A DNA stretch of 64,000 bases. Origin: an uncultured Pseudohongiella sp. (lineage in GTDB: Bacteria; Pseudomonadota; Gammaproteobacteria; Pseudomonadales; Pseudohongiellaceae). The DNA lies in NCBI GenBank assembly GCA_964622925.1, contig CAZUSL010000181.1:785-64784 (forward strand), in the 5' to 3' direction. Positions 1 through 64,000 of the stretch are shown here, one piece after another. Below the pieces are notes generated by a model. The model saw nothing but the letters and a program-made list of their open reading frames with translations, was not told the DNA's origin and searched no databases. Made by a program: the position numbers and the translations under genes. Positions within the stretch are counted from its first letter, which is position 1. Each line of letters begins with the position of its first letter.

Positions 1-1
1 T

Positions 2-922
2 GAGACACTGGTCCGAATCAATGGCGAAGCGGGCGGCAGGCGCGAGCACGCCGCGATCGAAGCCAGTCTCGCCAGCGAAGAATCCGGCGCGCCGGCGGGC
101 TTCGCTGAGTTGCTGCGCCCGCATCTGCGCCTCGTGCTGCTGATCGCCCTGAGCATCGGCATCGTGCAACAGGCAACCGGCATCAACGCGGTGTTCTTCT
201 ACGCGCCGATGATTTTCGAGCAAAGCGGCATCGGCAACGACGCCGCCTTCCTGCAGGCGGTGCTCGTGGGACTGGTCAATCTGCTGTTCACGATCGTGGC
301 GATCCTGTGCATCGACCGGCTCGGCAGAAAGCCGCTGCTGTTCGCGGGTCTTGCCGGCATCGCCGTCTTCATGCTGCTGCTCTCCTGGACTTTCAACCAG
401 GCCACGTACGAGTTGAGCGAAGAGTCGGTCGCCGCGGTCGTGGATGTGGAGTCCAGAGCCGCGCTCGAACCGCTCGTGGGGCGGCAATTCGATGACGAAA
501 ACGCCTTGCGGGCCGCCCTTTCCGATGCGGGCATAGGCGACGCCGGCGGCCTCGAATCGGAACTCGTCGCCCAGGCGGTAGAAGTCGACACGGCCCTCGT
601 GCTGACCGGAATCCTGGGTTTCGTCGCCTGTTTCGCGTTCTCGGTGGGACCGATCATGTGGGTGCTGTTCTCCGAGCTTTTCCCCAACTATGTAAGGGCG
701 GCGGCGATCTCATTCGTCGGCCTGGTGAATTCCGGCGTCAGTTTCCTGGTGCAGATGCTGTTTCCATGGGAACTCGCAACTTTCGGCAGCGGCCTGACTT
801 TTCTGATTTACGGCCTCGTGGCCATTGCCGGACTCGCCATTCTCGTCAGAATCATGCCCGAAACCCGGGGCAAATCGCTGGAAGAACTGGAACAGACGCT
901 GGCCGCGAGGAGCGGATCATGA
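2..922 (+). CDS. MFS sugar-porter family transporter, C-terminal part (5' end outside window)
   Basis: The frame is open from the window edge. The translation ...FAELLRPHLRLVLLIAL..QQATGINAVFFYAPMIFEQSG..FPNYVRAAAISF..PETRGKSLEELE carries XylE/GalP-type sugar-porter signatures. The stop TGA 920-922 overlaps the next ATG (ATGA). Confidence 0.9.
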   Translation, partial: ETLVRINGEAGGRREHAAIEASLASEESGAPAGFAELLRPHLRLVLLIALSIGIVQQATGINAVFFYAPMIFEQSGIGNDAAFLQAVLVGLVNLLFTIVAILCIDRLGRKPLLFAGLAGIAVFMLLLSWTFNQATYELSEESVAAVVDVESRAALEPLVGRQFDDENALRAALSDAGIGDAGGLESELVAQAVEVDTALVLTGILGFVACFAFSVGPIMWVLFSELFPNYVRAAAISFVGLVNSGVSFLVQMLFPWELATFGSGLTFLIYGLVAIAGLAILVRIMPETRGKSLEELEQTLAARSGS

Positions 923-2211
923 ACAGATTGCAAGCGAATTTGACCGGACTCGTCTGCGTCGCGGGCTTGAGCGCGGGCGCGGCAGCCCAGGAAGGACCCG
1001 TCCCCGTCGAAATCCGCGGCGAACCGGGCAACTTCATGCTTTACCGCGGCGGCGAGCCTTATCACATAAGGGGCGCCGGCGCCGAAACGCTTGGCGATCT
1101 CGAATCGCTTGCCGCGAACGGCGCCAATTCGGTGCGCACCTGGCGGCCGGGCGACGGCAGCGTGCTCGATATCGCGCATGGGCTTGGCCTGACGGTCGCG
1201 CTTTGCATCGAAATCGCCCGCGAGCGGCATGGCTTCGACTACGACGACGAAGAAGCCGTGGCGCGGCAGTTCGAGGAAGCACGGGAAATCGTGCTGCGTT
1301 ATCGCGACCATCCGGCCCTGCTCGCCTGGATCATCGGCAACGAAATGAACCTCGAATACGAGAATCCGCGCGTGTACGACGCCATCAACGACATCTCGCG
1401 CATGATTCACGAACTGGACCCTTACCACCCCACTACCTCGACCACCGCCGGCATGGGCGCCGATCTCGCGCGGGTGATTCGACAGCGGGCGCCGGATCTG
1501 GATTTTCTCAGCGTTCAGGTCTATGGCGCGGTTTACGATTTGCCGCTGATGCTGGCGGGAGTCGATCCGGAAATGCCGCTGATGATCACCGAATGGGGCA
1601 CCATCGGCCATTGGGAAGTGCCGCTGACCGAATGGGGCGCGCCCATCGAATTGAACAGCTCGGCCAAGGCGGACGTCTACAACCGCGCTTACGAGGAAAT
1701 GCTTGCGCCGATGCAAGGCAGGCTGATCGGCAATTACGCGTTTCTTTGGGGACAGAAGCAGGAACGCACTCCGACCTGGTACGGCGTTTTCACCGCCGAC
1801 GGGCGAAGCACTCAGGCCGTGGACGTGTTGCATCGAATCTGGACCGGGCAATGGCCGGACAATCGCGCTCCGCTGCTCGGGGAAATGCGGCTCGAAGGCA
1901 AGCAGGCGGACGAAAGCGTACGGCTGGCGGCGGGACAGGACTATTCCGCGGCGGTCAGCGCCGAGGACCTGGACGGCGACCGCCTGATCTTCGACTGGCG
2001 CGTGATGGAAGAAAGCACGGCGACCCAGACCGGAGGCGACCGGGAAGATATCCCGCCGGAACTCGAAGGCCTGATCGGCGATCCGGGGCTGCCCGAAATC
2101 AACTTGCGGGCGCCGGCAAACCCCGGCGCCTACCGCCTTTTCGTTTACGTCGGCGACGGCCGTGGCCGCGTCGCCCACGCAAACATTCCTTTTTATGTCG
2201 ACGAAAATTAA
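919..2211 (+). CDS. Secreted glycoside hydrolase, clan GH-A (beta/alpha)8 type
   Basis: ATG 919 overlaps the upstream stop. There is a signal peptide (LVCVAGLSAGAAAQ). IGNEMN and MITEWG fit the acid/base and nucleophile Glu motifs of clan GH-A enzymes. The ORF-track start at 658 is an upstream extension inside the transporter gene. Confidence 0.75.
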   Translation: MNRLQANLTGLVCVAGLSAGAAAQEGPVPVEIRGEPGNFMLYRGGEPYHIRGAGAETLGDLESLAANGANSVRTWRPGDGSVLDIAHGLGLTVALCIEIARERHGFDYDDEEAVARQFEEAREIVLRYRDHPALLAWIIGNEMNLEYENPRVYDAINDISRMIHELDPYHPTTSTTAGMGADLARVIRQRAPDLDFLSVQVYGAVYDLPLMLAGVDPEMPLMITEWGTIGHWEVPLTEWGAPIELNSSAKADVYNRAYEEMLAPMQGRLIGNYAFLWGQKQERTPTWYGVFTADGRSTQAVDVLHRIWTGQWPDNRAPLLGEMRLEGKQADESVRLAAGQDYSAAVSAEDLDGDRLIFDWRVMEESTATQTGGDREDIPPELEGLIGDPGLPEINLRAPANPGAYRLFVYVGDGRGRVAHANIPFYVDEN

Positions 2212-2231
2212 GTAGTCCGGAGAAATTACAA

Positions 2232-4115
2232 ATGTCGGATCTGGATCTGGAAGGGATTCTTTCCGCTTGGCTGGAGCGCATGACGCTGCGCCAGAAAATC
2301 GGCCAGATGACGATGGCCGAACGGCTTTCGATAACGCCGGATGACGTGAAGAACTACGCCCTCGGCGCGATTCTGTGCGGCGGCGGCTCCCACCCGGGGG
2401 AAAATACCCTGGACGACTGGGTCGCCATGAACGACGCCTACTGGCAGGCCGCCGTAGGAGACGAGGACAGCCCCGGTATCCCGATACTCGTCGGTGTCGA
2501 CGCGGTGCATGGTCACGGCAATCTCAAGGGAGCCACGGTGTTTCCCCACAACATCGGTCTCGGCGCCGCGGGCGATCCGGAACTCGTCGCCGAAGTCGCC
2601 CGCGCCACGGCCAGGGAAATCCTCGCAAGCGGGCTGGAATGGAATTTCGCTCCCGCGCTTTCCGTCGTGCAGAACTGCAAATGGGGGCGTAGTTACGAAA
2701 GTTTCGGCAGCGATCCCGAACTCGTCGCCACGCTTGGCGCGAGCTACGCCGAAGCATTGCAGGCAGAAGGCGTCATCGGCTGCGTCAAGCATTGGGTCGG
2801 CGATGGCGGCACCTGGCAGGGAATGGACCAGGGCGAGACGACCCTGTCCTGGGATGATCTCGAAGCGACCCATATCGCGCCGTACTACCCCTCGCTTGAG
2901 CAAGGCGTCATGAGCGTCATGGTGTCCTTCAACAGCTGGAACGGCGACAAATGCCACGGCCACCGTTTCCTGGTCACCGAACTGCTCAAGGAGAAACTCG
3001 GATTCGACGGGATCGTGCTGTCCGACTGGGACGGCATCGACTATCTCGACGAAGATTACGGCGCGGCAATCCGCAAATCGGTGAACGCCGGCCTCGACAT
3101 GTTCATGATCTCCGAGCGCTGGAAGGAATTCATCGACACTTTCGAGCGGCAGGTGCTCGAAGGACATGTGGACATCGCCAGGATCGACGACGCCGTGCGC
3201 CGCATCCTGCGCACCAAGTTGCGTTACGGGCTGTTCGACATGCCGCGCCCCGCGAACCGGCCCGGTATCGGAAACAGCGACTTCGCCTGCGCCGCTCACC
3301 GGGAGCTCGCGCGGCGGGCGGCCCGGCAATCACAAGTGCTGCTCAAGAACGAACGGGAGGCGCTGCCGCTGAATCGCGGGCAGCGAATCCTCGTGGCCGG
3401 AAAGAACGCGCACAACCTCGGCCACCAATGCGGCGGGTGGACCGTGAGCTGGCAAGGCGAGACTGGCAACGACACGATCAGGGGCGAGACGATCTGGGAG
3501 GGAATCCGGGCGCTGACGCCGAACGCCGTACTCAGCGAAGGCCTCGACGGCAGTGACGCCGACCCGGAGCGGCACGACATCGCGGTCGTGGTGATCGGAG
3601 AGAAGCCTTACGCCGAAGGCCATGGCGACATCCGGCCGGGCGACCACGTCTTCGTCGAAGCCGGATCGAGGATCAACGGCCTGATGAATCCGCTCGAGGC
3701 CTATGCCGGCACCCTCGTGCACTCGGAAGTTCATCCAGAGGATCTCGCCTGTATCCGCAACATAGCCGCCAGGGGCATTCCGGTAGTGACCGTGCTGATC
3801 TCGGGCCGCCCGTTGATCGTCAACGAGGAACTCGACGCGTCGGCGGCGTTCGTCGCGGGCTGGCTGCCCGGCGCCGAAGGCCGCGGCGTCGCCGAAGTTC
3901 TGATGGGAGACTGCGACTTTACCGGCCGGTTGCCGACTCCCTGGCCGGGACCGGAACACAAGGACGGACTGCTCCCGAAGGTCGGCGCGGTTTTCCCGAT
4001 CGGCCATGGACTTCAGTTGAATTCGAACCGAAGTGATCTCGGGGAAAAATCGGGCGAGGCCGGCGCCGGCGGCCTTGATAAATGTCTGCGTCAATCGCAT
4101 ACTGGAGTCAGTTAA
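2232..4115 (+). CDS. Glycoside hydrolase family 3 (beta-glucosidase / exo-glucanase type)
   Basis: ATG 2232 lies within the long 825..4115 ORF. Motifs RQKIGQM, GVDAVHGHGN, KHWVGDGGT and VLSDWDGIDYL (GH3 nucleophile Asp region) are present. No signal peptide is evident. Confidence 0.9.
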   Translation: MSDLDLEGILSAWLERMTLRQKIGQMTMAERLSITPDDVKNYALGAILCGGGSHPGENTLDDWVAMNDAYWQAAVGDEDSPGIPILVGVDAVHGHGNLKGATVFPHNIGLGAAGDPELVAEVARATAREILASGLEWNFAPALSVVQNCKWGRSYESFGSDPELVATLGASYAEALQAEGVIGCVKHWVGDGGTWQGMDQGETTLSWDDLEATHIAPYYPSLEQGVMSVMVSFNSWNGDKCHGHRFLVTELLKEKLGFDGIVLSDWDGIDYLDEDYGAAIRKSVNAGLDMFMISERWKEFIDTFERQVLEGHVDIARIDDAVRRILRTKLRYGLFDMPRPANRPGIGNSDFACAAHRELARRAARQSQVLLKNEREALPLNRGQRILVAGKNAHNLGHQCGGWTVSWQGETGNDTIRGETIWEGIRALTPNAVLSEGLDGSDADPERHDIAVVVIGEKPYAEGHGDIRPGDHVFVEAGSRINGLMNPLEAYAGTLVHSEVHPEDLACIRNIAARGIPVVTVLISGRPLIVNEELDASAAFVAGWLPGAEGRGVAEVLMGDCDFTGRLPTPWPGPEHKDGLLPKVGAVFPIGHGLQLNSNRSDLGEKSGEAGAGGLDKCLRQSHTGVS

Positions 4116-4145
4116 CCGAAGTCGTCGAGATATGGAGATTAGGCT

Positions 4146-4781
4146 GTGTCAGCTTCGGCCGGGGGCATGAGTTCCAGTATCCATTCGTATCTGTTTTTTC
4201 GTTCGCTGTATCAACCCGTAGCGGCATTTGAGGAATTGTCCCGCAGCGAGCCGAATCCGCTTGCCGTTTTCTTTCGCTATTCCCTGTGGCTGCTTTTGTT
4301 GCCGCCTGTTTTCGCGCTCATCGGCGGCGCCAGTTTCGGCTGGCGGGTCGGCGCCGAACAGCCGCTGTTCCTGCCGCCGGGCGAACTCCGGCTGATCAGC
4401 GCGGGCTATTTCCTCATCCTGGTTTTCGGCCTGTTCAGCACGGCGCTGATCAGCAAATGGATGGCGGTCACCTACGCCGCCAACGCCTCGTTAGGGCGCC
4501 ACGTGGCGCTGATCACGATCGTCGGCCAGCCCCTGGCGGCAGCCAGCGTCGCCCATCTGTTTCCCGATGTACTCGTGCAGGTGCTGGTGCTCATTCCCAC
4601 CGCGATCTGGAGCATGCGCCTGCTGTACGTGGGAATTCCGATCACGCTGGAGACTTCGCCGGAAAGGGGCATGCTGATGGCTTCGTCCTTGATGGCCTGG
4701 CTGCTGGTGGCCGTGGTGAGCCTGCTCGGCGTCAGCATGACCTTGTGGGTCATGGGGACAGGTCCGTTGCTGGGCGTTTGA
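4146..4781 (+). CDS. Yip1/DUF1282-like polytopic membrane protein
   Basis: Start is GTG 4146 or ATG 4167. The protein has about 5 hydrophobic helices and an N-terminal FRSLYQPVAAFEEL segment. The family assignment is from memory of Yip1-type proteins and is weak. Its stop lies 1 nt before the ccoN ATG. Confidence 0.6.
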   Translation: MSASAGGMSSSIHSYLFFRSLYQPVAAFEELSRSEPNPLAVFFRYSLWLLLLPPVFALIGGASFGWRVGAEQPLFLPPGELRLISAGYFLILVFGLFSTALISKWMAVTYAANASLGRHVALITIVGQPLAAASVAHLFPDVLVQVLVLIPTAIWSMRLLYVGIPITLETSPERGMLMASSLMAWLLVAVVSLLGVSMTLWVMGTGPLLGV

Positions 4782-4782
4782 A

Positions 4783-6219
4783 ATGGAAGCTGCAAACGAC
4801 AAGGTCTATCACGATAACGTAGTTATCCGGCTGATCCAGTTTTCGGTGATCTGGGCGCTGGTCGCGATGCTCGGCGGCGTCTGGCTCGCGGCGGAACTGA
4901 TCTGGCCCGGCCTCGATTTCGGCCAGTACTGGCTTTCCTACGGCCGTCTGCGCCCGCTGCACACCAATGGCATCATTTTCGGATTCGGCGTTTCGGCGCT
5001 GATGGCGACCGCGTTCTACAGCGTCCAGCGAACTTCCCATGCGCCGCTGTTCCTGCCGCGGCTGGCCTCGTTCTGCTGCTACGCCTGGCAGTTGATCGTG
5101 CTGCTCGGCGGACTGTCCCTGCTCGCGGGCTACAACACCTCAAAGGAATACGCCGAACTCGAATGGCCTTTCGATATCGCCATCGCCATCGTCTGGGTGT
5201 GCTTCGCCGTGGTCTTTTTCGGCACCATCGCCGTGCGCAGGATCCGGCCCATCTATATCTCCAACTGGTTCTACGGCGCGCTGATCATCGTCATCGCCAT
5301 GTTGCACATCGTCAACAGCCTGGCGCTGCCGGTGAGCCCGATGCGGTCCTATTCGATTTTCGCCGGCGCCCAGGACGCCGTTGTGCAATGGTGGTACGGG
5401 CATAACGCGGTCGGCTTTCTGCTCACCGGCGGCTTTCTCGGCATGTTGTACTACTTCCTGCCGAAACACGCGGGCCGGCCGATCTGGAGCTACCGCCTGT
5501 CGGTGCTGGCTTTCTGGGCCTTCGTCTACAGCTATATCTGGGCCGGGCCGCATCATCTGCATTACAACTCGGTGCCGGAATGGGTGCAGTCGCTGGGAAT
5601 GGTGATGAGCATCGTCCTGCTGGCGCCGTCCTGGGCGACCATGGTCAACGGCATCATGACGGTGAGCACCGCCTGGGAAAAATTACGCACCGACCCGGCG
5701 CTCAAGTTCATCGTACTGTCGTTGGCCTTCTACGGGCTGGCGACATTCGAAGGGCCGATGATGTCGATTCGCAGCGTCAACGTGGTCAGCCACTTTACCG
5801 ACTGGACGATCGGCCATGTGCATTCAGGCGCCCTCGGCTGGAACGCCATGATCACTTACGGCACGTTCTATTTCATGGCGCCGCGGCTGGTCGGCGGGGA
5901 ACTGTACAGCAGCCGTCTGGCCAATCTGCATTTCTGGCTCGCGCTCGGCGGCACCATGCTTTACATCGTCTCTATGTGGGCTGCGGGAGTCTCCCAGGGG
6001 CTGCTCTGGCTCAGCGTCGACGAAATCGGCGAGTTGAGCTTCGACTTCAGGGACATCATGGCGAGCATGGCGCCTTACTACATCCTGAGGCTCGTGGCCG
6101 GACTTGTATTCCTAGCCGGCACCTTGCTCATGGCTTACAACCTGTACATGACGGTCAGGGGCCGGCCAGCGCAACGCGTGACTCCGCCGGCGGTCGCCCC
6201 CGCTTATGGAGTGAGCTGA
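4783..6219 (+). CDS. ccoN: cbb3-type cytochrome c oxidase subunit I
   Basis: 478 aa, polytopic. Motifs WYGHNAVGFLLTGGFLGMLYYFLPK, WAGPHHLHY and HFTDWTIGHVHSGALGWN are typical of CcoN. Confidence 0.95.
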   Translation: MEAANDKVYHDNVVIRLIQFSVIWALVAMLGGVWLAAELIWPGLDFGQYWLSYGRLRPLHTNGIIFGFGVSALMATAFYSVQRTSHAPLFLPRLASFCCYAWQLIVLLGGLSLLAGYNTSKEYAELEWPFDIAIAIVWVCFAVVFFGTIAVRRIRPIYISNWFYGALIIVIAMLHIVNSLALPVSPMRSYSIFAGAQDAVVQWWYGHNAVGFLLTGGFLGMLYYFLPKHAGRPIWSYRLSVLAFWAFVYSYIWAGPHHLHYNSVPEWVQSLGMVMSIVLLAPSWATMVNGIMTVSTAWEKLRTDPALKFIVLSLAFYGLATFEGPMMSIRSVNVVSHFTDWTIGHVHSGALGWNAMITYGTFYFMAPRLVGGELYSSRLANLHFWLALGGTMLYIVSMWAAGVSQGLLWLSVDEIGELSFDFRDIMASMAPYYILRLVAGLVFLAGTLLMAYNLYMTVRGRPAQRVTPPAVAPAYGVS

Positions 6220-6845
6220 TGAACGGAATGTGGCTGCATCGCAAGATCGAGGAGAACACCGGATTGCTCATTTTCGGCATCCTGTTCGTTTCGGCGATCG
6301 GCGGTCTCGTGCAATTGCTTCCGATCCTGGAACAGGAAAGTCTGCAGACGGCGGAAGCCAACACCAGGCCGTATAGCGCCGTGGAACTCGCCGGCAGGGA
6401 CATCTATATCCGCGAAGGCTGCAGCGTCTGCCATTCGCAGCAAGTACGCCCCCTGATCGCCGAAATCGAACGCTACGGGCCCTATTCGCGAGCCGGGGAA
6501 TTCGTCTACGACAGGCCGTTCCTGTGGGGATCGAAGCGCACCGGACCCGATCTGCACCGCATCGGCGGCAGGTATTCCGACGACTGGCATCGCATCCGCC
6601 TGCTCGACCCCCGCGCAGTGGTGCCGGGCAGCATCATGCCGGCCTATCCCTGGCTGGCGCGGCGCGAGGCCTCCGCAACGGGAGACATTGCGGCGCGGAT
6701 GTCCGGCCTGCGCCGGCTCGGCCACCCTTACACCGACGAGGAAATCGCGAATGCCGGGGCGGAACTGGAAGGCCTCCTCGAAATCGACGTCCTGATCGCC
6801 TATCTGCAATCCCTGGGAACGGGGTATACGGAGGAAGGACCATGA
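6219..6845 (+). CDS. ccoO: cbb3-type cytochrome c oxidase subunit II (monohaem)
   Basis: ATG 6219 overlaps the ccoN stop by 1 nt. One N-terminal TM helix and a CSVCH haem-c site are present, followed by FLWGSKRTGPDLHRIGGRY. Confidence 0.95.
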   Translation: MNGMWLHRKIEENTGLLIFGILFVSAIGGLVQLLPILEQESLQTAEANTRPYSAVELAGRDIYIREGCSVCHSQQVRPLIAEIERYGPYSRAGEFVYDRPFLWGSKRTGPDLHRIGGRYSDDWHRIRLLDPRAVVPGSIMPAYPWLARREASATGDIAARMSGLRRLGHPYTDEEIANAGAELEGLLEIDVLIAYLQSLGTGYTEEGP

Positions 6846-6985
6846 CGGCTTTCATTTTCCTCGGCGACATGCTCGTCATGGCGTTCATGGCGGGACTTGC
6901 CGCGTGGATTCTCTATCCCGGCAATTCGAAAGCCCTGGACGAAATCGCGCGCATACCGCTGGAAGACGAGGACGATCATGGCTGA
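6842..6985 (+). CDS. ccoQ: cbb3 oxidase small subunit CcoQ
   Basis: 47-aa single-TM ORF wedged between ccoO (ATGA overlap at 6842) and ccoP (8-nt overlap). This is the canonical ccoNOQP position. Confidence 0.7.
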   Translation: MTAFIFLGDMLVMAFMAGLAAWILYPGNSKALDEIARIPLEDEDDHG

Positions 6986-7859
6986 CATGCCATCGGCATT
7001 CTGGAGCGGCTGGATCGCCGTATTGACCCTTACCTCCCTGGCGGGGATGGTTTGGCTGGTCTGGAGCGTCTATTTCGGCCGCGACCGGGGCCATGAGCCG
7101 GGATCCGGGCCGGTCTGGGACGGCAATCTCAAGGAGGGTGAACGGCCGGCGCCCATGTGGTGGTTCTGGCTGCTGTTCGGCTCACTGATTTTCTCGGTGG
7201 TTTATCTCATGCTCTTCCCGGGGCTAGGCAGCTTCGCGGGGTTGCTGGATTGGTCCCAGGGCAGCCGGGTTGCCGAAAGCTATGACGACTACGAGACCAG
7301 ATTCGCCGGCGCCAGGGTCGAAATCGCCGACATGAGCCTGGCGGAGATTCAGAACGATGCCGGGCTGATGGGGGTGGCCGAACGCATCTTCCGCCGGGAA
7401 TGCGCCGCCTGTCACGGACCGGAGGGCCGCGGGCAGGCTGACATGTTTCCCAATCTGCACGATGTCGATTGGCAGTGGGGCGGCGAAGAGGAGCAGATCC
7501 GTCAGTCGATCCGGAGCGGCCGCAATGCGATCATGATCGGCTGGGAGGCCGCGTTGGGCGAGGAAGGCATCGAACAGGTCGGCGACTACGTGCTGAGCCT
7601 GGCCGACGGTGTCGACGAAGACCATCCGGGCAAGGCCGCCTTCGACTTGTATTGTGCCGTATGCCATGGCGCCGACGGCGGCGGCAACACGTTGCTTGGC
7701 GCATCGCGGCTTTCCGACCGAATCTGGCTTTACGGCGGCGACCCGGAAAACATTCGTGAATCCCTGATCAACGGGCGTTTCGGCGTCATGCCCGCCTTCG
7801 ACGAACAACGCCTGGACGACACCCAGTTGCAACTGATTCTGGCCTTGCTGGTGCGCTAG
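6978..7859 (+). CDS. ccoP: cbb3-type cytochrome c oxidase subunit III (dihaem)
   Basis: ATG 6978. There is an N-terminal TM region plus two CxxCH sites (CAACHGPEG, CAVCHGADG). Confidence 0.9.
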   Translation: MADMPSAFWSGWIAVLTLTSLAGMVWLVWSVYFGRDRGHEPGSGPVWDGNLKEGERPAPMWWFWLLFGSLIFSVVYLMLFPGLGSFAGLLDWSQGSRVAESYDDYETRFAGARVEIADMSLAEIQNDAGLMGVAERIFRRECAACHGPEGRGQADMFPNLHDVDWQWGGEEEQIRQSIRSGRNAIMIGWEAALGEEGIEQVGDYVLSLADGVDEDHPGKAAFDLYCAVCHGADGGGNTLLGASRLSDRIWLYGGDPENIRESLINGRFGVMPAFDEQRLDDTQLQLILALLVR

Positions 7860-7863
7860 AAAA

Positions 7864-7896
7864 GCCGCCGTTCGGCCGATCCGGCGGTTCTTGTTC
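7864..7896 (+). terminator. Possible intrinsic terminator after ccoP
   Basis: GCCGCCG (7864-7870) pairs with CGGCGGT (7882-7888, one G-U pair) around an 11-nt loop. It is followed by TCTTGTTC, an imperfect T-tract. Confidence 0.4.
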
Positions 7897-7927
7897 GCGG
7901 TATTCGAAAAAATCCGTCACAAGAATG

Positions 7928-7956
7928 TTGACAACCCTTTCCATGTAGCATATAAG
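7928..7956 (+). promoter_or_regulatory. Sigma70-type promoter upstream of the TonB-dependent receptor gene
   Basis: TTGACA (7928-7933), a 17-nt spacer, then TATAAG (7951-7956), inside an AT-rich intergenic stretch. Confidence 0.6.
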
Positions 7957-7961
7957 ACGTT

Positions 7962-7977
7962 ATGACAACGTTATCAT
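7962..7977 (+). promoter_or_regulatory. LacI-family-type palindromic operator candidate
   Basis: ATGACAACGTTATCAT differs from its reverse complement at one symmetric position pair. It has a central CG and a TGnnAACGTTnnCA layout, and sits 5 nt downstream of the -10 box. Confidence 0.5.
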
Positions 7978-8065
7978 TTTTCTCGCCAATGCGGTGAGAT
8001 GAGGAAAATCACTACCCGCGCCTCGTCGTCAGGCTGAGCCCGGGAAGGTGGAGGAGAGAATCAAG

Positions 8066-11023
8066 GTGGGTGTCAGGTTTTATGCAAAGTCGCCGCTGGC
8101 CGCGGCGGTGTCGCTCGCATTGGCCGGCGGAGCGGCGTATGGACAACAGGCGGAACCGGGAGCACAACAGATCGAACAGATCGTGGTAACCGGCATTCGC
8201 CAGAGTTTGAGAGCGTCGATGGACCTGAAGCGGAACACGGATGGGGTCGTCGACGCAATCACCGCCGAGGACATCGGCGACTTTCCTGACAGCAACCTTG
8301 CTGAATCCTTGCAGCGGATCACGGGAGTCTCCATCGACCGTGAACGCGGCGAAGGCGCGCGGGTAACGGTTCGCGGCTTTGGCCCGGACTTCAATCTCGT
8401 CCTGCTTAACGGCAGGCAGATGCCGACGACGAGCGGGCTGGGCCGATCCTTCGACTTCGGCGATCTCGCCTCCGAAGGCATCTCCGCGGTGGAAGTCTAC
8501 AAGAGCGGCCAGGCCGACGTGCCCACCGGCGGCATCGGTTCCACCCTGAACATCCGCACCACGCGGCCGCTGGATGCTCCGGGCAGGAACTTCACCGCGG
8601 CATTGAGCGGACTGAACGATCAATCCACCGAAACCGGCGACAGCCTGACTCCCGAAATGTCCGCGCTGTTTTCCGACACCTTCGCCGACGATACCGTCGG
8701 AATCGCGCTCAGCGCGGTTCGCCAGGAGCGGAACAACGGCGCCGGTACCGTGAGCGTCGGCGGCTGGCGCACTTTCCCGGGCGAAACCGACAACTGCAGG
8801 TGCGGCATCGGACCGTCCGAATGGGGCGGCATTCCTCCTCATACCGACCCCAACCAGCAGAACCGGCCCGGTCAAGGCGACCTGTATTCCGTGCCCCAGT
8901 CCATTGGTTATGAAATGGCCGAATGGGATCGGATCCGCACCAATGGCCAGCTTACCTTGCAGTTCCGCCCGGCCGACAATCTGACGGCTACGCTCGATTA
9001 CACATATTCCGAGCTGGAACTTTCCCGCTCTTACAGCAATCTGTCGGCCTGGTTCAATTTCGGCGGCCAGGAAACGCTCTGGACCGACGGTCCCCAGGCC
9101 AGCCCGCTGATCTACACCGAGAATTCATCCAATTCCGACTTCTCGATGGGCGGCGGCGAGGATGCCTGGCGCACCCAGAACGGCTCCACCGGGCTGAACC
9201 TGGTCTGGGACGTATCCGACAGGTTGACGATGGAATTCGACTACCACGATTCCGACGCCAAGCGTTCGCCCAACAGCCCTTTTGGCGACTCGGCCCTGCT
9301 GTCGACCGCTGCTTTCACCCGCGACCGGACCACGGGCTATTTCGGCAACGATCTGCCGATTCTCGAACTCGGACTGAACGACCCGCTGTCGCCCGACGAC
9401 ATGATCGTCACCGGCAGCGTGTTTACCAACAACCTGTCGAAGATGGACATCAACCAGACGACGGCGTCGGGCACCTATAACCTCGACCTTGATTTCGTCG
9501 AGTCAATCGATTTCGGCATTCAGCTCACCGAAGTGAACAACCGCTCGGCGGGTTCGGTCGTGCAACGCGACGCCTGGGGCGGCGTTACCCAGCGCGGGGC
9601 GATCGCCGACCTGCTGACGCCGGCGTCGTCCGCGAGCGCTTTCGAGAACATTCCCGGCGGCGGCGACCCGCGCCGGCAGACACAGTTCTACACCTTCGAC
9701 ATGTCCGACCTCGTCGCCAGAACCGAGCAGCTCCTGAGTTCGGGCGAGGCGAGTCCATTCTCCGCGCCTCACAGCGGCGACTGTTTCTCGGATCTATGTT
9801 CGTCGAGCAATTTCAATTCCGACCGGCGCACCCAGGAAGAGTCGCTGGCGGTGTACTTCCAGGCTCACATGGCCACCGAACTCGGCGATGTTCCCCTGGA
9901 TATCCGGTTCGGCATGCGTTACGAGGAAACGGACATCGCCTCCCAGGCGCTGTCCCCTGCTTTCACCGGGATCAATTGGGTAGCCGGCAATGAATTGTCG
10001 GCGGTGCAAGGCGCTCCGGATTTCACTTCTCTGGAAGGCAACTATGGAATCGTCTTGCCGAACCTGGATCTGAAGTTCGACCTGACGCCGGATCTGGTAG
10101 CGCGGGCTTCCATCAGCAGAACGCTGACGCGGCCGAACTACGACGATATCCAGGGCGGCCAGACTATCAACCAGTTGCTGCGAATCGACGGCGGCACGGG
10201 TAATCGCGGAAACCCGAACCTGTTGCCCTTCGATTCCCTGAACCGGGACGTTTCCGTGGAGTGGTATTACGCCGAAGACAGCTACGCTGCGGTCGGCTAC
10301 TTCCTCAAGGACGTGGAGAACTTCAGCGGTACCTCGTCGGTGGTTGAGGAAACCTTCGGTCTGCCGCACCCCACGCTTGGCCCCCTCGGTCAGGAAGCAC
10401 GGGCTGCCACGGGCAGTTCCGACGGCGGTACACTTTACGGCTGGATTCTGGAGAATCGCGCCGACGCACAGGGCGTCAACGCCGAAACCGGCGTCATCTC
10501 CGGTGTAGCGGGACGCGACCCGGCGTCGCCTTTCAACCTCACGGTGCCAGTCAACATCGAGCAGGCCCAGATGGAAGGCTGGGAAGTTGTGGTGCAGCAC
10601 AATTTCGGCGATACCGGTTTCGGCCTGATTGCCAACGCCACCATCGTCGATGCCGACGTGGGCTACGACAACTTCAGCCTCGCCCAGCAATTCGTATTGA
10701 CCGGACTGAGCGACTCGGCGAACTTCATCGCCTTCTACGACCAGAACGACATCAGCGTGCGGCTGGCCTACAACTGGCGAGACGATTTTCTCGCCGGCAC
10801 CGGCCAGGCCAACGTGGGCGCCGGGCCACCCACCTACGTCGCGGCGTATCAGCAGGTCGATGTCAGCGCGAGCTGGTGGGTGACCGAGAACTGGCAGGTT
10901 TTCGCGGACATCCTGAACCTGACCGACGAGACGACCCACGTCTACGGCAGGGACAAGAACCAGACGCTGTTCGCCGCCCAGTCGGGCCCGCGCTACAACA
11001 TCGGCTTCCGCTACAAGTTGTAA
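8066..11023 (+). CDS. TonB-dependent receptor (carbohydrate-utilisation type)
   Basis: GTG 8066 is preceded by GGAGGAGAG (the ORF-track start 8048 is also possible). There is a signal peptide ending AAYGQQ. The plug region is DAITAEDIGDFPDSNLAESLQRITGVSIDRERGEGARVTVRGFG..LLNGRQM, followed by a long beta-barrel. Confidence 0.93.
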   Translation: MGVRFYAKSPLAAAVSLALAGGAAYGQQAEPGAQQIEQIVVTGIRQSLRASMDLKRNTDGVVDAITAEDIGDFPDSNLAESLQRITGVSIDRERGEGARVTVRGFGPDFNLVLLNGRQMPTTSGLGRSFDFGDLASEGISAVEVYKSGQADVPTGGIGSTLNIRTTRPLDAPGRNFTAALSGLNDQSTETGDSLTPEMSALFSDTFADDTVGIALSAVRQERNNGAGTVSVGGWRTFPGETDNCRCGIGPSEWGGIPPHTDPNQQNRPGQGDLYSVPQSIGYEMAEWDRIRTNGQLTLQFRPADNLTATLDYTYSELELSRSYSNLSAWFNFGGQETLWTDGPQASPLIYTENSSNSDFSMGGGEDAWRTQNGSTGLNLVWDVSDRLTMEFDYHDSDAKRSPNSPFGDSALLSTAAFTRDRTTGYFGNDLPILELGLNDPLSPDDMIVTGSVFTNNLSKMDINQTTASGTYNLDLDFVESIDFGIQLTEVNNRSAGSVVQRDAWGGVTQRGAIADLLTPASSASAFENIPGGGDPRRQTQFYTFDMSDLVARTEQLLSSGEASPFSAPHSGDCFSDLCSSSNFNSDRRTQEESLAVYFQAHMATELGDVPLDIRFGMRYEETDIASQALSPAFTGINWVAGNELSAVQGAPDFTSLEGNYGIVLPNLDLKFDLTPDLVARASISRTLTRPNYDDIQGGQTINQLLRIDGGTGNRGNPNLLPFDSLNRDVSVEWYYAEDSYAAVGYFLKDVENFSGTSSVVEETFGLPHPTLGPLGQEARAATGSSDGGTLYGWILENRADAQGVNAETGVISGVAGRDPASPFNLTVPVNIEQAQMEGWEVVVQHNFGDTGFGLIANATIVDADVGYDNFSLAQQFVLTGLSDSANFIAFYDQNDISVRLAYNWRDDFLAGTGQANVGAGPPTYVAAYQQVDVSASWWVTENWQVFADILNLTDETTHVYGRDKNQTLFAAQSGPRYNIGFRYKL

Positions 11024-11042
11024 GTGCTGATTGCGCACCAGG

Positions 11043-11072
11043 AAAGGCTGCCCTCCGGGGCAGCCTTTTTTG
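11043..11072 (+). terminator. Rho-independent terminator after the TBDR gene
   Basis: AAAGGCTGCCC, loop TCCG, GGGCAGCCTTT: a perfect 11-bp stem followed by a T-run. Confidence 0.8.
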
Positions 11073-11106
11073 TATCATCGGTCCCCCAGGCAGGATTGGT
11101 GGTGTG

Positions 11107-12666
11107 ATGAATCGGCCAACGCGGAGAGTCGTCATCGTGGGTGGCGGTACAGCGGGCTGGATCACCGCTTGCGTGATCGCGGCCGAATCCCTGAAACGCG
11201 GGGACGACGCGGCCGAAGTCGTGTTGATCGAATCTCCCGATATCCCCATCATCGGCGTGGGCGAAGGCACCTGGCCTTCGATGCGCACGACGCTCCAGCG
11301 CATCGGCCTCGCCGAGGACGAGCTCATTCGCGAATGCAGCGCCAGCTTCAAGCAGGGCACCCGTTTTCGCGCCTGGTCGGGACTGCCCGGGAATCCGGAA
11401 TACATCCACCCTTTCAGCCTGCCGCTGGAATACTCCGATCTCAATCCCGCGAAATTCTGGCTCGCCCACGGCTCCAGCACGGCTTTTGCCGACCTGGTCA
11501 CCCCCCAGGCGCGCGTGATCGAACTCGGGCTCGCGCCGAAACAGGCGGGCGCCCCGCAATACGCGTTCACCGTCAACTACGGTTATCACTTCGACGCCGG
11601 CGCGTTCGCCGGATTGCTGCATCGGCACGCTGTCGGGAAACTCGGCGTGCAATACATCGCCGGCAACGTCGAAGGCATCGAGTCGGACGCGGATGGGGAC
11701 ATCGCCGCGGTCGCTCTCGACACCGGCGAACGCGTGCCGGGTGACCTGTTCGTCGATTGCACCGGCCAGAAAGCGCTGCTGATCGGCGCGCATTACGGGA
11801 GTCCGCTTGTCTCGGTCAAGGATGTGCTGTTCAACGACAGGGCCATCGCGGTGCAGGTTCCCTATGCCGGACCCGGCGATCCGATCGCTCCCGTGACCTT
11901 GTCGACGGCGAAGGCGCATGGCTGGATCTGGGATATCGGCCTCAGCAGCCGCCGCGGCGTCGGCTACGTTCATTCGAGCGCTCATGCCGATGAGGAAACA
12001 GCCCTTGAAGCGCTGCAGGCCTATGTCGCGGAGACTTCTCCGGGCATCGATCTTGCGGGTCTCAGCTATCGGACGATTCCCTTCGAGCCGGGCTATCGCG
12101 AACGCTTCTGGATCAGAAACTGCGTCGCGGTGGGACTGTCGGCGGGTTTTGTTGAACCTCTCGAAGCCTCGGCCCTCGTGCTGATCGAACAATCGGCGGC
12201 CATCATCGGCGAACAATTGCCGCGCGACCGGGAAATCATGGATGTCGTCGCCGGACGATTCAACGACAAGATGCGCTACCATTGGCTGCGAATCGTCGAG
12301 TTTCTCAAGTTGCATTACGCGGTCAGCGCACGCGAGGACAGCGACTACTGGAGGGAAAACCGGGCGCGGGAAACCTGGCCCGAAAGCCTGCGCGAAAAAA
12401 TCACGCTATGGCAGCAACAGCCGCCCTGGCATGACGACGCGCCCCGGCTCGACGAGTTGTTTCCTTCCGCGAGTTATCAATACGTACTCTACGGAATGGG
12501 TTTCAGACCGCGCTATTGCGCGACCGCCGAAGCGCAGGACGAGCGGATGCGCAAGCGGGCGGACGAAGTTTTTCATGGCGTGCAGATAAAAGCCCAGCAA
12601 ATGGCGCGCCTGCTGCCGGAGACGAGAGAACTCATCAACGCCATCACGAATCGTGCTGCTGCATAG
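11107..12666 (+). CDS. Tryptophan-halogenase-family flavoprotein (paralogue 1)
   Basis: ATG 11107. N-terminal VVIVGGGTAGW FAD fold, with later GYHFDA and FVEPLEASA segments typical of the family found next to TBDR genes. Confidence 0.85.
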   Translation: MNRPTRRVVIVGGGTAGWITACVIAAESLKRGDDAAEVVLIESPDIPIIGVGEGTWPSMRTTLQRIGLAEDELIRECSASFKQGTRFRAWSGLPGNPEYIHPFSLPLEYSDLNPAKFWLAHGSSTAFADLVTPQARVIELGLAPKQAGAPQYAFTVNYGYHFDAGAFAGLLHRHAVGKLGVQYIAGNVEGIESDADGDIAAVALDTGERVPGDLFVDCTGQKALLIGAHYGSPLVSVKDVLFNDRAIAVQVPYAGPGDPIAPVTLSTAKAHGWIWDIGLSSRRGVGYVHSSAHADEETALEALQAYVAETSPGIDLAGLSYRTIPFEPGYRERFWIRNCVAVGLSAGFVEPLEASALVLIEQSAAIIGEQLPRDREIMDVVAGRFNDKMRYHWLRIVEFLKLHYAVSAREDSDYWRENRARETWPESLREKITLWQQQPPWHDDAPRLDELFPSASYQYVLYGMGFRPRYCATAEAQDERMRKRADEVFHGVQIKAQQMARLLPETRELINAITNRAAA

Positions 12667-12672
12667 ACAACC

Positions 12673-13434
12673 ATGCCGAATTACGCGCTGCTCAATAACG
12701 TCAACCACGCCGAGGTCAGGATCATCACCGACCGCGCTGCCCGTTACGGCGACAGCATCATGCAGGCGCCGGTGTTTCCCTTCGAGTTCCGCAACGCGCA
12801 GGCCTGTTATCCGATCCTGTTCCGGCAGGATAGCGCGGGCGATTTCTCTCCGCTGGCGCTGTTCGGATTCGAGCAGGGAGAAAACCTGTTTCTCGACGAT
12901 TCCGGCTGGCAGGCGCCCTACATACCCGCCATGGTGCGCCGCGAGCCCTTTCTGATCGGATACCAGGAATCGGGCAGCGAGGGCGAACCCTTGCGCACCC
13001 GGGTGCTGTCGATCGACATGGACCATCTCAGGGTCAATACCGAACATGGCGAGCCGTTGTTTCAGCCACTGGGCGGCCGCACGCCTTATCTCGAAAACGT
13101 TGCCGATCTGCTGGAATCGATCTGGCTCGGCCTCGAACACAGCAAGACTTTTGTCGGCGCCATGCAAAGACACGATCTGATCGAATCGATGACGCTCGAA
13201 ATCGAATTGAAGGACGGCTCGCGCAACCAGTTGATCGGCTTCCATTGCCTGAACGAGGAGAAGATCCAGGGGCTGTCCCCGGAGGCGCTTGGAGAATTGA
13301 ACGCCAACGGTTTTCTCATGCCGATGTACATGGTGGTCGCTTCCATGGGCAATCTGCAGGCGCTCGCCGAACGAAAGAACGCGAATCTGGGTGAAAGCGG
13401 CGATGCGCGCGAAAGAGCTGAGCCCGATGTCTGA
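12673..13434 (+). CDS. SapC family protein
   Basis: 253 aa. The N-terminus ..LNNVNHAEVRI..PVFPFEFRNAQACYPILF and its position between halogenase-like genes in a TBDR locus match SapC-family proteins (recognised from memory). Confidence 0.75.
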   Translation: MPNYALLNNVNHAEVRIITDRAARYGDSIMQAPVFPFEFRNAQACYPILFRQDSAGDFSPLALFGFEQGENLFLDDSGWQAPYIPAMVRREPFLIGYQESGSEGEPLRTRVLSIDMDHLRVNTEHGEPLFQPLGGRTPYLENVADLLESIWLGLEHSKTFVGAMQRHDLIESMTLEIELKDGSRNQLIGFHCLNEEKIQGLSPEALGELNANGFLMPMYMVVASMGNLQALAERKNANLGESGDARERAEPDV

Positions 13435-14434
13435 GCCGGCGCCCGTCGAATGCCTCGATTGCGCCGGCGGCGCGATTCCGCGGCAGGTGTTCTCTTCGAC
13501 CGAACCGGTATTGCTCAAGGGACTCGTGAGCGGCTGGCCCGCGGTCGCAGGGTGCGGCGGATCGATTCCCGACGCCGCTCGCTATCTCTCTCAGTTCTGG
13601 CGCGAAGAGCCGGTCACGGTATACGCGGGAGATTCCTCGATAGACGGCAGATTTTTCTACAACGAGGATTTCACCGGATTCAACTTCGTCGCCGGCAAGG
13701 CCAGCCTGCCGCAGGTCTTCGCCAAGCTCGCCGAACCCGACCGCGAAGAGCGCCTGTCGACGCTGTATATCGGCTCGACTCCCATCGACAAGTGGATGCC
13801 CGGTTTTCGGGCGCAGAACGATGTGCAATTGCCTACCGAGGACGCGCTGGCGAGTTTCTGGCTCGGCAACCGGACCCGGGTGTCGGCGCATTACGATTTT
13901 CCCGACAACGTCGCCTGCGTGGTGGCCGGCGAGCGTCGCTTCACGCTGTTCCCGCCGGAGCAGATCGGCAATCTGTATGTCGGCCCCATCGACAAGACGC
14001 CTTCGGGCCAGGCGATCAGCCTGGTCGACGTAAAAAATCCCGATCTGGAGCGTTTCCCGAAATTCGCCGAGGCTCTCAAGCACGCGCGGACCGCCTTGCT
14101 CGAGCCGGGCGATGCGATCTTCATCCCGAGCATGTGGTGGCATCACGTCGAGTCGCGGGAAGAATTCAACATGCTGATCAACTATTGGTGGTGCAATTCG
14201 CCGGGTTTCATGGGTTCGCCCACCAATGCGCTGATGCACGCGATCCTCGCCTTGCGCGACCTGCCGCCGCGCCAGCGCGAACTCTGGCAGGGAGTATTCA
14301 ATCATTACGTCTTCGACGCCGACGAGTCGGTGTACGAGCACATTCCGGAGCCGGGCAGGGGCTGCCTGGCGCCGCTCGACGAAACCAGGGCCAGGCAATT
14401 GCACGCCGATCTGCTCAACCGGCTCAATCGTTAG
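13427..14434 (+). CDS. Cupin-like (JmjC/cupin_8) domain protein
   Basis: ATG 13427 overlaps the SapC stop by 8 nt (alternative GTG 13391). The segments SAHYDFPDNVACVVAGERRFTLFPP and GDAIFIPSMWWHHVES indicate a cupin/JmjC-like fold. Confidence 0.8.
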   Translation: MSEPAPVECLDCAGGAIPRQVFSSTEPVLLKGLVSGWPAVAGCGGSIPDAARYLSQFWREEPVTVYAGDSSIDGRFFYNEDFTGFNFVAGKASLPQVFAKLAEPDREERLSTLYIGSTPIDKWMPGFRAQNDVQLPTEDALASFWLGNRTRVSAHYDFPDNVACVVAGERRFTLFPPEQIGNLYVGPIDKTPSGQAISLVDVKNPDLERFPKFAEALKHARTALLEPGDAIFIPSMWWHHVESREEFNMLINYWWCNSPGFMGSPTNALMHAILALRDLPPRQRELWQGVFNHYVFDADESVYEHIPEPGRGCLAPLDETRARQLHADLLNRLNR

Positions 14435-14474
14435 GGGATATTCAAGAACGCCGCCGTTCCCGGAGAGAACATCC

Positions 14475-15965
14475 ATGCAAAATCGCAAGATTCACAAGAT
14501 CGTCATCGCCGGCGGCGGCACCGCGGGCTGGATGGCCGCCGCGGCCCTGTCGCGGCTGCTCGGCAAGACCCTGAGCATCACCCTGGTGGAATCCGAAGAG
14601 ATCGGCACGGTCGGCGTCGGCGAAGCGACCATCCCTACCCTGATCACCTATCACGATCTGATCAAGGTCAAGGAGCAGGATTTTCTCAAGGCGACCCAGG
14701 GCACCTTCAAGCTCGGCATCAAGTTCGAAAGCTGGCGCGACGTAAACGAGGACTACATCCATTCCTTCGGCTGGACCGGCAAGGACAGTTGGGCGGCTGG
14801 ATTCCAGCATTTCTGGCTCAAGGGCCTGAAGATGGGCATCGCCCGCGAGTTCGGCGAATATTGCAACGAATGGGCCGCCGCGGTGCGGAACAAGTTCGCG
14901 GTGATGCCGAGCCTGGGCCTGAACTACGCCTATCACATAGACGCTTCGCTCTATGCGAAATTCCTGCGCGGCATCGCCGAGGAACACGGCGCGGTGCGGC
15001 AGGAAGGCAAGATCGAATTCGTCGAGCAGGATCCGGACAGCGGATATATCACCGCGATCCGCCTGCAATCGGGGCAGGTCATCGAAGGCGATCTGTTCAT
15101 CGATTGCACGGGTTTTCGCGGCTTGCTGATCGAGCAGACGCTCAACGCCGGCTACAACGACTGGAAGCACTGGCTGCCCTGCGACAGCGCCGTCGCCTTG
15201 CAGACCGAATCGGTCGAAGAGCCGATCCCCTACACGCGCTCGATCGCCCGCGAAGCCGGCTGGCAATGGCGCATTCCCTTGCAGCATCGCGTCGGCAACG
15301 GCGTGGTCTTCAGCAGCCGGCACTGGAGCCCCGACGAGGCGATCGGAAAGTTGCTCGAAAACGTCGAAGGCAAGGTGCTTACCGAACCGCGCGTGATCCG
15401 TTTCAATGCCGGCCAGCGGCGCAGGCACTGGTACAAGAACTGCGTCGCCATGGGCCTGTCGTCGGGCTTCATCGAGCCCCTGGAGTCGACTAGCATCCAC
15501 CTGATCCAGCGCTCGATCATCCGCCTGATGCAGATGTTCCCTTACGACGGCATCCGAGAGCCGGACGTCGAGGAATTCAACAACCAGATGAAGTTCGAGA
15601 TCGACAACGTGCGCGATTTCATCATCCTGCATTACCACGCCACCAATCGCACCGACACCCGCTTCTGGCGTCAGTGCCGCAACATGGACATCCCCGATTC
15701 GCTGAAACATCGCATCGAGTTGTTCAAGCAGGCGGGGCGCGTGTTCAAGATACCGACCGAACTGTTCGGCGAGAATTCATGGATCCAGGTAATGCTGGGC
15801 CAGGGACTGCTGCCGGAGCAATATCACCCGATCGTCAACATGATGAGCGAGGAGGAACTGGACCGATTCCTGACCTCGATCCACGGCTCGGTCGAGAAAC
15901 TGGTCGGCCAGCTTCCCTCGCATCAGCAATTCATCGACCACTATTGCAAGGCGCAACCCGTCTGA
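14475..15965 (+). CDS. Tryptophan-halogenase-family flavoprotein (paralogue 2)
   Basis: IVIAGGGTAGWMAA, GYAYHIDA-like and FIEPLESTS segments. It is collinear with 11107..12666. Confidence 0.85.
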   Translation: MQNRKIHKIVIAGGGTAGWMAAAALSRLLGKTLSITLVESEEIGTVGVGEATIPTLITYHDLIKVKEQDFLKATQGTFKLGIKFESWRDVNEDYIHSFGWTGKDSWAAGFQHFWLKGLKMGIAREFGEYCNEWAAAVRNKFAVMPSLGLNYAYHIDASLYAKFLRGIAEEHGAVRQEGKIEFVEQDPDSGYITAIRLQSGQVIEGDLFIDCTGFRGLLIEQTLNAGYNDWKHWLPCDSAVALQTESVEEPIPYTRSIAREAGWQWRIPLQHRVGNGVVFSSRHWSPDEAIGKLLENVEGKVLTEPRVIRFNAGQRRRHWYKNCVAMGLSSGFIEPLESTSIHLIQRSIIRLMQMFPYDGIREPDVEEFNNQMKFEIDNVRDFIILHYHATNRTDTRFWRQCRNMDIPDSLKHRIELFKQAGRVFKIPTELFGENSWIQVMLGQGLLPEQYHPIVNMMSEEELDRFLTSIHGSVEKLVGQLPSHQQFIDHYCKAQPV

Positions 15966-15981
15966 ATCTCGATCTGACTGC

Positions 15982-16797
15982 TCAAGTGGCAGGCAGCACC
16001 GGTGTCAGCATCGCCCGCCAGTCAGGCGCCAGGTCAGCCACTGCGATGAAATGGGGATTGCGCAAATCCTCTCCCTTGTTGTAGCGCAGCGGCCGGAAAC
16101 CGGTATCGAAGATTTCGCCGCCAGCGGCCGCGAGTACTGCATGGGCCGCGGCGGTGTCCCATTCGAATGTCGGCGCCAAGCGGGGATAGATGTCGGCCTT
16201 GCCTTCGGCGAGCAGGCAGATCTTCAGCGAACTGCCCATGTTGACCATCTCCACGGCGCCATACTCGGCTTCGAGCCGCCGCAGCACACGCTTCACATGC
16301 CGATCAAGATGGCTGCGGCTCGCCACCATTTTCAGCGGAGCATGATCGGATTTCGCCCCGGCGCTTATCGGGACCGGCTCGCTACCGGTATCCTGCCGAA
16401 AAGCGCCATGCCCGATTGCGCCCATATAGCTCACTCCACTGACCGGCACATGCACCACGCCAAGCTCGGCGATGCCATCGCCGACCAGCGCGATATTGAC
16501 CGTGAATTCGCCGTTACGCTTGACGAACTCCCGCGTACCGTCAAGCGGGTCCACGAGCCAATAGCGTTGCCATTGCCGCCGGGTCTCGTAAGTCGGCTGC
16601 GCCGATTCCTCAGAAAGGACCGGCAGCCGCGGTTCGAGTTCGGCCAGGCCGGCTTCGATGATCGCGTTCGCCCGCCGGTCCGCTTCGGTCAGCGGCGAAT
16701 CGTCGTCCTTGTATTGCACGGCAAGGCCGTCGGCGCTGTTATACACTTCCATGATCACCGCACCGGCTCGCCGCGCGATTGCTTCGATTTCCAACAT
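15982..16797 (-). CDS. cysQ: 3'(2'),5'-bisphosphate nucleotidase
   Basis: WLVDPLDGTREFVKRNGEFTVNIALV is the inositol-monophosphatase/CysQ motif. The start is chosen at MLEIEAIARRAGAVIMEVY, which parallels the E. coli CysQ N-terminus as I remember it. The ORF track extends to 16902. Confidence 0.85.
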   Translation of the reverse strand: MLEIEAIARRAGAVIMEVYNSADGLAVQYKDDDSPLTEADRRANAIIEAGLAELEPRLPVLSEESAQPTYETRRQWQRYWLVDPLDGTREFVKRNGEFTVNIALVGDGIAELGVVHVPVSGVSYMGAIGHGAFRQDTGSEPVPISAGAKSDHAPLKMVASRSHLDRHVKRVLRRLEAEYGAVEMVNMGSSLKICLLAEGKADIYPRLAPTFEWDTAAAHAVLAAAGGEIFDTGFRPLRYNKGEDLRNPHFIAVADLAPDWRAMLTPVLPAT

Positions 16798-16816
16798 TTC
16801 CGTCAATTCTGTACCC

Positions 16817-17497
16817 ATGCCTGTTCCAATCCCACTCTGGCCCGAGATCGACACCATCATGTTCGACATGGACGGCACCTTGCTCGACCTGCATTTTGAC
16901 AATTATTTCTGGCGCGTGCTTGTGCCCGAGTCCTATAGCGCCCGGCATGGCGTCAGCCCGCAAGCCGCGCAGGACCTGGTGCAACGGAAAACCGACGAAG
17001 TCTACGGTACGCTGAACTGGTATTGCCTTGACTACTGGGCGCGGGAACTCGATTTAGAAATTGCCGAGCTGAAGCGTACGATCACCAGCAAGATCAGCTT
17101 GCGCCCCAACGTAGAGCCTTTCCTGCGGGCGCTATGGTACACCGGCAAGCGCATGCTGCTGATCACCAACGCCCATCCGGCGAGTCTCGAGATCAAGATG
17201 AACAATGCCGAGATCGCCGCCTATTTCCATCGCTGCATCAGCGCCCACCAGTTGCACCTGTCCAAGGAAAGCCACGGCTTCTGGGAAAAACTGCAGGACC
17301 TGGAACCTTTCGATCCCGGGAGAACCATTCTTTTCGACGACTCATTGCCCGTACTGCGCCGCGCCAGACAGGAGGGCATCCGCCATGTCTACGGCATTCA
17401 CAAACCCGACAGCCGCCGCCCCGCGCTCGATCACGACGAGTTCCCCCTGGTCGAGGATTTCGGCGACCTGCTTCCCGGTTTCCGAAGTCGGATGTAA
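16817..17497 (+). CDS. yrfG: HAD-IA hydrolase, GMP/IMP nucleotidase YrfG-like
   Basis: ATG 16817. IDTIMFDMDGTLLDLHFDNYFWRVLVPE and LNWYCLDYW align with E. coli YrfG from memory. It is followed by hslR, as in E. coli. Confidence 0.8.
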   Translation: MPVPIPLWPEIDTIMFDMDGTLLDLHFDNYFWRVLVPESYSARHGVSPQAAQDLVQRKTDEVYGTLNWYCLDYWARELDLEIAELKRTITSKISLRPNVEPFLRALWYTGKRMLLITNAHPASLEIKMNNAEIAAYFHRCISAHQLHLSKESHGFWEKLQDLEPFDPGRTILFDDSLPVLRRARQEGIRHVYGIHKPDSRRPALDHDEFPLVEDFGDLLPGFRSRM

Positions 17498-17507
17498 GCT
17501 CAACTGC

Positions 17508-17906
17508 ATGAACCGGCCATCGAAATCGGCGGAAGACAACGTGCGGCTCGACAAATGGCTCTGGGCCGCACGCTTCTACAAGACCCGGGCGATCGCCCGC
17601 CAGGCCATCGAGGGCGGCAAGGTCCGCTGCGAGGGCATCCGCACCAAGCCCGGCAAGACCGTCGAGATCGGCATGACGATTCGCCTGCAACAGGGCGATC
17701 GGGAGCGAACCGTCATCGTCGAAGGCGTCCGCAACGACCGCCGTCCCGCCCCCGAAGCGCAACTGCTCTACCGAGAAACCGAGGAAAGCATCCGCCTGCG
17801 AGAGGAACTCGCTGACGAGCGCAAATCCCGTCCCGCCCACTGGCCCCCCGCGAGCCGTCCCACCAAGAAGCAGAGACGGGAGATCAGGAAATTCAAGGAA
17901 AAATAG
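17508..17906 (+). CDS. hslR: Ribosome-associated heat-shock protein Hsp15 (S4 RNA-binding domain)
   Basis: VRLDKWLWAARFYKTRAIARQAIEGGKVRCEG is an S4 motif, followed by a basic C-terminal tail. Confidence 0.85.
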   Translation: MNRPSKSAEDNVRLDKWLWAARFYKTRAIARQAIEGGKVRCEGIRTKPGKTVEIGMTIRLQQGDRERTVIVEGVRNDRRPAPEAQLLYRETEESIRLREELADERKSRPAHWPPASRPTKKQRREIRKFKEK

Positions 17907-18029
17907 AAATATCCCTTCAATTTCCGGAAACGTTTCGCCCGTGTTTTGAAGAGTGCGTGATTCAAAGACACGCATTGACCGGTTACACTCTTTCGGCATA
18001 GATTGACCAGCCTGTTTGGCCTGCCAATC

Positions 18030-18674
18030 ATGATGAGCAGCACCTCGTACTACAACCAGAACCGGGACGCGCTGTTCGAGCAGTATCACGCCTACGACCC
18101 GGAGGTGGTTCATCGCGCCTGGGCGCCGGAGCATCTCAAGGGGCGAAAGCCCGGATTCGCTTGCGACATCGGTGCGGGCACCGGCCGGGACGCCAACTGG
18201 CTCGCCGAACAGGGATGGGAAGTGCTAGCGGTCGAGCCGAGCGACTTGCGCGAACCGGGAGAGGGAAAGTCCAATCCGCGCGTAACCTGGCTCGACGACA
18301 CGCTGCCGGACCTCCGGAAACTGCGCGCCCTGGGCCGGCGATTCGACCTGATCCTGCTGCGCTCGGTCTGGATGCATGTTCCCAGGTCCAGTCAGGAACG
18401 GGCTTTCCGCATCCTCACCGAACTGCTGAATCCCTCAGGCCTGCTCGTAATCAGCTTGCGGCACGGCAGCGACGAGGAGGAAAATCAGGCGCGCGGTTTC
18501 CACTCTGTCAGCGCCGATGATTTGATCCGCTACGCCAGGGACTGCGCCATCAGTCTGCGAGGCCAATACGAACATCCCGACCGGTCGCGGGACCATGTCC
18601 ATTGGGAGTGGCTGGTTTTCGAGATGCCATCCAAACCAAACTTACTTGTTGAAGCATTAGCATTGGCTTGCTAG
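18030..18674 (+). CDS. Class I SAM-dependent methyltransferase
   Basis: ATG 18030 (TTG 18003 is possible). CDIGAGTGRDANWLAEQGWEVLAVEPS is SAM-binding motif I. The last ~15 codons run into AT-rich DNA. Confidence 0.7.
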   Translation: MMSSTSYYNQNRDALFEQYHAYDPEVVHRAWAPEHLKGRKPGFACDIGAGTGRDANWLAEQGWEVLAVEPSDLREPGEGKSNPRVTWLDDTLPDLRKLRALGRRFDLILLRSVWMHVPRSSQERAFRILTELLNPSGLLVISLRHGSDEEENQARGFHSVSADDLIRYARDCAISLRGQYEHPDRSRDHVHWEWLVFEMPSKPNLLVEALALAC

Positions 18675-18863
18675 ATTCTAGTTCCCCACGGAACATATGA
18701 GATGCTGAAGGATATGGTATCAACAGGCAGTCGGAAATTTTTGCAGAAAATTGAGCATTGTCTAGAATCTTGACTACTGTATATAGGCAACTTGGTGTGC
18801 TGGGCACAATAAGCGGATGGCTCTCAACGGATGAGCGATTAAAATTTCTATTTTTTCGGATAT

Positions 18864-19328
18864 TTGATAGTGAAGTACGGCTGGCAATTTGACTTGAGTG
18901 ATTGGCAGAAAATCCCGGATGATCTCCGGGACAGCGCCGCTTGGGTGGGAGTAGACTATACGCTCATTGAATCGGGTCGAGTACCGGAACATCCAGGAGT
19001 ATATCTGTTTTGCGCCCGACCGGTTGGAGTTAAAGAGATTTCTAACTCAGATGCGAAATTGTTTGGGAAGTTGCTAACTCCAATTTATGTTGGCCAGACG
19101 ACGAATCTACGCAAGCGCTTTCGACAGCATTGCCGAAATCCGTCGATTAGGTTGCGAGCAGCGAGTGACTGTTATCGACATTTCTTAAGATTCTGGTTCC
19201 TAAAGAGAAGTGCTCAAAGCATTCTGGAGGAAGAGGCGGCTTTAATCCAATGTTTTGGGCCAACTGCAAACGAGAGATATGGCGTTATCAGGGCGAAAAT
19301 AGACTCGCCAACCCGGATTGGGCTTTAA
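18864..19328 (+). CDS. GIY-YIG-like nuclease-domain protein (154 aa)
   Basis: PGVYLF ... IYVGQTTNLRKRFRQH ... EEEAALIQCFGPTANERYG gives GIY/YIG-like elements plus the conserved Arg and Glu/Asn positions. The spacer between GVY and YVG is unusually long. Start is TTG 18864 or GTG 18870. Confidence 0.55.
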   Translation: MIVKYGWQFDLSDWQKIPDDLRDSAAWVGVDYTLIESGRVPEHPGVYLFCARPVGVKEISNSDAKLFGKLLTPIYVGQTTNLRKRFRQHCRNPSIRLRAASDCYRHFLRFWFLKRSAQSILEEEAALIQCFGPTANERYGVIRAKIDSPTRIGL

Positions 19329-19358
19329 CTGTAAATTTTTCAATTATAGGAGTTATCG

Positions 19359-20741
19359 ATGAACATTTATCCGGCTATGCGAGCGGGCATGGGAACATGG
19401 GAATACTATATCGTGAAGATGCGTATGGAAGACTTGGTTAAGGAAGTTGAGTTCGCTCATGAAATTCACGACAACAAGACCCTAGATGAGGCAATACAGC
19501 GAGGCCTTAATCAAGGAAGAGTGAAGCAGGAGATCGTGAGGTATCTTGCTTTTTCTGAAGATCGATTTTTTAATTCCATTGTGGTTGCTGCACTTGGGGG
19601 CAATCCAAGATTTAGTCCGGTTTCGATTGATGAAGATCCTCAATTCAACCTTATTGGCAGAGATGAATTTAATGACACATTCGGAGTTCTTAGCTTCGAT
19701 GGGAAGCAACACTACTATGCCTTAGACGGCCAACATAGGCTTATGTCAATTAAGACGCTATTGGAGCAGAAAGAGAAAGATGTTCCAAATTTGCCCGATG
19801 GATTTCAAGACGAAGAAATTTCAGTAATAATGCTTGTAAAACAAAATAAAGATGAAAATTTTATGAGAAGTTATAGGAGAATTTTCTCAAACCTAAACCG
19901 GTATGCGAAACCAACTGATGCCGATACTAACATAATCATGGATGAAGATGATCCGTTCGCAATTCTAACTCGAAGACTACTGACGGATCATGAATTCTTC
20001 TGGTGGGGCGGAAAGGCGACTGATTCACCCAAAGTGAAGACGCAAGGGAAAAATTTGAAATCTGGAGAACCATACTTTACCTCATTACAAACCCTTTACA
20101 GTATGAATAAGACTTTGCTTAAGTCTCCAGCAAGAGAAAAGGAACTTTACGGATCAAAAGATTTTCAGAGATTCAGGTCGGGTGAAGATGTCCTAGACGA
20201 ATTATATGAGGAGTTGGCAATATATTGGGATTCATTGATTGAAGCGCTACCTGTACTAAGGTCTGATGCTACAAGAATGAGAACCCATTCGATTGCAGAT
20301 CAAGACCAAGCACATGAAGAAGGAAAGGAGCCACTAACAGATCACTTGCTGTTTTGGCCAATCGGACAGGACATATTAGCCAAAATGGCAAGGTTGTTGC
20401 TTAACCGTCGTTTACCAGATCCCGACAACCCCAGCAAAGAGGAGGCAACCGCCTGTCTAGAGGTTTTAAACACCGTCAATTTGGAATTGCACTCCCCGCC
20501 GTGGCGCAATGTACTGCTGGTACCTGACCCTGTTAAAGATGGTACATGGCGAATGCGTAGTGAAGAGCGAAAACAAGCTGTAGAAGTGAGCGAACGGATT
20601 CTAAGGATGATGACAGGCATTGATGATCTGGGTAAGGAGGAAAGCCTAGAGCTAAAGACAGAATGGCATGCTCTGCTGTGGCCTAGGCCCGAGAAACGTG
20701 AAGTAGATGAATGGTGGGATACTATCTGCGCTCGTAAATGA
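19359..20741 (+). CDS. DGQHR-domain protein (DndB-like; SspF-like?)
   Basis: RBS TAGGAG lies 6 nt before ATG 19359. It has an exact DGQHR motif in HYYALDGQHRLMSIKTLL and an N-terminus (RAGMGTWEYYIVKM..FNSIVVAALGG) like the DndB/DGQHR family. Confidence 0.85.
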   Translation: MNIYPAMRAGMGTWEYYIVKMRMEDLVKEVEFAHEIHDNKTLDEAIQRGLNQGRVKQEIVRYLAFSEDRFFNSIVVAALGGNPRFSPVSIDEDPQFNLIGRDEFNDTFGVLSFDGKQHYYALDGQHRLMSIKTLLEQKEKDVPNLPDGFQDEEISVIMLVKQNKDENFMRSYRRIFSNLNRYAKPTDADTNIIMDEDDPFAILTRRLLTDHEFFWWGGKATDSPKVKTQGKNLKSGEPYFTSLQTLYSMNKTLLKSPAREKELYGSKDFQRFRSGEDVLDELYEELAIYWDSLIEALPVLRSDATRMRTHSIADQDQAHEEGKEPLTDHLLFWPIGQDILAKMARLLLNRRLPDPDNPSKEEATACLEVLNTVNLELHSPPWRNVLLVPDPVKDGTWRMRSEERKQAVEVSERILRMMTGIDDLGKEESLELKTEWHALLWPRPEKREVDEWWDTICARK

Positions 20742-20750
20742 TAGTTGCCC

Positions 20751-21575
20751 CTATTGCTGCTGGCTGAATTTTCTATACAGCACTTTACAAGGGCTGCGAC
20801 GATCCTTTGCGAACGAGATGGCGTCCGGATGGAGGATTCTCAAATGATTAATTTGCTTTAAGCCGATATCTAAAAGTATCGAAATTCCGTCTAATGTTTT
20901 CTTATCTGGTTCATACTGATACAGAACTGGAATTGGAAGGCTCGCCAAATTTTTGGAGTAACCAACTTCCCACGGATAGTTCGCATCTGATCCACTTTCA
21001 TCATAGTTGGTTGAGAGTTTAAACAGCGCGCGGCGTAGACAAGTAATTTTTGGAGATCTCCAACTGCGGAGTCGGACCTCAATGCCCAGAGATATCCAAG
21101 GCAACCAACTTCTCCAATCATCTACAGGCAAACCATTGAACTTTCTGATCTCTGAATCTATCGATTGAATAAAGTTGTGCCGCAATTTTCCATTTGTATG
21201 GAAACAATCATCAGAAATTATCCAAGCCAACTTATCCGACGACGGTCTTCCCGTTGCTGTTAAGTTTTGACCTAGCAATTGAAATGTATCATATGCATCA
21301 CTAACTGCAAATTTCTGCCTTTTTGTTAACTTTAGGTCGCAACCAATTCCATCTTCTCTTTCGAAATTTAGCTCATCTAGAAGTTGTGAAATTGTATAGT
21401 CTTTAGGCAATCCCATTAGAATACTACGTAGTTTCGGAGCAATATTTAGCCCGCACAAGGAGGAGCAATGAAGAGATTCGTCAGCCAATTTCTGATAATT
21501 TTCGACATTAAACAACTTTCGAACCATTGAATTAGTCCTTCTTGATAGAATGTTGGGAATATCCAAAATTGACAT
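20751..21575 (-). CDS. Hypothetical protein, 274 aa, no recognisable domain (SspG-like position)
   Basis: A long ORF in AT-rich DNA, where spurious ORFs are rare. It lies 39 nt downstream of the SNF2 gene on the same strand. I could recognise no motif. Confidence 0.6.
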   Translation of the reverse strand: MSILDIPNILSRRTNSMVRKLFNVENYQKLADESLHCSSLCGLNIAPKLRSILMGLPKDYTISQLLDELNFEREDGIGCDLKLTKRQKFAVSDAYDTFQLLGQNLTATGRPSSDKLAWIISDDCFHTNGKLRHNFIQSIDSEIRKFNGLPVDDWRSWLPWISLGIEVRLRSWRSPKITCLRRALFKLSTNYDESGSDANYPWEVGYSKNLASLPIPVLYQYEPDKKTLDGISILLDIGLKQINHLRILHPDAISFAKDRRSPCKVLYRKFSQQQ

Positions 21576-21614
21576 GTCTACATCGCCTTAGTCACAGAAT
21601 TAGGAAATGGAGTT

Positions 21615-23258
21615 TTACAGAACATCGTTGAATTCTTTTGGCGTTAATTCTCTATCGTCTTGCGAATCAGTGCTAAGCTTTGAAATTATGCTGGAAAACA
21701 GCTCAAATTTGGAATTGAGAATCTCTTCGAGTCTTGATTCGACTGTGTTGATAGTCCTTAACTTGTATACATTGACATCCTTCTTTTGGCCGATTCGATA
21801 TACTCTATCTCTAGCTTGACTGTTTATGGCCGGATTCCACCACTCATTCAGGAATATCACATGATTAGCGGAAGTTAGTGTTACTCCTTCAGCCATCGCG
21901 CGTGTTGTACAAAGAAGTATGGAAGGTTGTGCACACACTTGAAATTTGCTAATTATCTCAATTCTGTCACTGGCTGATGATGATCCAGTCAGGATGGCCA
22001 GATAACTATTGCTCCTGAACTCCTTCTCCAGCCTTGCATTTAGTTCCGCAAGGGGGCGTACAAGATAGGAAAAGATTACAACTTTTTCATCTAACTGTTG
22101 AATTGCTTTCACCAATTCGATGGCGCGATCAATTTTGGAACTGCGACCGGTTTTTGGATCGAAGTCACAGATTTCCCGCAATTGTCCAAAAATCTTAATC
22201 CAATTGGCGAGTCTAGAAGTATTGCTTCGTTTGACTATTTCATTATAGGCATCTCGCTGTTCACTGATTAGCGGTATGTGCTCGATTTTCTCAAATATAT
22301 TCGGAAGTTCATTGGATATAACCTTTTTGTTTCGCCGAAGAATGTACTTTGACGCTAGAGTTCGCAATGAAGCAGATCCAAGTTTTCCATCGCTTATTGC
22401 GACTCTTTTTCGATCAATTAGATGTAGTATGGAAGCAAGTTCAATGGGCCTGTTTTCTAATGGTGTGCCTGAAAGTCCCCATGTAATATTGGGAAATATG
22501 TCGTAAACGGATTTATAAGAATTAGATTTGTAATTCTTGAGTTTGTGTATTTCATCTAATATGACAAGATCAAATGTGCCAGATTTAGGTCTGCTGAATC
22601 TTACAGTCTCGTAGTTTGTAATGGCAACGTGACATTGATCGCCTATGGTAGTCCAAAGATTCTCAGATACGGTGGCAAAGACGGAAACTATACATAGATG
22701 AGGCGCCCACAATTTGAGTTCTGCTTCCCATACCCCTATAAGTGATTTTGGGCAAATAACCAACGCACTTCTGATTTTTCTATCTCGTAGTTGATGATCA
22801 AGGGCAGCGATTGCTTGAAGAGTCTTGCCCAGGCCCATATCGTCAGCCAAAATTCCAGATTCGCGGCCCTTTAGCCAAGTCATTCCAGCTTCTTGGTGTT
22901 CCTTGAACGGATAGCTTGGAAGAAATCGAAGTAAGCGAAATCGCCAAATCTCTCCTATATTAAAGAAAGCTGTGTCTCGGTTGGCCTTGTTAATTCTTAT
23001 AGCCTGAGGGTCGGCTTGTGGAATCAGTATATTCTTCGACTTGGCTGAAGAAGATATTCTTCCTAGTTCAGTACGCGTAGAATACAACTCTTCCTTTAGT
23101 AAGTATAGTTCTTTGGAGTTAAGGTAAAAAAATTCATCAGAGAAAAGCGCATCATCAATTTCTGGGAATTGCTTAATTTCTGGATACAATCCAATTTCGA
23201 GACCTATAGAGCTGCGCTTAATCTCGCAAATACTGGAATTATGTCGATCTACACTCAT
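21615..23258 (-). CDS. SNF2-family helicase, short form (547 aa; SspH-like?)
   Basis: ILADDMGLGKTLQAIA (motif I), DLVILDEIHKLKN (motif II), LSGTPLENRPIELASIL (motif III), and the C-terminal helicase segment LTSANHVIFLNEWWNPAINSQARDRVYRIGQKKDVNVY. Confidence 0.9.
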   Translation of the reverse strand: MSVDRHNSSICEIKRSSIGLEIGLYPEIKQFPEIDDALFSDEFFYLNSKELYLLKEELYSTRTELGRISSSAKSKNILIPQADPQAIRINKANRDTAFFNIGEIWRFRLLRFLPSYPFKEHQEAGMTWLKGRESGILADDMGLGKTLQAIAALDHQLRDRKIRSALVICPKSLIGVWEAELKLWAPHLCIVSVFATVSENLWTTIGDQCHVAITNYETVRFSRPKSGTFDLVILDEIHKLKNYKSNSYKSVYDIFPNITWGLSGTPLENRPIELASILHLIDRKRVAISDGKLGSASLRTLASKYILRRNKKVISNELPNIFEKIEHIPLISEQRDAYNEIVKRSNTSRLANWIKIFGQLREICDFDPKTGRSSKIDRAIELVKAIQQLDEKVVIFSYLVRPLAELNARLEKEFRSNSYLAILTGSSSASDRIEIISKFQVCAQPSILLCTTRAMAEGVTLTSANHVIFLNEWWNPAINSQARDRVYRIGQKKDVNVYKLRTINTVESRLEEILNSKFELFSSIISKLSTDSQDDRELTPKEFNDVL

Positions 23259-23576
23259 TCAATCAGTTCCTGGATTTTTGATTACTAGCAAGAAAAGTCC
23301 GCTGTATATCTAGAAACGGATTTCTGATATCGAAATTTTGGAAAATTGTGTAATGATTGACGTATTTTTTCATCTAATTGGGCTAAATTGTCAGTTTAGA
23401 GATTTCAACGCATACATTCGCTAATCGTAGTGTGAAAGATGTCTTGTACCTAAAAGCAGTCGGAGATTCAACAAAAATTAAGCAAAACAGGTATACATGC
23501 CGAGTATAGTGTAAGATGGTGCTCGCGGAAGGGATGGCGAGCGAAGTTTTGTATTCGCGTAAACTGCTGATATTTA

Positions 23577-24503
23577 ATGAAATTTAGTACCTCACAAGTC
23601 GCATTCGGACGCCACGAGAGCTTCCATCTGCGATTCTGTTGGCTTTCCAAGGGATTTACAGAACTGCAACGCGACCCGACACTTGTCTCCGATGTGGATC
23701 AAGCTACGCTTGCCCTAGGTGTTGGCAAGAACATGGTGGTGTCTATCCGATATTGGTTGCGGGCGGCTCGGATGATAGGAGAATCGGACAGCAGCTCCAC
23801 TGAACTGGGCGGCTTCCTGCTTCATCCGAGCCACGGGAAAGATCCGTTCCTTGAGGACGAGGGAACATTGTGGCTACTCCACTGGCTCATCGCTTCCAAT
23901 ACGGAGACCGCAACTACCATTGCCTGGTTTTTTAGTAAATTCCACAAACCCCGCTTTAGTCAACAAGAGTTGCGTGCCGCCCTAGGGGCCTATCTGCAAA
24001 GCTCTGTCGAGTCTTACAGAAGACCGGCAGCAAGTACGCTGCGGACCGACGTGTCAGTCCTCGCGAGAACCTATGCAAGACACCAGGGCGCAAGCTTAGT
24101 CGAAGAGCTGATGGATTCGCCGCTGGCCGAGCTTGGACTGATTACGGAAACCAGGAAAAGCAGCTACCAATCATTATTCGGTGAGCGCCCGAGCTTGCCT
24201 TGCGAAATACTCGGATTCGCATTGCTGCAACTGTTGCAACGCCGGGACGTTCAGGTCTTGCCTCTTGAAGATGTACTCCAGTCCACGGACGGGTACGTAT
24301 CCCCAGGTACGATTTTTCGCCTGACCGAAGCAGGTTTGATGAGCAAACTTGAAGAACTTGAAAAAGCCTACCCGCACATTTTCGATCTACGCGAGACTGC
24401 AGGCTTACGGCAACTTTTCTTGCGACAGGAATTACCTGCCATTGAGCTACTAGAGTCCTACTACCAGCAGGGGTCCAGAGTGGCACCGGAGGTCGCGGCA
24501 TGA
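23577..24503 (+). CDS. sspB: DUF4007-like protein (SspB-like)
   Basis: The N-terminus FGRHESFHLRFCWLSKGF matches my memory of the DUF4007 family hallmark. Its stop overlaps the next ATG (ATGA 24500-24503). Confidence 0.65.
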   Translation: MKFSTSQVAFGRHESFHLRFCWLSKGFTELQRDPTLVSDVDQATLALGVGKNMVVSIRYWLRAARMIGESDSSSTELGGFLLHPSHGKDPFLEDEGTLWLLHWLIASNTETATTIAWFFSKFHKPRFSQQELRAALGAYLQSSVESYRRPAASTLRTDVSVLARTYARHQGASLVEELMDSPLAELGLITETRKSSYQSLFGERPSLPCEILGFALLQLLQRRDVQVLPLEDVLQSTDGYVSPGTIFRLTEAGLMSKLEELEKAYPHIFDLRETAGLRQLFLRQELPAIELLESYYQQGSRVAPEVAA

Positions 24504-27500
24504 GCTTGGCTGATTACGTTCAAGTAAGAACGGCCTATACGCGGTCAATCAACCTGGAACGAGACTCAAAGTCGAAAGGAGTCGAATGCACCTATATCCC
24601 GACCACTCGCGCACTGCGCACTCTCGCAACGATTACAGAACGCTTTAGCAACGAGGACCAGCCACGTTCCTGGTCCTTGGTCGGGCCCTATGGATCGGGT
24701 AAGTCCTCATTTGCACTGTTTTTGTCCGAACTCCTAGGCAGTCAGAAGTTGCCCCATACGAAAACTGCATTGACTCAGCTTGGAAGGAACGACAGTCTTT
24801 TGCACTCCCGATTTCTGGAGGAGACAAAGGCCTCCGATGGGTATGTATCCGTACTTGTCTCCGGCACCCCTGAGCGGCTGTCTTTGAGGTACTTGAATGC
24901 CTTGATGACTGCCGTTGGCGAGTATTGGATCGGTAGGCGGGGTAAGAAGCCGCGCATTTTCGACAAGATGCGAGGATTCAGGGAAGCAGGACAGGTCTCT
25001 ATTTCGGAACTACTGGAACTTACTCAGGAATGCCAGCAGGTACTTTCCAAAGTTGGATGTCCGGGGATACTCGTAGTTTTCGATGAGTTCGGCAAATTCC
25101 TCGAGTACGAATCACACACACCCGATGCCAATGACGTCTTCCTGTTGCAGGCCTTGGCCGAACATGCCTACACGGCCAGCGAAACGAAGCTGCTTGTAAT
25201 TGCGCTGCTTCATCAGTCGATCGAGCAATACGCGCTCGGAGTTGGCGAAACCCTCAAAAACGAATGGGCAAAGATTCAGGGCCGATTCGAAGAAGTCCCT
25301 TTTATCGAAACTGCCGAGCAAACTCTGCGCGTTGTCCGGGCGGCATTGGCACATCGAGAGTTCGACTCCGAATCCCGTGGTCAAATCGAAGCTGATGTCC
25401 TCAAAGCCGTGGAAATTTTACAGGGCGAAGGCGTATTAACCGATTTTCAGGACGTAGCCGAGACCGCCAAGCTATTCGCCGGTCTGTATCCCCTTCATCC
25501 CATCAGCGCCATTATTCTTCCCTACCTCTGCCAGTTGATTTCTCAGAACGAGCGTAGCCTTTTCGGTTATCTGGGAAGCAGGGAGCGAGATGGATTTCAG
25601 GACATGCTTGAGCGAATTGGCTCGCTAGGTGAGTTCATCAGGCCCGACCATCTTTTCGACTATTTCCTGGCCAACCAGCAGTCCATCTATGGAGACTACC
25701 TGACTCAACGTCGCTGGGCTGAGTCGGTATCCGCGGTCGAACGAGTCGCCGATGCCACCAAACAGCAGATGGCGATTCTAAAGGCGGTAGCTCTGGTCAA
25801 TCTACTAGGAAACCGGGGTCGAGTCAGGGCTTCTGAAGCACTGATCCGTTCAGTATATGGGCCTTCCGCTTCGAAGGACCTTAAAGCACTGCAAGAGGCT
25901 TCGGTCCTCATTCATCGTAAGTTCAATAACGAATTCCGTGTTTGGCAGGGGAGTGATTTTGATCTTGAGTCTCGATTGAGGGAGCAGGCTAACCAACTCG
26001 GCCCATTTTCATTGGCGGAAGAATTGACGAGATATAAGGCGGTCGCCCCAATCGTGGCTCGCAAATACAGTATCGAGAAAGGAACGCTGCGCTACTTCGA
26101 CGTTGAGTTTGTGGACGCCTTGACTTGGGAAAAAACAGAAAAAAAGGGAAATCCACAAATCTTCTTGTTTCTGAGTGCGGGCAGAGACGACACACATATA
26201 TACGAGCAGAAAGCCAGAGGCCACCTTGCCAGACACGGTTTGGTTGCACTTTCCCATGCCGGTCAATCTTTGAAGTCTTTGGTCTCCGAGCGCCTGGCGT
26301 TGGAGGAAATAGAAAGAACCGCGAAAGAACTTGCCGAAGATCCCGTTGCGCGCAAGGAACTTAAAGCACGGCTTGAGGTCGTGAAACACTTTGAGGCAAC
26401 CCACATCTCGCACTTGCTCGACAATCCTCAGCAGCTTGACTGGCGTTTCGGCGCCTGCGAACTTCCGGTTGCCTCGCGTCGGCAGTTCCAGTCACAACTG
26501 TCTTCCGTGCTTGAGGAGATATATCCCAACTCTCCCGAAATCCACAACGAACTGATCAATCGAGATCGGCTTTCCTCGCAGGCGGCCGCTGCCCGAAACA
26601 AACTGCTTTCCTTGCTGCTGACGGACACGGACAAGGAAGACTTGGGAATTGATCCGAAGAAGTTCCCTCCAGAAAAAGCGATTTATAGAGCCACGCTGAA
26701 AGAGACCAAGATTCACAAAGAGACATCGAAAGGTTGGGCGCTTCATGCGCCCCCTAAAAACAGCTCGCTGTTCGATGCCTGGAACCGAGTCGAGAAATTT
26801 CTGGCCTCCACTGAAGACGAGGCTCGCCCGTTCACCGCCATAAACGCTGAGTTGATGAATCGGCCTTATGGAGTGAAAGCGGGCATCCTGCCTATTCTGT
26901 GGATTTGCGTTTACCTTGTTTACGAGTACGAGATCGCCTTGTACGAGAACGGCCGTTATATCCCTGGATTCACCGCGGAGGCCTTGGAGCGGTTCGTAAA
27001 GCGTCCAGATTTGTTTCAGGTACAAAGGTTTCGCATTCAGGGATTACGCAAATCCATTTTTGAGCAATACCGCAAAGTCATAAGCGGTGGGGCGCAACCT
27101 AAAACAATCCTGCATGTCGCCAAACCATTAGCAGCGTTTATGCATGAACTTCCAGAGTACACATTGAAGACAAGAGTGGGTCTATCCCACCAAGCAATAG
27201 CGGTTCGGGAGGCCTTTCAACTAGCGAAGACTCCCAAGAATCTCCTGTTCGAGAGATTGCCAATGGCGCTTGATTATCGAGGCAGGGGCAGCGACCCCGA
27301 CGAGCGCATTGATAGTTTCGCAGAACAGCTAAAAGAGGTGCTGCGGGAGTTCAAGAACGCCCATGCAAGGATGAAGGATGCGTTACGGGAGAGATTGGCG
27401 GAGACGGTTGGTCTCAATCCTAAACTGCCACTTGCAGACTTGAGAGCGCAAAGCTTGGGGCGCTGCCATGGTCTTGAGAACCAGACTGTAGACGTTCATG

Positions 27501-27991
27501 GGCTGCGCGGCTTGCTTCTCAGAATCAATCGCGAAGAAGGCTCCGACGAGCAGTGGTTAGAGAACATCCTGATGTTTCTTGCCGCGAAGCCAAGCACGAA
27601 GTGGACCGATACGGACAGGAACGAAGCCGAATACAAACTTGCCGAGTTCGCACGTAGACTAGCAGACCTCTACCGGCTCGCAGCCGAAGAGCGGCGCATC
27701 CAGCTCAGCGGCAACCAGGATTTCGACGTGTACTTGCTTAAGTCATTGAAATCTGGCGGACAATTTCTTGATGAGATCATCACCATCGACCGCGAAAAGC
27801 AAGAGCACACCAGGAATATCAAGCAAGAAATCGAGGCCGCATTGCAGAAATCGGGCAATCGCGACTTGCAACTCGCGGCCCTCGCACAAGTTGTCGACGA
27901 ATTCTTGAAATCCTCGGACCAGCCGTCAAAATTAACAGGGGCTGACGAAGAGACGCCCGCCATAAACTTTGTCCGAGATCGCAAGTCGTAA
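24500..27991 (+). CDS. sspC: Large P-loop ATPase, 1163 aa (SspC-like)
   Basis: Walker A LVGPYGSGKSSFALFL and Walker B ILVVFDEFGKFLEY. It is translationally coupled on both sides. Confidence 0.75.
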   Translation: MSLADYVQVRTAYTRSINLERDSKSKGVECTYIPTTRALRTLATITERFSNEDQPRSWSLVGPYGSGKSSFALFLSELLGSQKLPHTKTALTQLGRNDSLLHSRFLEETKASDGYVSVLVSGTPERLSLRYLNALMTAVGEYWIGRRGKKPRIFDKMRGFREAGQVSISELLELTQECQQVLSKVGCPGILVVFDEFGKFLEYESHTPDANDVFLLQALAEHAYTASETKLLVIALLHQSIEQYALGVGETLKNEWAKIQGRFEEVPFIETAEQTLRVVRAALAHREFDSESRGQIEADVLKAVEILQGEGVLTDFQDVAETAKLFAGLYPLHPISAIILPYLCQLISQNERSLFGYLGSRERDGFQDMLERIGSLGEFIRPDHLFDYFLANQQSIYGDYLTQRRWAESVSAVERVADATKQQMAILKAVALVNLLGNRGRVRASEALIRSVYGPSASKDLKALQEASVLIHRKFNNEFRVWQGSDFDLESRLREQANQLGPFSLAEELTRYKAVAPIVARKYSIEKGTLRYFDVEFVDALTWEKTEKKGNPQIFLFLSAGRDDTHIYEQKARGHLARHGLVALSHAGQSLKSLVSERLALEEIERTAKELAEDPVARKELKARLEVVKHFEATHISHLLDNPQQLDWRFGACELPVASRRQFQSQLSSVLEEIYPNSPEIHNELINRDRLSSQAAAARNKLLSLLLTDTDKEDLGIDPKKFPPEKAIYRATLKETKIHKETSKGWALHAPPKNSSLFDAWNRVEKFLASTEDEARPFTAINAELMNRPYGVKAGILPILWICVYLVYEYEIALYENGRYIPGFTAEALERFVKRPDLFQVQRFRIQGLRKSIFEQYRKVISGGAQPKTILHVAKPLAAFMHELPEYTLKTRVGLSHQAIAVREAFQLAKTPKNLLFERLPMALDYRGRGSDPDERIDSFAEQLKEVLREFKNAHARMKDALRERLAETVGLNPKLPLADLRAQSLGRCHGLENQTVDVHGLRGLLLRINREEGSDEQWLENILMFLAAKPSTKWTDTDRNEAEYKLAEFARRLADLYRLAAEERRIQLSGNQDFDVYLLKSLKSGGQFLDEIITIDREKQEHTRNIKQEIEAALQKSGNRDLQLAALAQVVDEFLKSSDQPSKLTGADEETPAINFVRDRKS

Positions 27992-28854
27992 TGCACTTTT
28001 CAGAGCTACCGCAACAGGGAGACAACGAAACCCGGCACGTCCTCGGGCTGTCCGGGGGCAAGGACAGTGCCGCCTTGGCCATCTACCTGAAAGACCACTA
28101 CCCGGCCATCAGTGAGCGGGTAGAGTACTTTTTCTCCGATACCGGCGCCGAACTGAAAGAGGCTTACGAGTTTCTTGATCGGCTGGAAACCTGGCTCGGC
28201 AAGGAGATCGTCCGCCTCAGCACCGGCCGCGAATTCGATCATTGGCTCAAGGTCCACAACGGCATGCTCCCTTCGGCGCGGCAGCGCTGGTGCACCCGGA
28301 CCATGAAGATTCAACCTTTTGAAAGATTTGTAGGGGATGACCCGGTCATAACCTATGTCGGCATAAGGGCGGATGAGCAACGGGAGGGCTATATCAGCAC
28401 CAAGCCAAGCATCAAGGCCGTATTCCCATTCATCGAGGACGGCATCGCCAAGGCGGACGTGTTCCGGTTCCTCGAAGAAACTGTCGGCGTGCCCGAATAC
28501 TACAAATGGCGCTCGCGGTCTGGCTGCTACTTCTGCTTCTTCCAGCGCCAGGACGAGTGGCTGGGATTGAAAGAGAACCACCCCGAACTCTTCGAACGGG
28601 CAAAGCGCTATGAAATGCGCAAGCGGGAGCGCTACGACCTCGATGTCGCTGGCACCAGCCTCGTCGGTAGCGGCAACTACACGTGGAGCAGCGAAGGAAC
28701 TCTCGACGAGCTCGTAACGAAAGCCGAAAAGCGCCGCAAGGAATTGGGCGTCATCGCCAGCACCGCGGACAAGAACAAACGCTGGCAAGACCTCCTCCTC
28801 GAACAAGACGAAGACGACCCCGAAGACCAGGCCTGCCTAATTTGCTCGCTCTGA
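27991..28854 (+). CDS. sspD: PAPS-reductase-family PP-loop ATP pyrophosphatase (SspD-like)
   Basis: PP-loop LGLSGGKDSAALAIYL. Two CxxC pairs are present (CYFC, CLIC). ATG 27991 overlaps the upstream TAA (TAATG). Confidence 0.8.
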   Translation: MHFSELPQQGDNETRHVLGLSGGKDSAALAIYLKDHYPAISERVEYFFSDTGAELKEAYEFLDRLETWLGKEIVRLSTGREFDHWLKVHNGMLPSARQRWCTRTMKIQPFERFVGDDPVITYVGIRADEQREGYISTKPSIKAVFPFIEDGIAKADVFRFLEETVGVPEYYKWRSRSGCYFCFFQRQDEWLGLKENHPELFERAKRYEMRKRERYDLDVAGTSLVGSGNYTWSSEGTLDELVTKAEKRRKELGVIASTADKNKRWQDLLLEQDEDDPEDQACLICSL

Positions 28855-29091
28855 GGCTGCCTCCATTTCATCGATCGACTTTGCTTCGCCTTTGTAGGCG
28901 AGACACCCAAATACTTGCTCTGGATGGGTTTCAGGGAAATGCGGGTAAGCCTTCAACAGGACGCCATCAGGTCTATCCTCCACAAGTAGGCGAGTGCCAG
29001 CTTTCCAGTGGCGCGCCTTACGGATGGACTTGGGCAGGACAATCTGCCCCTTGGCGGAGACAGTTGTCGTAATCCGACTATCCTCAGGCAT
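28837..29091 (-). CDS. AbrB/MazE/SpoVT-family antitoxin-like DNA-binding protein (orphan)
   Basis: TTTVSAKGQIVLPKSIRKARHWKAGTRLLVED is a swapped-hairpin AbrB motif. The C-terminal FGCLAYKGEAKSIDEMEAA is typical of VapB-type antitoxins. No toxin ORF lies downstream. Confidence 0.8.
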   Translation of the reverse strand: MPEDSRITTTVSAKGQIVLPKSIRKARHWKAGTRLLVEDRPDGVLLKAYPHFPETHPEQVFGCLAYKGEAKSIDEMEAASERAN

Positions 29092-29240
29092 AGCAAATTC
29101 TCGTAAAAGACTGACGAACCACTAGTGTAAGCCAAGTCGACAGCATTGAGGCGTTCGCGCCATGTCGCGCCACCCCCCGATTTTTGCCATAATGCCGCGA
29201 CTTTCGCGTTACACCGTTGTTTCCCCTTTCCGGAGTCGTT

Positions 29241-30842
29241 GTGGCCGACCGTTTCGACGCTGCCCTGAAGCGCTACGGGCTACCCCTTTTTCAACCTGAA
29301 TGGACCGCGATCTGCCGCGGGATCGAGAAGGAATGCCTGCGCGTGACGCCCGAAGGCCGTATTTCCCGGCGGCCGCATCCGCCCGGGCTCGGCTCTGCGC
29401 TGAAGAATCCGTATATCACCACCGATTTCTCCGAAGCCCTGCTCGAATTCATCACGCCCAAGGATCAGAGCATCGAAGGCTGCCTGGGGATGCTGGAAGA
29501 CATCCATCGATTCACGCTGGCGAACATGGAAGAGGGCGAGATTCTCTGGGCTTCGAGCATGCCCTGTCCGGCGGGCCTGGAAGGCGAAGTGCCGATCGCG
29601 AGTTACGGCAGTTCCAACATCGGCCGCCTCAAGCGCCTGTATCGCACCGGACTTTCGTATCGCTACGACAGTCTCATGCAGGCCATTGCCGGGTTGCACT
29701 ACAACTTTTCCATGCCGGAGGAGTTCTGGCAGCCGTACCAGCGCATTGTCGGTTTCAACGGTTCCCTGCGGGACTTTCGCACCGAGAGTTATCTGCATCT
29801 GATCCGTAATTTCCATCGCCATTCCTGGCTGTTGCTCTACCTGTTCGGCGCTTCGCCCGCAGCGGCGAGCAGTTTCGTTGAAGGCCGCGAACATCACTTG
29901 CAGCGCATGGAAACGGGGACCATGTATCTGCCGAACGCCACCTGTCTGCGCATGGGCCGGCTCGGCTATCAAAGCGATGCGCAGAAATCCCTGTTCGTCT
30001 GTTACAACGATCTGCCGCTCTATGTCGAATGCCTGCAAGGCGCCATGAAAACGCCTTATCCGCCTTACGAGGAAATCGGACACAAGGTCGATGGCGAGTA
30101 TCGACAAATCAATGTCAATCTGCTGCAACTGGAGAACGAGTTCTACAGTACGATCCGCCCCAAGCGGATTGCGCGCGGCGGCGAACGGCCCCTTGATGCG
30201 CTCGTGCTTCATGGCATCGAGTATGTCGAGTTGCGCGCATTCGATCTCAATCCCTTTCTGCCGCTTGGCATCGATGCCGAGCAGGTGCGTTTCATCGATA
30301 CTTTCCTGCTGCATTGCCTGCTCGGCGAGAGCCCGCAATGCAATCGAGCGGAATTCTTCGAAGTGGCGGACAATGTTCTTCGCGTGGTGGAAGAGGGTCG
30401 CGATATGTCGATCGAACTCAATCGCGGCGGCAAGCCCGTCGCCCTGGCGGATTGGGCCGAAGGATTCCTCGCCGACATGAAGCACGCGGCGGCCCTGATG
30501 GATCATTTCCATGGCGGCGGCTACCTGGAAAGCGTCGAGCGGCAGGAAGAGAAACTCCGTAATCCGGCGCTTACGCCTTCCGCCATGATGCTGGAAGAGA
30601 TGGAACGCGGCGGACTGAGCTTCTGCGAGTTCTCGATGGCGGTTTCAAAGCGGCATGCGCAGACCCTGCTGGCGGAACCACTGGACGAGAACGTGCGCGA
30701 GTTGATGGAGCGCACCGCCGCGGAATCGCTTGAGCGGCAGCGCGAGGCCGAAGCCGCGGACAAGATCAGTTTCGATGAGTTTCTGCGGGAGTGGAACGCC
30801 TGGCAGCCGCTTGGTCACGCTATCCAGGAAAGCGAGGCATAA
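29241..30842 (+). CDS. gshA: Glutamate-cysteine ligase
   Basis: RGIEKECLRV..., DFSEALLEFITP and GIEYVELRAFDLNPF are GshA hallmarks. GTG 29241 is preceded by GGAG (the ORF-track start is TTG 29217). Confidence 0.9.
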   Translation: MADRFDAALKRYGLPLFQPEWTAICRGIEKECLRVTPEGRISRRPHPPGLGSALKNPYITTDFSEALLEFITPKDQSIEGCLGMLEDIHRFTLANMEEGEILWASSMPCPAGLEGEVPIASYGSSNIGRLKRLYRTGLSYRYDSLMQAIAGLHYNFSMPEEFWQPYQRIVGFNGSLRDFRTESYLHLIRNFHRHSWLLLYLFGASPAAASSFVEGREHHLQRMETGTMYLPNATCLRMGRLGYQSDAQKSLFVCYNDLPLYVECLQGAMKTPYPPYEEIGHKVDGEYRQINVNLLQLENEFYSTIRPKRIARGGERPLDALVLHGIEYVELRAFDLNPFLPLGIDAEQVRFIDTFLLHCLLGESPQCNRAEFFEVADNVLRVVEEGRDMSIELNRGGKPVALADWAEGFLADMKHAAALMDHFHGGGYLESVERQEEKLRNPALTPSAMMLEEMERGGLSFCEFSMAVSKRHAQTLLAEPLDENVRELMERTAAESLERQREAEAADKISFDEFLREWNAWQPLGHAIQESEA

Positions 30843-30874
30843 GGTACCATCCGCCTTAACGCGGGGGAGGTTTT

Positions 30875-31396
30875 ATGAAACTGGCAATTCCTGACAATCG
30901 CATTCTGAACTACGCGATTTTTGCCTTCACGATGTCCACCATCGGCATCGTGCTCTACATGCAATACGTCATGTTTCTGCCGCCGTGCGGGCTTTGCATA
31001 ACCCAGCGCATATTCATCATCCTTTGCGGCGTAACCTGTCTCGCGGGGGCGATCCACAACCCGCGCCCGAAAGGCCAGCGCATCTACGCCGGGGTGGCGG
31101 GGGCGATGACCATTTTCGGCAGCTATTTCGCCGGCCGGCAGATCTGGCTGCAACATCTGCCCGAAGATCAGATTCCCGCCTGCGGCCCGGGCCTGAACTA
31201 TCTCCTGCAGAACTTCCCGCTGGTAGACGCGCTGAACTTCCTGTTGCAGGGCGACGGCAATTGCGCCGAAGTGCAATTCCGCTTTCTCGGCCTGCTGACC
31301 ATTCCCGAAATGGCCATGGTCGCTTTCGTCATGCTGTTCGCAGCCTGCATGTTCATGCTGTTCCGCGATCAATGGGCGCAAACCGCCCGGGACTGA
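30875..31396 (+). CDS. dsbB: Disulfide bond formation protein B
   Basis: Four TM helices, a PPCGLC pair in loop 1 and a second Cys pair (ACGPG...GNCAE) in loop 2. Confidence 0.85.
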   Translation: MKLAIPDNRILNYAIFAFTMSTIGIVLYMQYVMFLPPCGLCITQRIFIILCGVTCLAGAIHNPRPKGQRIYAGVAGAMTIFGSYFAGRQIWLQHLPEDQIPACGPGLNYLLQNFPLVDALNFLLQGDGNCAEVQFRFLGLLTIPEMAMVAFVMLFAACMFMLFRDQWAQTARD

Positions 31397-31399
31397 TCG

Positions 31400-32311
31400 A
31401 TGGGCGCCATACTTGCCGTCAGCGAACCTGCAGAGCAGGCGACAGGTTATATCCAGCCGGGACCGCTGCTCGAACTCTGGTTCCATACCGGCACCGCCTG
31501 CAATCTCGCCTGTCCTTTCTGTCTCGAAGGTTCGAAGCCCGGCGACGACAGGCTCGAACGCATCGGCCTTGAGGACGTCCGGCCCTGGTTCGACGAAGCG
31601 GTCGCGCTTGGCGTGAAACAGTTCTCCTTCACCGGCGGCGAGCCGTTTGTCGTCAGGGATATCGTCCGCATTCTCGATTACGCCTTGCGCCGCAACCCTT
31701 GCCTTGTGCTGACCAACGGTACCGAGCCGGTGTTGCAAAGACTGCCGGCAATCGAAACGCTGGCGGGCCTGCCGCATGCGCTTTCTTTCCGGGTCAGTAT
31801 CGATTACGCCGACGAAGCGCGTCACGACGCTGGCCGCGGCGCCGGCAGCTACCGCAAGGCCTGGCAAGGCGCGGAAGAATTGCATCGGCGCGGATTCAAG
31901 GTCTCGCTGGCCCGCCAACGCGATGCCGGAGAAGACACCCGGACGGTAGACTACAAGTTTCACGAACTGTGTATCGCCCATGGGTTGCCGGACGATACCC
32001 ATATCGTGTCGTTTCCGGATTTTCTCACTCCCGGCGCCCATCCCCGGGTTCCCGCGATTACCGAGCATTGCATGAAGACTTACCACACTGGGGAATCGCG
32101 CAGCAATTTCATGTGTCATTTCTCGAAAATGGTAGTGAAAAAGAACGGCCGCATGCGGGTCTACGCCTGCACACTGGTGGACGATGACGAATCCTACGAT
32201 CTCGGAGGCAGCCTTAACGAGGCCGAAGGTGTGCGCATCATGTTGCGTCACCACCGCTGCCATACCTGTTTTACTCATGGCTCCTCCTGCAGCGAAGTCC
32301 AGAAGCGCTGA
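31400..32311 (+). CDS. Radical SAM protein with Cys-rich C-terminus
   Basis: CNLACPFC is a CX3CX2C motif, with FTGGEPF nearby. The C-terminal RCHTCFTHGSSC cluster resembles an auxiliary Fe-S (SPASM/twitch-like) site. Confidence 0.85.
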   Translation: MGAILAVSEPAEQATGYIQPGPLLELWFHTGTACNLACPFCLEGSKPGDDRLERIGLEDVRPWFDEAVALGVKQFSFTGGEPFVVRDIVRILDYALRRNPCLVLTNGTEPVLQRLPAIETLAGLPHALSFRVSIDYADEARHDAGRGAGSYRKAWQGAEELHRRGFKVSLARQRDAGEDTRTVDYKFHELCIAHGLPDDTHIVSFPDFLTPGAHPRVPAITEHCMKTYHTGESRSNFMCHFSKMVVKKNGRMRVYACTLVDDDESYDLGGSLNEAEGVRIMLRHHRCHTCFTHGSSCSEVQKR

Positions 32312-32323
32312 CCCGACCGCCTT

Positions 32324-33694
32324 GTGCGCGCCGTCCCAGGCGCGGTTCCGGTATTTCCGCCCACCGGGTGTCACATTTTGAAATTTTCGACTCGCAGCAT
32401 CACGGAGCAAGTGCCGGTCGATTCGGTAGGGCTGTTCTGCGCCATCGGATATCTGGCGCTGGCGATTCTGGCCAAACAGTCCGGAGAACCTCAACTCTTG
32501 CCGTTCTTCGCGCTGATGTTGTGGACCGGCCTGCCTGTCTTCGGCTTGTACCTGTTCGCCATGCGGCGGGACAGGCCCATTCCTTTGGGACGGCTTTTCT
32601 TCTGGGCGCTGGTATTCAGAGTCTGCGGACTGTATGGCGGTCCGCTGTTCGAGGACGATTTTTTTCGCTATCTGTGGGACGGCTACCGCTTCGCCACGTC
32701 GGGTACGCCATATGGCGTAGCGCCGGAAGCATTTTTTGTCGATTTGTCCGTGCCTGCGGTTTTCCAGTCAGTCCTGAGCCAGGTCAACAATCCCGACTTG
32801 CATACGATTTACGCGCCCGTGACGCAGTTTGTGTTTTTGCTTGCCTACTGGCTGCGGCCGGCGAGTGTGGAGGCCCTGCAGGTTCTGCTCATTCTGGTGG
32901 ACCTGGGCGTAGTCGCGCTGCTGCTGCGCCTGACGTCCGCCCGCAACGTCATGCTGTACGCCTGGTGTCCGTTAATCGTCAAGGAAATCGCCTTTACCGC
33001 GCATCCGGACGGAATCGGCGTTTTCCTGTTGTTGGCGGCAATCATTCTGGCGCGGGACAGCCATTGGCGCGGCTCGGCCGTCTTGCTGGGTCTGGCCGTC
33101 GGCGCGAAGATTCTCGCGCTGGTTGTCGCGCCCTTGTTGCTGGCTCGCGCCCGGCCGATGCACTGGATCTTGTTCGCGCTTACGATCGCGTTGTTATACG
33201 CGCCATTCGCGATCATGGGCGGCACCGACCTCGCTTCATTCGCGATTTTCGCGCGCGAGTGGGAATTCAATTCGGCGCTGTTCGGTTTGCTGGCGGCGGT
33301 GATGGATCGTTTCGACGCGAGAGTTCTGCTGGGTCTGGCCTATGCCGCTGTCTGGCTGGCGTACGCCCGGCAATTCGTTTCAAGGCAAGAGTGGTCGGTT
33401 CCCCGCAGCGATTGGCTTTTCGGTGGGTTGCTGCTGGTTTCGCCGGTGATCAACCCTTGGTATCTGATTTGGCTGTTGCCGTTTGCTGCGGTTTATCCGA
33501 GCGCCTGGGCCTGGACCGCCTCGTTCGCCGTTCTGCTGAGTTACATCAGCGGTATAAATATCGACATGAACATGCAAGCATACGAGCAGCCGCTTTGGGT
33601 GCGGTTACTGGAATTTAGCCTGATCGCCGCCGCGCTATTGGTTGATTGGCGGCGTCGTTGGGTGGAAAAATACGGCGGGGTCGGCAATGTATGA
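32324..33694 (+). CDS. Polytopic membrane glycosyltransferase-like protein (GT-C / DUF2029-like)
   Basis: About 10 or more hydrophobic helices. An early FEDDFFRYLWDG loop resembles GT-C mannosyl/arabinosyltransferase-like proteins. The start is uncertain (GTG 32324 or downstream). Confidence 0.55.
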   Translation: MRAVPGAVPVFPPTGCHILKFSTRSITEQVPVDSVGLFCAIGYLALAILAKQSGEPQLLPFFALMLWTGLPVFGLYLFAMRRDRPIPLGRLFFWALVFRVCGLYGGPLFEDDFFRYLWDGYRFATSGTPYGVAPEAFFVDLSVPAVFQSVLSQVNNPDLHTIYAPVTQFVFLLAYWLRPASVEALQVLLILVDLGVVALLLRLTSARNVMLYAWCPLIVKEIAFTAHPDGIGVFLLLAAIILARDSHWRGSAVLLGLAVGAKILALVVAPLLLARARPMHWILFALTIALLYAPFAIMGGTDLASFAIFAREWEFNSALFGLLAAVMDRFDARVLLGLAYAAVWLAYARQFVSRQEWSVPRSDWLFGGLLLVSPVINPWYLIWLLPFAAVYPSAWAWTASFAVLLSYISGINIDMNMQAYEQPLWVRLLEFSLIAAALLVDWRRRWVEKYGGVGNV

Positions 33695-34409
33695 GAATTT
33701 GCGCGTAGGGGTGGTGATTCCCGCACTCGATGAAGAGAAAAATATCGGTGAGGTGGTGCGTTCGCTGCTTGCCTTGGAAGCCGACGGCGGACGGCTGGTC
33801 GACGATCTGGTTGTCTGCGATAACGGCTCGACCGACGCGACAGCCGTTGTCGCTGTTGCCGCCGGAGCGCGGGTGGTTCCGGAGCCGGTTGCCGGATACG
33901 GCATGGCTTGCCTGACGGCGGTTCGGGAACTGCGCGAGGTCGATGTTGTGCTTTTTGTCGACGGTGATCAATCCTGCCACGTGGAGCAATCGGAAGACTT
34001 GCTCGCCGCCATCGCTGCCGGCGCCGACCTGGTGGTTGGCTCGCGGGTGCTGGGCAAGATGGAACGCGGGGCGCTTTCGATTCCGCAACTCGCCGGAAAT
34101 CATGTCGCCAGCCTGATGATTCTATTGTTGTGGAGGCATAGAATCACCGACCTCGGCCCGTTCCGGGCGATTCGAACCGAAGCGCTTGAGCGAATCGAAA
34201 TGCGGGACGAGGCCTACGGCTGGACCGTGGAAATGCAGGTAAAAGCGATCCGGCATGGGCTGCGAATCGTCGAGGTTCCGGTGGATACGGCCTGCCGCCG
34301 CTTTGGCAAATCCAAGGTGGGCGGCACGCTCAAGGGCATCGTCGGCGCCAGCGTGGGTATTCTGTCGACAATTCTCAAGCTGCGCTTGCAAGCCCCTCCT
34401 CAGGGCTGA
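33687..34409 (+). CDS. Family 2 glycosyltransferase (polyprenol-phosphate sugar synthase-like)
   Basis: ATG 33687 overlaps the upstream stop by 8 nt. VVIPALDEEKNIGEVV and VCDNGSTDAT are GT2 motifs. Confidence 0.8.
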   Translation: MYENLRVGVVIPALDEEKNIGEVVRSLLALEADGGRLVDDLVVCDNGSTDATAVVAVAAGARVVPEPVAGYGMACLTAVRELREVDVVLFVDGDQSCHVEQSEDLLAAIAAGADLVVGSRVLGKMERGALSIPQLAGNHVASLMILLLWRHRITDLGPFRAIRTEALERIEMRDEAYGWTVEMQVKAIRHGLRIVEVPVDTACRRFGKSKVGGTLKGIVGASVGILSTILKLRLQAPPQG

Positions 34410-35248
34410 TTCAAGGCCCAATCGTATTCGTATTCGATGAAACCGGCGAAATCTTGCAGTTTTCCGGCCAGTTCCGGCTCGGCGTATTGCAGGAGGTGGT
34501 CGATCACGGTCTCCTCGTTACCGCCGAAGTCTTCCACGAACCAGGTGTAAATGCTCGAAACGACCATGAAGTCCTCGTCGATGATGTCGACTCCCCTGAT
34601 ATGGTTGACGTATTCCCGGGCGGCGGTGTCGAGCAATTCCTCGGTGTTCTCTCCGCTGAAGGCCGTGGGCATGAGGTTCGGGCAGCCGATGCTCGCGCAA
34701 TTCACGCCGTAGTGTATGCGCGGGTCGCTGTAGATCGGCCGCAGGATGCCATGCTCGATATTGTCCAGCGTCAGGTCCAGCCCCGCGACTTCGGCGCGAA
34801 CGTCCCCCCACGGGCCGACCGGAATGATGCCGCCGATGCCGAGCAGACTTTCGCTGATTTCGCGGATCGAATCGACCGGATATTCCCCGGTTACGGTTTC
34901 CACCGTAAGCGCGTTATAGAAATTGATCCAGTAGGCTTTCTGCTCCACCCGCGAGTATTCTCTCGGATCGAAGGACTGCAACATGGCCAGATAGTCCCTC
35001 AGCTTCTCCCTGTCTCCCGCACTCGCCTTGAGCGCCGCGTAATCGAAGCGATTGATTCCTGACTCGTGCTTAAGCAGAAACTTGTCTAGCAGCGACTGCC
35101 AGGCCGAATGGTCCACCGTGGCCGCGTTCGTCTCGTCGCTCGCGTCCCAGGCGGGGATCAGCACCGCCTGGGCGTTGGCGAAGTTGGCGAAAAAAGCCGC
35201 AGCGAGAACCGCTGCTGCGGCTCGCAGGATTGCGCCGGATTTGGTCAT
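34400..35248 (-). CDS. DUF547-domain protein, secreted
   Basis: Signal peptide (AAFFANFANAQA). YWINFYNALTV and HYGVNCASIGCPNL segments are recognised from memory as DUF547. The 3' end overlaps the GT2 3' end by 10 nt. Confidence 0.7.
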   Translation of the reverse strand: MTKSGAILRAAAAVLAAAFFANFANAQAVLIPAWDASDETNAATVDHSAWQSLLDKFLLKHESGINRFDYAALKASAGDREKLRDYLAMLQSFDPREYSRVEQKAYWINFYNALTVETVTGEYPVDSIREISESLLGIGGIIPVGPWGDVRAEVAGLDLTLDNIEHGILRPIYSDPRIHYGVNCASIGCPNLMPTAFSGENTEELLDTAAREYVNHIRGVDIIDEDFMVVSSIYTWFVEDFGGNEETVIDHLLQYAEPELAGKLQDFAGFIEYEYDWALNQP

Positions 35249-35279
35249 GGTCGATTCGCTCCGATTTTTCCTGGCTGCA

Positions 35280-36149
35280 TCAGAAGAACGAGTAACTCAG
35301 AGAGAAGCTGTAAACGTCGGAAACCGCCGTGTTGCGCCCGTCGATCACTTTCGCCCAGGAACCGGAGAGGCTGACGGAATCGGACACGACGAAATTGATC
35401 GACGGCCCAAGCAGGTGGATGTCCTCCTCCAGATCTGGGAATCGTGCGGGCGAGAAAGGCGGAACGCCGATGTTCAGGCCGTCGGTGGCGTCTTCGATAT
35501 CGTAATTGAGGTTCAGGCTGACCTGGTTCGAAAGGAACAGGCCGGCGCGGAAGCGGTAGAACCAGTTCGCCGGAATGTCATGGGTGTCGGAGTCCCGGTT
35601 GCGGTAGCCGATTTCGCCGGAAACCGCGAAGCGGTCGCTGAGGAACTTGCCCGCCATCGCCGAAAGTTCGAAACCGTCGCCGCCGTCGCCGAGCGAGTTG
35701 ATCAGGCCGGTTTCGTAGTTTCCGGCGCGGATCAGCCCGGCGCGCAAGGCGATGCTTGGCAGGTCGGGATTGACGACTTCATCGGCGACGCGCCAGGTCA
35801 CGCCGATGTTGATGTCGGTCAAGTCGGAAATATCGGCTTTCGACGGCGGCAGTCCGGGGCCTACCGCGTAGCTGCTTTCCGCCCTGCCGAACTGGAAATC
35901 CAGCGCTACCGCGTCGGAAATCCCATAGCTTCCGTTAACCCAGACCGTTTGCTGGGACAATTCGTGTCCGCCGCCGGGTGTGGGCACTTTCGATTCCTGG
36001 CGAAAAAACTCGGTAGCGCTCTGGTCTACATAGGAAACACTGACGTTGCCGCCCTGTGGCGTCGGTAGCCAGGGCGAGCCGGCGGCCATCGCTTGCGAGG
36101 CAAAAAACGCCGCCATGGCGAGGGGTGCAATTCTGCTGAAGATCTTCAT
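35280..36149 (-). CDS. Putative outer-membrane beta-barrel protein
   Basis: ATG 36149 with an AGGAG RBS. Signal peptide MKIFSRIAPLAMAAFFASQAMA, an alternating amphipathic pattern, and a C-terminal ...SLSYSFF. Confidence 0.55.
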   Translation of the reverse strand: MKIFSRIAPLAMAAFFASQAMAAGSPWLPTPQGGNVSVSYVDQSATEFFRQESKVPTPGGGHELSQQTVWVNGSYGISDAVALDFQFGRAESSYAVGPGLPPSKADISDLTDINIGVTWRVADEVVNPDLPSIALRAGLIRAGNYETGLINSLGDGGDGFELSAMAGKFLSDRFAVSGEIGYRNRDSDTHDIPANWFYRFRAGLFLSNQVSLNLNYDIEDATDGLNIGVPPFSPARFPDLEEDIHLLGPSINFVVSDSVSLSGSWAKVIDGRNTAVSDVYSFSLSYSFF

Positions 36150-36217
36150 GACAATACTCCTGCTCAGACTTTCCGTCTGTCGTGTCGGTTTCTGTTGGAT
36201 CGCCGAAAGGTTTGCGA

Positions 36218-36586
36218 CTACAGCCGGAACCGGCGGGTCAGAAAGTAATGAACGAGCTCCTGTTCGTCCACTTCGCCGTTGCAGCCCGAAGCCGATGTTC
36301 CCGGACACAGTACCATAATGTTCTCATCGTCCGGCGTACCGGGCTTGACGGCCGCGTCCCGCGCCTCAAGGCTCGCGCGCAAGCTTTCGGCGCGGTTCCG
36401 GTCGAGATCGGAGGCCTGCAGCGGGCAGTCGGAACAGACGAGTTTCTGAAAAGTGAGCGCCTTGCCGAGCGTGTAGGCGTCTCTCGGATTGATCCCGCCG
36501 CCGGCGAGAATCGAACCGGAGGCGAAAACAGACGAGGAAAGGGCAAGCACTGCGCCAAGCAGCGCCGATCCAAACAGGTATTTCAT
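36218..36586 (-). CDS. Small secreted Cys-containing protein (122 aa)
   Basis: Signal peptide MKYLFGSALLGAVLALSSSVFA. Four Cys residues (CSDC, C..C). No family recognised. Confidence 0.5.
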   Translation of the reverse strand: MKYLFGSALLGAVLALSSSVFASGSILAGGGINPRDAYTLGKALTFQKLVCSDCPLQASDLDRNRAESLRASLEARDAAVKPGTPDDENIMVLCPGTSASGCNGEVDEQELVHYFLTRRFRL

Positions 36587-36708
36587 GGTAGTCCCCTTGT
36601 TTGCGGTTATTGCGATGGAATCCCCATACCGGAGATTCTGTTTTGCCGATTGAAACGGGGGCGATTATAACCGCCCGTCGGCGGCCAGGATAGTCCTAGC
36701 GGCGGCCG

Positions 36709-38838
36709 TCACTTTCGCTGTCTTCGGAAATGGCCTTCGAGCCAGGGGAAGACCCATTCCGGCATGTGCGCCTTGCGCCATGCGTTGGCGGCGAACTTGT
36801 TGGCTTCGAGCATGGTCGGATAGATATGCGTCGCCGCGGCGATCTTGCCGAGGCCCATATCGTGGGTCATGGCGAGCACGAATTCGCCGATCAGGTCGCC
36901 GGCGTGCCGGCCGACGATGGTCGCGCCGAGGATGCGGTCCTTGCCCGGCGGCGTCAGCACCTTGACGAAACCCTCGTTTGCGCCGTCAGCCAGCGCGCGG
37001 TCGTGCAATTCGAGTTCGTAGCGGGTGACTTCCACCTCGATGCCGCGCTCCCCGGCTTCCTGCTCCGAAAGCCCGACCCGGGCGACTTCGGGATCGGTGA
37101 ACGTCGCCCATGGCACGGCCTTGTAGCTGACCTTGCGCCAGCCGCCGGCAAGGGCGTTCATCGCCGCGAACCAGGCCTGGTGCGAAGCCATGTGGGTGAA
37201 CTGGTAGGGGCCGGCAACATCGCCGCAGGCATAGATATTGGGGATGCTCGTTTGCAGGTACTGATTGACTTCGACCGCGCCGGTTCCCGTCAGCGGCACA
37301 TCGAGTTCTTCGAGTCCGAATCCTGCCGTGTTGGGCTTGCGGCCAAGCGCGAGCAGCACGCGGTCGAAGGAAATCCGCACTGTCTCGCCTTCGTGTTCGG
37401 CTTCCATGTATTGGCTGTCCCCGTCGCGGGCGAACCTGGTCACGCGGTGGCCGGTCAGCACTTCGATGCCCTGGCCACGGAACCGTTCCGTCATCAGTTC
37501 CGAAACCTCCGGGTCTTCCCGGATCATGATGCGCGGCGCCATTTCCACCTGGGTCACTTTGGCGCCGAGATTGCCGAATGCCTGAGACAACTCACAGCCG
37601 ATCGGTCCGCCGCCCACCACGAGCAGGCGCTCGGGCAGGCTTTGCAGATTCCAGACTGTATCCGAAGTCAGATAATCCACTTCGTCGAGCCCCGGAATCG
37701 GCGGAACGAGCGGCGCGGCGCCGGTGGCCAGAATGATCGAGCGGGTCGTGATCCTGCGCTCGCCGACGCGAATCGCATACGGCGATTCGATGAAAGCCTC
37801 GCCCGCGACGCATTCGACGCCTAACGATTCGAAGCGCTCGGGCGAATCGTGCGGCTCGATGCGGGCGACGATGTTGCGGACCCGCGCCATGACGGCGGGA
37901 AAATCGACCTTCGCGCCGGCGTCCCGCATACCGTACGCCGCCGCGTTGTCGATCAGATGCTTGACGTGACCGCTGCGCAGCAGCGACTTGCTCGGCACAC
38001 AGCCGGTATAGAGGCAGTCGCCCCCCATTCGATGTTTCTCGACGAGCACGACTTTCGCTTTCGCGCCCGCGACGATAAGCGATGCGACCAGACCGGCCGA
38101 GCCGCCGCCGATAACCACGGCATTGACGTCGAACTTGCGCGGCTTGCCGAATTGCCGGGCGATCTTGCGCCGTTGCAAGGCGCTGACGATGAACCGGGCC
38201 AGCAAGGGCGTGATTCCGACGAGGGCGATGGAAAACAGCACCGGACCGCTGACCAGTCCGGACAAGGACGTGATTTGCGCGAGCTCCGAGCCGGCATTGA
38301 CGAATACCGCCGTGCCGAGCAGCATGCCGGTCTGGCTGGCAATGTAGAAAGTTCCGACCTTGATCGGGGTTAGCGACATGAGCAGGTTGACCAGGAAATA
38401 CGGAAACAGCGGCACCATCCGGATCGTGAACAGATAGAAGCCGCCGTCCTTGCGGATGCCCCGATTGATCGGTTCGAGCAATCCGCCATAGCGGTTCTGG
38501 ACCCAGTCGTGGATCAGGGTGCGGGCGATCAGAAAGGCGAGGGTAGCGCCGACGCTGCTGGCGAAGGAGACGATTACCGTACCCCATAACAGGCCGAAAA
38601 GCGCACCGGCGAGCAAGGTCATGAGGAGGGCGCCGGGAATGGAGAAGGCCGCCATCACGACGTAGATTACAAAGTAGATCAGCGCCGAAAGAACGAAATT
38701 TTCGTCCTTGAATTCCTGCAGAACGCCGAGTTGCGATTGCACGAACTCAAGGCTGACGTAACGTTCGAGGTCGAATATAAAGTACGAGCCGAGCACGGCC
38801 GCAATGAGCAGGACGATGAGCAATCTGAATTTTTTCAT
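36709..38838 (-). CDS. Fusion protein: TVP38/TMEM64 (DedA-type) membrane domain plus FAD-dependent pyridine nucleotide-disulfide oxidoreductase
   Basis: ATG 38838 (the ORF track extends to 38949). The N-terminus has about 5 TM helices. This is followed by VVIGGGSAGL, the redox-active GGDCLYTGCVPSK and a second Rossmann motif LLVVGGGPIGCE, as in mercuric-reductase/Lpd-like enzymes. Confidence 0.85.
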   Translation of the reverse strand: MKKFRLLIVLLIAAVLGSYFIFDLERYVSLEFVQSQLGVLQEFKDENFVLSALIYFVIYVVMAAFSIPGALLMTLLAGALFGLLWGTVIVSFASSVGATLAFLIARTLIHDWVQNRYGGLLEPINRGIRKDGGFYLFTIRMVPLFPYFLVNLLMSLTPIKVGTFYIASQTGMLLGTAVFVNAGSELAQITSLSGLVSGPVLFSIALVGITPLLARFIVSALQRRKIARQFGKPRKFDVNAVVIGGGSAGLVASLIVAGAKAKVVLVEKHRMGGDCLYTGCVPSKSLLRSGHVKHLIDNAAAYGMRDAGAKVDFPAVMARVRNIVARIEPHDSPERFESLGVECVAGEAFIESPYAIRVGERRITTRSIILATGAAPLVPPIPGLDEVDYLTSDTVWNLQSLPERLLVVGGGPIGCELSQAFGNLGAKVTQVEMAPRIMIREDPEVSELMTERFRGQGIEVLTGHRVTRFARDGDSQYMEAEHEGETVRISFDRVLLALGRKPNTAGFGLEELDVPLTGTGAVEVNQYLQTSIPNIYACGDVAGPYQFTHMASHQAWFAAMNALAGGWRKVSYKAVPWATFTDPEVARVGLSEQEAGERGIEVEVTRYELELHDRALADGANEGFVKVLTPPGKDRILGATIVGRHAGDLIGEFVLAMTHDMGLGKIAAATHIYPTMLEANKFAANAWRKAHMPEWVFPWLEGHFRRQRK

Positions 38839-38840
38839 GA

Positions 38841-39977
<1,137 letters not shown>

Positions 39978-40035
39978 ATCCTGGCGGACAGCCCTTATCA
40001 TACGCCTCTGTTTTGTTCCCCCAGGAGTTTTTCCC

Positions 40036-40362
40036 ATGAGCGAAAACATCGTTCACGTATCCGACGCCAGTTTCGAGCAGGATGTATTGCAAGCCGAAGG
40101 TCCCGTACTCGTGGACTTCTGGGCGGAATGGTGCGGCCCCTGCAAGATGATCGCGCCGGTGCTTGAAGAACTGGCCGATGAATATCAGGGCAAGTTGAAA
40201 GTCTGCAAGATGGACGTGGACGCAAATACCGAAACCGCGCCCCGCTATGGCATCCGCGGCATCCCGACCCTGATCGTGTTCAACAACGGCGATGTGGCCG
40301 GCACCAAGGTCGGCGCCATGTCCAAATCGCAGTTATCGGCTTTCGTCGACGGCCTGATCTGA
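40036..40362 (+). CDS. trxA: Thioredoxin
   Basis: 108 aa with [16 protein letters not shown]. Confidence 0.95.
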
Positions 40363-40387
40363 ACTTCGCGCGAACGCGGACCGGACC

Positions 40388-41464
40388 TCAGGCGGCGAGT
40401 GAACGGTCCGCGCCTTCCGTGGCGCAGGAACTGCCGCGAAGGATATCCTCCGCCATTTCCCTGGCAACCGATTCGGTGGAAACCTGCCGCTCGCCGGAAA
40501 GTCTGAGCACTTCCGCGAGCGTGGTTTCGATGCGCCCGATATGCGCGAGCCTTTCGCTCTCGCCGGATCGCAGCATCTGGTGGTGCGCTTCGATGATGCC
40601 GCCGGCGTTGACCAGGAAATCCGGGCAGTAAAGAATGCCCCGCCGGCGCAGGAGGTCACCGTCCGCTGGAGTGGCCAACTGGTTGTTGGCGGCGCCGCAG
40701 ACGATGCCGGCGCGCAGCCTGGGCACGCTGTCGGCGTTCCAGACCGCGCCCATGGCGCAGGGCGCCACGACGTCCACGGGCAGGAACAGCACTTCGTCGC
40801 TGCTTACGGGCAGCACGCCAAGTTCAGCGGCGGCACGCTCCAGATTCGCGGCATTGATGTCGGCGCCATATACGGTGGCGCCGTCTTCGATCAGCAAGCG
40901 CGCAAGCTTGAAACCGACATGGCCGAGTCCCTGTATCGAAATCGCAAGGCCATCGAGGCTGTCCTTCCCATGCAGGTGGCGCACCGCAGCGCGGACGCCG
41001 AGGAACACGCCATAGGCCGTGCTCGGTGACGGGTCTCCGCCATGCTCGTTGTCATCCAGACCGGCCACATACGGCGTTCTCCGGGCCATCGTGCGGATAT
41101 CCGCGACACTGGTGCCGACGTCTTCGGCCGTGATGTAGCGGCCGCCAAGGGAATGAACGAAATCTCCCATGGCTTCGAGCAGCTCCCGGGTTTTCTGCTT
41201 GTGAGGGTCGCCGATGATGATGGATTTGCCGCCGCCGAACGGCAGGCCCGCCAGGGCGGATTTGTGCGTCATTCCCCGCGATAGCCGCAATACGTCATGC
41301 AAAGCGTCCTCCTCGCTGGCGTAGGGGTACATGCGGCAGCCGCCGACGGCCGGCCCGAGCGCGCTGCTATGTACGGCGATAATCGCCTGCAGACCGGTTT
41401 GCCGATCGTTGTAAAAAGCGACCAGTTCATGTTCGCTGAACGAAGGATTGGAAAAGACGCTCAT
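40388..41464 (-). CDS. Leu/Phe/Val dehydrogenase family (leucine dehydrogenase-like)
   Basis: GPAVGGCRMYPY..MTHKSALAGLPFGGGKS and a GLGHVG Rossmann motif. Confidence 0.85.
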   Translation of the reverse strand: MSVFSNPSFSEHELVAFYNDRQTGLQAIIAVHSSALGPAVGGCRMYPYASEEDALHDVLRLSRGMTHKSALAGLPFGGGKSIIIGDPHKQKTRELLEAMGDFVHSLGGRYITAEDVGTSVADIRTMARRTPYVAGLDDNEHGGDPSPSTAYGVFLGVRAAVRHLHGKDSLDGLAISIQGLGHVGFKLARLLIEDGATVYGADINAANLERAAAELGVLPVSSDEVLFLPVDVVAPCAMGAVWNADSVPRLRAGIVCGAANNQLATPADGDLLRRRGILYCPDFLVNAGGIIEAHHQMLRSGESERLAHIGRIETTLAEVLRLSGERQVSTESVAREMAEDILRGSSCATEGADRSLAA

Positions 41465-41554
41465 CCGGGGCCCCCTGCCATATCTTAGAGGGCATATTCT
41501 CTCGGAAAAAACGGGGGAAATTTATTTAACTTAGTCGAGAAATTTCATATTATC

Positions 41555-41571
41555 TGCAAAAGTTATTTGCA
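41555..41571. promoter_or_regulatory. Palindrome TGCAAA-N5-TTTGCA in the ldh/lrp divergent region
   Basis: Perfect 6-bp arms inside AT-rich DNA between divergent genes. TTATCTGCA and TTATTTGCA half-repeats are 13 bp apart. Confidence 0.4.
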
Positions 41572-41594
41572 TATCCCAGAAAATCGGAATAACC

Positions 41595-42083
41595 ATGCCA
41601 CTTGAACTCGACAAGTACGATCAGGCCATCGTGAAATTGCTTCAGGCCGACGCAACGCTGAGCACGGCGGCCATCGCCGAGCGGGTGAATCTTTCCCAAT
41701 CGCCTTGCTGGCGCCGTATCAACCGGCTCGAACAGTCGGGTCTGATCAAGGGCCGCGTAGCCTTGCTCGACCGCGACGCCCTCGGCCTCGACGTGGTCGT
41801 TTTCGCTACCGTCAACCTGACTTCCACCGGACGCCAGAACCTGATCGCATTCGAGCGGAAAATCACCCGCCACGAAGAAATCGTCGAGTGCTATACCATG
41901 ACCGGCATCTGGGACTACATGCTGAAAATCGTCACCCGCGACATTCGCCATTACGAACATTTCATGCGCAACACGCTTGCCGCCAGCCCGCTGATCCGCG
42001 AACTGCACTCGCACATGGCCGTAACCGAAATCAAGAACGTCACCGAGTTGCCGCTTGGCGAAAAATTGGTCGGCCGCGCCTGA
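41595..42083 (+). CDS. Lrp/AsnC family transcriptional regulator
   Basis: LDKYDQAIVKLLQADATLSTAAIAERVNLSQSPCWRRINRLE is an HTH, followed by a RAM domain. Confidence 0.85.
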   Translation: MPLELDKYDQAIVKLLQADATLSTAAIAERVNLSQSPCWRRINRLEQSGLIKGRVALLDRDALGLDVVVFATVNLTSTGRQNLIAFERKITRHEEIVECYTMTGIWDYMLKIVTRDIRHYEHFMRNTLAASPLIRELHSHMAVTEIKNVTELPLGEKLVGRA

Positions 42084-42288
42084 GCGACTGTGATTGCTTG
42101 TTATCCATGAAACTTTGCATTACACTGCGCCCCAAAACCTTGGCCTTCAACCCCGGCCACAGGAATAAGCGCAGGGTTCCCCCTGCCGGCAAAATTCACT
42201 GAATTCAACCTCGTACCGGTCCACCGGTCCGAACTCATTTACAACTTCCATCCCGCAAGCCCCGCCGGATCAAAACGGTAACTCCTAC

Positions 42289-43548
42289 ATGAATCTGACA
42301 GAACTCAAACAGAAACCGATAGCAGAATTGCTCGACACGGCCCATGAAATGGGGCTCGACAACGTGGCGCGAACGCGCAAGCAGGACATTATCTTCTTCC
42401 TGCTCAAGCGGCACGCCCGGAACGGCGAAGACATCTACGGCGACGGCGTTCTCGAAATATTGCAGGACGGATTCGGTTTTCTGCGTTCGGCCGACTCGTC
42501 CTATCTCGCCGGTCCCGACGATATCTATGTTTCACCCAGCCAGATAAGACGGTTCAATTTACGCACGGGCGACACGATCTCCGGCAAGATCCGGCCCCCG
42601 AAAGACGGCGAGCGCTATTTCGCCCTGCTCAAGATCTCCGAAATCAACTTCAGTGGTCCCGACACCGCCAAGCACAAGATCCTTTTTGAAAACCTCACCC
42701 CGCTTTTTCCCCAGGACCGGCTCGGACTCGAAGTCGGCAACGGCAGCACCGAAGACCTCAGCGCCCGCATCATCGATCTCACCGCTCCCATCGGCAAGGG
42801 CCAGCGCGGCCTGATCGTATCGCCGCCCAAGGCGGGCAAGACCCTGATCCTGCAGAACATCGCCCAATCGATAACCCGCAATAATCCCGAATGCCGCCTG
42901 ATCGTGCTGTTGATCGACGAGCGGCCCGAGGAAGTCACCGAGATGCAGCGTTCGGTGCGCGGCGAAGTCGTGGCGAGCACTTTCGACGAGCCGCCGACGC
43001 GGCACGTACAGGTGGCCGATATGGTCATCGAGAAAGCCAAGCGCCTCGTCGAACACAAGGAAGACGTGGTCATTCTGCTCGATTCGATGACGCGCCTCGC
43101 GCGCGCCTACAACACCACCGTGCCTTCTTCCGGCAAGGTGCTTACCGGCGGCGTCGACGCCCATGCCCTTGAGCGGCCGAAGCGGTTTTTCGGCGCCGCG
43201 CGCAACCTCGAAGAGGGCGGCAGTCTCACGATTATCGCCACCGCCCTGATTGAAACCGGCTCGAAGATGGACGAAGTGATCTACGAGGAGTTCAAGGGCA
43301 CCGGCAACATGGAACTCCACCTCGACCGCAAGATCGCCGAGAAGCGCGTTTATCCCGCGATCAACGTGCGTCGCTCCGGCACGCGCCGCGAAGACCTGCT
43401 TACCACGGAAGAGGAACTGCAACGCATGTGGATTCTGCGCAAGCTCCTTTCCTCGATGGAAGACGTGCAGGCGACGGAATTCATACTCGACAAGTTGAAG
43501 AACACCAAGACCAACGAGGAATTCTTCAAGTCCATGCGGCGTACGTAG
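42289..43548 (+). CDS. rho: Transcription termination factor Rho
   Basis: MNLTELK...[29 protein letters not shown] and 419 aa length. Confidence 0.97.
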
Positions 43549-43576
43549 GCCGCGCAGCCTGTCGCAAGGCCGGGCC

Positions 43577-45043
43577 ATGGCATTCAGGGACCTGCGTGAT
43601 TTCATCGCCATGCTCGAAGAGCGGGGCGAACTCAAGCGCATTTCCGCCGAGGTGGATCCGGCTCTCGAAGTCACGGAAATCAGCGACCGCAGCTTGCGCG
43701 CCGGCGGGCCGGCCTTGCTGTTCGAGAATCCGAAAGGATCGAAGTTCCCATTGCTCGCCAACCTGTTCGGGACCACGCGCCGCATCGCCCTGGCCATGGG
43801 CCGCGAAGACCTCGAAGGCCTGCGCGAAGTAGGCAAGTTGCTCGCCTTCCTGCGCGAGCCTGCCCCGCCGAAGGACTGGAAAGACCTCTGGGAAAACCTG
43901 CCCAATTATCGCCGCGCCTTGCATGTAAGCCCGGCGGTGAAGAAGTCCGCGCCCTGCCAGGAGATCGTCATCGAAGGCGATGATGTCGACATCGGCATGT
44001 TTCCGGTGCAGACCTGCTGGCCGGAGGACGCGGCGCCGCTCGTGACCTGGCCCCTGGTCATTACCCGCGGGCCGGAAAAGGAGCGGCAGAATCTCGGCAT
44101 CTATCGCATGCAGGTGCTCGGGCGCAACAAGCTGATCATGCGCTGGCTGCCCCATCGTGGCGGCGCGCTCGATTTCCGCGACTGGAAGGCGCGCCATCCG
44201 GGACAGCCGTTCCCGGTTTCGATCGCTCTCGGCGCCGATCCGGCGACGATTCTGGCCACGGTGACGCCGGTTCCCGACACGCTTTCCGAATACGCGTTCG
44301 CCGGTTTGCTGCGCGGCAGCAAAACCGAAGTGGTGAAGTCGATCGGCAATGACCTTCAGGTGCCGGCGAGCGCGGAGATCGTGCTTGAAGGTTCGATCGA
44401 TCCCGGGGAAACCGCCGAGGAAGGACCCTTTGGCGATCACACGGGCTATTACAACGAGGTCGAGACCTTCCCGGTATTCACGATCGAACGCATTACCCAT
44501 CGTCCCGATCCGATTTATCACAGCACCTACACCGGCAAGCCGCCCGACGAGCCGTCGATGCTCGGCGTGGCATTGAACGAGGTATTCGTGCCGCTGTTGC
44601 AGAAGCAATTTCCGGAGATCGTGGATTTCTGGCTGCCGCCCGAGGCCTGTTCCTACCGGGTGGCGGTGGTCAGTCTCAAGAAGCAATATCCGGGTCACGC
44701 CAAGCGCGTGATGATGGGCATGTGGTCGTTCCTGCGCCAGTTCATCTATACGAAGTTCGTCATCGTGGTGGACGAGGACATCGATATCCGAAGCTGGGAA
44801 GAGGTGATCTGGGCGATTTCCACGCGGATGGACCCGATTCGGGATACGGTGCTGATCGACAACACGCCGATCGATTACCTGGATTTCGCTTCGCCGGTGG
44901 CCGGACTCGGCTCGAAGATGGGGCTGGACGCGACGAGCAAATGGCCGGCGGAAACCCAACGCGAATGGGGTAGGCCGATCAGGATGAGCGAGGAAGTCAA
45001 AGCCAGAATCGATGAGTTATGGCCTCTTCTAGGCCTCGACTGA
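43577..45043 (+). CDS. ubiD: 4-hydroxy-3-polyprenylbenzoate decarboxylase
   Basis: [29 protein letters not shown] and [11 protein letters not shown]. Confidence 0.93.
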
Positions 45044-45044
45044 C

Positions 45045-46316
45045 TCAAGATTCTTCGCGCTGAGGTGGGGTCGGTGTTGGCTGTGGCAGGTCGGGTAATG
45101 GTTCGGCGGCGAGTGTACGGTATTGGGCCAGGTGGGTTTTGGCGGCTGCTGATTCGGCGAGGTTTTCGAGCAGGCGGCTGAGTTCGCCGTGGGCGGCGGC
45201 TGTGGGTTTGGCGGCGATGCTGGCTTGCAGGTACTCCTTTGCCTTGCCCCATAGTTCGTTGCGGAGGCAGAGGCGGCCGAGGGCGAGTTGCAGGCCTGGG
45301 TCTTCCTTGTGTTTTTCTAGCCATTCTTCGGCGAGATTCAGGCGGCGCATGTCGTCGCCGAGGGGCAGGCTGCCGTAGAGATCGATCAATTCGCTGTTCC
45401 ATTGTGCGGCCAAAGCTTGTTCGATGGCGGCCGCGGCTTCTTTTCCTCCTTCCTGGTGCAAGGCGAGCCTGGCATAGTGGCTGACCAGTGCGGGTGACTG
45501 GTGGAAATCGGCCGGCGCCTTTTTCCACATTTGCCGCAATGTGGCGAGGCTTTCTTTGCGGTCGAGGCTGGCGTCGCGTCCTATCCCGGCGGCATGCAGG
45601 CGCTGGGCGAAAATGTGCCGGCGCAGGCGGAGCAGTTCGGCTTCGTCGAGCATCTTGTTGCGTTCGAGCGTCGGCAGCAGTTTTTCCAGTTCGTCCCAGT
45701 CTTCGAGATCGATATAGACCTGTTTGAGCAGGCCGAGGAGGGAGGCGTCGTTGAGTACCGACTTGCGCAGGTTGTTGATGGTCTTCAGCGCCTGGTCGGA
45801 ATGACCGCCATGTTGCAGCAGGTGCGCGCGCACGATTCCCACGGTCGAACGCGCGTGCGGATAGCGCCTTTCCGCGGTTTCCAGGGAATTGGTCCAGAGT
45901 TCGGGCTGATTGAGCTTGTTCGCGGCGTATGCAGCCGCGAGAAAGTTGACGACATTCGCTTCACGCTCGCGGCTGCCTTGCATCAGCAGGTTGTAGGCCG
46001 ATTGCCAGTTGCCGCGGAACAGGGCCAGCATGCCTTCCTCGGTCTTGCCGCGGCGGCCGGCGCTGAACAGGCTGCCGACCCGCCGGCTTGCGCACACCAG
46101 TTGCCAGGGATTGATCCAGTCGAGCAGCATTCGCAGCAGGCGGTAGATCAGGTAGATGACCACTGCCGCCAGCACCAGCGCCAGGAGACTCGTTTCGAAG
46201 GTGTAGTCGCCGAAAGCGACCAGCAGATAGCCGGGGTCGGCGGGCAGGTCCAGGAATACGATGGCGAGCAGCGCGAGGACGATGGCCGCCAGGGCGTAGA
46301 CGAACAGCCGGATCAT
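45045..46316 (-). CDS. hemY: HemY-like TPR membrane protein
   Basis: Two N-terminal TM helices plus TPR-like repeats. It is last in the hemCDXY order and has an ATGA overlap with hemX. Confidence 0.8.
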   Translation of the reverse strand: MIRLFVYALAAIVLALLAIVFLDLPADPGYLLVAFGDYTFETSLLALVLAAVVIYLIYRLLRMLLDWINPWQLVCASRRVGSLFSAGRRGKTEEGMLALFRGNWQSAYNLLMQGSREREANVVNFLAAAYAANKLNQPELWTNSLETAERRYPHARSTVGIVRAHLLQHGGHSDQALKTINNLRKSVLNDASLLGLLKQVYIDLEDWDELEKLLPTLERNKMLDEAELLRLRRHIFAQRLHAAGIGRDASLDRKESLATLRQMWKKAPADFHQSPALVSHYARLALHQEGGKEAAAAIEQALAAQWNSELIDLYGSLPLGDDMRRLNLAEEWLEKHKEDPGLQLALGRLCLRNELWGKAKEYLQASIAAKPTAAAHGELSRLLENLAESAAAKTHLAQYRTLAAEPLPDLPQPTPTPPQREES

Positions 46317-47422
46317 TGCGGCTCGCCGGCCAGGAACTCGCCGACCTGGTTCAGCGATTGATTCAAAACCGGCAGTTCCGGCGCGATGTCGATCAGCAGT
46401 AATTCACCGAATTCCGCGGCGAGGCCGGCCGCGCTTCCGCCGCCGGCGCCGGTATAGCTTTGCAATTGTTCGAGGCCGGCTTGCAGGCTCGCGCGATATA
46501 GCGCCGCATCGCGCATCAGCAACGCCAGTTGCGCCTGTTCGACCTGCAGGCGAATCGATTCGCGGATGTATTCTTCCTGGCCGGCGACGAGTTCGAATTC
46601 CGGACGTTCGTCCCATCTGCGCCAGACGAATACATTGCCGAGAAACTCCAGGCCGGAAGCGATGAAGCCGGCGTCCGCCGCCGTTTCCGAATCCGCGTCG
46701 GCGCCGGTGGCGATCGATTCGCGCAGGCTGAGCAGCAAGTCGAGTTGGGCGATTTCGCCTGCCAGACTTTCCAGCCGGAAATAGACGCTTTCCCGGTCCG
46801 GTTGTTCGAGCGCGCGCAATTGCGCGATTTCCTCGGCGATCGTCTGGCGAATGTAGAGCACACCGTCGCGCCGGGCGTCGGCAAGCGCTCTGTCGGCGCT
46901 CTCGAACAGGACGATGGCGCCGGCGACGTCGGCTTCGAGTTGCAGTTTCAGGCTCGCCAGGTTCAACAGGTATTCGGCTTCCCGTATCTTCCAGCCGAGT
47001 TCGGGCTGCGCCTGAAAATTGCGTTGCGAGGCGCTGACTTCGCCGAGTTGCCGTTGCAGTGAATCGGTTTCCTGGCGCAACCGCTGTTCCATCTCGCGCA
47101 GCGGAGTCATGTCCATCTGTGCCGGTTCGGCAGGCTCGGCGATTTGCGCCTGCATCGATTCGATGGTAGTCGTCTGTGCCGCCAGGGTTTCGGAAAGCCG
47201 GGTGTTTTCGCCGGCAAGTTCGTCCAGCCGTCCTTGCATGGTGGCGAGTTGCATCAACAGGTACGCGGAAGCCGCCAGCACCGCGACAAACAGGAACAGC
47301 AGGATCAGGAAGCGATTGCGCGCGGGGTGCGATTGCCGCGCCGTGCGGCTTTTCGTGTCTGCCGTTTTCCCCTTGGCGGGTTTGGGCGGTGTTTTCTTCG
47401 ATGTATCCGCTTGCTCGGCCAA
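46313..47422 (-). CDS. hemX: HemX-like membrane protein
   Basis: Basic N-terminus, a single TM helix and a long coiled-coil region. It sits between hemD and hemY. Confidence 0.75.
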   Translation of the reverse strand: MAEQADTSKKTPPKPAKGKTADTKSRTARQSHPARNRFLILLFLFVAVLAASAYLLMQLATMQGRLDELAGENTRLSETLAAQTTTIESMQAQIAEPAEPAQMDMTPLREMEQRLRQETDSLQRQLGEVSASQRNFQAQPELGWKIREAEYLLNLASLKLQLEADVAGAIVLFESADRALADARRDGVLYIRQTIAEEIAQLRALEQPDRESVYFRLESLAGEIAQLDLLLSLRESIATGADADSETAADAGFIASGLEFLGNVFVWRRWDERPEFELVAGQEEYIRESIRLQVEQAQLALLMRDAALYRASLQAGLEQLQSYTGAGGGSAAGLAAEFGELLLIDIAPELPVLNQSLNQVGEFLAGEPQ

Positions 47423-47440
47423 GCCGGCGTCCCTCTTGCA

Positions 47441-48295
47441 TCAACTCTTGCGCCGCCAATGTGCGGCGAGCGCTTCGACCATCGCTTTCGCTGCAGCGTC
47501 GCCGGCGTCGATGACCACGGTAAATCCATGTTGCGCAGCCAGCTCCGCCACGCGCCGTGAAGGCACTACGACTGGCTTCGCCAACAAGCGATCCGCGCTA
47601 TGGTCGGCGCCTTCACTCGCCTTCAATGGTAGCGCGATTGCGCGATTTTTGGCAGGTCCGGTGATTTCGCCAAGCAACTCGCGCCAGCGCGCGAGAGATT
47701 CCGCGCTCGTTATGACGGCGGCGTCGGGCGGGCTTTCGGACAGAATCTCTTTCAGTTGCCCGGCGGCGCCCGCCGCGGGCGTCCGCCGATAGACTTCGAG
47801 GTAGTCCACCATCGCGCCCCGCCGCCGCAATTCCGCGGCGAGCAGTTCCCGGCCGCCTTGACCTCGAAAGATCGCGACGCGCCGGTCCTCCACATCGTCG
47901 AGTTGCGGCAGTTCCAGCAAACTTTCGCTGCCGCCGCCTGTGGCCGGGCCATGAACCGGGCGGTCGAGCAGCGATGCGGCTTCCCGCGCGGTGGCAGCGC
48001 CGACCGCAAGAATCAATGCATTTGGCGAAATCGCCGCGCCGCATTCCGCGATTCGCCTGACGCCGAAACGGGCGGCGTTGACGCTGACGAAAATCAGCAG
48101 GTCGTAGTCCTGCAAGCGGGAGAGACTTTCTTTGAGCCGGGTTACAGCCTTGGCGTCCGTGACGGATTCGATGGCAAGCAAAGGCAGGCTGATCGCTTCG
48201 CCGCCGAGGGCTTCGATTGCCGCAACCAATTCCTGTTGCTGTCCGGCCGGGCGCGTGACGAGAACACGGCGGGCTGCAAGCGGGAGATCGTTCAA
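47441..48295 (-). CDS. hemD: Uroporphyrinogen-III synthase
   Basis: [14 protein letters not shown]..., size and a 4-nt overlap with hemC. Confidence 0.8.
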
Positions 48296-49230
48296 GACGC
48301 GGCCCCGTTACGCAGATCGGCAATGATCCGGTCCGCTCCGCGTTCGAGCAATTCGGCTGCTACTTCGCGACCGAGTTCCCGGGAATTTGCGGCAGCTCCG
48401 CTCCGCTCGCTGCGCACGATCTCGCTGCCGTCGGCCCTGCCCACCAACGCCTGCAGATGCAGATTGCCTTCTTCCAGGCGGGCATGGGCGGCGATGGGGA
48501 GTTCGCAGCCGCCGTCGAGCGCGAGGGTGACTTCGCGTTCCGCGACGACCTGCGCCGCTGTTTCCTCGTGGTGCAGACATGCCAGCAGATCGCGTGTCGT
48601 CTCATCGCCGGCGCGGCATTCTACGCCGATGGCGCCCTGGCCCGCCGCCGGCAGGCAATCGGCGATGCCGAGTCTTGCGCGGATGCGTTGCTCAAGTTGC
48701 AGGCGCATCAGCCCCGCGCTGGCAAGAATGATCGCGTCGTATTGGCCTTCATCGAGTTTGCCGAGGCGGGTGCCGACGTTACCGCGCAAGTCCGCGAGCC
48801 GCAGATCGGGCCGCAGGCATTTGAGCTGGCACTGGCGGCGCAGGCTCGAAGTGCCGACGACGGCGGCCGACGGCAAATCTGCAAGGCTGCCGTAATCGTT
48901 CGACACGAGCGCATCGCTTGGGTCGCCACGCTCGCAGATCACGGCCAGTCCGAGGCCTTCGGGGAATTGCGCCGGAACGTCTTTCATCGAATGCACGGCG
49001 ATATCGGCTTCGCCATCGAGCATCGCTCGCTCGAGTTCCTTGACGAACAGCCCCTTGCCGCCCAGCCGCGCCAACGGGCTATGCAACATGCGGTCGCCGG
49101 TAGTGGTGAAGCCGAGTATTTCGACTTCGAGTCCCGGATGGGCCTGTTGCAGGGAAGATTTGACGTAGTTCGCCTGCCACATCGCCAGCGGGCTGTTGCG
49201 GCTTGCGATTCTCAGGACGGTTCGGGACAT
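48292..49230 (-). CDS. hemC: Hydroxymethylbilane synthase
   Basis: [37 protein letters not shown] and RGNVGTRL. Confidence 0.95.
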
Positions 49231-49261
49231 GTCGCGGAATCTGCTGAGCGACGCAGAGTTG

Positions 49262-50692
49262 CTATCCGCTCTTGCCGCTGAGAGCTTGCCTCGCTCTCAA
49301 GGCGGCTTCGCGCACTTGATTCGGCGCCGTACCGCCGAAATGATCGCGGGCGGCGACCGATCCCTCCACCGTGAGAACGTCGTGGACATCGGCCTCGATC
49401 AGGCCGGAAAAACCGTTCAATTCCTCAAGTGTGAGTTCGTGCAATTCCCTGCCTTGTGCAAGCGCGTATGCAACGGTTTTTCCGGTCGCCTCATGGGCGT
49501 CGCGAAAGGGAAGGCCCTTTCGCACCAGGTAGTCGGCGAGATCGGTGGCGGTTGAGCAGTCCTTTCCCGCCGCCTCGCGCATGACCTCGCGCCTGCATTC
49601 AATGGCGGGAACCAGTTCGCCAAAGGCGAACAGGCAGTCCTTGAGCGTGTCGATCAGGTCGAAGACGGGTTCCTTGTCTTCCTGGTTGTCCCTGTTGTAC
49701 GCCAGCGGCTGGGACTTCATCAGGCTCAGGAGCGATTGCAGATGGCCCTGTACGCGCCCGGCCTTGCCCCGCACCAGTTCGGGCACGTCGGGATTCTTCT
49801 TCTGCGGCATGATCGACGAGCCCGTACAAAAGCGGTCGGGCAGATCGATGAAGCCGAATTGCGCCGAAAGCCATAGCACGATTTCCTCGGACATACGCGA
49901 CAGATGCGTCATGAGCAGGCTGCCCGCGGCAGCCAGTTCTATGGCGAAATCGCGGTCGCTGACCGCATCGAGCGAATTGCCCGCGGGCGCATCGAAACCG
50001 AGTAGTTCCGCGGTACGGGCGCGGTCTATGGGAAAACTCGTGCCGGCGAGAGCGGCGGCGCCGAGCGGTGAGACGTTCACGCGCTTGCGGCAATCCGCCA
50101 GGCGGGCGTCGTCACGCTCGAGCATTTCGTACCAGGCGAGCATGTGGTGGCCGAAAGTCACCGGCTGGGCGGTTTGCAGATGCGTGAAGCCGGGCATGAT
50201 GGTGTCGGCTTCGCGCTCGGCCAGATCAATCAGGGCTGACTGCAATTTTCCGAGCAGGCCGCGAATCGCGTCGATCTCGTCCCTCACGTAAAGCCGCAAA
50301 TCGGTGGCGACCTGATCGTTGCGCGAGCGGCCGGTGTGCAGTTTCTTGCCGACCTCGCCGATGCGTTCGGTCAAGGCGGCCTCGATGTTCATGTGTACGT
50401 CTTCCAACTCGACCGACCACGCGAAGCGGCCCTGTTCGATGTCGGCGCGGATGTCCTCAAGCCCGCCCGTGATCTGCCGCGCTTCCTCTTCCGTCAGCAC
50501 TCCGACCTCGGCAAGCATGGTCGCATGGGCTATCGAGCCGGCGATATCCTGCCTGTACAGGCGCGCGTCGAACCCCACCGACGCGGTAAACCGCTCGATG
50601 AAACTGTCGGTAGTCTCGGAAAACCGGCCACTCCAGAGTTTTCCGGGCTTGCCGCCACCGGCTTCGCCTTTCCCGTCGTGCTTTTCGTTCAC
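49262..50692 (-). CDS. argH: Argininosuccinate lyase
   Basis: [24 protein letters not shown] and [16 protein letters not shown]. Confidence 0.95.
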
Positions 50693-50782
50693 AATATCCG
50701 CCCGCCGCCGGCAAACCCGCCGACCGTGAAAAGGCTGGCGATTATAGCAGCATGTATTTCACGCGATTGACGGAATGTGGAT

Positions 50783-51940
50783 TCAGATCTCTTCGTTGAG
50801 GGTGTCGATATATTTTCGGTAGACGAACAATCGATTGCGCGCACGGCCTGTAATTTCCTCAGCAATTCCCAACGCGATTAGTACTTCCATTGCCTTCGCG
50901 GCGGTGCGAAACGTCAAGTTGGTTTTTTCGCAGGCGTAAGGTAATGAAACAAGGGGCCGCTCCATGAGCAGGTCATGGACACGCAACGCCGAACTCGCGC
51001 GCTGTTTCGCGGTCACGGAAATCCCTTCGCGATCCTCCTTGAACAGATGATTCAACCGGTTTGCCGCCTCAAAGGCGTTGTCAGCAATTACCGAGACGCC
51101 TTCCAGAAAAAACAGCAGCCAGGCCTCCCAGTCGCCCTCCCGCCGAGTGCGATTCAGCAGTTCGTAGTAGGTCTCGCGATGTTGTTTGAAGTACAAGCTG
51201 AGGTAGAGAAGCGGTTCGCGCAGCACGCCCTCGGCGTACAGGAGCAAGGTGATCAGAATGCGTCCCACGCGGCCGTTGCCGTCAAGAAACGGATGAATGG
51301 TTTCGAATTGTACGTGGGCGAGAGCGGCCCTTATGAGTGGAGGCAGCGACTTGTTTTCTTCATTGATGAATCTTTCCAGGGCTCCCATGCAGTCAGGAAC
51401 TTCGGTATGCGGCGGCGGCACGAAATGCGCGTTGCCCGGCCGGCTCCCGCCTATCCAGTTCTGGCTTTTCCGATATTCTCCCGGGAGCGTTTTGCTTCCA
51501 CGCCCGCTTGACAGCAGGATTTCGTGGATTTCCCAGAACAAACGGTTCGACAGCGGAAAACCTTCACGTACTTGCCTGATTCCATGATCCAGCGCGGCGA
51601 CGCAATTGGAAACTTCCAATGTATCGTGCCGCGGAACGCCGGGAACCGCATCGAACTCGCTCAGCAAAAGATCGGAAAGCGATGACTGGGTGCCTTCGAT
51701 CTGGGAAGAGAGCACCGCCTCCTTGCGCACATAGGAATATATGAGCAGCATCTTGTCGGGGAAAATATGGGCGACGCCTTCAAGTCGTCCAAGCGCCGCG
51801 GAAGCCGCCGCGAAGGCCTTCAGCAATTCGCCGTCCATTGCGATCTCGGGCTGAGGGGGCAAAGGCGCCGGCACGAATGCGCGAACGATTTCGCCACCCA
51901 CAGCGGTTTCAAAATACTCGCCGACTCGGTTCCGCTTCAC
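50783..51940 (-). CDS. Fic family protein (class II, N-terminal inhibitory helix; DUF4172-type N-terminus; C-terminal wHTH)
   Basis: Fic motif IHPFLDGNGRVGRILI. SSQIEG fits the (S/T)xxxE(G/N) autoinhibition motif. Confidence 0.9.
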   Translation of the reverse strand: MKRNRVGEYFETAVGGEIVRAFVPAPLPPQPEIAMDGELLKAFAAASAALGRLEGVAHIFPDKMLLIYSYVRKEAVLSSQIEGTQSSLSDLLLSEFDAVPGVPRHDTLEVSNCVAALDHGIRQVREGFPLSNRLFWEIHEILLSSGRGSKTLPGEYRKSQNWIGGSRPGNAHFVPPPHTEVPDCMGALERFINEENKSLPPLIRAALAHVQFETIHPFLDGNGRVGRILITLLLYAEGVLREPLLYLSLYFKQHRETYYELLNRTRREGDWEAWLLFFLEGVSVIADNAFEAANRLNHLFKEDREGISVTAKQRASSALRVHDLLMERPLVSLPYACEKTNLTFRTAAKAMEVLIALGIAEEITGRARNRLFVYRKYIDTLNEEI

Positions 51941-52002
51941 GATTTGGCGCCTCTGCTGCTCGTCAGGTCAAACTTGAAGTCAGTTATTATACATTAGGGC
52001 TT

Positions 52003-52037
52003 GAAAGTAAAATAATACGGCTGCTTATTGTACTTTC
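52003..52037. repeat. 13-bp-arm inverted repeat (hairpin) upstream of fic / downstream of the deaminase gene
   Basis: GAAAGTAAAATAA, a 9-nt loop, then TTATTGTACTTTC (one mismatch). Confidence 0.6.
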
Positions 52038-52074
52038 TGTCAATTAGCGGATTTTTATTTCACTTTTTTGCCAA

Positions 52075-52090
52075 AAAGTAAAATAACGGC
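52075..52090. repeat. Direct copy of the left arm of the 52003 hairpin
   Basis: AAAGTAAAATAACGGC compared with AAAGTAAAATAATACGGC at 52004-52021 (a 2-nt indel). Confidence 0.5.
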
Positions 52091-52122
52091 AATTGGCTTT
52101 GGAGGAATGAACGGAGAGCCGA

Positions 52123-53193
<1,071 letters not shown>

Positions 53194-53266
53194 TCAAGCC
53201 CGGCAAATTGCATTGCCCAAACCGAATTCGTACCATCTGTCGAAGGCGCTGGGGCCTTGGGGACAC

Positions 53267-53965
53267 ATGAAAAAGATCCTGATCCTCGATGACGATGAAA
53301 AGCTGGGTCTGCTGCTGACGCAGTACCTGGAACGTCATGGCATGGAATGTCATGTGGCGCTGACGCCGCCGCGGGGCTTTGAGATGCTGAAAAAGCTCAA
53401 GCCCGACCTGCTGATCCTCGATGTCATGCTGCCCGTCATGGACGGATTCGAGGTATGCAGGGAGATTCGCTCCAAGAGTTCGATCTACGGAAACCTGCCG
53501 ATTCTCATGTTGACCGCCCATGCCGAGGTCAACGACCGCATCGCCGGGCTCGAACTCGGCGCCGACGACTATCTGCCCAAGCCCTTCGAACCGCGGGAAT
53601 TGCTGGCCCGCATCCAGAATGTCCTCCGCCGCAGCCTGGACGATTACGATTCGCGCGAGATCAGGCGGATCGAAGGCCTCGACGTGGACGCATCGCGCAG
53701 GGAAGTGAAACTCGACGGCGAAGTGCTCGATCTCACCACCATGGAATACGAATTGCTGGTCCTGTTCATGCAATTTCCGAACAAGACTTTCTCCAGGGAC
53801 GAACTCATGAACCGTTTGCGCGGGATAAACGCCGAACTGTTCTCGCGGGCCGTCGATACCCTGGTGAGCCGCCTGCGGCACAAATTGAAGGATACTTCGA
53901 AGACGCCGCGTTTCATCAAGACCGTCTGGGGCCGCGGCTACACCTTCGTCGGACAGCAGTTGTGA
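53267..53965 (+). CDS. OmpR-family response regulator
   Basis: ATG 53267. ILILDDDE...LLILDVMLPVMDG is the receiver domain. The C-terminal winged helix is ...IKTVWGRGYTF. Confidence 0.9.
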   Translation: MKKILILDDDEKLGLLLTQYLERHGMECHVALTPPRGFEMLKKLKPDLLILDVMLPVMDGFEVCREIRSKSSIYGNLPILMLTAHAEVNDRIAGLELGADDYLPKPFEPRELLARIQNVLRRSLDDYDSREIRRIEGLDVDASRREVKLDGEVLDLTTMEYELLVLFMQFPNKTFSRDELMNRLRGINAELFSRAVDTLVSRLRHKLKDTSKTPRFIKTVWGRGYTFVGQQL

Positions 53966-55290
53966 ACGCGCTGGTTCAATCGATCCGCCGCTCGCTGTTC
54001 CTGCGCCTGTTGCTCATTTTCGGCACCACCGTATTGCTGTTCCTCATCATCATTTTCTGGTCCCTGCGGCTGGTCACCGATACCGGGAACACGATAGACG
54101 CGATTCCCGACTTCTTCTCCCGCAACATCGATTCGATCATCGATATCGAAAGCATCGGCTCGCCGCCCAACCTGGCCAACGCCATGCGGCTGGCCGAGGA
54201 ACTCGGCTGGACGATCCAGATCCGCAGCCCGATCATGCGCTGGAGTTCCGATACCGACAATCGCATCGACGTCACCCAGGCGGAGTTCGACCACACCCTC
54301 AGCGCCGACGCCGAAATCCGCCGCATCGGCGGCGAAGACATCATCATGGTGGAGCGCGGCGGCTACGAGTTCTATCTCTATCAGCGCGCCGTTCCCGAGC
54401 CGGCGATCAATTACCTGGTGCTCTACGTCGGCTTCACCCTGGCGGCATTGGTGCTGCTGCTCAACTATTTCATGGTGAACCGGCTGCTGGCTCCCGTGCG
54501 GCTGCTCAAGCAGGGCGCCGAACGGATTCGCAACGGCGACCTCGGCTTCCGCGTCGACAGCGACCGGCAGGACGAACTCGGAGAACTCACCGAAAGTATC
54601 AATCACATGGCGGACTCGCTGCAGTCGATGCTCGAGGCCAAGCGCCAGTTGCTGCTCGCGATCAGTCACGAACTGCGCTCGCCGCTTGCGAAGGCGAAAT
54701 TGCGGCTGGAATTTCTCGACGAAAGCGAGCAGGCCGATCAGCTTCGCGAGGACATCAACGACATCGACCTGCTGATCGCGGATTTGATCGAAGCCGAACG
54801 CCTCAACCAGGAGCATTCGGTGCTCGTGTCCGAAGCGGTTCGCATCGGCGGTTTCGTGCGCTCGGTCACCGAACAATACGTGGAATACAAGGGCAGCCTG
54901 GAGGTGAAAATCGGGCGGCCCGACCAGGAATTCCACATCGACAAGTTGCGCATCAGGCTGCTGCTTACCAACCTGCTCAACAACGCCGTGCGCCATGGCG
55001 AGAACAAGTCGATCCAGGTCAAGGTGTCGTTCCCGGAGGATCACGCGGAAATCGAAGTAGTGGATCAAGGCGAGGGAATTCCCGCGGAACATCTCAAGCA
55101 GATCGCCGAGCCTTTCTATCGCGCCGACATGGCGCGCCGGCGCAATACCGGCGGCACCGGACTCGGCCTCTATTTATGCCGCCTCATCGCCGAAGCCCAC
55201 GGCGGGACGCTGAATATCCAGAGCGAGGTCGGCAAAGGCACATACGTAACCGTGTGCCTCCCGCGGCGCCTGAGCGAGACGCCCGCATAA
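53962..55290 (+). CDS. Sensor histidine kinase (HAMP-HisKA-HATPase)
   Basis: GTG 53962 overlaps the response-regulator stop (GTGA). Two TM helices, H-box LAISHELRSPL, N box LLNNAVRHG, and G boxes DQGEGIP and GGTGLGL. Confidence 0.9.
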   Translation: MNALVQSIRRSLFLRLLLIFGTTVLLFLIIIFWSLRLVTDTGNTIDAIPDFFSRNIDSIIDIESIGSPPNLANAMRLAEELGWTIQIRSPIMRWSSDTDNRIDVTQAEFDHTLSADAEIRRIGGEDIIMVERGGYEFYLYQRAVPEPAINYLVLYVGFTLAALVLLLNYFMVNRLLAPVRLLKQGAERIRNGDLGFRVDSDRQDELGELTESINHMADSLQSMLEAKRQLLLAISHELRSPLAKAKLRLEFLDESEQADQLREDINDIDLLIADLIEAERLNQEHSVLVSEAVRIGGFVRSVTEQYVEYKGSLEVKIGRPDQEFHIDKLRIRLLLTNLLNNAVRHGENKSIQVKVSFPEDHAEIEVVDQGEGIPAEHLKQIAEPFYRADMARRRNTGGTGLGLYLCRLIAEAHGGTLNIQSEVGKGTYVTVCLPRRLSETPA

Positions 55291-55296
55291 CCCCCG

Positions 55297-57270
55297 TCAG
55301 GCCTGGCCCGGGCGGCGCCGTCGTGCGCGCAGCAGGTAGATTCCCAGCACCAGAACGCTCAGCAGCACCGGCACGAGCAAGGTATTGAGCCATTGCAGAT
55401 TGGCGCCGAGACGTTCGATGTCTTCGGTCAACTGGAACTGTACGTCGCGCAGCCGGCGGCGTGTGTCGATCATCTCCTGGTTGAATTGATTGATCTCGGC
55501 CTGGATCTCGGGCGCGAGCTGCTCTAGCGGTTCGCCTTCCTCGTTCTGGCTCAGGCGCGCGACTTCGGCTTCGGTATCCGCGAGCCGGGCCAGCAATTCG
55601 GCTTCTTCCTCGCGCAGCCGGTCGTCGGCCTGGCGCTGCATTTCGATGACGCGGTTGAACGGCCGGGAGTAGGTGCCGCGGCTGCGGATGCTCGCCAGGT
55701 TGGCGCCGCCGGCGAGATTGTCGAGCGCGTTGACGATCATGTCGCCGTTGTTGGCGAAAGGCTGGGGAATGCGCTGGCCGAGGAACTGGGCGACTTGCAC
55801 CCACATGCGGTCCGACATCAGGTCGGTGTCGGCGAAAAGGACGATGTTCACCGGCTCCGCCGACTGCGCAATGTGAGGAACGATTTCCTCTTCTTCGGAG
55901 ATTTCGGTTTCTTCAGCGCCTGTGTCCTCGTCCTCGGCAGTCACGGTTTCGGCGTCGGCTTCTTCCTCCTCCGGTGGAGGCGGTGGAGGACCGTCCGGGA
56001 AAGCGGAGTTGACGACGCCGCTGATGCGCGCCGCCAGGGTATAGCTCTCTTCCGTGGGCTCGAACTCGTCGAACAGCAGCGAAGGTTCGGTGATGTCCTG
56101 GATCAATGCCGCTTCCATCAACATGGAATTGGCGGAAGATTGCATCAGCGGCTCGAACAGCGTTTCGGCGCCTTCCGCCCGGGCGATGACTCCGGCCGAG
56201 GAGACGTTGATCGTCTCGAGCCGGCTGGTGATGATGTCGTCGCCGTCCAGATTGGCGCGCTGAATGCCGAGCATGCCGAGATGGGGCTCGGGCCGCGAAC
56301 CCTGGCCCATGGAGACACGCAAGGCCAGGTTGCTGTCGGCGAGCACCTTGCTGCTGTCGTATTCCACGCCCCAGGCTTCGAGCAGTCCCGGCAGGTCGGA
56401 ACTCATGCCCGCCGGAACCAGGACGCCCTGCGGCGAGCGCGTCACCAGCGAATCGGCGTTGGGATCGAGAAAAACGATGGCTTCGCCGCCGCGCATGATG
56501 TGCTGGTCGATGGCGTAAAGCATCTGCCCGGACAGGTCGCGCGGATGCACGAGCATGACGATATCGACGTCTTCGTCGATGCTTTCGTCGAACTCGCTGA
56601 TGCGGCGCACCTCGTACAATTGCCTGATGACGTCCATGACGAACCAGGGCTGAAGCATCTGCTGGGTGCCGGGATCAAAACCGCCGTCGACGTCTAATTC
56701 GGTCAGCAAGGCCACCACCGTGCGTTCGGGATTGGCCGCCTGGGTGATGAGCTTGACGAATTCGTATTCGAGGAAGGGTTCCTGGTCGGGCCGGATCAGC
56801 GGCATGGTTTCGGAGATGCGCAGGGTTTCCGGCGCCCCTTCGGGCAATTGCCGGGCCGCCACGAGGCCGAAATAGATGGCCTCGCCGCCCTGGGTGACGG
56901 GAACCGGCTGGATGCCGAACTGATTGGCGAGGTCCTCGTCTTCCGAAAACGGTTCGGGATCGATCATGGACAGCGACAGGCGACCGTTGCTCGCGATCAC
57001 GATTTCCCCGAGCAGTTCCTGCACGCGGGTGGCGTAAGTGCGTATCTGGGGCACGTCCTCGGTGGCGGAATCCGAATAGAAGAATGTCAGTTCGACCGGC
57101 GTTTCGAGGTTCGAGACGATGTCCCGGGTCGCGGGAGCCAGCGTAAACAGCCGATCTTCGGTCAGGTCCAGGCGCCAGCCCGGCAGCAGCGAAATCACGG
57201 CAACCGCGAACAGCAGCGCGGCTGCGATCAGGACCAGTCCGACCAGTGATACCAGGCGTCCGGTTGTCAT
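55297..57270 (-). CDS. GldG-like ABC-transporter auxiliary protein
   Basis: N- and C-terminal TM anchors, LDLTEDRLFTLAPATRDIV near the N-terminus, and a position downstream of the ABC-2 permease. The family call is from memory. Confidence 0.7.
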   Translation of the reverse strand: MTTGRLVSLVGLVLIAAALLFAVAVISLLPGWRLDLTEDRLFTLAPATRDIVSNLETPVELTFFYSDSATEDVPQIRTYATRVQELLGEIVIASNGRLSLSMIDPEPFSEDEDLANQFGIQPVPVTQGGEAIYFGLVAARQLPEGAPETLRISETMPLIRPDQEPFLEYEFVKLITQAANPERTVVALLTELDVDGGFDPGTQQMLQPWFVMDVIRQLYEVRRISEFDESIDEDVDIVMLVHPRDLSGQMLYAIDQHIMRGGEAIVFLDPNADSLVTRSPQGVLVPAGMSSDLPGLLEAWGVEYDSSKVLADSNLALRVSMGQGSRPEPHLGMLGIQRANLDGDDIITSRLETINVSSAGVIARAEGAETLFEPLMQSSANSMLMEAALIQDITEPSLLFDEFEPTEESYTLAARISGVVNSAFPDGPPPPPPEEEEADAETVTAEDEDTGAEETEISEEEEIVPHIAQSAEPVNIVLFADTDLMSDRMWVQVAQFLGQRIPQPFANNGDMIVNALDNLAGGANLASIRSRGTYSRPFNRVIEMQRQADDRLREEEAELLARLADTEAEVARLSQNEEGEPLEQLAPEIQAEINQFNQEMIDTRRRLRDVQFQLTEDIERLGANLQWLNTLLVPVLLSVLVLGIYLLRARRRRPGQA

Positions 57271-57282
57271 ATTCCTACCTTC

Positions 57283-58035
57283 CTAATTCGCTTTCTTGAT
57301 TTCGATGACGATCGCGCTGGCGAGCAGCCAGGCGGCGATGAACACGCTGAAATACAGTACATCCCGGATGTCGAGCACGCCCTTGGAAATCGAATCGAAA
57401 TGCGTGAGGAATCCGAGCGCCGCCACCGCGTCGACGATTACCTGTGGCGTCCAGTCCGGAAACGCGTTGAGCAGGATCGGCGAACCCATGATGACGAACA
57501 GGAAGCAGATGCTGACCGTCAGAATGAAGGCGATCACCGAATTGCGGGTGCAGGCGGACATGCACGAGCCGATGGCGAGATAGGCCCCGGCCATGAACCA
57601 GCTTCCGATATAGCTCGCCACGATCACGCCATTGTCCGGATCGCCGAGATAGTTCACCGTGATCCAGATCGGGAAGGTCAGCAACAGGGCGATTCCGGTC
57701 AGCGCCCAGGCGGCGAGGAACTTGCCGAGCACCGCGTCCGCCAGTCTTACCGGCAGCGTCAGCAACAGTTCGATGGTGCCGGTCTTGCGTTCGTCGGCCC
57801 ACAGGGCCATGGCGATGGCGGGCACCATGAACAGGTAGAGCCAGGGATGGAAGCCGAAGAAAGGTATCAGGTCGGCCTGGCCCCGGGCGTAGAAGCCGCC
57901 GAGTTCGAACGTGAAGATGCCGTTGGTGATGAGAAAGATCACGATGAACACGTAGGCCAGCGGAGTGGCGAAATAGCCCATCAGCTCGCGCCGGAAGATG
58001 ATTCCCAAGTTTTGCATAAAGAGCATCTGCATCAT
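57283..58035 (-). CDS. ABC-2 type transporter permease (GldF-like)
   Basis: ATG 58035 overlaps the ATPase stop (ATGA). Six hydrophobic helices. The ORF-track extension to 58125 lies inside the ATPase gene. Confidence 0.75.
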   Translation of the reverse strand: MMQMLFMQNLGIIFRRELMGYFATPLAYVFIVIFLITNGIFTFELGGFYARGQADLIPFFGFHPWLYLFMVPAIAMALWADERKTGTIELLLTLPVRLADAVLGKFLAAWALTGIALLLTFPIWITVNYLGDPDNGVIVASYIGSWFMAGAYLAIGSCMSACTRNSVIAFILTVSICFLFVIMGSPILLNAFPDWTPQVIVDAVAALGFLTHFDSISKGVLDIRDVLYFSVFIAAWLLASAIVIEIKKAN

Positions 58036-58970
58036 GCCGCCTCCCGCCGGTTCGCGTCTTCGGTTACCGTGCGGAACACGTCTTCGAGTTGCCCGCGCCG
58101 CACGTGAAATTCCTCGACGGGCCATTGCCGTTGCTGGGCGAGTTCGGAGATGCGCGCGAAAATCGGCTCGCCGGCGGAGAGAATCGTGAAACTCGCCTTG
58201 TCGAGCCGGTCCTGCTCGACGCCGGCGACTTCCGCCACGTCCGCCAGTTCCTGCGCGAGGTCGAATTCGCCGGCAAGGCGCACTTCAACCGCGTGGTGAT
58301 AGCGCGAGCGCGCTTCGAGTTCGGCCGGCGTGCCGTCGGCGACGATCCTGCCTTCGTCGATGATGATGGCCCGGGTGCATACCGCAGTCACTTCTTCGAG
58401 GATATGAGTGGAAACGACGACGATCTTGTCCCTGGCGAGGTTGCGGATCAGTTCGCGCACCTGGTTCTTCTGGTTCGGGTCGAGACCGTCGGTGGGCTCG
58501 TCGAGGATCAGCACCTTGGGATCGTGCAGAATCGCCTGGGCCAGTCCCACCCGGCGCTTGAATCCCTTGGACAAGGTTTCGATGGTCTGATACGCGACCG
58601 ATTCGAGCGCGACGTCGCGCATGACGCCGGCGATGCGCCGGTCCGCCTCTTCGCCGCGAAAGCCGCGGATGCGGGCGATGAAGCGCAGGAACTCCATCGT
58701 CGTCATGTCGCCGTAGCATGGCGCGCCTTCCGGTAAATAGCCGATCAGCGCCTTGGCTTCCAGCGGCCGGCCGCCGATATCGAAGCCGTCGATGGTGACG
58801 CTGCCGGCGCTCGGCGCAAGAAAGCCGGTGATGACTTTCATCGTGGTCGACTTGCCGGCGCCGTTCGGCCCGAGGAAGCCGAGCACCTCGCCTTCCCGAA
58901 CCTCGAAACTCAGATCGTCGACGGCGACGACCTGATCGAATTTCCTGGTCAGATTCCTGATCTCAATCAC
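58032..58970 (-). CDS. ABC transporter ATP-binding protein
   Basis: GPNGAGKSTT (Walker A), LSKGFKRRVGLA (signature) and LILDEPTDGLD (Walker B). GTG start. Confidence 0.9.
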   Translation of the reverse strand: MIEIRNLTRKFDQVVAVDDLSFEVREGEVLGFLGPNGAGKSTTMKVITGFLAPSAGSVTIDGFDIGGRPLEAKALIGYLPEGAPCYGDMTTMEFLRFIARIRGFRGEEADRRIAGVMRDVALESVAYQTIETLSKGFKRRVGLAQAILHDPKVLILDEPTDGLDPNQKNQVRELIRNLARDKIVVVSTHILEEVTAVCTRAIIIDEGRIVADGTPAELEARSRYHHAVEVRLAGEFDLAQELADVAEVAGVEQDRLDKASFTILSAGEPIFARISELAQQRQWPVEEFHVRRGQLEDVFRTVTEDANRREAA

Positions 58971-59101
58971 TGTTTACAAGATCCCCGGTCTATGCCCGAA
59001 CTATGTTCGAAACATCCTGGCCCGCACTCGGGCGCCCTTTTCAGGCACGCAAATATAAGTATGCCTTCGCTGATTTTCAAGATTGGGGGCAGGCAGGCGT
59101 G

Positions 59102-60451
59102 CTAGCGGCCCGCGCGGACGATGTGATCGTTGATCAGATTTTCCACCAGTTCCTGCTTGCCGCTGATCTGCGCGGGCTCTTCGGAGCCGGCGGCGATGTC
59201 GCGCAATGCCGCGAGATCGAGTTCCCGGTTTTCGAAGCGTTCGCCGTCGCCGGAATCGAAGCTGGCGTAGCGTCCCTGCCTGAGCGAGTGCATTCTCGGG
59301 TCGCCGAGGACGCTGTCGGCGATCAGCAGACCTCGCGCGAATGCGTCCATTCCGCCGATATGGGCGATGAACATGTCCTCGATATCGGTCGATTCCCGCC
59401 TGACCTTGGCGTCGAAGTTGAGTCCGCCGCGGCCGAGTCCGCCCGCTTCGAGCACGACCATCATGCCGTGGACGCAATCGTACAGGTCGAGGGGGAACTG
59501 GTCGGTGTCCCAGCCGTTTTGCGGGTCGCCGCGATTGGCGTCGATCGACCCTAACAAATCCGCGTCCGCCGCCATGCGCAGATCGTGGGCGAACGAGTGC
59601 CCAGCCAGGGTGGCGTGGTTCGCTTCGATGTTCAACTTGAAATCGCCCGCCAGCCCGTGGTGGCGCAGGAATCCGATCACCGTCTGGGCATCGAAATCGT
59701 ATTGATGCTTCATAGGCTCCATCGGTTTGGGTTCGATGAGGAAGGTGCCGTCGAAACCGATCGAACGGCCGTAGTCGCGGGCTTTTTCCAGGAAAATCGC
59801 CATGTGTTCGAGTTCTCTGCGCGTGTCGGTGTTCTGCAGGCAGGCATAACCTTCGCGCCCGCCCCAGAAAACGTAGTTGCCGCCGCCGAGTTCGACGGTT
59901 GCGTCCAGCGCCGCCTTGACCTGGGCCGCGGCTCGCGCGACGACGGCGAAATCGGGATTCGTCGCGGCGCCGTTCATGAAACGCGGATGGGAAAACAGGT
60001 TCGCCGTGCCCCATAGCAGCCGCAATCCGGTCTCGCGCTGCCGCTCCCCGGCGAGTTCGACCATCGCCCGCAGATTTTCTTCCGACTCCGCGACCGAGGC
60101 GCCTTCGCTGGCAAGATCGAAGTCGTGGAAGCACCAGAAAGGCACGTTCAACTTGCTGAAAAACTCGAAAGCGGCATCGAGCCGGTCGCGCGAGCGGTCC
60201 ATCGCGTCCGTTTTCACCGCCCAGGCGTGGCTGCGCGTTCCGGGCCCGAACGGGTCCGCGCCTTCGGCGCAAAACGTGTGCCAGTAACAGACGGCAAAGC
60301 GGAGGTGCTCTTCCATCGTCTTGCCCGCGACCACGCGCGCCGGGTCGTAGGCCTTGAAGGCAAGCGCATTGTCGGACTCGGATCCTTCGTATCGGATCTG
60401 CCCGATGCCGGGAAAGTACTCCCGGTCTCCGACGAAAACTTTTCGACTCAT
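59102..60451 (-). CDS. xylA: Xylose isomerase
   Basis: ATG 60451. [17 protein letters not shown] and [14 protein letters not shown] hallmarks. Confidence 0.95.
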
Positions 60452-60491
60452 TTTCTCTACCTTTTTCAAGTTCCGGTCTTCGATTTCGGGC

Positions 60492-61973
60492 TCAGGCGTA
60501 AAGCGAAGAGACCGCCTCCACCGCCTGCTGATATCGGCCATAGGCGTCTTCGTAGAATTTGACCGCTTCCTGCCTCGGCTCGCAACACAAGCCGTCGTTG
60601 CGAGTCAGATTCGCGCGGCAGATATCCGCGATTGAGGCGCCGGGTTTGAGCAATTGCATGGCTTGCAGGGCGGCCCCGAAAGCCGCGCCTTCCTCTTGTT
60701 CGTATACGGTTACCGGGGAGGCGCAGACGTCGGCGACGATTTGCCGCCATTCGCCGCTGTTGGCGCCGCCCCCGGTCAAAACGATGTTTTTTGCCTCCAC
60801 GCCGAGAGCGGCGAGTTCGTCAATGCCGAATTTCAATGCGAAGGTCGCGCCCTCGACCGCGGAGCGCAGGAAGTTTTCCGGCTTCATGTTGCGGCCGTCG
60901 AGGCCGACGATGCAGCCGCGGGCTCTGGGAAGATTCGGCGTACGTTCGCCATTGAAGAAGGGCAGCGTAATTACTCCTTCGGATCCGCGCGGCGCGAGAC
61001 TTACCTGCGATTCGAATCTCGTCAGGTCGACGCCGAGCAGATCCCGCATCAGTTCCGTCGTGACGGTGCAATTCATCGTGCAAAGCAATGGCAGCCAGCC
61101 GCCGGTCGACGAACAGAAAGCCGCGATGTTGCCTTTCGGGTCGATCACGGGGATCTCCGCAAAGGCATAGACCGTGCCCGAGGTGCCCAGGCTCATCGTG
61201 ACGTTGCCGGGGCTGACATTGCCGGTGCCGATGGCGCCCATCATGTTGTCGCCGCCGCCGATGGCCACGGGTATGCCGGCTGGAATGCCGAGTTCCGCGG
61301 CCGCGGCGGCGCGCAGCCCGCCGACCGCCTCGTTATCGATGCGCAGGGGAGGCAGGCATTCGCCGAGGTCGCGGTCTGGGTCGACCGCGCGCAACATCGG
61401 CCGCGACCAGTCGCGTTCGCTGATATCGAGCAGGCCGGTGCCGGAGGCGTCGCCCGCTTCCATGCAGCGCTCGCCGGTCAGATAGAGATTGAGGTAGTCG
61501 TGGGGCAGCAGAATGGCGTCGAGTTTTTCGTACGCTTGCGGGCGGTTTTTCTTCAGCCAGCGGATTTTCGATGCCGTGTAACCGGGAAGGATCGGATTTC
61601 CCGCCTGTTCGATGCAGGCATCGAAACCGCCCGCTTCGCGCATGATTTCGGCGCATTCGACTTCGGTCGAGGTGTCGCACCACAACTTCACCGGCGCCAG
61701 CACCGAATCGGCTGCATCGACGGCGACGAAACCGTGTTGCTGGCCGGAAACCGCAATCGCCCGGGCGGAAGCGCGAAGTTTCGGATCGACCCTCGAAAAC
61801 GCGACCTTCAGCGCGGACAGCCACCAGTCGGCCTGCTGCTCCGCGGCGCCGCTTTCGTCCTGATGCAGTTCCAGCGGAGCGGATTCCACCGCCGCGACTG
61901 TGCGCAAGTCCACATCGTAAAACACCAGCTTGAGCGCCTGGGTGCCCAGATCAATGCCGACGACGGTGTTCAA
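60492..61973 (-). CDS. xylB: Xylulokinase (FGGY family)
   Basis: [18 protein letters not shown] and GGGANS segments. It lies directly upstream of xylA. Confidence 0.88.
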
Positions 61974-62080
61974 AGTCGTTTTTCCATTTGATTTTCTGCC
62001 CGCTTGTCCTGTTTACAAGACCCGCGTAATCGTAGATTCTTGACCAGCCTGAAACAAGGAGCAAACTCAGGATCCGGCCC

Positions 62081-63748
62081 ATGCCTTCGCTCAGCACATT
62101 CGACTGGATTGTCATCGCCGCCTATTTCGGCGTGTTGCTGGCGCTGGTACTGTCGGTCACGCGCCGGCAGCAGACCTCGACCGATTACTTTCTCGCCGGC
62201 CGCAATGTTGGATTCTTCGCCATCGGCGCGTCGATTTTCGCATCGAACATCGGCTCCGAGCACATTGTCGGCCTGGCGGGGCAAGGCGCGTCCACCGGGC
62301 TCGCCATGGCGCATTACGAGTTGCATGCGTGGATCGTCGTCCTGCTCGCCTGGGTCTTCGTTCCCTTCTATTACCAGGCCGGCGTGTTCACCATGCCGGA
62401 ATTTCTCGAGCGGCGGTTCGGTCCGGCGCCGCGCTGGATTCTGTCGCTGGTGTCGCTCGCGGCCTATGTGCTGACCAAGGTTTCCGTTACCGTCTATGCC
62501 GGGGCGATCATCTTCAGCACCTTGCTGCCCGACACGTTTGGCAGCCCGGAGGCGGCGTTCTGGGTTGGCGCCGTCGTGACGGTTCTGCTTACCGGCTTGT
62601 ACACCGTCGCCGGAGGCCTGCGGGCGGTGCTGTACACCGATTCCGCCCAGGCAATAGTGCTCTTGATCGGCTCAGGAGCCATCACCTGGTTCGGCTTGCA
62701 GCAGCTCGGCGGTTGGGGCGAATTGCAAGCCTTCGCGGCGGCCAATGTCGCCGAATACGCCCTTTGGCGGCCCCTTTCCGATCCTGAATTTCCCTGGCTC
62801 GGCATCCTGATCGCATCGCCCATCGTCGGCATTTGGTACTGGTGTACCGACCAGTACATCGTCCAGCGCACCCTGGCGGCGAAAAACCTGACCGAAGCGC
62901 GGCGCGGCGCGCTCTGGGGCGCTTTTCTCAAAGTCTGGCCGGTTTTCATCTTTCTCGTGCCGGGGCTGATCGGCGCCGCTCTCAACGCCAGGGGATTGTT
63001 GCAGATTCCGCTCGACTCAGCAGGTAATCCGGTTGGCGATCAGGTTTTCCCGACGATGGTGGTTTCCCTGCTGCCGGCGGGTTTGCGCGGGCTCGTCGTA
63101 GCAGGATTGCTTGCGGCGCTGATGAGTTCACTGTCCTCGTTGTTCAATTCCACCGCGACGCTGTTTACCGTCGATATCTACGAAAAATTGAGACCGAAGG
63201 CCACCGAGCAGCAAATTGTTGCAGTCGGCAGGATGGCGACCGGGGTGGTCATCGTCCTCGGCCTGATCTGGATTCCGATCATGCCGGCAATTTCAGAGGG
63301 TGGCCTTTATCAATACCTACAGAATGTCCAGAGCTATCTCGCGCCGCCGATCACGGCAGTGTTTCTGCTCGGGATTTTCAATCAGCGCGTCAATTCACGG
63401 GGCGCGGTGTGGGGAATGGGCCTCGGCTTCGTGCTCGGCATGACCAAGCTCGGCCTGCAGGCGGTATTCGGCGCCGGCAAGATCGAGAATCCGGCCTTGC
63501 TGGCCGCGATAGCCGATCTCAATTTCCTGTACTTTTCCGGGCTGCTGTTCCTGATTTGCCTCGGCGTGATTATCGTGTTCTCCCGCGGGGAGGCTGCGCC
63601 GGAACCGGCACAGCTTCGCGGCCTGACCCTGGCGCACATGGACCGCGAGGCAGTGCGCGCGAGCTGGAACAGAAAGGATGTCGCTGCCACCGCGGTCGTC
63701 CTCGGCCTCGTCGCCACCGTGTACCTGTACTTCTCCTTCTGGGTCTAG
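62081..63748 (+). CDS. Sodium:solute symporter (SGLT-like sugar transporter)
   Basis: DYFLAGRNVGFFAIGASIFASNIGSEHIVGLAG and about 14 TM helices. It is divergent from xylBA. Confidence 0.9.
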   Translation: MPSLSTFDWIVIAAYFGVLLALVLSVTRRQQTSTDYFLAGRNVGFFAIGASIFASNIGSEHIVGLAGQGASTGLAMAHYELHAWIVVLLAWVFVPFYYQAGVFTMPEFLERRFGPAPRWILSLVSLAAYVLTKVSVTVYAGAIIFSTLLPDTFGSPEAAFWVGAVVTVLLTGLYTVAGGLRAVLYTDSAQAIVLLIGSGAITWFGLQQLGGWGELQAFAAANVAEYALWRPLSDPEFPWLGILIASPIVGIWYWCTDQYIVQRTLAAKNLTEARRGALWGAFLKVWPVFIFLVPGLIGAALNARGLLQIPLDSAGNPVGDQVFPTMVVSLLPAGLRGLVVAGLLAALMSSLSSLFNSTATLFTVDIYEKLRPKATEQQIVAVGRMATGVVIVLGLIWIPIMPAISEGGLYQYLQNVQSYLAPPITAVFLLGIFNQRVNSRGAVWGMGLGFVLGMTKLGLQAVFGAGKIENPALLAAIADLNFLYFSGLLFLICLGVIIVFSRGEAAPEPAQLRGLTLAHMDREAVRASWNRKDVAATAVVLGLVATVYLYFSFWV

Positions 63749-63758
63749 GAGACTTTCC

Positions 63759-63911
63759 ATGGTGAACCACTCCCGAAGAACAGTCCGGCTTGCGTCATGG
63801 TTCATGGCGCTGTTCCTGCTGGCCGCCTGCGGCCAGAAGGGCGGTCTCGTGCGCCCGGAAGCTGCGGAATCCTTCACACAGCCCGGGCCGGCTGCCGTTA
63901 ATTCTCATTGA
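63759..63911 (+). CDS. Small lipoprotein (LppL/LptM-like)
   Basis: 50 aa with lipobox LLAAC followed by GQKGGL. It sits directly upstream of lysA, as I recall for lppL-lysA in pseudomonads. Confidence 0.5.
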   Translation: MVNHSRRTVRLASWFMALFLLAACGQKGGLVRPEAAESFTQPGPAAVNSH

Positions 63912-63935
63912 GTTCTTCTTTCAGAGCCGAAAACG

Positions 63936-64000
63936 ATGGATCACTTCCTGTATCGCGGCGAGGAATTGTTTGCCGAAGACGTAGCCGTTGCCGAAATCGC
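63936..64000 (+). CDS. lysA: Diaminopimelate decarboxylase, N-terminal fragment (continues beyond window)
   Basis: MDHFLYRGEELFAEDVAVAEI matches the usual LysA N-terminus. Only 21 codons are visible. Confidence 0.65.
   Translation, partial: MDHFLYRGEELFAEDVAVAEI

Follow-up and report, generated by a model that had tools for sequence, protein, structure and literature searches.

The locus raises two questions: whether the eight genes found between a methyltransferase gene and gshA in the 64,000-nucleotide stretch of DNA analysed here (the window) are a foreign insertion, and what system they encode. An initial annotation had placed a defence island at 18640-29150, free of mobility signatures, with a gene combination that could not be matched to any canonical system. 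The host of the island is a marine gammaproteobacterium, probably sponge-associated.

The island and its borders

The segment 18,629-29,163 is a foreign, integrase-less island between the resident methyltransferase gene and gshA, a conclusion strongly supported by synteny and composition. A relative with an empty site, L084, whose methyltransferase is 78% identical, has the gene order methyltransferase, gshA, DsbB, radical SAM with no island in between. By blastn, L084 positions 1-10,683 matched window positions 10,826-18,628 and L084 positions 10,783-14,018 matched 29,164-32,314, the spacer of about 99 bp in L084 being replaced in the window by 10,535 bp of island. Homology to three relatives (L003, L004 and L084) stopped just past ...WEWLVF in the methyltransferase, at about nucleotides 18,622-18,628, and synteny with L084 was resumed at 29,164. 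These junctions place the true insertion at 18,629-29,163. Its ends differ by no more than about 15 bp from the borders first proposed, and the drop in composition does fall inside the last methyltransferase codons. The final 17 codons of that gene (…MPSKPNLLVEALALAC and the stop) come from island DNA, and the C-terminal tail after WEWLVF is different in each of the window, L003, L004 and L084.

The GC content of the whole island was 0.478, compared with a window background of 0.613 (sd 0.027, 104 windows of 500 bp). The value was 0.415 (mean z -7.1) in the left half, 18,629-23,576, and 0.533 (z -3.0) in the right half, 23,577-28,854, which holds sspBCD; the tetranucleotide distance reached a z of 14.7. 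Mobility signatures were indeed absent: there was no tRNA in the 64 kb, no Rfam match and no credible flanking direct repeat, and the intergenic stretches left by the eight ORFs, of only 189, 318 and 149 bp, are too short for an integrase. All eight ORFs were present with the domains originally assigned, and three assignments were sharpened, the DUF4007-like protein to SspB, the 1163-aa P-loop ATPase to SspC and the PAPS reductase to SspD. The features are as follows.

18,629-29,163, no strand: inserted island (blastn synteny with L084, GC, tetranucleotides)
18,033-18,674, +: class-I SAM methyltransferase, small-molecule type, resident left flank (Pfam Methyltransf_23, 1e-14)
18,675-18,863, +: putative promoter region of the GIY-DGQHR unit (consensus matches)
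18,864-19,328, +: small, stand-alone GIY-YIG nuclease, 154 aa (Pfam GIY-YIG, 25.6 bits, cut-off 22.6)
19,359-20,741, +: DGQHR protein, DndB family, ParB/Srx fold, 460 aa (Pfam DndB 3.5e-33, residues 4-387; TIGR03187 3e-34)
20,751-21,575, -: orphan all-helical protein, 274 aa (no family match)
21,615-23,258, -: SNF2-family helicase/translocase, 547 aa (Pfam SNF2-rel_dom 9e-40, Helicase_C 5e-16)
23,259-23,576, no strand: divergent AT-rich intergenic region between SNF2 (-) and sspB (+) (sequence)
23,577-24,503, +: SspB (DUF4007), DNA-binding/nicking subunit of the Ssp phosphorothioation machinery (Pfam DUF4007 6e-75; PADLOC SspB 4.9e-81, full length)
24,500-27,991, +: SspC, large ATPase, BrxC/PglY-related (PADLOC SspC E=0, 1223.7 bits, 1-1060 of 1064)
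27,991-28,854, +: SspD, PAPS-reductase-like PP-loop ATP pyrophosphatase/sulfurtransferase (PADLOC SspD 1.3e-101, full length)
28,837-29,091, -: AbrB/MazE-fold (SpoVT-AbrB) protein, 84 aa (Pfam MazE_antitoxin 8e-8; TIGR01439 3e-13)
29,241-30,842, +: gshA, glutamate-cysteine ligase, resident right flank (TIGR01434 1.9e-169; syntenic with L084)

The two halves of the island

Homology identifies the right half as the canonical SspB-SspC-SspD set, which carries out single-strand DNA phosphorothioation (PT). The catalytic motifs are intact, with the Walker A motif GPYGSGKS at residue 62 of SspC and the PP-loop SGGKDS at residue 21 of SspD, and the SspD C-terminus, …CLICSL before the stop, is native and conserved across the family. 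No cysteine desulfurase of the IscS/SspA type was found in the window; the first module would consist of SspBCD with such an enzyme supplied from elsewhere in the genome and, by homology to the characterised system, would mark the host chromosome with single-strand PT. The study that described SspFGH found no known partner for about 84% of sspBCD loci and predicted that more restriction counterparts exist (PMC8092258), which was counted in support of an effector role for the left half. The earlier view that the genes match no canonical system was overturned for these three of the eight (PADLOC SspC, 1224 bits) and was upheld for the GIY-YIG, DGQHR, 274-aa and SNF2 proteins of the left half, which had no match among PADLOC systems or NCBIfam equivalogs.

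Relatives of the left half were sought with the DGQHR protein, and 80 loci from about 12 phyla were recovered, a sample drawn by DGQHR similarity that consequently does not give the frequency of the genes among all Ssp systems. The GIY-YIG gene, for which a gene caller gave an alternative start at 18,870, was co-directional with and directly 5' of the DGQHR gene in 48 of the 80. Its product is predicted to be an effector nuclease or nickase; among 53 homologues, conservation was 90% or higher at G45-x-Y47, Y75-x-G77, R85, H89, E124 and N136. The DGQHR protein has more than 1,300 homologues, and the motif was retained in 78 of 81 cluster members. It scored only 62.6 bits against the DndB equivalog (cut-off 328) and is predicted to act in the effector module as a DNA-binding switch or sensor that depends on NTP; structure searches gave no support for a sensor fold.

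The SNF2 gene, present in 53 of the 80 loci, encodes a helicase core with no fused nuclease, and its product would serve the effector module as a dsDNA translocase. The motifs GLGKT142, DEIH235 and QARDRVYRIGQ481 are all intact, and 46-48 of 49 homologues share them. The core is most similar to ZorD (1.6e-71) and DpdE (4.7e-52), and the matches to the PADLOC ZorD, DpdE and DrmD models were confined to the helicase cores. Conservation of the catalytic residues in GIY-YIG and of the ATPase motifs in SNF2 was counted in support of an effector role, together with dN/dS values of 0.11-0.16, which indicate purifying selection.

The 274-aa protein, whose true start is likely Met17 (258 aa), is an accessory limited to a gammaproteobacterial subclade of the cassette, occurring in 9 of the 80 loci. 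Nothing was found in Pfam, PADLOC, NCBIfam or the PDB, even with a family profile, and the family had 66 representatives among 1.84 billion. The AF2 model (pLDDT 88, pTM 0.84) had no Foldseek match in the PDB; elsewhere the family is fused to Sigma70_r4 or RNAP alpha-CTD HTH domains. The AbrB antitoxin, originally grouped with the defence genes, is a solitary passenger outside the conserved cassette. Its gene lies inside the insertion, overlaps sspD tail-to-tail by 18 nt, and is missing from the empty site of L084. Of the 80 related cassettes, that of L003 carries it and the other 79 do not; no toxin partner was found, the antisense and neighbouring ORFs having no domains.

Coupling of the left half to the Ssp genes

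SspBCD is the known part of this island. The nuclease, DndB-like and SNF2 helicase trio is a conserved, uncharacterised set that differs from the Ssp partners described so far, SspE and SspFGH, and probably supplies SspBCD marking with a new "restriction" partner. The best explanation, with a probability of roughly 0.58, is that the island is a two-module, PT-based restriction-modification-like system with a GIY/DGQHR/SNF2 effector in an integrase-less defence hotspot. The second module, which here includes the 274-aa protein, would be the cognate effector, in which SNF2 would translocate along DNA, the ParB-fold DGQHR protein would read the modification status as an NTP-dependent DNA-binding switch and the GIY-YIG enzyme would nick or cleave DNA judged foreign. 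PT might either license the attack by this module, as it does with SspE, or block it, as it does with SspFGH and DndFGH. The defence function first proposed is supported for the right half through homology to an experimentally characterised system, and for the left half we infer the effector role and its mechanism.

Ssp genes were present within 10 kb in 58 of the 62 DGQHR loci with complete 10 kb flanks on both sides (94%), compared with sspBCD in about 3% of all genomes in published surveys (PMC12914056), and the modal layout was a co-directional sspB-C-D-GIY-DGQHR-SNF2 operon with gaps of 0-40 bp. It is improbable that the four left-half genes are a defence system in their own right with no relation to PT, such as a type IV-like or Zorya/Dpd-like helicase-nuclease system, and share the locus with sspBCD only through the clustering of defence genes in hotspots. 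The four loci with no ssp gene within 10 kb, the module's own composition and evolutionary history, its separate promoters in the window and the general defence cargo of the site in relatives would fit such a system. However, the co-occurrence across about 12 phyla far exceeds island clustering, the genes are mostly joined in one tight operon, and the only distant relatives found on plasmids all adjoin PT machinery, either Ssp or Dnd.

The homology of the DGQHR protein to canonical DndB along its whole length (hhalign probability 95.9, 315 columns) suggested another, rather doubtful alternative, namely that the protein does for Ssp what DndB does for Dnd and, modulated by NTP, regulates or governs PT modification, which would place it functionally on the modification side. 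It would act as a transcriptional repressor or PT-density limiter, with GIY-YIG and SNF2 as the sole restriction components or as unrelated passengers. DndB is documented as a negative regulator (passages of PMC4507180; PMC10853773) and DpdB is a modification cofactor, so that family precedent favours the modification over the restriction side and counts against the best explanation. Also counted against the best explanation were the four loci with no ssp gene nearby and the absence of GIY-YIG from about a third of the loci, as of SNF2, which the Poribacteria loci lack. In favour of the DndB-counterpart reading, DGQHR was kept with sspBCD where both are absent or SspE is present (L024, L028, L030, L058). 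L024 and L028 have SspE and DGQHR with neither GIY nor SNF2, and DGQHR may therefore serve any nuclease or none. A 13-nt motif, GCAGTCGGAAATT, at 18,727-18,739 abuts the -35-like hexamer of a putative sigma-70-like site (TTTGCA-17-TAGAAT, 18,740-18,768, a consensus match), and with a second copy at 23,456-23,468 in the SNF2/sspB intergenic region it is a candidate operator shared by both island promoter regions; upstream of sspB in L003, however, it is not conserved.

Against the DndB-counterpart reading, mirror-tree correlations of DGQHR were 0.91 with SNF2 and 0.82 with GIY but 0.58-0.61 with SspB, SspC and SspD, which gave 0.92-0.97 among themselves. The DGQHR gene shares the lower GC of GIY and SNF2, on average about 8 points under SspC of the same loci, and where sspBCD was inverted or moved, GIY-DGQHR(-SNF2) remained one block. 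Moreover, the nuclease gene lies between sspD and DGQHR in most loci. Identity of the DGQHR protein with the regulator DndB was also counted against, as a Rhizobium plasmid carries a distant GIY-like and DGQHR pair beside dndBCDE with its own canonical dndB.

The hotspot and comparison with known systems

Relatives carry TA, Abi, Pbe and HNH cargo at the methyltransferase-gshA site. L083 has PbeA (2e-176), PbeC (8e-46) and sspBCD, its PbeA/PbeC module being also AT-rich (about 0.40 GC), and in L085 the site holds TA modules together with an SBD-HNH gene and a solitary sspD-like gene. In L024 and L028, the slot adjoining sspBCD is occupied by SspE (E=2e-256). Synonymous divergence was saturated and alleles were swapped. 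The best reading is that the site is a defence hotspot where modules are exchanged via recombination. In this reading, the two modules have separate evolutionary histories, with the more AT-rich effector module swapped more often through homologous recombination at conserved flanks. That the slot by sspBCD elsewhere holds PT-linked restriction genes (PbeA/PbeC, SspE) was counted as support for the effector role.

The hotspot also bears on a quite improbable reading, in which the accessory genes maintain or repair PT-modified DNA, a UvrC/Cho-like GIY-YIG nuclease and an SNF2 remodeller processing nicks or oxidative lesions at PT sites, and the role of the system is mainly epigenetic or redox rather than antiviral. 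The GIY-YIG protein is weakly similar to UvrC/Cho N-terminal domains (NCBIfam, E about 1e-3), many sspBCD loci are 'orphan' (PMC8092258) and non-defence PT roles have been proposed (PMC8092258; passages of PMC9239176). However, 1) the genes lie among other defence cargo, 2) genuine PT-linked restriction modules (PbeAC, SspE) replace these genes in the slot elsewhere, 3) saturated synonymous divergence and allele swapping are typical of defence genes and 4) SNF2 is nearest to the defence helicases ZorD, DpdE and DrmD.

The modification module is the same as in SspABCD-SspE (Xiong et al. 2020, as far as described in PMC8092258), with SspB (DUF4007), the SspC ATPase and the SspD PP-loop enzyme, and in that description SspE likewise combines a ParB/Srx-fold DGQxR NTPase element with a nuclease. 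There, however, a DUF1524/HNH nuclease domain is fused, whereas the window has a separate GIY-YIG protein, an additional SNF2 helicase, no SspE and no adjacent sspA. SspBCD-SspFGH similarly joins sspBCD to a multi-gene effector module with IscS in trans, which shows that a single Ssp modification module can work with effectors of several types (PMC8092258). SspF has a Walker A motif and SspH an FtsK-like C-terminus, but SspF, SspG and SspH are otherwise described as having no homology to annotated families (PMC8092258), in contrast to the clear GIY-YIG, DndB-family and SNF2 proteins of the window. The left-half genes were ruled out as SspE or SspFGH; no such matches were found, and the hhalign alignment of the DGQHR protein with SspE had a probability of 17.5 over only 48 columns around the motif.

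The Dpd system also unites a DGQHR-family ATPase, DpdB, and an SNF2 helicase, DpdE, in one DNA-modification-based defence cluster, but its chemistry is 7-deazaguanine rather than PT; the window lacks DpdA/TGT, DpdC, ZorABC and an Mrr nuclease domain, and its matches to Dpd and Zorya are to the helicase core only. The PbeABCD/CxC-ABC-ATPase module, a restriction module associated with PT (PMC10853773), occupies the same slot by sspBCD in L083 and has a helicase-nuclease effector, but its PLD/HKD-SF2 helicase and ABC ATPase are unrelated to GIY-YIG, DndB-like and SNF2 proteins. The ProPhylo study (PMC3226654) described TIGR04172 (DGQHR protein 1) and TIGR04095 (a res-type 'DNA phosphorothioation system restriction enzyme') as Dnd-associated families, whose partners are DndCDE rather than SspBCD and whose descriptions do not include GIY-YIG; the window proteins scored 32.8 bits (cut-off 450) and 26.5 bits (cut-off 600), respectively. 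Nevertheless, the Dnd systems resemble this island in that the window DGQHR protein is a homologue of DndB and that a DGQHR paralogue and a helicase-type protein are strictly PT-linked, computationally predicted components of PT-dependent restriction (PMC3226654).

Composition, borders and setting of the island

The island lies at 18,629-29,163, between the resident methyltransferase gene and gshA. Outside it, the window had a GC content of 0.613 (sd 0.027, 500-bp windows). In a sliding scan the GC content fell in two steps, to 0.415 over 18,629-23,576 (mean z -7.1) and to 0.533 over 23,577-28,854 (z -3.0), and the tetranucleotide distance within the island reached z = 14.7, so that the compositional anomaly described in the initial annotation was borne out and is large. 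The eight open reading frames that it had listed were all recovered with the domains assigned to them, by ORF calling and searches of Pfam, PADLOC and NCBIfam.

Direct methyltransferase-gshA adjacency was found in L084, a MAG contig of a relative: its methyltransferase is 78% identical to that of the window, and gshA, DsbB and a radical-SAM gene come straight after it. By blastn, window 10,826-18,628 corresponded to L084 1-10,683 and window 29,164-32,314 to L084 10,783-14,018. Since the aligned flanks of L084 end at 10,683 and resume at 10,783, the window has a 10,535-bp insertion at this point (18,629-29,163), against about 99 bp in L084. On the left, the methyltransferase homology ended after ...WEWLVF in the window, in L084 and in two loci with the same cassette, L003 and L004, and the C-terminal tail beyond it differed in each genome. 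Because the shared homology stops there, the earlier remark that the composition drops inside the last methyltransferase codons was exact. At the right end, the C-terminus of sspD, ...CLICSL followed by the stop codon, was intact and family-conserved. Truncation of sspD by the right junction was considered and rejected, as this end is kept across the family. The AbrB gene was inside the insertion, overlapping sspD tail to tail by 18 nt.

No tRNA or tmRNA and no match to any Rfam family were found in the 64-kb window, and the search for direct repeats or att sites flanking the island gave only short, chance-level matches, none of them credible. The unoccupied DNA among the eight island ORFs amounted to only 189, 318 and 149 bp, leaving no room for a hidden recombinase gene. 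The initial report of no integrase, transposase, tRNA or direct repeat therefore held: there was no tRNA, the repeats were at chance level and the ORFs were all accounted for without a recombinase. The island thus has none of the marks of a classical integrative genomic island, namely an integrase or recombinase, a tRNA or att site, and flanking direct repeats.

A second insertion relative to L084 was seen at 32,315-38,147 (L084 14,018 to 14,050). It had a host-like GC of 0.610 and carried genes for a GT87-like membrane protein, a GT2 glycosyltransferase, a DUF547 protein and an outer-membrane beta-barrel protein. The AT skew of -0.3 to -0.45 at 32.2-33.7 kb is due to the GT87-like membrane protein gene, and the insertion does not look defence-related. 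A mild tetranucleotide deviation (z = 2.9) was present at 45,001-50,000, in a background that was otherwise uniform.

The modification module and its neighbouring genes

The right half of the island consists of three genes, all in the forward direction.

23,577-24,503, forward, SspB: Pfam DUF4007 6e-75 (1-288 of 288); PADLOC SspB 4.9e-81
24,500-27,991, forward, SspC: PADLOC E=0, 1223.7 bits (1-1062 of 1064); Walker A at residue 62
27,991-28,854, forward, SspD: PADLOC 1.3e-101; PP-loop SGGKDS at residue 21; C-terminal CLIC motif

SspB was recognized as a DUF4007 protein, SspC as a P-loop ATPase of the SspC/BrxC clade (about 1,050-1,150 aa) and SspD as a PAPS-reductase-like PP-loop ATP pyrophosphatase. 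By every sequence criterion tested, the right half is predicted to be the canonical Ssp modification module. The statement that the island matches no canonical described system was incorrect for this half, which PADLOC and Pfam identify as SspB-SspC-SspD. The designation as a defence island stood, in that the island is a true integrase-less one; however, half of it is the well-known SspBCD. No class-V aminotransferase match, as expected of a cysteine desulfurase (SspA/IscS), was obtained by tblastn in the 64-kb window. An adjacent SspA was present in 36/80 related loci, and IscS is accepted as a sulfur donor in trans (PMC8092258, PMC12914056).

The left half comprises genes for a GIY-YIG nuclease, a DGQHR protein of the DndB family, a 274-aa protein (unk274) and an SNF2 helicase. 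For this half the view that the exact gene combination is unmatched was sustained: no PADLOC system corresponded to it and the NCBIfam equivalog cut-offs were missed by wide margins. PADLOC had no model for the GIY-YIG or 274-aa protein and matched the DGQHR protein only weakly, to DndB. The GIY-YIG catalytic set, G45-x-Y47, Y75-x-G77, R85, H89, E124 and N136, was present in >=90% of 53 homologues. Motifs I, II and VI of the SNF2 protein were intact and conserved in 46-48 of 49 homologues; the protein has no fused nuclease, and its PADLOC matches (ZorD, DpdE, DrmD) were confined to the helicase core. Numerous 49-aa ENA peptides that clustered with the SNF2 protein proved to be a clustering artefact, the sequences being unrelated.

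The DGQHR protein, which has >1,300 homologues of the same length, is a full-length DndB paralogue (hhalign probability 95.9, 315 columns). The alignment of its family with the SspE of locus L028 had a probability of 17.5 and was limited to 48 columns around the DGQxR motif. A Foldseek search of the PDB with its AF2 model (pLDDT 79.5) gave nothing below E=1 and the family profile matched no PDB sequence; structure therefore argues neither for nor against a sensor role for this protein.

The 274-aa protein is an orphan, with 66 representatives among 1.84 billion and no match in Pfam, PADLOC, NCBIfam, the family profile against the PDB or the per-member Pfam search (E<=1). Its AF2 model (pLDDT 88) had no fold match by Foldseek. 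The same domain was seen at the C-terminus of proteins of 780-1,050 aa with Sigma70_r4 and RNAP alpha-CTD-like HTH domains (P0133, P0135, P0138, P0168, P0169), a fusion that hints at a DNA- or transcription-linked role. The possibility that unk274 was once the nuclease domain of larger SNF2 proteins and became separated from them was rejected, because the large carriers have the Sigma70_r4/RNAP alpha-CTD HTH and no helicase.

The AbrB gene had been called an antitoxin. The AbrB/MazE fold is present; however, a cognate toxin gene is absent nearby. There was no adjacent toxin-like ORF, the overlapping and antisense ORFs were without domains, and the gene is thus not part of a recognizable type II toxin-antitoxin pair. 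A 13-nt motif, GCAGTCGGA[A/G]ATT, occurred twice in the 64 kb, at 18,727-18,739 and 23,456-23,468, once in each island promoter region, where 0.14 occurrences would be expected by chance. A -35-like hexamer lies right next to the first copy, and in L003 the motif was kept upstream of GIY and not upstream of sspB. A role as an operator is possible, to be treated as a weak lead.

Distribution, separate histories and cargo exchange

One genome per species was scanned with the DGQHR protein, giving 199 relatives, of which the best 80 loci were used. As a rough gauge, these 199 species compare with the about 3% of 185,579 species that have sspBCD. These best 80 of 199 came from Poribacteria, Chloroflexota, Acidobacteriota, Gemmatimonadota, Latescibacterota, Gamma-, Alpha- and Betaproteobacteria, Spirochaetia, Binatia, Actinomycetota, Verrucomicrobiota and Planctomycetota. 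Most were MAGs with names and lineages typical of sponge microbiomes; about 17 carriers were Poribacteria, and others belonged to marine sponge lineages such as Caldilineaceae, Dehalococcoidia and Acidobacteriota. Over about 12 phyla the DGQHR proteins were 45-58% identical. In this sample, which is biased toward relatives of the query, such a pattern suggests that horizontal transfer of the family is bound to the habitat.

Table. Co-occurrence with the DGQHR gene (tblastn, coverage above 0.5, 80 loci)
SspD: 68/80
SspC: 63/80
SspB: 59/80
GIY-YIG: 55/80
SNF2: 53/80
274-aa protein: 9/80
AbrB: 1/80

Among the loci with complete flanks of +-10 kb, 58/62 had ssp genes; in published surveys, about 3% of genomes had sspBCD (PMC12914056). 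The coupling of the GIY-YIG/DndB-like/SNF2 module to Ssp is well supported statistically. The modal layout was a single co-directional run, [sspA] sspB sspC sspD GIY DGQHR SNF2, with gaps mostly of 0-40 bp. The window has the variant of its closest relatives (L003-L012), in which the forward GIY and DGQHR genes converge on the reversed unk274 and SNF2 genes, followed by forward sspBCD. Carriage by phages or viruses was essentially nil. Exact protein matching for strains identical to the source gave the source assembly, SRR16090826, alone. The full cassette was present in a cultured organism, Stieleria tagensis TO1_6. In another, Roseobacter litoralis B14, distant GIY-like and DGQHR genes followed sspABCD on plasmid pROLI83, where PGAP labels the pair 'hypothetical protein' and 'DGQHR domain-containing protein'.

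Two variants of the partner genes were also seen. At the Acidobacteriota loci (L052-L080; for example, L071 8,093-9,976 and L064 7,513-8,157), the small GIY-YIG protein was replaced by a 214-aa protein with a weak GIY-YIG match (E 0.054) and a 626-aa protein with a weak DndB match (E 0.004), neither with a PADLOC match, so that two DndB-like proteins are encoded upstream of SNF2. On the Rhizobium sp. NXC14 plasmid pRspNXC14a (L086, 7,412-21,190), a distant GIY-like and DGQHR-paralogue pair and a methyltransferase gene lay just upstream of dndB-dndC-dndD-dndE and the gene for a cysteine desulfurase, and a CxC-ATPase (Pbe-type) system lay downstream. Because the pair adjoins dndBCDE, it also goes with Dnd-type phosphorothioate (PT) machinery.

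Several observations indicated that the two halves have separate histories: 1) in a mirror-tree comparison of pairwise-identity matrices (28 loci and the window), correlations were 0.92-0.97 among SspB, SspC and SspD, 0.91 for DGQHR with SNF2 and 0.82 for DGQHR with GIY, as against 0.58-0.61 for DGQHR with SspB/C/D, 2) the GIY-DGQHR(-SNF2) genes were contiguous even where sspBCD was inverted or relocated and 3) the DGQHR gene was on average 8 GC points below sspC and below the flanks, while sspC tracked the host GC. The DGQHR gene was lower by >5 GC points in 49 of the loci. The PbeAC genes, a PT-associated restriction module, of relative L083 were as AT-rich (GC 0.37-0.43, compared with 0.55-0.58 for the adjoining sspBCD). 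Effector modules beside sspBCD are systematically AT-richer than the host and than sspBCD itself. This could reflect frequent and recent transfer out of an AT-rich pool, silencing or control of expression, or protein composition.

Synonymous divergence between the window and L003, at the same chromosomal site, formed three tiers: the methyltransferase, gshA, AbrB and sspD were at 0.09-0.42, sspB and sspC at about 0.9-1.0, and GIY, SNF2, DGQHR and unk274 at 1.4 to saturated. The alleles of the effector genes therefore predate the divergence of the two hosts by a wide margin, which points to an exchange of alleles and not to fast evolution in place. The dN/dS ratio was 0.02-0.16 for all compared genes and 0.36 for AbrB; the effector genes are functional and under purifying selection.

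The site has the properties of a hotspot-type, recombination-exchanged defence island, in that the flanking core genes are shared with relatives whose site is empty or filled with other defence cargo. L084 is the empty site, and the cassette of the window recurs in L003 and L004. L083, with an 81% identical methyltransferase, has PbeA (2e-176), PbeC (8e-46) and then sspB-sspC-sspD at the site, together with AbiE, PIN/Phd and BrnTA modules between duplicated flanking genes. L085 (80% identical methyltransferase) has HigBA, FitA, a methyltransferase-HNH fusion, a ScoMcrA-type SBD-HNH gene, a lone sspD-like gene, Xre-RES and Fic. Since there is no integrase or att site, we infer that homologous recombination via the conserved flanks is the most economical mechanism of cargo exchange. 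Core genes of the flanks were duplicated on either side of the cargo in relatives. In L083 (3,142-3,549, 6,530-6,937, about 8,032-8,117 and 9,120-9,416), the S4/HSP15 gene was present in 2-3 copies, as was a fragment of the methyltransferase gene; in L085 (6,010-6,648 and 8,620-10,320), a second methyltransferase copy was fused to HNH_4. These duplicated core genes look like scars of recombination-mediated exchange at the hotspot. The locus is a clean natural example of a hotspot without an integrase in which effector modules are swapped beside a modification module that is stable.

Role of the partner module and comparison with known systems

Elsewhere, the slot beside sspBCD was occupied by PbeA/PbeC (L083) or, in Poribacteria, by SspE (2e-256), ParB-HNH or HNH_2 genes. 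The presence of recognised PT-linked restriction genes in the same slot is positional evidence that the partner module may act as an effector. Overall, we would explain the island, with a probability of roughly 0.6, as a PT-based two-module system in an integrase-less hotspot, with an effector whose mechanism we infer. A more specific proposal is tentative, with a probability slightly below one half: that GIY-YIG, the DndB-family DGQHR protein and SNF2 form a third, previously uncharacterised Ssp-coupled restriction class beside SspE and SspFGH, in which a DndB paralogue was recruited not as a regulator but to sense modification status, or to act as the switch, for an effector split into nuclease and translocase. 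This class would have spread horizontally over at least 12 sponge-microbiome phyla and would account for some of the 'orphan' sspBCD loci, which make up roughly 84%.

The rival idea, that the DGQHR protein is a DndB-like governor of PT modification, stays alive because at some loci SspE is followed by DGQHR with neither GIY nor SNF2. However, the pair on the Rhizobium plasmid adjoins a dndBCDE cluster with its own canonical dndB, an arrangement that speaks against the DGQHR paralogue being simply the regulator. Most sspBCD loci lack a known restriction partner, and whether they have further partners or are true orphans has been asked (PMC8092258). The cassette, which is conserved, under purifying selection and syntenic with sspBCD, is a concrete candidate partner. 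Its logic would be unlike that of SspE or SspFGH, with a separate GIY-YIG nuclease, a DndB-like protein of the ParB fold and an SNF2 motor, and the DndB family would gain a role beyond regulation. Direct testing is feasible owing to the two cultured carriers, S. tagensis TO1_6 and R. litoralis B14.

The cassette differs from each described system with which it was compared. In SspABCD-SspE, the effector combines DUF262/GmrSD_N and DUF1524/GmrSD_C; no island protein matched the PADLOC SspE models, for which the true SspE of L028 scored 2e-256. SspBCD-SspFGH has three genes, encoding SspF (Walker A), SspG and SspH (FtsK/SpoIIIE-like C-terminus) with no other recognisable domains (PMC8092258); identity with it was rejected, the GIY-YIG, DndB-family and SNF2 genes being set apart by the description in that paper. 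The DGQHR protein belongs to the Pfam DndB family PF14072 (115.5 bits vs 29.1) but falls far short of the DndB equivalog TIGR03233 (62.6 bits vs a cut-off of 328), Dnd-associated DGQHR protein 1, TIGR04172 (32.8 vs 450), and the PT-system restriction enzyme TIGR04095 (26.5 vs 600). The island has no dndC, dndD or dndE, and the DGQHR protein is a paralogue within the DndB family, not DndB itself. The Dpd set (TGT-like DpdA, DpdB, DpdC, DpdD-K) is not represented, there being no TGT-like gene in the island, and only the SNF2 core matched DpdE models (NCBIfam DpdE 79.9 vs 500). Likewise, Zorya requires ZorA/ZorB/ZorC, which are lacking in the island, and a ZorD with an N-terminal domain and nuclease; the SNF2 match was limited to positions 443-885 of 908 of the ZorD profile, the helicase core (NCBIfam ZorD 121.9 vs 1500).

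The association of DGQHR paralogues and helicase-type proteins with PT modification genes was proposed computationally for Dnd in 2011 (PMC3226654), and a 2024 catalogue of diverse nucleases beside Dnd genes includes GIY-YIG/URI (PMC10853773). No account of a cassette combining sspBCD, GIY-YIG, DGQHR and SNF2 was found in the literature searchable without subscription. The island system is predicted to work like the PT-based restriction-modification systems Ssp-SspE, Ssp-SspFGH, Dnd-DndFGH and Dnd-Pbe.

Follow-up and report, generated by a model that had tools for sequence, protein, structure and literature searches.

A conserved GIY-YIG, DGQHR and SNF2 gene module linked to sspBCD as a candidate effector of phosphorothioate-based defense

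The window analyzed here, a stretch of 64,000 nucleotides from an uncultured Pseudohongiella sp., contains seven neighboring genes arranged on both sides of a divergent intergenic region (Table 1). Three of these genes form one operon, whose products are recognized by PADLOC as a DUF4007 SspB protein, a BrxC-like SspC and a PAPS-reductase SspD, and which thus qualifies as an SspBCD module. sspA was not found within the 64-kb window, an absence that is also known from Ssp systems relying on IscS (PMC8092258). The original prediction had described a DGQHR gene on the plus strand that converges, across a 9-bp gap, on a two-gene minus-strand unit consisting of an SNF2 helicase gene and, 39 nt further, a 274-aa ORF, with the helicase gene divergent from an SspB-like gene. 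The ORF coordinates agree exactly with this description, and PADLOC confirms that the divergent gene on the opposite strand, which starts 318 nt from the SNF2 gene, is sspB. The prediction had missed a small GIY-YIG nuclease gene that ends 30 nt before the DGQHR gene and is the first gene of their operon. This gene, brought to light here, was omitted by two public gene calls, and a public call on an identical Logan contig (L089) gives a protein of 152 aa, which would place the start at 18870.

Table 1. Genes and intergenic region of the seven-gene island, in coordinates of the window
Feature	Coordinates	Strand	Remarks
GIY-YIG nuclease gene, 154 aa	18864-19328	+	TTG start; PF01541
DGQHR-domain gene, 460 aa	19359-20741	+	PF14072, TIGR03187
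274-aa ORF, optional accessory	20751-21575	-	without family match
SNF2 ATPase gene, 547 aa	21615-23258	-	PF00176 + PF00271
Intergenic region SNF2/sspB	23259-23576	no strand	AT-rich, 36.8% GC
sspB (DUF4007)	23577-24503	+	PF13182 252 bits; PADLOC SspB E 4.9e-81
sspC (BrxC-like ATPase)	24500-27991	+	PADLOC SspC 1223.7 bits, E 0
sspD (PAPS-reductase-like sulfurtransferase)	27991-28854	+	PADLOC SspD E 1.3e-101; PF01507

The intergenic region is presumed to harbor the promoters of both units, on the SNF2 side and on the sspB side. This role rests on geometry only, because a promoter and terminator scan, which returned nothing beyond shuffled expectation, found no match to a consensus promoter inside the region. 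The GC content of the effector block is 40-48% vs. 52-58% for sspBCD, with the step located exactly at the SNF2/sspB boundary, and the two blocks may therefore have separate histories. A neighboring class-I methyltransferase gene (18003-18674) was considered as a component of the module and rejected: its GC content is host-like, and only 6 of 93 loci carry it.

The GIY-YIG protein scores 25.6 bits against the Pfam profile PF01541, which is only just above the cut-off of 22.6, and it is 45% identical to the product of the gene at the same position in a distant locus (L004). Among 76 sequences, conservation reaches at least 95% for G45, Y47, Y75, G77, R85, E124 and N136 and at least 80% for H89. 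Together with the score, this catalytic set of Y, Y, R, H, E and N residues places the protein in the GIY-YIG superfamily. Lacking a DNA-binding domain, it is predicted to be the DNA-cutting subunit and likely the catalytic effector. The DGQHR protein passes the cut-offs of PF14072 (Pfam, 115.5 bits) and TIGR03187 (118.9 bits), and Q47-R48, D123-GQHR-127, F176xxxN180 and M194-DEDD-198 are conserved among 78 sequences. The invariance of the QR, DGQHR and FxxxN motifs, as defined in PMC4619093, confirms its placement in the DGQHR domain superfamily; at least 1345 clusters related to this protein were retrieved at E ≤ 1e-30. Its ParB/Srx-fold, DndB-like domain is followed by a conserved C-terminal extension of ~150 aa, possibly HEPN-like by analogy with an earlier proposal (Makarova, 2013), and it is predicted to act as an NTPase and as a reader of modification status. 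There is no second DGQ[QH]R protein anywhere in the 64-kb window.

The SNF2 protein matches both SNF2-rel_dom (PF00176, 137.1 bits) and Helicase_C (PF00271, 59.5 bits) in Pfam. As had been predicted, motifs I (DDMGLGKT, 139-146), II (DEIH, 235-238) and III (SGTP, 263-266) are readily found in the translation, to which motif VI (481-491) can be added; all four are conserved among 44 sequences, and the N-terminal ~117 residues are variable. The presence of both lobes and of these motifs indicates an SNF2 family ATPase, which in this minimal form is predicted to be a double-stranded DNA translocase. Its closest solved structure is the Rad54-like core of Sulfolobus (1Z63, E 2.4e-52), and the best-scoring PADLOC models for the core are the ZorD and DpdE helicases, with ZorD at the top. 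For the GIY-YIG and DGQHR proteins, a PDB sequence search returned no solved relative.

The 274-aa ORF has no match in Pfam, NCBIfam or PADLOC, in keeping with the earlier statement that it lacks recognizable motifs. Its translation may begin at Met17, giving a protein of 258 aa as in public gene calls, but one locus (L005) retains the sequence from residue 6. A deep search yielded 97 representatives of the family. Where present, the gene always faces the 3' end of the DGQHR gene in convergent orientation; just 9 of the 37 loci that could be assessed have it, the others having another family or nothing at that place. It never occurs together with a second family of ~250 aa, X284, which might have been a divergent copy; the two are separate families, since hhalign gives a probability of at most 0.1%. 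Homologs of 730-1050 aa, initially suspected to be SNF2 fusions, proved to be long forms carrying Sigma70_r4 HTH and RpoA-CTD domains according to Pfam. A first AlphaFold model, built from 6 sequences (pLDDT 57), gave Foldseek matches that were noise and was superseded by a model from 34 sequences, which is all-alpha and confident (pLDDT 85.9, pTM 0.83). For this protein, the structural check proposed with the original prediction delivered a confident fold, but no match to it in PDB or BFVD. A helix-hairpin-helix, suspected from motifs such as LCGLNIAPKLRSIL, was confirmed by no tool. The protein is predicted to be a DNA-binding or specificity adaptor and an optional component of the system.

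The gene arrangement recurs in 85 independent loci, each anchored on a DGQHR gene and drawn from Proteobacteria, Actinobacteria and metagenomes, which is far beyond chance. Of the 72 loci with enough flanking sequence, 70 have a GIY-YIG gene immediately before the DGQHR gene on the same strand, and a gene for an SNF2 helicase of ~550 aa is adjacent in 32/33; in 33 loci, all three are collinear on one strand. Among the 24 loci that are 9 kb or longer, 23 contain sspB/C/D, across phyla and in several gene orders. The co-occurrence with Ssp genes across genomes, on which the original prediction depended, therefore holds. In two loci sspBCD and the SNF2 gene even share one strand (L091, and L090, in which sspB-C-D and the SNF2 gene are 118 nt apart). 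The single long locus without an SNF2 gene (L055) contains a transposase fragment and sspD remnants. In L008, intact effector genes lie beside an sspBCD with at least eight frameshifts, and hence the effector might not need SspBCD. The carriers are Gammaproteobacteria, Alphaproteobacteria and Actinobacteria, and they include metagenome-assembled genomes of Pseudohongiella and other Proteobacteria. All three core proteins keep their catalytic residues at an overall identity of 40-60%, and more distant pairs, each made up of a small GIY-YIG-like and a DGQHR protein, are found beside sspABCD in Roseobacter and dndBCDE in Rhizobium. Of the three-gene unit first proposed, the DGQHR and SNF2 genes thus belong to the core, the 274-aa gene does not, and the GIY-YIG gene has to be added.

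The module lies outside the known effector families. No protein of the island matched any PADLOC model named SspE, SspF, SspG or SspH. SspE is a single polypeptide, in which a DUF262 domain (DGQQR) is combined with a C-terminal DUF1524 HNH domain. The island resembles the SspABCD-SspE system (Xiong et al., 2020, summarized in PMC8092258) in having the same sspBCD and a putative NTPase of the ParB/Srx fold that carries a DGQxR motif and is coupled to a predicted DNA-nicking nuclease. Here, however, the former belongs to the DndB/DGQHR type, a GIY-YIG protein of its own provides the predicted nuclease, and an SNF2 motor and an optional accessory are added. GmrSD_N/DUF262 scores 17.9 bits vs. a cut-off of 33.2, DUF1524 is absent from the island, and no DGQQR motif occurs within the window. 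The DGQHR domain is related to the DGQQR domain of DUF262 (PMC4619093), and SspE has been regarded as the counterpart of DndB within the ParB superfamily (PMC10853773). SspFGH is similarly a multi-gene effector cassette beside sspBCD with a DNA motor driven by ATP. In its published description, however, it has no DGQHR, GIY-YIG or SNF2 component and no homology to the present module, with no more than a Walker A motif in SspF and an FtsK/SpoIIIE-like C-terminus in SspH (PMC8092258). This difference in domain content speaks against the SspFGH variant that had been envisaged. The conserved gene neighborhood, on the other hand, lends strong support to the other option, a helicase-containing effector, not described before, that is tied to the SspBCD next to it.

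The resemblance to Dnd and Dpd systems, to which the original prediction had also appealed, extends to the domains (DGQHR and SNF2) and not to system membership. The DGQHR protein has the ParB-like domain of DndB, but it is ~100 aa longer and is paired with a GIY-YIG gene; it scores 62.6 bits against the DndB equivalog TIGR03233 (cut-off 328), and its neighbors are the GIY-YIG gene and sspBCD, with no dndC, dndD or dndE. In Dpd, a DGQHR-type protein and an SNF2 helicase likewise belong to one modification-based island, and the DGQHR-type DpdB is reported to serve modification. The island has no DpdA (tRNA-guanine transglycosylase-type) or DpdC and no match to a DpdB model; DpdE, of ~1050-1290 aa, matches by its helicase core only (NCBIfam DpdE 79.9 vs. 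a cut-off of 500). ZorD of type I Zorya, which needs ZorABC, is an SNF2 protein fused to an Mrr-type nuclease. Like DISARM DrmD, it recalls the present module by the association of an SNF2 translocase with a nuclease attacking invading DNA, but here the GIY-YIG nuclease would act in trans, with a phosphorothioate (PT) system as partner. NF041790 scores 121.9 vs. a cut-off of 1500, the PADLOC match to ZorD covers the helicase part only, and the island has no ZorABC. No description of sspBCD with an SNF2/GIY-YIG/DGQHR/DndB-like module was found in the searchable literature, although papers outside it may already describe the module.

Neither SspE nor SspFGH accompanies ~84% of sspBCD loci, and whether most sspBCD modules defend their hosts stays open because they have no known restriction partner (PMC8092258). 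The module described here is the only candidate effector of its island, since no SspE, SspFGH or other DGQ[QH]R protein is present there. It is probable that sspBCD and this conserved partner, with its core of GIY-YIG, DGQHR and SNF2 proteins and here a 274-aa helper, make up one seven-gene island in which the partner serves as defense effector; most likely, the module is the missing phage-restricting partner of many Ssp systems. The near-constant linkage, the conserved catalytic residues and the distant pairs beside Ssp and Dnd genes all speak for an effector. So does the faster divergence of the effector genes, which are 72-75% identical at the nucleotide level between sister loci vs. 86% for sspBCD and the flanking gshA. 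Gene association and domain logic suggest how such an effector might work. SspBCD would write single-strand PT marks; the DGQHR protein, which shares its ParB/Srx superfamily with the N-terminal PT sensor domain of SspE, would bind DNA and read PT through an NTPase cycle. The SNF2 protein would move the complex along double-stranded DNA, the GIY-YIG protein, co-transcribed from just upstream of the DGQHR gene, would nick or cleave the target, and the 274-aa protein, or X284 at other loci, would supply DNA contacts or specificity. The module is best read as resembling an SspE that was split into a sensor and a trans-acting nuclease, with an SNF2 motor added. As for the direction of PT dependence, licensing by PT as in SspE is weakly preferred to an attack on any unmodified DNA.

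Several observations run counter to the effector reading: canonical DndB is a transcriptional regulator and not an effector, the GIY-YIG score is marginal, the GC content differs between the blocks, and L008 keeps intact effector genes beside a decayed sspBCD.

In one alternative, regarded as unlikely, the DGQHR protein would do for Ssp what DndB does for Dnd, acting as an ATP-responsive repressor through which sspBCD expression and the density of PT are tuned, with the nuclease and helicase being a separate effector or unrelated neighbors. DndB is the best Pfam and PADLOC match of the protein, its negative regulation of dnd transcription is documented (PMC10853773; PMC4507180), and an AT-rich, presumed divergent promoter region adjoins sspB. 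However, the equivalog cut-off is missed, and the DGQHR gene is never the first of an sspBCD operon; it follows the GIY-YIG gene instead and is often co-operonic with SNF2. The conserved C-terminal extension and the MDEDD motif of its product also argue against a simple DndB counterpart, and a regulatory role would in any case leave room for an effector role. A PT-independent helicase-nuclease defense, ZorD-like in spirit, in which GIY-YIG, DGQHR, SNF2 and accessory proteins are self-contained and merely share the island of sspBCD, appears improbable. The affinity of the SNF2 core for the ZorD and DpdE models, the GC step and the L008 locus are compatible with it, but ordinary hitch-hiking in islands does not give so nearly obligate a linkage to sspBCD, kept across phyla and gene orders and on one strand in L090 and L091, and distant DGQHR pairs again lie next to PT-modification genes, both Ssp and Dnd. 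Finally, the module might aid modification rather than restriction, with SNF2 opening the DNA, GIY-YIG nicking it and SspBCD inserting sulfur, as PT insertion needs nicking and DpdB supports a modification enzyme. This is very improbable, given that sspBCD with IscS suffices to modify E. coli DNA in published systems, that SspB itself is described as the nickase (PMC8092258; PMC12914056), that most sspBCD loci have neither SspE nor SspFGH, and that the trio is itself optional.

The effector reading can be extended, with slightly better than even confidence, to a third widespread class of Ssp effectors, in which a DndB-type ParB-like NTPase reads PT and guides a GIY-YIG nuclease acting in trans, with an SNF2 translocase as power source and with exchangeable specificity subunits, among them the 274-aa family, whose fold has no counterpart in PDB or BFVD. 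If this is true, such effectors would explain part of the 'orphan' sspBCD loci, and DndB-like proteins could be restriction components, beyond their role as regulators; DGQHR/DndB-like proteins are thereby recast as possible readers of modification inside effector complexes. The 274-aa protein adds a family that is confidently modeled and has no structural relative. PT-reading nucleases and motors might serve as tools to map or cut PT-modified DNA. With a conserved and widespread candidate partner at hand, the question of the orphan sspBCD modules becomes a direct experiment.

The genes for a GIY-YIG nuclease, a DGQHR protein and an SNF2 ATPase, hereafter the effector block, are linked in a near-obligate manner and across multiple phyla to sspBCD, the phosphorothioate (PT) modification genes. 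All island proteins were mapped onto 85 DGQHR-anchored loci, including four from genomes (a metagenome-assembled Gammaproteobacteria genome, Pseudohongiella, Aestuariivita and Solirubrobacterales) and 80 from metagenomes, which were retained from 192 relatives and show 40-52% identity. The GIY-YIG gene is located directly upstream of the DGQHR gene, and codirectional with it, in 70 of the 72 loci that extend 500 nt or more on that side; an SNF2 gene is present in 32 of the 33 loci that extend 2.5 kb or more downstream, and sspB/C/D are found in 23 of the 24 loci that are 9 kb or longer. The last two counts support one of the two readings in the original prediction, an undescribed helicase-containing effector linked to SspBCD, and the last bears out its expected co-occurrence with Ssp modification genes across genomes. 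Among all SNF2-bearing loci, the gene is placed collinearly downstream in 33, convergently in 17 and upstream in two. The sole long locus that lacks it (L055) is rearranged, as shown by a fragment of a DDE transposase and remnants of sspD. Coupling is at the operon level, the catalytic motifs are intact, and the island holds no other candidate effector. On the multi-megabase contig L090, the SNF2 gene lies on the same strand as sspB-C-D, 118 nt from sspD.

Features of the island and its surroundings in the window
Feature	Positions	Strand	Remarks
Tryptophan halogenase gene	14475-15965	+	PF04820, E 5e-189; a few kb upstream of the island, unrelated to the effector module
GIY-YIG nuclease ORF, 154 aa	18864-19328	that of the DGQHR gene	PF01541; 30 nt ahead of the DGQHR gene
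DGQHR gene	19359-20741	+	PF14072, TIGR03187
274-aa ORF	20751-21575	-	9 nt past the DGQHR gene; no family match
SNF2 gene	21615-23258	-	SNF2-rel_dom, Helicase_C; 39 nt upstream of the 274-aa ORF
sspB	23577-24503	+	PADLOC; divergent from the SNF2 gene
84-aa ORF	28837-29091	-	antisense overlap with the sspD 3' end, at the island/gshA junction

In the window, the ORF map reproduced to the base the predicted positions of the DGQHR, 274-aa and SNF2 reading frames, both gaps and the divergent sspB. PADLOC identified sspB, sspC and sspD as genuine (E 5e-81, 0 and 1e-101, respectively), and the 318-nt spacer between the SNF2 gene and sspB is AT-rich in composition. The GC profile places this low-GC island in a background of ~60-62%, where it is inserted with a methyltransferase gene to one side and gshA to the other; no tRNA or sspA gene was found in the window, and no integrase among the flanking ORFs scanned. 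The counterpart of the 84-aa ORF in the sister locus L002 (2588-2842) has a weak MazE/AbrB antitoxin match, and no toxin partner was seen for the window ORF.

The island contains two GC steps (window 19000-24000 versus 24000-29000), the effector genes being at 40-48%, sspBCD at 52-58% and the host at ~60%. In both the window and the sister locus L005, the step from 40-48% to 52-58% falls exactly at the SNF2/sspB boundary, which suggests that the two blocks differ in history or in constraint. Between the window and both sister loci, sspBCD and gshA share 86% nucleotide identity, whereas the effector genes share only 72-75%; among the proteins, SspD shows 99% identity, as against 58-75% for the effector proteins. 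The effector block either is evolving faster or has undergone exchange.

The GIY-YIG ORF was overlooked in the original prediction. It matches PF01541 with 25.6 bits (cut-off 22.6), and the gene at the same position in the distant locus L004 codes for a 158-aa protein that is 45% identical. The ORF is also present in L090 (9265-9729) and in a second multi-megabase contig, L091 (9502-9969), where the original gene calls omitted it; annotation-based surveys may overlook the nuclease of the effector module. Conservation of the three core proteins was assessed over 44-78 non-identical homologs. In the nuclease, G45, Y47, Y75, G77, R85, E124 and N136 are at least 95% conserved and H89 at least 80%. 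The DGQHR assignment was upheld (PF14072, 115.5 bits; TIGR03187, 118.9 bits), and the homolog alignment shows that the QR pair, DGQHR and FxxxN motifs (as defined in PMC4619093) are kept, together with MDEDD at 194-198. This subfamily comprises at least 1345 clusters at E<=1e-30, named in the sources only 'DGQHR domain-containing protein' or 'DndB'. The SNF2 helicase, with its C-terminal helicase domain, was recovered as described (SNF2-rel_dom, 137 bits; Helicase_C, 59.5 bits); conservation covers its motifs I, II, III and VI but not its first ~117 residues. Its nearest solved structure is 1Z63, a minimal Sulfolobus Rad54-like dsDNA translocase core.

The 274-aa protein indeed lacks a recognisable motif, with zero matches in Pfam, NCBIfam and PADLOC. 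It is rare: a word-indexed search of 5.8 billion clusters gave five matches, and on every contig bearing the gene in that search SNF2 and sspBCD adjoin. Profile search of 1.84 billion representatives defined a family of 97 members. In its long forms (726-1051 aa), which occur in loci L009 and L013 as well as among the representatives, the 274-aa-type domain is preceded on its N-terminal side by Sigma70_r4 HTH and RNA-polymerase alpha-CTD domains, and these point to a DNA-binding accessory. AlphaFold modelling from a 34-sequence alignment gave an all-alpha structure with good confidence (pLDDT 85.9, pTM 0.83), for which Foldseek found no structural relatives in PDB or BFVD (best E>1, TM<0.2). 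In every case the gene is convergent with the DGQHR gene, facing its 3' end (gap -4 to 125 nt). Only nine of the 37 assessable loci have it; in 17 its place is taken by X284, an unrelated ~250-aa family without Pfam match located directly upstream of GIY-YIG in collinear-type loci, neither family occurs in 11, and the two were never found together. X284 was noted in L008 (8695-9549), L015, L026, L027, L033 and 17 further loci. The 274-aa protein thus counts as a fourth subunit that can be exchanged and lies outside the core. The three-gene set originally described took this optional protein for a core member and left out the nuclease. By eye, X284 shows a 'DGxxR'-like stretch, which might be a ParB motif in degenerate form. 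Another protein of ~490-550 aa (X493), with weak matches to a homing-endonuclease-associated HTH repeat and Methyltransf_23, recurs near collinear-type loci (L008 7138-8619; L026, L036, L041, L071).

The module belongs to none of the known families considered. SspE gave zero matches and differs in domain composition, and ZorD (121.9 bits, cut-off 1500) and canonical DndB (62.6 bits, cut-off 328) were ruled out by score. Dpd was rejected as DpdA and DpdC are missing and DpdE shares only the helicase core with the SNF2 protein. An SspFGH variant, one of the two readings originally proposed, was likewise rejected, with no SspFGH matches and a different domain composition. The original observation is confirmed and its interpretation supported in part. 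No description of the module was found in the searchable literature, including broad comparative-genomics reappraisals of PT and BREX systems, with subscription journals outside its scope. The island is probably an Ssp defence system whose effector module is new, being undescribed within the literature searched.

The assignment of this module as the effector of SspBCD is probable. By analogy with SspE, a PT-stimulated NTPase that also nicks DNA (PMC8092258) and is considered the counterpart of DndB within the ParB superfamily (PMC10853773), the DGQHR protein would read PT status, the SNF2 protein would translocate on DNA, the GIY-YIG protein would cut it, and the accessory protein would contribute DNA contacts. 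In the metagenome-assembled Solirubrobacterales genome (L008), sspB/C/D (1893-7100) have at least eight frame changes in 5.2 kb, while in the adjacent 5.9-kb effector block (7138-13050), of similar homopolymer content, five effector-side genes and sspA are intact. This single locus represents either a live effector next to a modifier in decay or a local assembly error, and the genome may hold another PT system elsewhere. As a hint at the direction of PT dependence, decay beside an intact effector block suggests that loss of the modifier does not make the effector lethal, like SspE and unlike SspFGH.

Plasmids yielded two full-length DGQHR relatives that are more distant. On pROLI83 of the cultured strain Roseobacter litoralis B14 (NZ_CP143425.1, 2135-14650), sspABCD are followed by a small protein of marginal GIY-YIG similarity (E 0.015) and a DGQHR protein, whose genes converge on those of a PLD-family nuclease, a GHKL (HATPase_c_3) ATPase and a ResIII helicase; this set is another candidate Ssp effector set, apparently undescribed. 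A plasmid of Rhizobium sp. NXC14 (NZ_CP021031.1, 7412-16705) encodes a GIY-YIG-like protein of remote similarity (E 8e-6), a second DGQHR paralog and a methyltransferase immediately upstream of a canonical dndBCDE cluster with a cysteine desulfurase, so that, by gene neighbourhood, the putative pair accompanies Dnd-type PT systems too. Given these Ssp and Dnd neighbourhoods, the small nuclease-like protein and the DGQHR protein seem to form a PT-associated unit of general occurrence, whose motor and nuclease partners vary.

Follow-up and report, generated by a model that had tools for sequence, protein, structure and literature searches.

An SspBCD DNA-phosphorothioation writer within a seven-gene chromosomal island that carries a candidate effector module

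Restriction partners described for the Ssp phosphorothioation system are SspE, in which a ParB-like NTPase and a nuclease form one protein (PMC10952713, PMC13251355), and SspFGH, which was described without annotated homology beyond a Walker A motif (SspF) and an FtsK/SpoIIIE-like C-terminus (SspH), and which can share one writer with SspE (PMC8092258). The writer genes sspBCD are carried by only ~3% of genomes (PMC12914056), and among 2,678 sspBCD modules sspE was nearby in only 7.4% and sspFGH in 7.3%, while ~85% of published modules had neither (PMC8092258). This large share of clusters without a recognised restriction partner has suggested "solitary" epigenetic systems. Sulfur can be supplied by the host IscS, as in Vibrio anguillarum FF-93 (PMC8092258) and in E. 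coli 3234/A, which has no sspA (PMC13251355). DGQHR proteins have been placed in the same ParB-like superfamily as DUF262 (PMC3632139, PMC10853773), and an extra dnd-linked DGQHR protein was already noted in 2011 (PMC3226654). DndB, their characterised relative, is a non-essential negative regulator of modification and not an effector (PMC4507180, PMC12914056).

The window, which is the whole 64-kb stretch of DNA that was analysed, encodes three overlapping genes of this type:
23577-24503, plus strand: sspB, 308 aa, DUF4007 protein
24500-27991, plus strand: sspC, 1163 aa, P-loop ATPase related to BrxC
27991-28854, plus strand: sspD, 287 aa, PAPS-reductase-type PP-loop enzyme

The genes lie in the order B-C-D in one operon and are joined by an ATGA overlap (24500-24503) between sspB and sspC and a TAATG overlap (27989-27993) between sspC and sspD. 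The translations contain a DUF4007-like motif in SspB (FGRHESFHLRFCW), a Walker A motif GPYGSGKS(S) and VVFDEF in SspC, and SGGKDS with two CxxC pairs (CYFC, CLIC) in SspD; the same three frames, overlaps and motifs had been listed in a preliminary description of this DNA. Profile searches matched the sspB product to DUF4007 (PF13182; 6e-75, profile positions 1-288 of 288) and to the PADLOC SspB model (4.9e-81), the sspC product to PADLOC SspC (E = 0, 1223.7 bits, profile positions 1-1062 of 1064) and the BrxC-PglY model (7e-140), and the sspD product to PADLOC SspD (1.3e-101) and PAPS_reduct (PF01507; 2.7e-9). A DndC/DndD identity was ruled out, as the DndC equivalog reached only 19 of the 290 bits required. 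The SspBCD-like identity put forward in the preliminary description, which had also proposed comparing Ssp and Dnd profiles, was thus borne out: judged by full-length profile matches, the triad is an SspBCD DNA-phosphorothioation writer, with SspB by homology the DUF4007 DNA-binding/nicking subunit, SspC the large ATPase and SspD the PP-loop enzyme that inserts sulfur. Taken alone, the triad adds one more routine case to a known family.

No cysteine desulfurase was found in the window by tblastn with E. coli IscS (best E = 3.4), a query identical in sequence to PDB 1p3w that also detects SspA (6m4j) and DndA (3vax); a linked desulfurase gene is present in 42 of 80 loci related to the window by a DGQHR protein described below. 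SspE, defined as an N-terminal DUF262 (DGQQR) NTPase with a C-terminal DUF1524/HNH nuclease of ~770-820 aa in all, was not found in the window by tblastn with three true SspE proteins (best E = 1.2), and the PADLOC SspE models matched none of the proteins of the island in which the triad lies, while the same models matched proteins of the related loci L026 and L017 at E ~0. A six-frame scan of the window gave no DGQQR motif; for DGQ[QH]R it gave one site, at 19725-19739, in the gene for a protein of the DndB family, 2.8 kb upstream of sspB. The absence of a desulfurase and of a DUF262/DUF1524 SspE was therefore correctly reported in the preliminary description, with the qualification that the upstream DGQHR protein went unmentioned, but its presentation of the missing sspA and sspE as a peculiarity does not stand, since this is the common state (PMC8092258) and the low shares of modules with sspE or sspFGH make the absence ordinary. 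Its suggestion of a housekeeping IscS as sulfur source follows the precedents of V. anguillarum FF-93 and E. coli 3234/A, by which the donor would be IscS or a similar desulfurase whose gene lies elsewhere on the genome, and SspBCD would mark host DNA with single-strand phosphorothioates at specific sequences.

Rather than forming a three-gene unit of its own, the triad belongs to an island with seven genes:
18675-29216: low-GC chromosomal island of ~10.5 kb with seven genes
18864-19328, plus strand: small GIY-YIG-like nuclease, candidate DNA-cutting subunit, 154 aa
19359-20741, plus strand: DGQHR-domain, DndB-family (ParB-like) protein, 460 aa
20751-21575, minus strand: helical protein, lineage-restricted accessory gene, 274 aa
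21615-23258, minus strand: SNF2-family helicase/translocase without a nuclease domain, 547 aa
23259-23576: divergent AT-rich intergenic region between the SNF2 gene and sspB, 318 bp, GC 36.8%

The island is bounded by a SAM methyltransferase gene (18003-18674) and gshA (29217-30842), and in the close relative L005 the same two genes flank the same island. GC content is 37-48% in 18675-23576, 52-58% in sspBCD and 61% in the remaining window; neither a tRNA nor an Rfam match nor flanking repeats were found for the island. The intergenic region 23259-23576 presumably holds the promoters of the SNF2 gene and sspB; it showed no consensus sigma-70 site, no significant repeats and no DNA-level conservation with L005. 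Genes with estimable dS had dN/dS values of 0.02-0.16, indicating purifying selection. Between the window and L005, SspD is 99% identical in amino acids (dN/dS 0.02) and the companion block is far more diverged than sspD. The preliminary description had concluded that restriction must come from a different partner; very probably the window itself contains that partner, directly upstream of the triad at 18864-23258, in four genes that had not been mentioned.

The small protein matches the Pfam GIY-YIG model (PF01541) at 25.6 bits against a cut-off of 22.6 and has the catalytic Y, Y, R, H, E and N of the superfamily, with G45, Y47, Y75, G77, R85, H89, E124 and N136 conserved to 98-100% in 51 orthologues; the assignment is borderline in that several orthologues fall below the Pfam cut-off. 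The SNF2 protein comprises an N-lobe (SNF2-rel_dom, PF00176; 8.6e-40) and Helicase_C (PF00271; 4.6e-16) with intact ATPase motifs, its Walker A (D139-T146), DExH (D235, E236, H238) and motif VI being conserved in 55 orthologues, and its nearest PADLOC models were ZorD (1.6e-71) and DpdE (4.7e-52), with DrmD also among the best. The 274-aa protein had no Pfam, NCBIfam or PADLOC match, only 5 relatives among 5.8 billion proteins, and an unusable AlphaFold model (pLDDT 54); it occurs in only 9 of the 80 loci, all close to the lineage of the window.

The DGQHR protein belongs to the Pfam DndB family (PF14072; 3.5e-33, 115.5 bits, cut-off 29.1) and to the DGQHR-domain family (TIGR03187; 118.9 bits, cut-off 58.85), and 25 relatives share the motif (D123-R127) and an acidic IIMDEDD with little or no variation. 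It matched only DndB models in PADLOC. Identity with the DndB equivalog itself (TIGR03233) was rejected at 62.6 bits against 328, and the window has no dndCDE genes. There was no PDB sequence match and no significant fold match, the Foldseek ParB-N matches being weak (E 0.6-3) so that a ParB fold was unconfirmed by structure search, and the likeness to SspE is at the motif level only (hhalign probability 3.8%). The protein is a candidate NTPase and phosphorothioate sensor or regulator.

To describe its surroundings, I used the 80 loci mentioned above, which are species representatives from at least 11 phyla chosen solely by homology to the DGQHR protein. Within 10 kb of the DGQHR gene, sspD was present in 71, sspC in 69 and sspB in 63 of the 80 loci; where full flanks were available (at least 9 kb on both sides, 74 of 80 loci), sspD was found in 71 (96%), and three full-flank loci had no sspBCD. 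Because the upstream genes stay linked to sspBCD in this way, it is very unlikely that SspBCD is, as the preliminary description had framed it, a solitary writer with no cognate effector in the window; such a writer would have an epigenetic or redox role or depend on an unlinked partner, and its neighbours would be irrelevant. Published sspBCD modules are nevertheless mostly "solitary", and functions other than defence have been suggested for these (PMC8092258).

The commonest layout was a tight array sspB-sspC-sspD-GIY-YIG-DGQHR-SNF2, with gene gaps of ~10-50 bp in L036, L041 and L059. In 25 loci sspD lies directly upstream of the DGQHR gene, the gap fitting the small ORF only. An HMM found the small GIY-YIG-like ORF in 63 of 80 loci (absent from 17), and in 48 of them it ends <200 nt upstream of the DGQHR gene; SNF2 occurs in 55 of the 80, about one locus in three being without it, and follows the DGQHR gene immediately downstream on the same strand in 43. 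Co-linear, convergent and divergent layouts were all seen, and linkage was kept despite rearrangement. True SspE occurs alongside the DGQHR protein in L017, L026 and L030, so the latter is not a simple SspE substitute. The pair of small protein and DGQHR protein adjoins an sspABCD cluster on the Roseobacter litoralis plasmid pROLI83, and a related pair sits beside the dndBCDE genes of Rhizobium sp. NXC14. The sole non-ssp context found for the DGQHR protein is another phosphorothioation system, and the two settings together point to an association with phosphorothioation as such.

The coupling to a nuclease-like ORF (48 loci) and to SNF2 (43 loci) would be needless for a simple transcription factor, and it is one of the reasons why I regard it as unlikely that the DGQHR protein is a DndB-like regulator that tunes sspBCD transcription or modification frequency from outside any effector. 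The protein does fall into Pfam DndB with a weak DndB equivalog match, DndB is known as a non-essential negative regulator (PMC4507180, PMC12914056), the shared AT-rich region upstream of sspBCD offers a possible site of action, and the true SspE that coexists in some loci would then provide restriction. Yet the equivalog score is far below its cut-off, the protein has an extra conserved C-terminal half, and the Rhizobium dnd cluster beside the DGQHR relative already has its own dndB. If the protein were such a regulator, the effector would consist of the GIY-YIG and SNF2 proteins alone, or these two would have some other function.

In the window, sspBCD and the companion genes are not transcribed together and differ in composition and divergence history, which an autonomous neighbouring system would fit equally. 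The companions would then be a helicase-plus-nuclease defence comparable to Zorya ZorD or DISARM DrmD that merely shares defence islands with sspBCD and leaves the phosphorothioate mark unused. ZorD, DpdE and DrmD as best SNF2 matches, the three full-flank loci that have the DGQHR protein without sspBCD, and an independent exchange of the companion block, suggested by its distinct GC of 40-48% against 52-58% and its much deeper divergence from L005 than that of sspD, all accord with such a system. It is nonetheless improbable: over at least 11 phyla, the 96% co-occurrence, the kept order of the genes and their operon-like gaps far exceed defence-island clustering, the other context found is dnd and likewise phosphorothioation, and the island has no other Zorya, DISARM or Dpd component.

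On balance, linkage and domain content favour reading the companion genes as a candidate for a third type of effector module coupled to Ssp, beside the SspBCD writer, and the nuclease, ParB-like and helicase set is probably an undescribed anti-phage "restriction" partner of SspBCD; no description of a GIY-YIG/DGQHR/SNF2 partner was found in the literature searched. SspBCD would then be the writer half of a seven-gene chromosomal defence island and the adjacent genes its cognate effector half. The DGQHR ParB-like protein would act as a nucleotide-dependent sensor or switch like the ParB-like N-domain of SspE, the small GIY-YIG protein would cut DNA in trans in place of the fused HNH domain of SspE, and the SNF2 ATPase would translocate on DNA, such that unmarked invading DNA is cut and marked host DNA spared. 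The 274-aa protein may be a lineage-specific accessory. Alleles of the effector half may have been swapped at a fixed chromosomal site, and sspB/sspC less so. Counted against the effector reading were the regulator role of DndB, the motif-level likeness to SspE, the loci lacking SNF2 or the small ORF, the borderline GIY-YIG assignment, the three loci without sspBCD, the coexistence with true SspE in L017, L026 and L030, and the separate transcription, composition and history of the companion genes in the window.

A broader possibility, held tentatively with the chances put a little short of even, is that the GIY-YIG-like and DGQHR proteins form a portable phosphorothioate reader and nuclease cassette that docks onto Ssp or Dnd with interchangeable motors. 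These would be SNF2 here and a trio of PLD nuclease, GHKL ATPase and SF2 helicase in Roseobacter, and horizontal transfer would have carried the cassette into at least 11 phyla, with many hosts apparently marine-sponge symbionts. Next to SspE and SspFGH, it would make a third class of restriction module coupled to Ssp. As it also adjoins a dnd cluster, such a cassette could show one reader recognising sulfur from two unrelated writers. If the effector reading is true, an overlooked conserved partner module would explain part of the gap of partnerless sspBCD clusters, and phosphorothioate immunity would gain a new effector architecture (a split ParB-like switch, GIY-YIG in trans and an SNF2 motor). 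Roseobacter litoralis B14, with pROLI83, is a cultured and genetically approachable carrier in which direct tests are feasible.

Compared with known systems, the island shares with BREX type 4 (BrxP, BrxC, BrxZ, BrxL) the homology of SspC to BrxC (7e-140), and the BrxP fusion contains one part matched by SspB and one matched by SspD (PMC12839542), but it has no PglZ or BrxL, and SspB and SspD are separate and far better matches to Ssp models. Core genes of Zorya (ZorABC), DISARM (DrmA, DrmB, DrmC) and Dpd (DpdA, DpdC) had no match among the other proteins of the island. The Dpd 7-deazaguanine system likewise combines a ParB-like ATPase (DpdB) and an SNF2 helicase (DpdE) with a DNA-modification module; here that module is SspBCD, and DpdA/TGT and other dpd genes are missing. 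With DndB and TIGR04172 (Haft's "DNA phosphorothioation-associated DGQHR protein") the window protein has in common the DGQHR domain and the association with phosphorothioation genes, but it scores 32.8 bits against the TIGR04172 equivalog cut-off of 450, is ~100 aa longer, is linked to ssp and not dnd, and is coupled to nuclease and helicase genes.

The writer has the same order sspB-sspC-sspD with overlapping frames as the SspABCD-SspE systems of Vibrio cyclitrophicus FF75, E. coli 3234/A and Streptomyces, and E. coli 3234/A also shares the lack of sspA, using the host IscS (PMC13251355). The sensor of SspE is a ParB-like NTPase with DGQQR, whereas the window has a linked ParB-like DGQHR protein of the DndB family, not DUF262, without a fused HNH/DUF1524 nuclease and accompanied by a GIY-YIG-like protein and an SNF2 translocase that are encoded separately. 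Identity with SspFGH was rejected by comparison with its published description, as the window genes are GIY-YIG, DndB-family and SNF2 with no FtsK-like domain. The IscS-SspBCD-SspFGH system of Vibrio anguillarum FF-93 likewise joins an sspA-less writer to a multi-gene effector with an ATPase/translocase.

The interest of this locus lies in the companion module that adjoins the phosphorothioation triad, the triad itself being ordinary. The preliminary description had placed three overlapping ORFs on the forward strand, and their positions, the ATGA (24500-24503) and TAATG (27989-27993) overlaps between them, and every motif quoted, including the two CxxC pairs of the third protein, were found in the sequence and its translations:

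23577-24503, forward strand: sspB, 308 aa; DUF4007 over the whole model (6e-75), PADLOC SspB (4.9e-81)
24500-27991, forward strand: sspC, 1163 aa; PADLOC SspC along its entire length (E = 0, 1224 bits)
27991-28854, forward strand: sspD, 287 aa; SspD (1.3e-101), PAPS_reduct (2.7e-9)

The triad matched SspB/SspC/SspD, whereas the third protein was marginal against DndC models and far from reaching their cut-off (TIGR03183, 19 bits versus 290), and these profile searches leave no doubt in assigning the triad to Ssp and not Dnd. A Pfam search of the sspC product returned zero matches, and a profile search related it to BrxC (7e-140). The claim that the 64 kb hold no cysteine desulfurase was borne out: tblastn with E. 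coli IscS (identical to PDB 1p3w), a query that detects SspA (6m4j, 1.5e-73) and DndA (3vax, 9e-92), gave a best E of 3.4, and a search of all six frames of the window for the PLP-lysine and cysteine-loop patterns found neither. SspE was likewise absent, as claimed, since no island protein matched the PADLOC SspE models, which do recognise the true SspE proteins of related loci (E ~0), and tblastn with these true SspE proteins reached E = 1.2 at best on the window. The observation was confirmed, and its interpretation as an SspBCD module lacking sspA and sspE is supported.

Among 2,678 published sspBCD modules, sspE lies nearby in 7.4% and sspFGH in 7.3%, and the system of V. anguillarum FF-93 functions with iscS (PMC8092258), while sspBCDE of E. 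coli 3234/A comes without sspA and uses the host IscS instead (PMC13251355). Because sspA proved dispensable in FF-93 and 3234/A, with IscS being used, studies now regard sspBCD as the minimal writer (PMC12914056). As published modules mostly lack sspE and sspFGH and IscS substitutes, the missing sspA and sspE are the ordinary state, and the triad is an unremarkable addition to a known family. An IscS/SspA-like gene adjoins sspBCD at about half of the related loci (42 of 80), and the absence of sspA from the window is therefore specific to its lineage.

The triad is held by a low-GC island of ~10.5 kb (18675-29216) flanked by a SAM methyltransferase gene and by gshA, with a GC content of 37-48% in its left part, 52-58% in sspBCD and 61% outside. 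The left part contains four genes that the preliminary description did not mention:

18864-19328, forward strand: GIY-YIG-like protein (the small ORF), 154 aa; Pfam GIY-YIG at 25.6 bits, cut-off 22.6
19359-20741, forward strand: DGQHR-domain DndB-family protein (DGQHR-460), 460 aa; PF14072 at 3.5e-33, TIGR03187 at 118.9, cut-off 58.85
20751-21575, reverse strand, opposite to the first two genes: 274-aa protein, no family assigned
21615-23258, reverse strand, opposite to the first two genes: SNF2 helicase, 547 aa; nearest models ZorD and DpdE

The 274-aa protein had 5 homologues in 5.8 billion proteins and occurred at 9 loci, all in close relatives of the window, and its AlphaFold model had a pLDDT of 54. 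Signs of a mobile element were sought at the island, and there was no tRNA, no flanking direct repeat and no integrase among its genes; promoter and terminator scans gave fewer sites than in shuffled sequence, and an Rfam search gave zero matches. Outside the island the window carries housekeeping genes. Two tryptophan-halogenase-family genes (10876-12666 and 14475-15965; E = 2e-117 and 5e-189) near a TonB-dependent receptor gene (8048-11023) are unrelated to the Ssp finding.

The DGQHR protein family is well conserved and comprised 1,361 clusters at 90% identity, and relatives at E <= 1e-30 formed 232 clusters at 50% identity; sspBCD adjoined the gene in all contexts first inspected, in differing arrangements. 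With the DGQHR protein as the only seed, a search through one representative genome for each GTDB species returned 80 loci, drawn from Pseudomonadota, Acidobacteriota, Chloroflexota, Poribacteria, Gemmatimonadota, Latescibacterota, Binatota, Actinomycetota, Verrucomicrobiota, Spirochaetota and Myxococcota. In the 10 kb on either side of the DGQHR gene, sspD was found at 71/80 loci, sspC at 69/80, sspB at 63/80, SNF2 at 55/80 (directly downstream on the same strand at 43/80), and the GIY-YIG-like small ORF, by HMM, at 63/80 (ending at most 200 nt upstream at 48/80). The most frequent layout was a tight, co-linear sspB-sspC-sspD-GIY-YIG-DGQHR-SNF2, its genes only tens of bases apart, and where at least 9 kb were available on both sides, sspD was present at 71 of 74 loci (96%). 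Because 96% carry sspD while sspBCD is found in only ~3% of genomes (PMC12914056), this conserved neighbourhood argues for functional linkage and not for mere crowding in defence islands. Both the domain identities of the companion genes and their linkage are direct observations.

Nearly all carriers among the related loci L005-L084 were MAGs, with at least 15 Candidatus Poribacteria. Many others have bin names (SB0675, COS, APA, CAR, RHO, PCPOR) that presumably stem from marine-sponge microbiome studies. Sponge metagenomes have been reported to be enriched in phosphorothioation genes (PMC5099237), and the module may be a trait that organisms of one habitat share through horizontal transfer.

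In the small protein, G45, Y47, Y75, G77, R85, H89, E124 and N136 were 98-100% conserved across 51 orthologues, with 10 residues from Y to R and 4 from R to H, a spacing that agrees with the catalytic core of I-TevI. Ahead of this nuclease core, G6, W7, W14 and W27 of the N-terminus (window 18864-18950) vary little or not at all across 51 orthologues, and this conserved aromatic element could, speculatively, form a hydrophobic surface for sulfur recognition or partner binding. The SNF2 protein retains Walker A, DExH and motif VI, and the DGQHR family retains its name-giving motif as well as the acidic motif IIMDEDD. The AlphaFold model of the DGQHR protein (pLDDT 78) had no Foldseek match in the PDB below E = 0.3, its profile found no relevant match among PDB sequences, and its C-terminal half had no Pfam match up to E = 10.

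The layout varied among loci. A subgroup without the small ORF (L053, L055, L058, L061, L063, L065-L071, L075, L078 and L081, at about 6000-9950) carried instead one or two extra, divergent DGQHR-motif paralogues between sspD or sspA and the DGQHR-460 gene, such as 8129-9955 in L065 (608 aa), or 6567-8045 and 7997-9952 in L055. Plasmid pROLI83 of Roseobacter litoralis B14 (L087, NZ_CP143425.1, 2135-14650) carries sspA-sspB-sspC-sspD, the small GIY-YIG-like ORF and the DGQHR gene, followed in place of SNF2 by a divergent PLD-family nuclease, a GHKL (HATPase_c_3) ATPase and an SF2 helicase, a trio that looks like an alternative motor/nuclease set; being a cultured carrier, this strain is tractable for testing. 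On plasmid pRspNXC14a of Rhizobium sp. NXC14 (L086, NZ_CP021031.1, 7412-16705), the small ORF and a DGQHR protein that shares 29% identity with that of the window over its full length lie beside a complete dndBCDE-desulfurase cluster with its own dndB, and the methyltransferase between the pair and the dnd genes is 36% identical to the one flanking the island (18003-18674). An HMM of the small ORF, built from 54 sequences (that of the window and 53 orthologues), matched the small proteins of the Roseobacter and Rhizobium loci at 6e-17 and 2e-13. Since the pair recurs beside both ssp and dnd, the conserved core consists of the nuclease-like small protein and the DGQHR protein, and it is tied to phosphorothioation generally.

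A close relative with the same island between the same flanking genes (L005, VYCF01000045.1) was compared over window positions 18003-30842, and divergence was mosaic, with third-position GC falling in steps, from 0.75 through 0.57 to about 0.40. The flanking methyltransferase and gshA genes (dS 0.34-0.42, host-like GC3) and sspD (dS 0.33, third-position GC 0.75, host-like) were followed by sspB and sspC (dS about 0.9-1.0, third-position GC about 0.57) and by the four companion genes (dS 1.4 to saturated, the latter for the DGQHR and 274-aa genes; third-position GC 0.37-0.48). Positive selection was rejected as the cause of this unevenness and allele exchange fits better, because dN/dS was low (0.02-0.16 where dS could be estimated) while dS was high or saturated. 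The pattern suggests that alleles or modules have been replaced repeatedly at a fixed chromosomal site while sspD was kept, and the putative effector half, formed by the companion genes, turns over fastest.

L005 also holds ~1.3 kb extra (94-1412, against window 17931-18032) directly upstream of the flanking methyltransferase gene, and homologues of that gene (18003-18674) are found near the island in L005 and in the Pseudohongiella relatives L001/L002. Upstream of the module, the latter (2669-9103) carry dense toxin-antitoxin pairs (PhdYeFM/PIN, BrnT/BrnA, HigB-like/HTH) together with methyltransferase genes in duplicate. Such a setting is typical of defence/addiction islands, and the window does not have it.

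A full-text literature search, with most subscription-journal papers outside its reach, found no paper tying the DGQHR protein, GIY-YIG or SNF2 to sspBCD, and a May 2026 paper from the group behind the description of Ssp mentions no effectors other than SspE and SspFGH; an extra dnd-associated DGQHR protein had already been noted in 2011 (PMC3226654). The companion module is conserved and apparently undescribed. Identity with SspFGH was ruled out, as GIY-YIG, DndB-family and SNF2 domains do not fit the published account of it (a Walker A motif in SspF, an SspH that is FtsK-like, no further domains). Membership of Zorya, DISARM or Dpd was ruled out by the absence of the remaining core genes of each, and an SspE in disguise by the lack of any match to SspE models, which work on control proteins.

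SspE is a phosphorothioate-sensing ParB-like NTPase with a fused HNH nuclease (PMC10952713, PMC13251355), and DGQHR, DUF262 and COG1479 have been treated as one ParB-like superfamily, with SspE called the DndB equivalent (PMC3632139, PMC10853773). Because SspE couples a ParB-like NTPase to a nuclease and DGQHR and DUF262 share a superfamily, I propose, by analogy and going beyond domains and linkage, that the companion set may be a split version of SspE logic, in which the DGQHR protein would be the switch, the GIY-YIG protein a nuclease acting in trans, and SNF2 a translocase surveying DNA. Direct support for putative homology to SspE is weak: hhalign aligned only the DGQ[HQ]R motif region, with a probability of 3.8%. 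The main rival explanation casts the DGQHR protein as a regulator of the writer in the manner of DndB; the protein belongs to the DndB family and scored well under the DndB equivalog cut-off (62.6 versus 328). In three related loci, L017 (4790-7126), L026 (7641-9926) and L030 (7591-9888), a true SspE (PADLOC E ~0) directly follows sspD and DGQHR-460 is also present. SspE and DGQHR-460 hence coexist on one writer, which resembles the reported compatibility of SspE and SspFGH.
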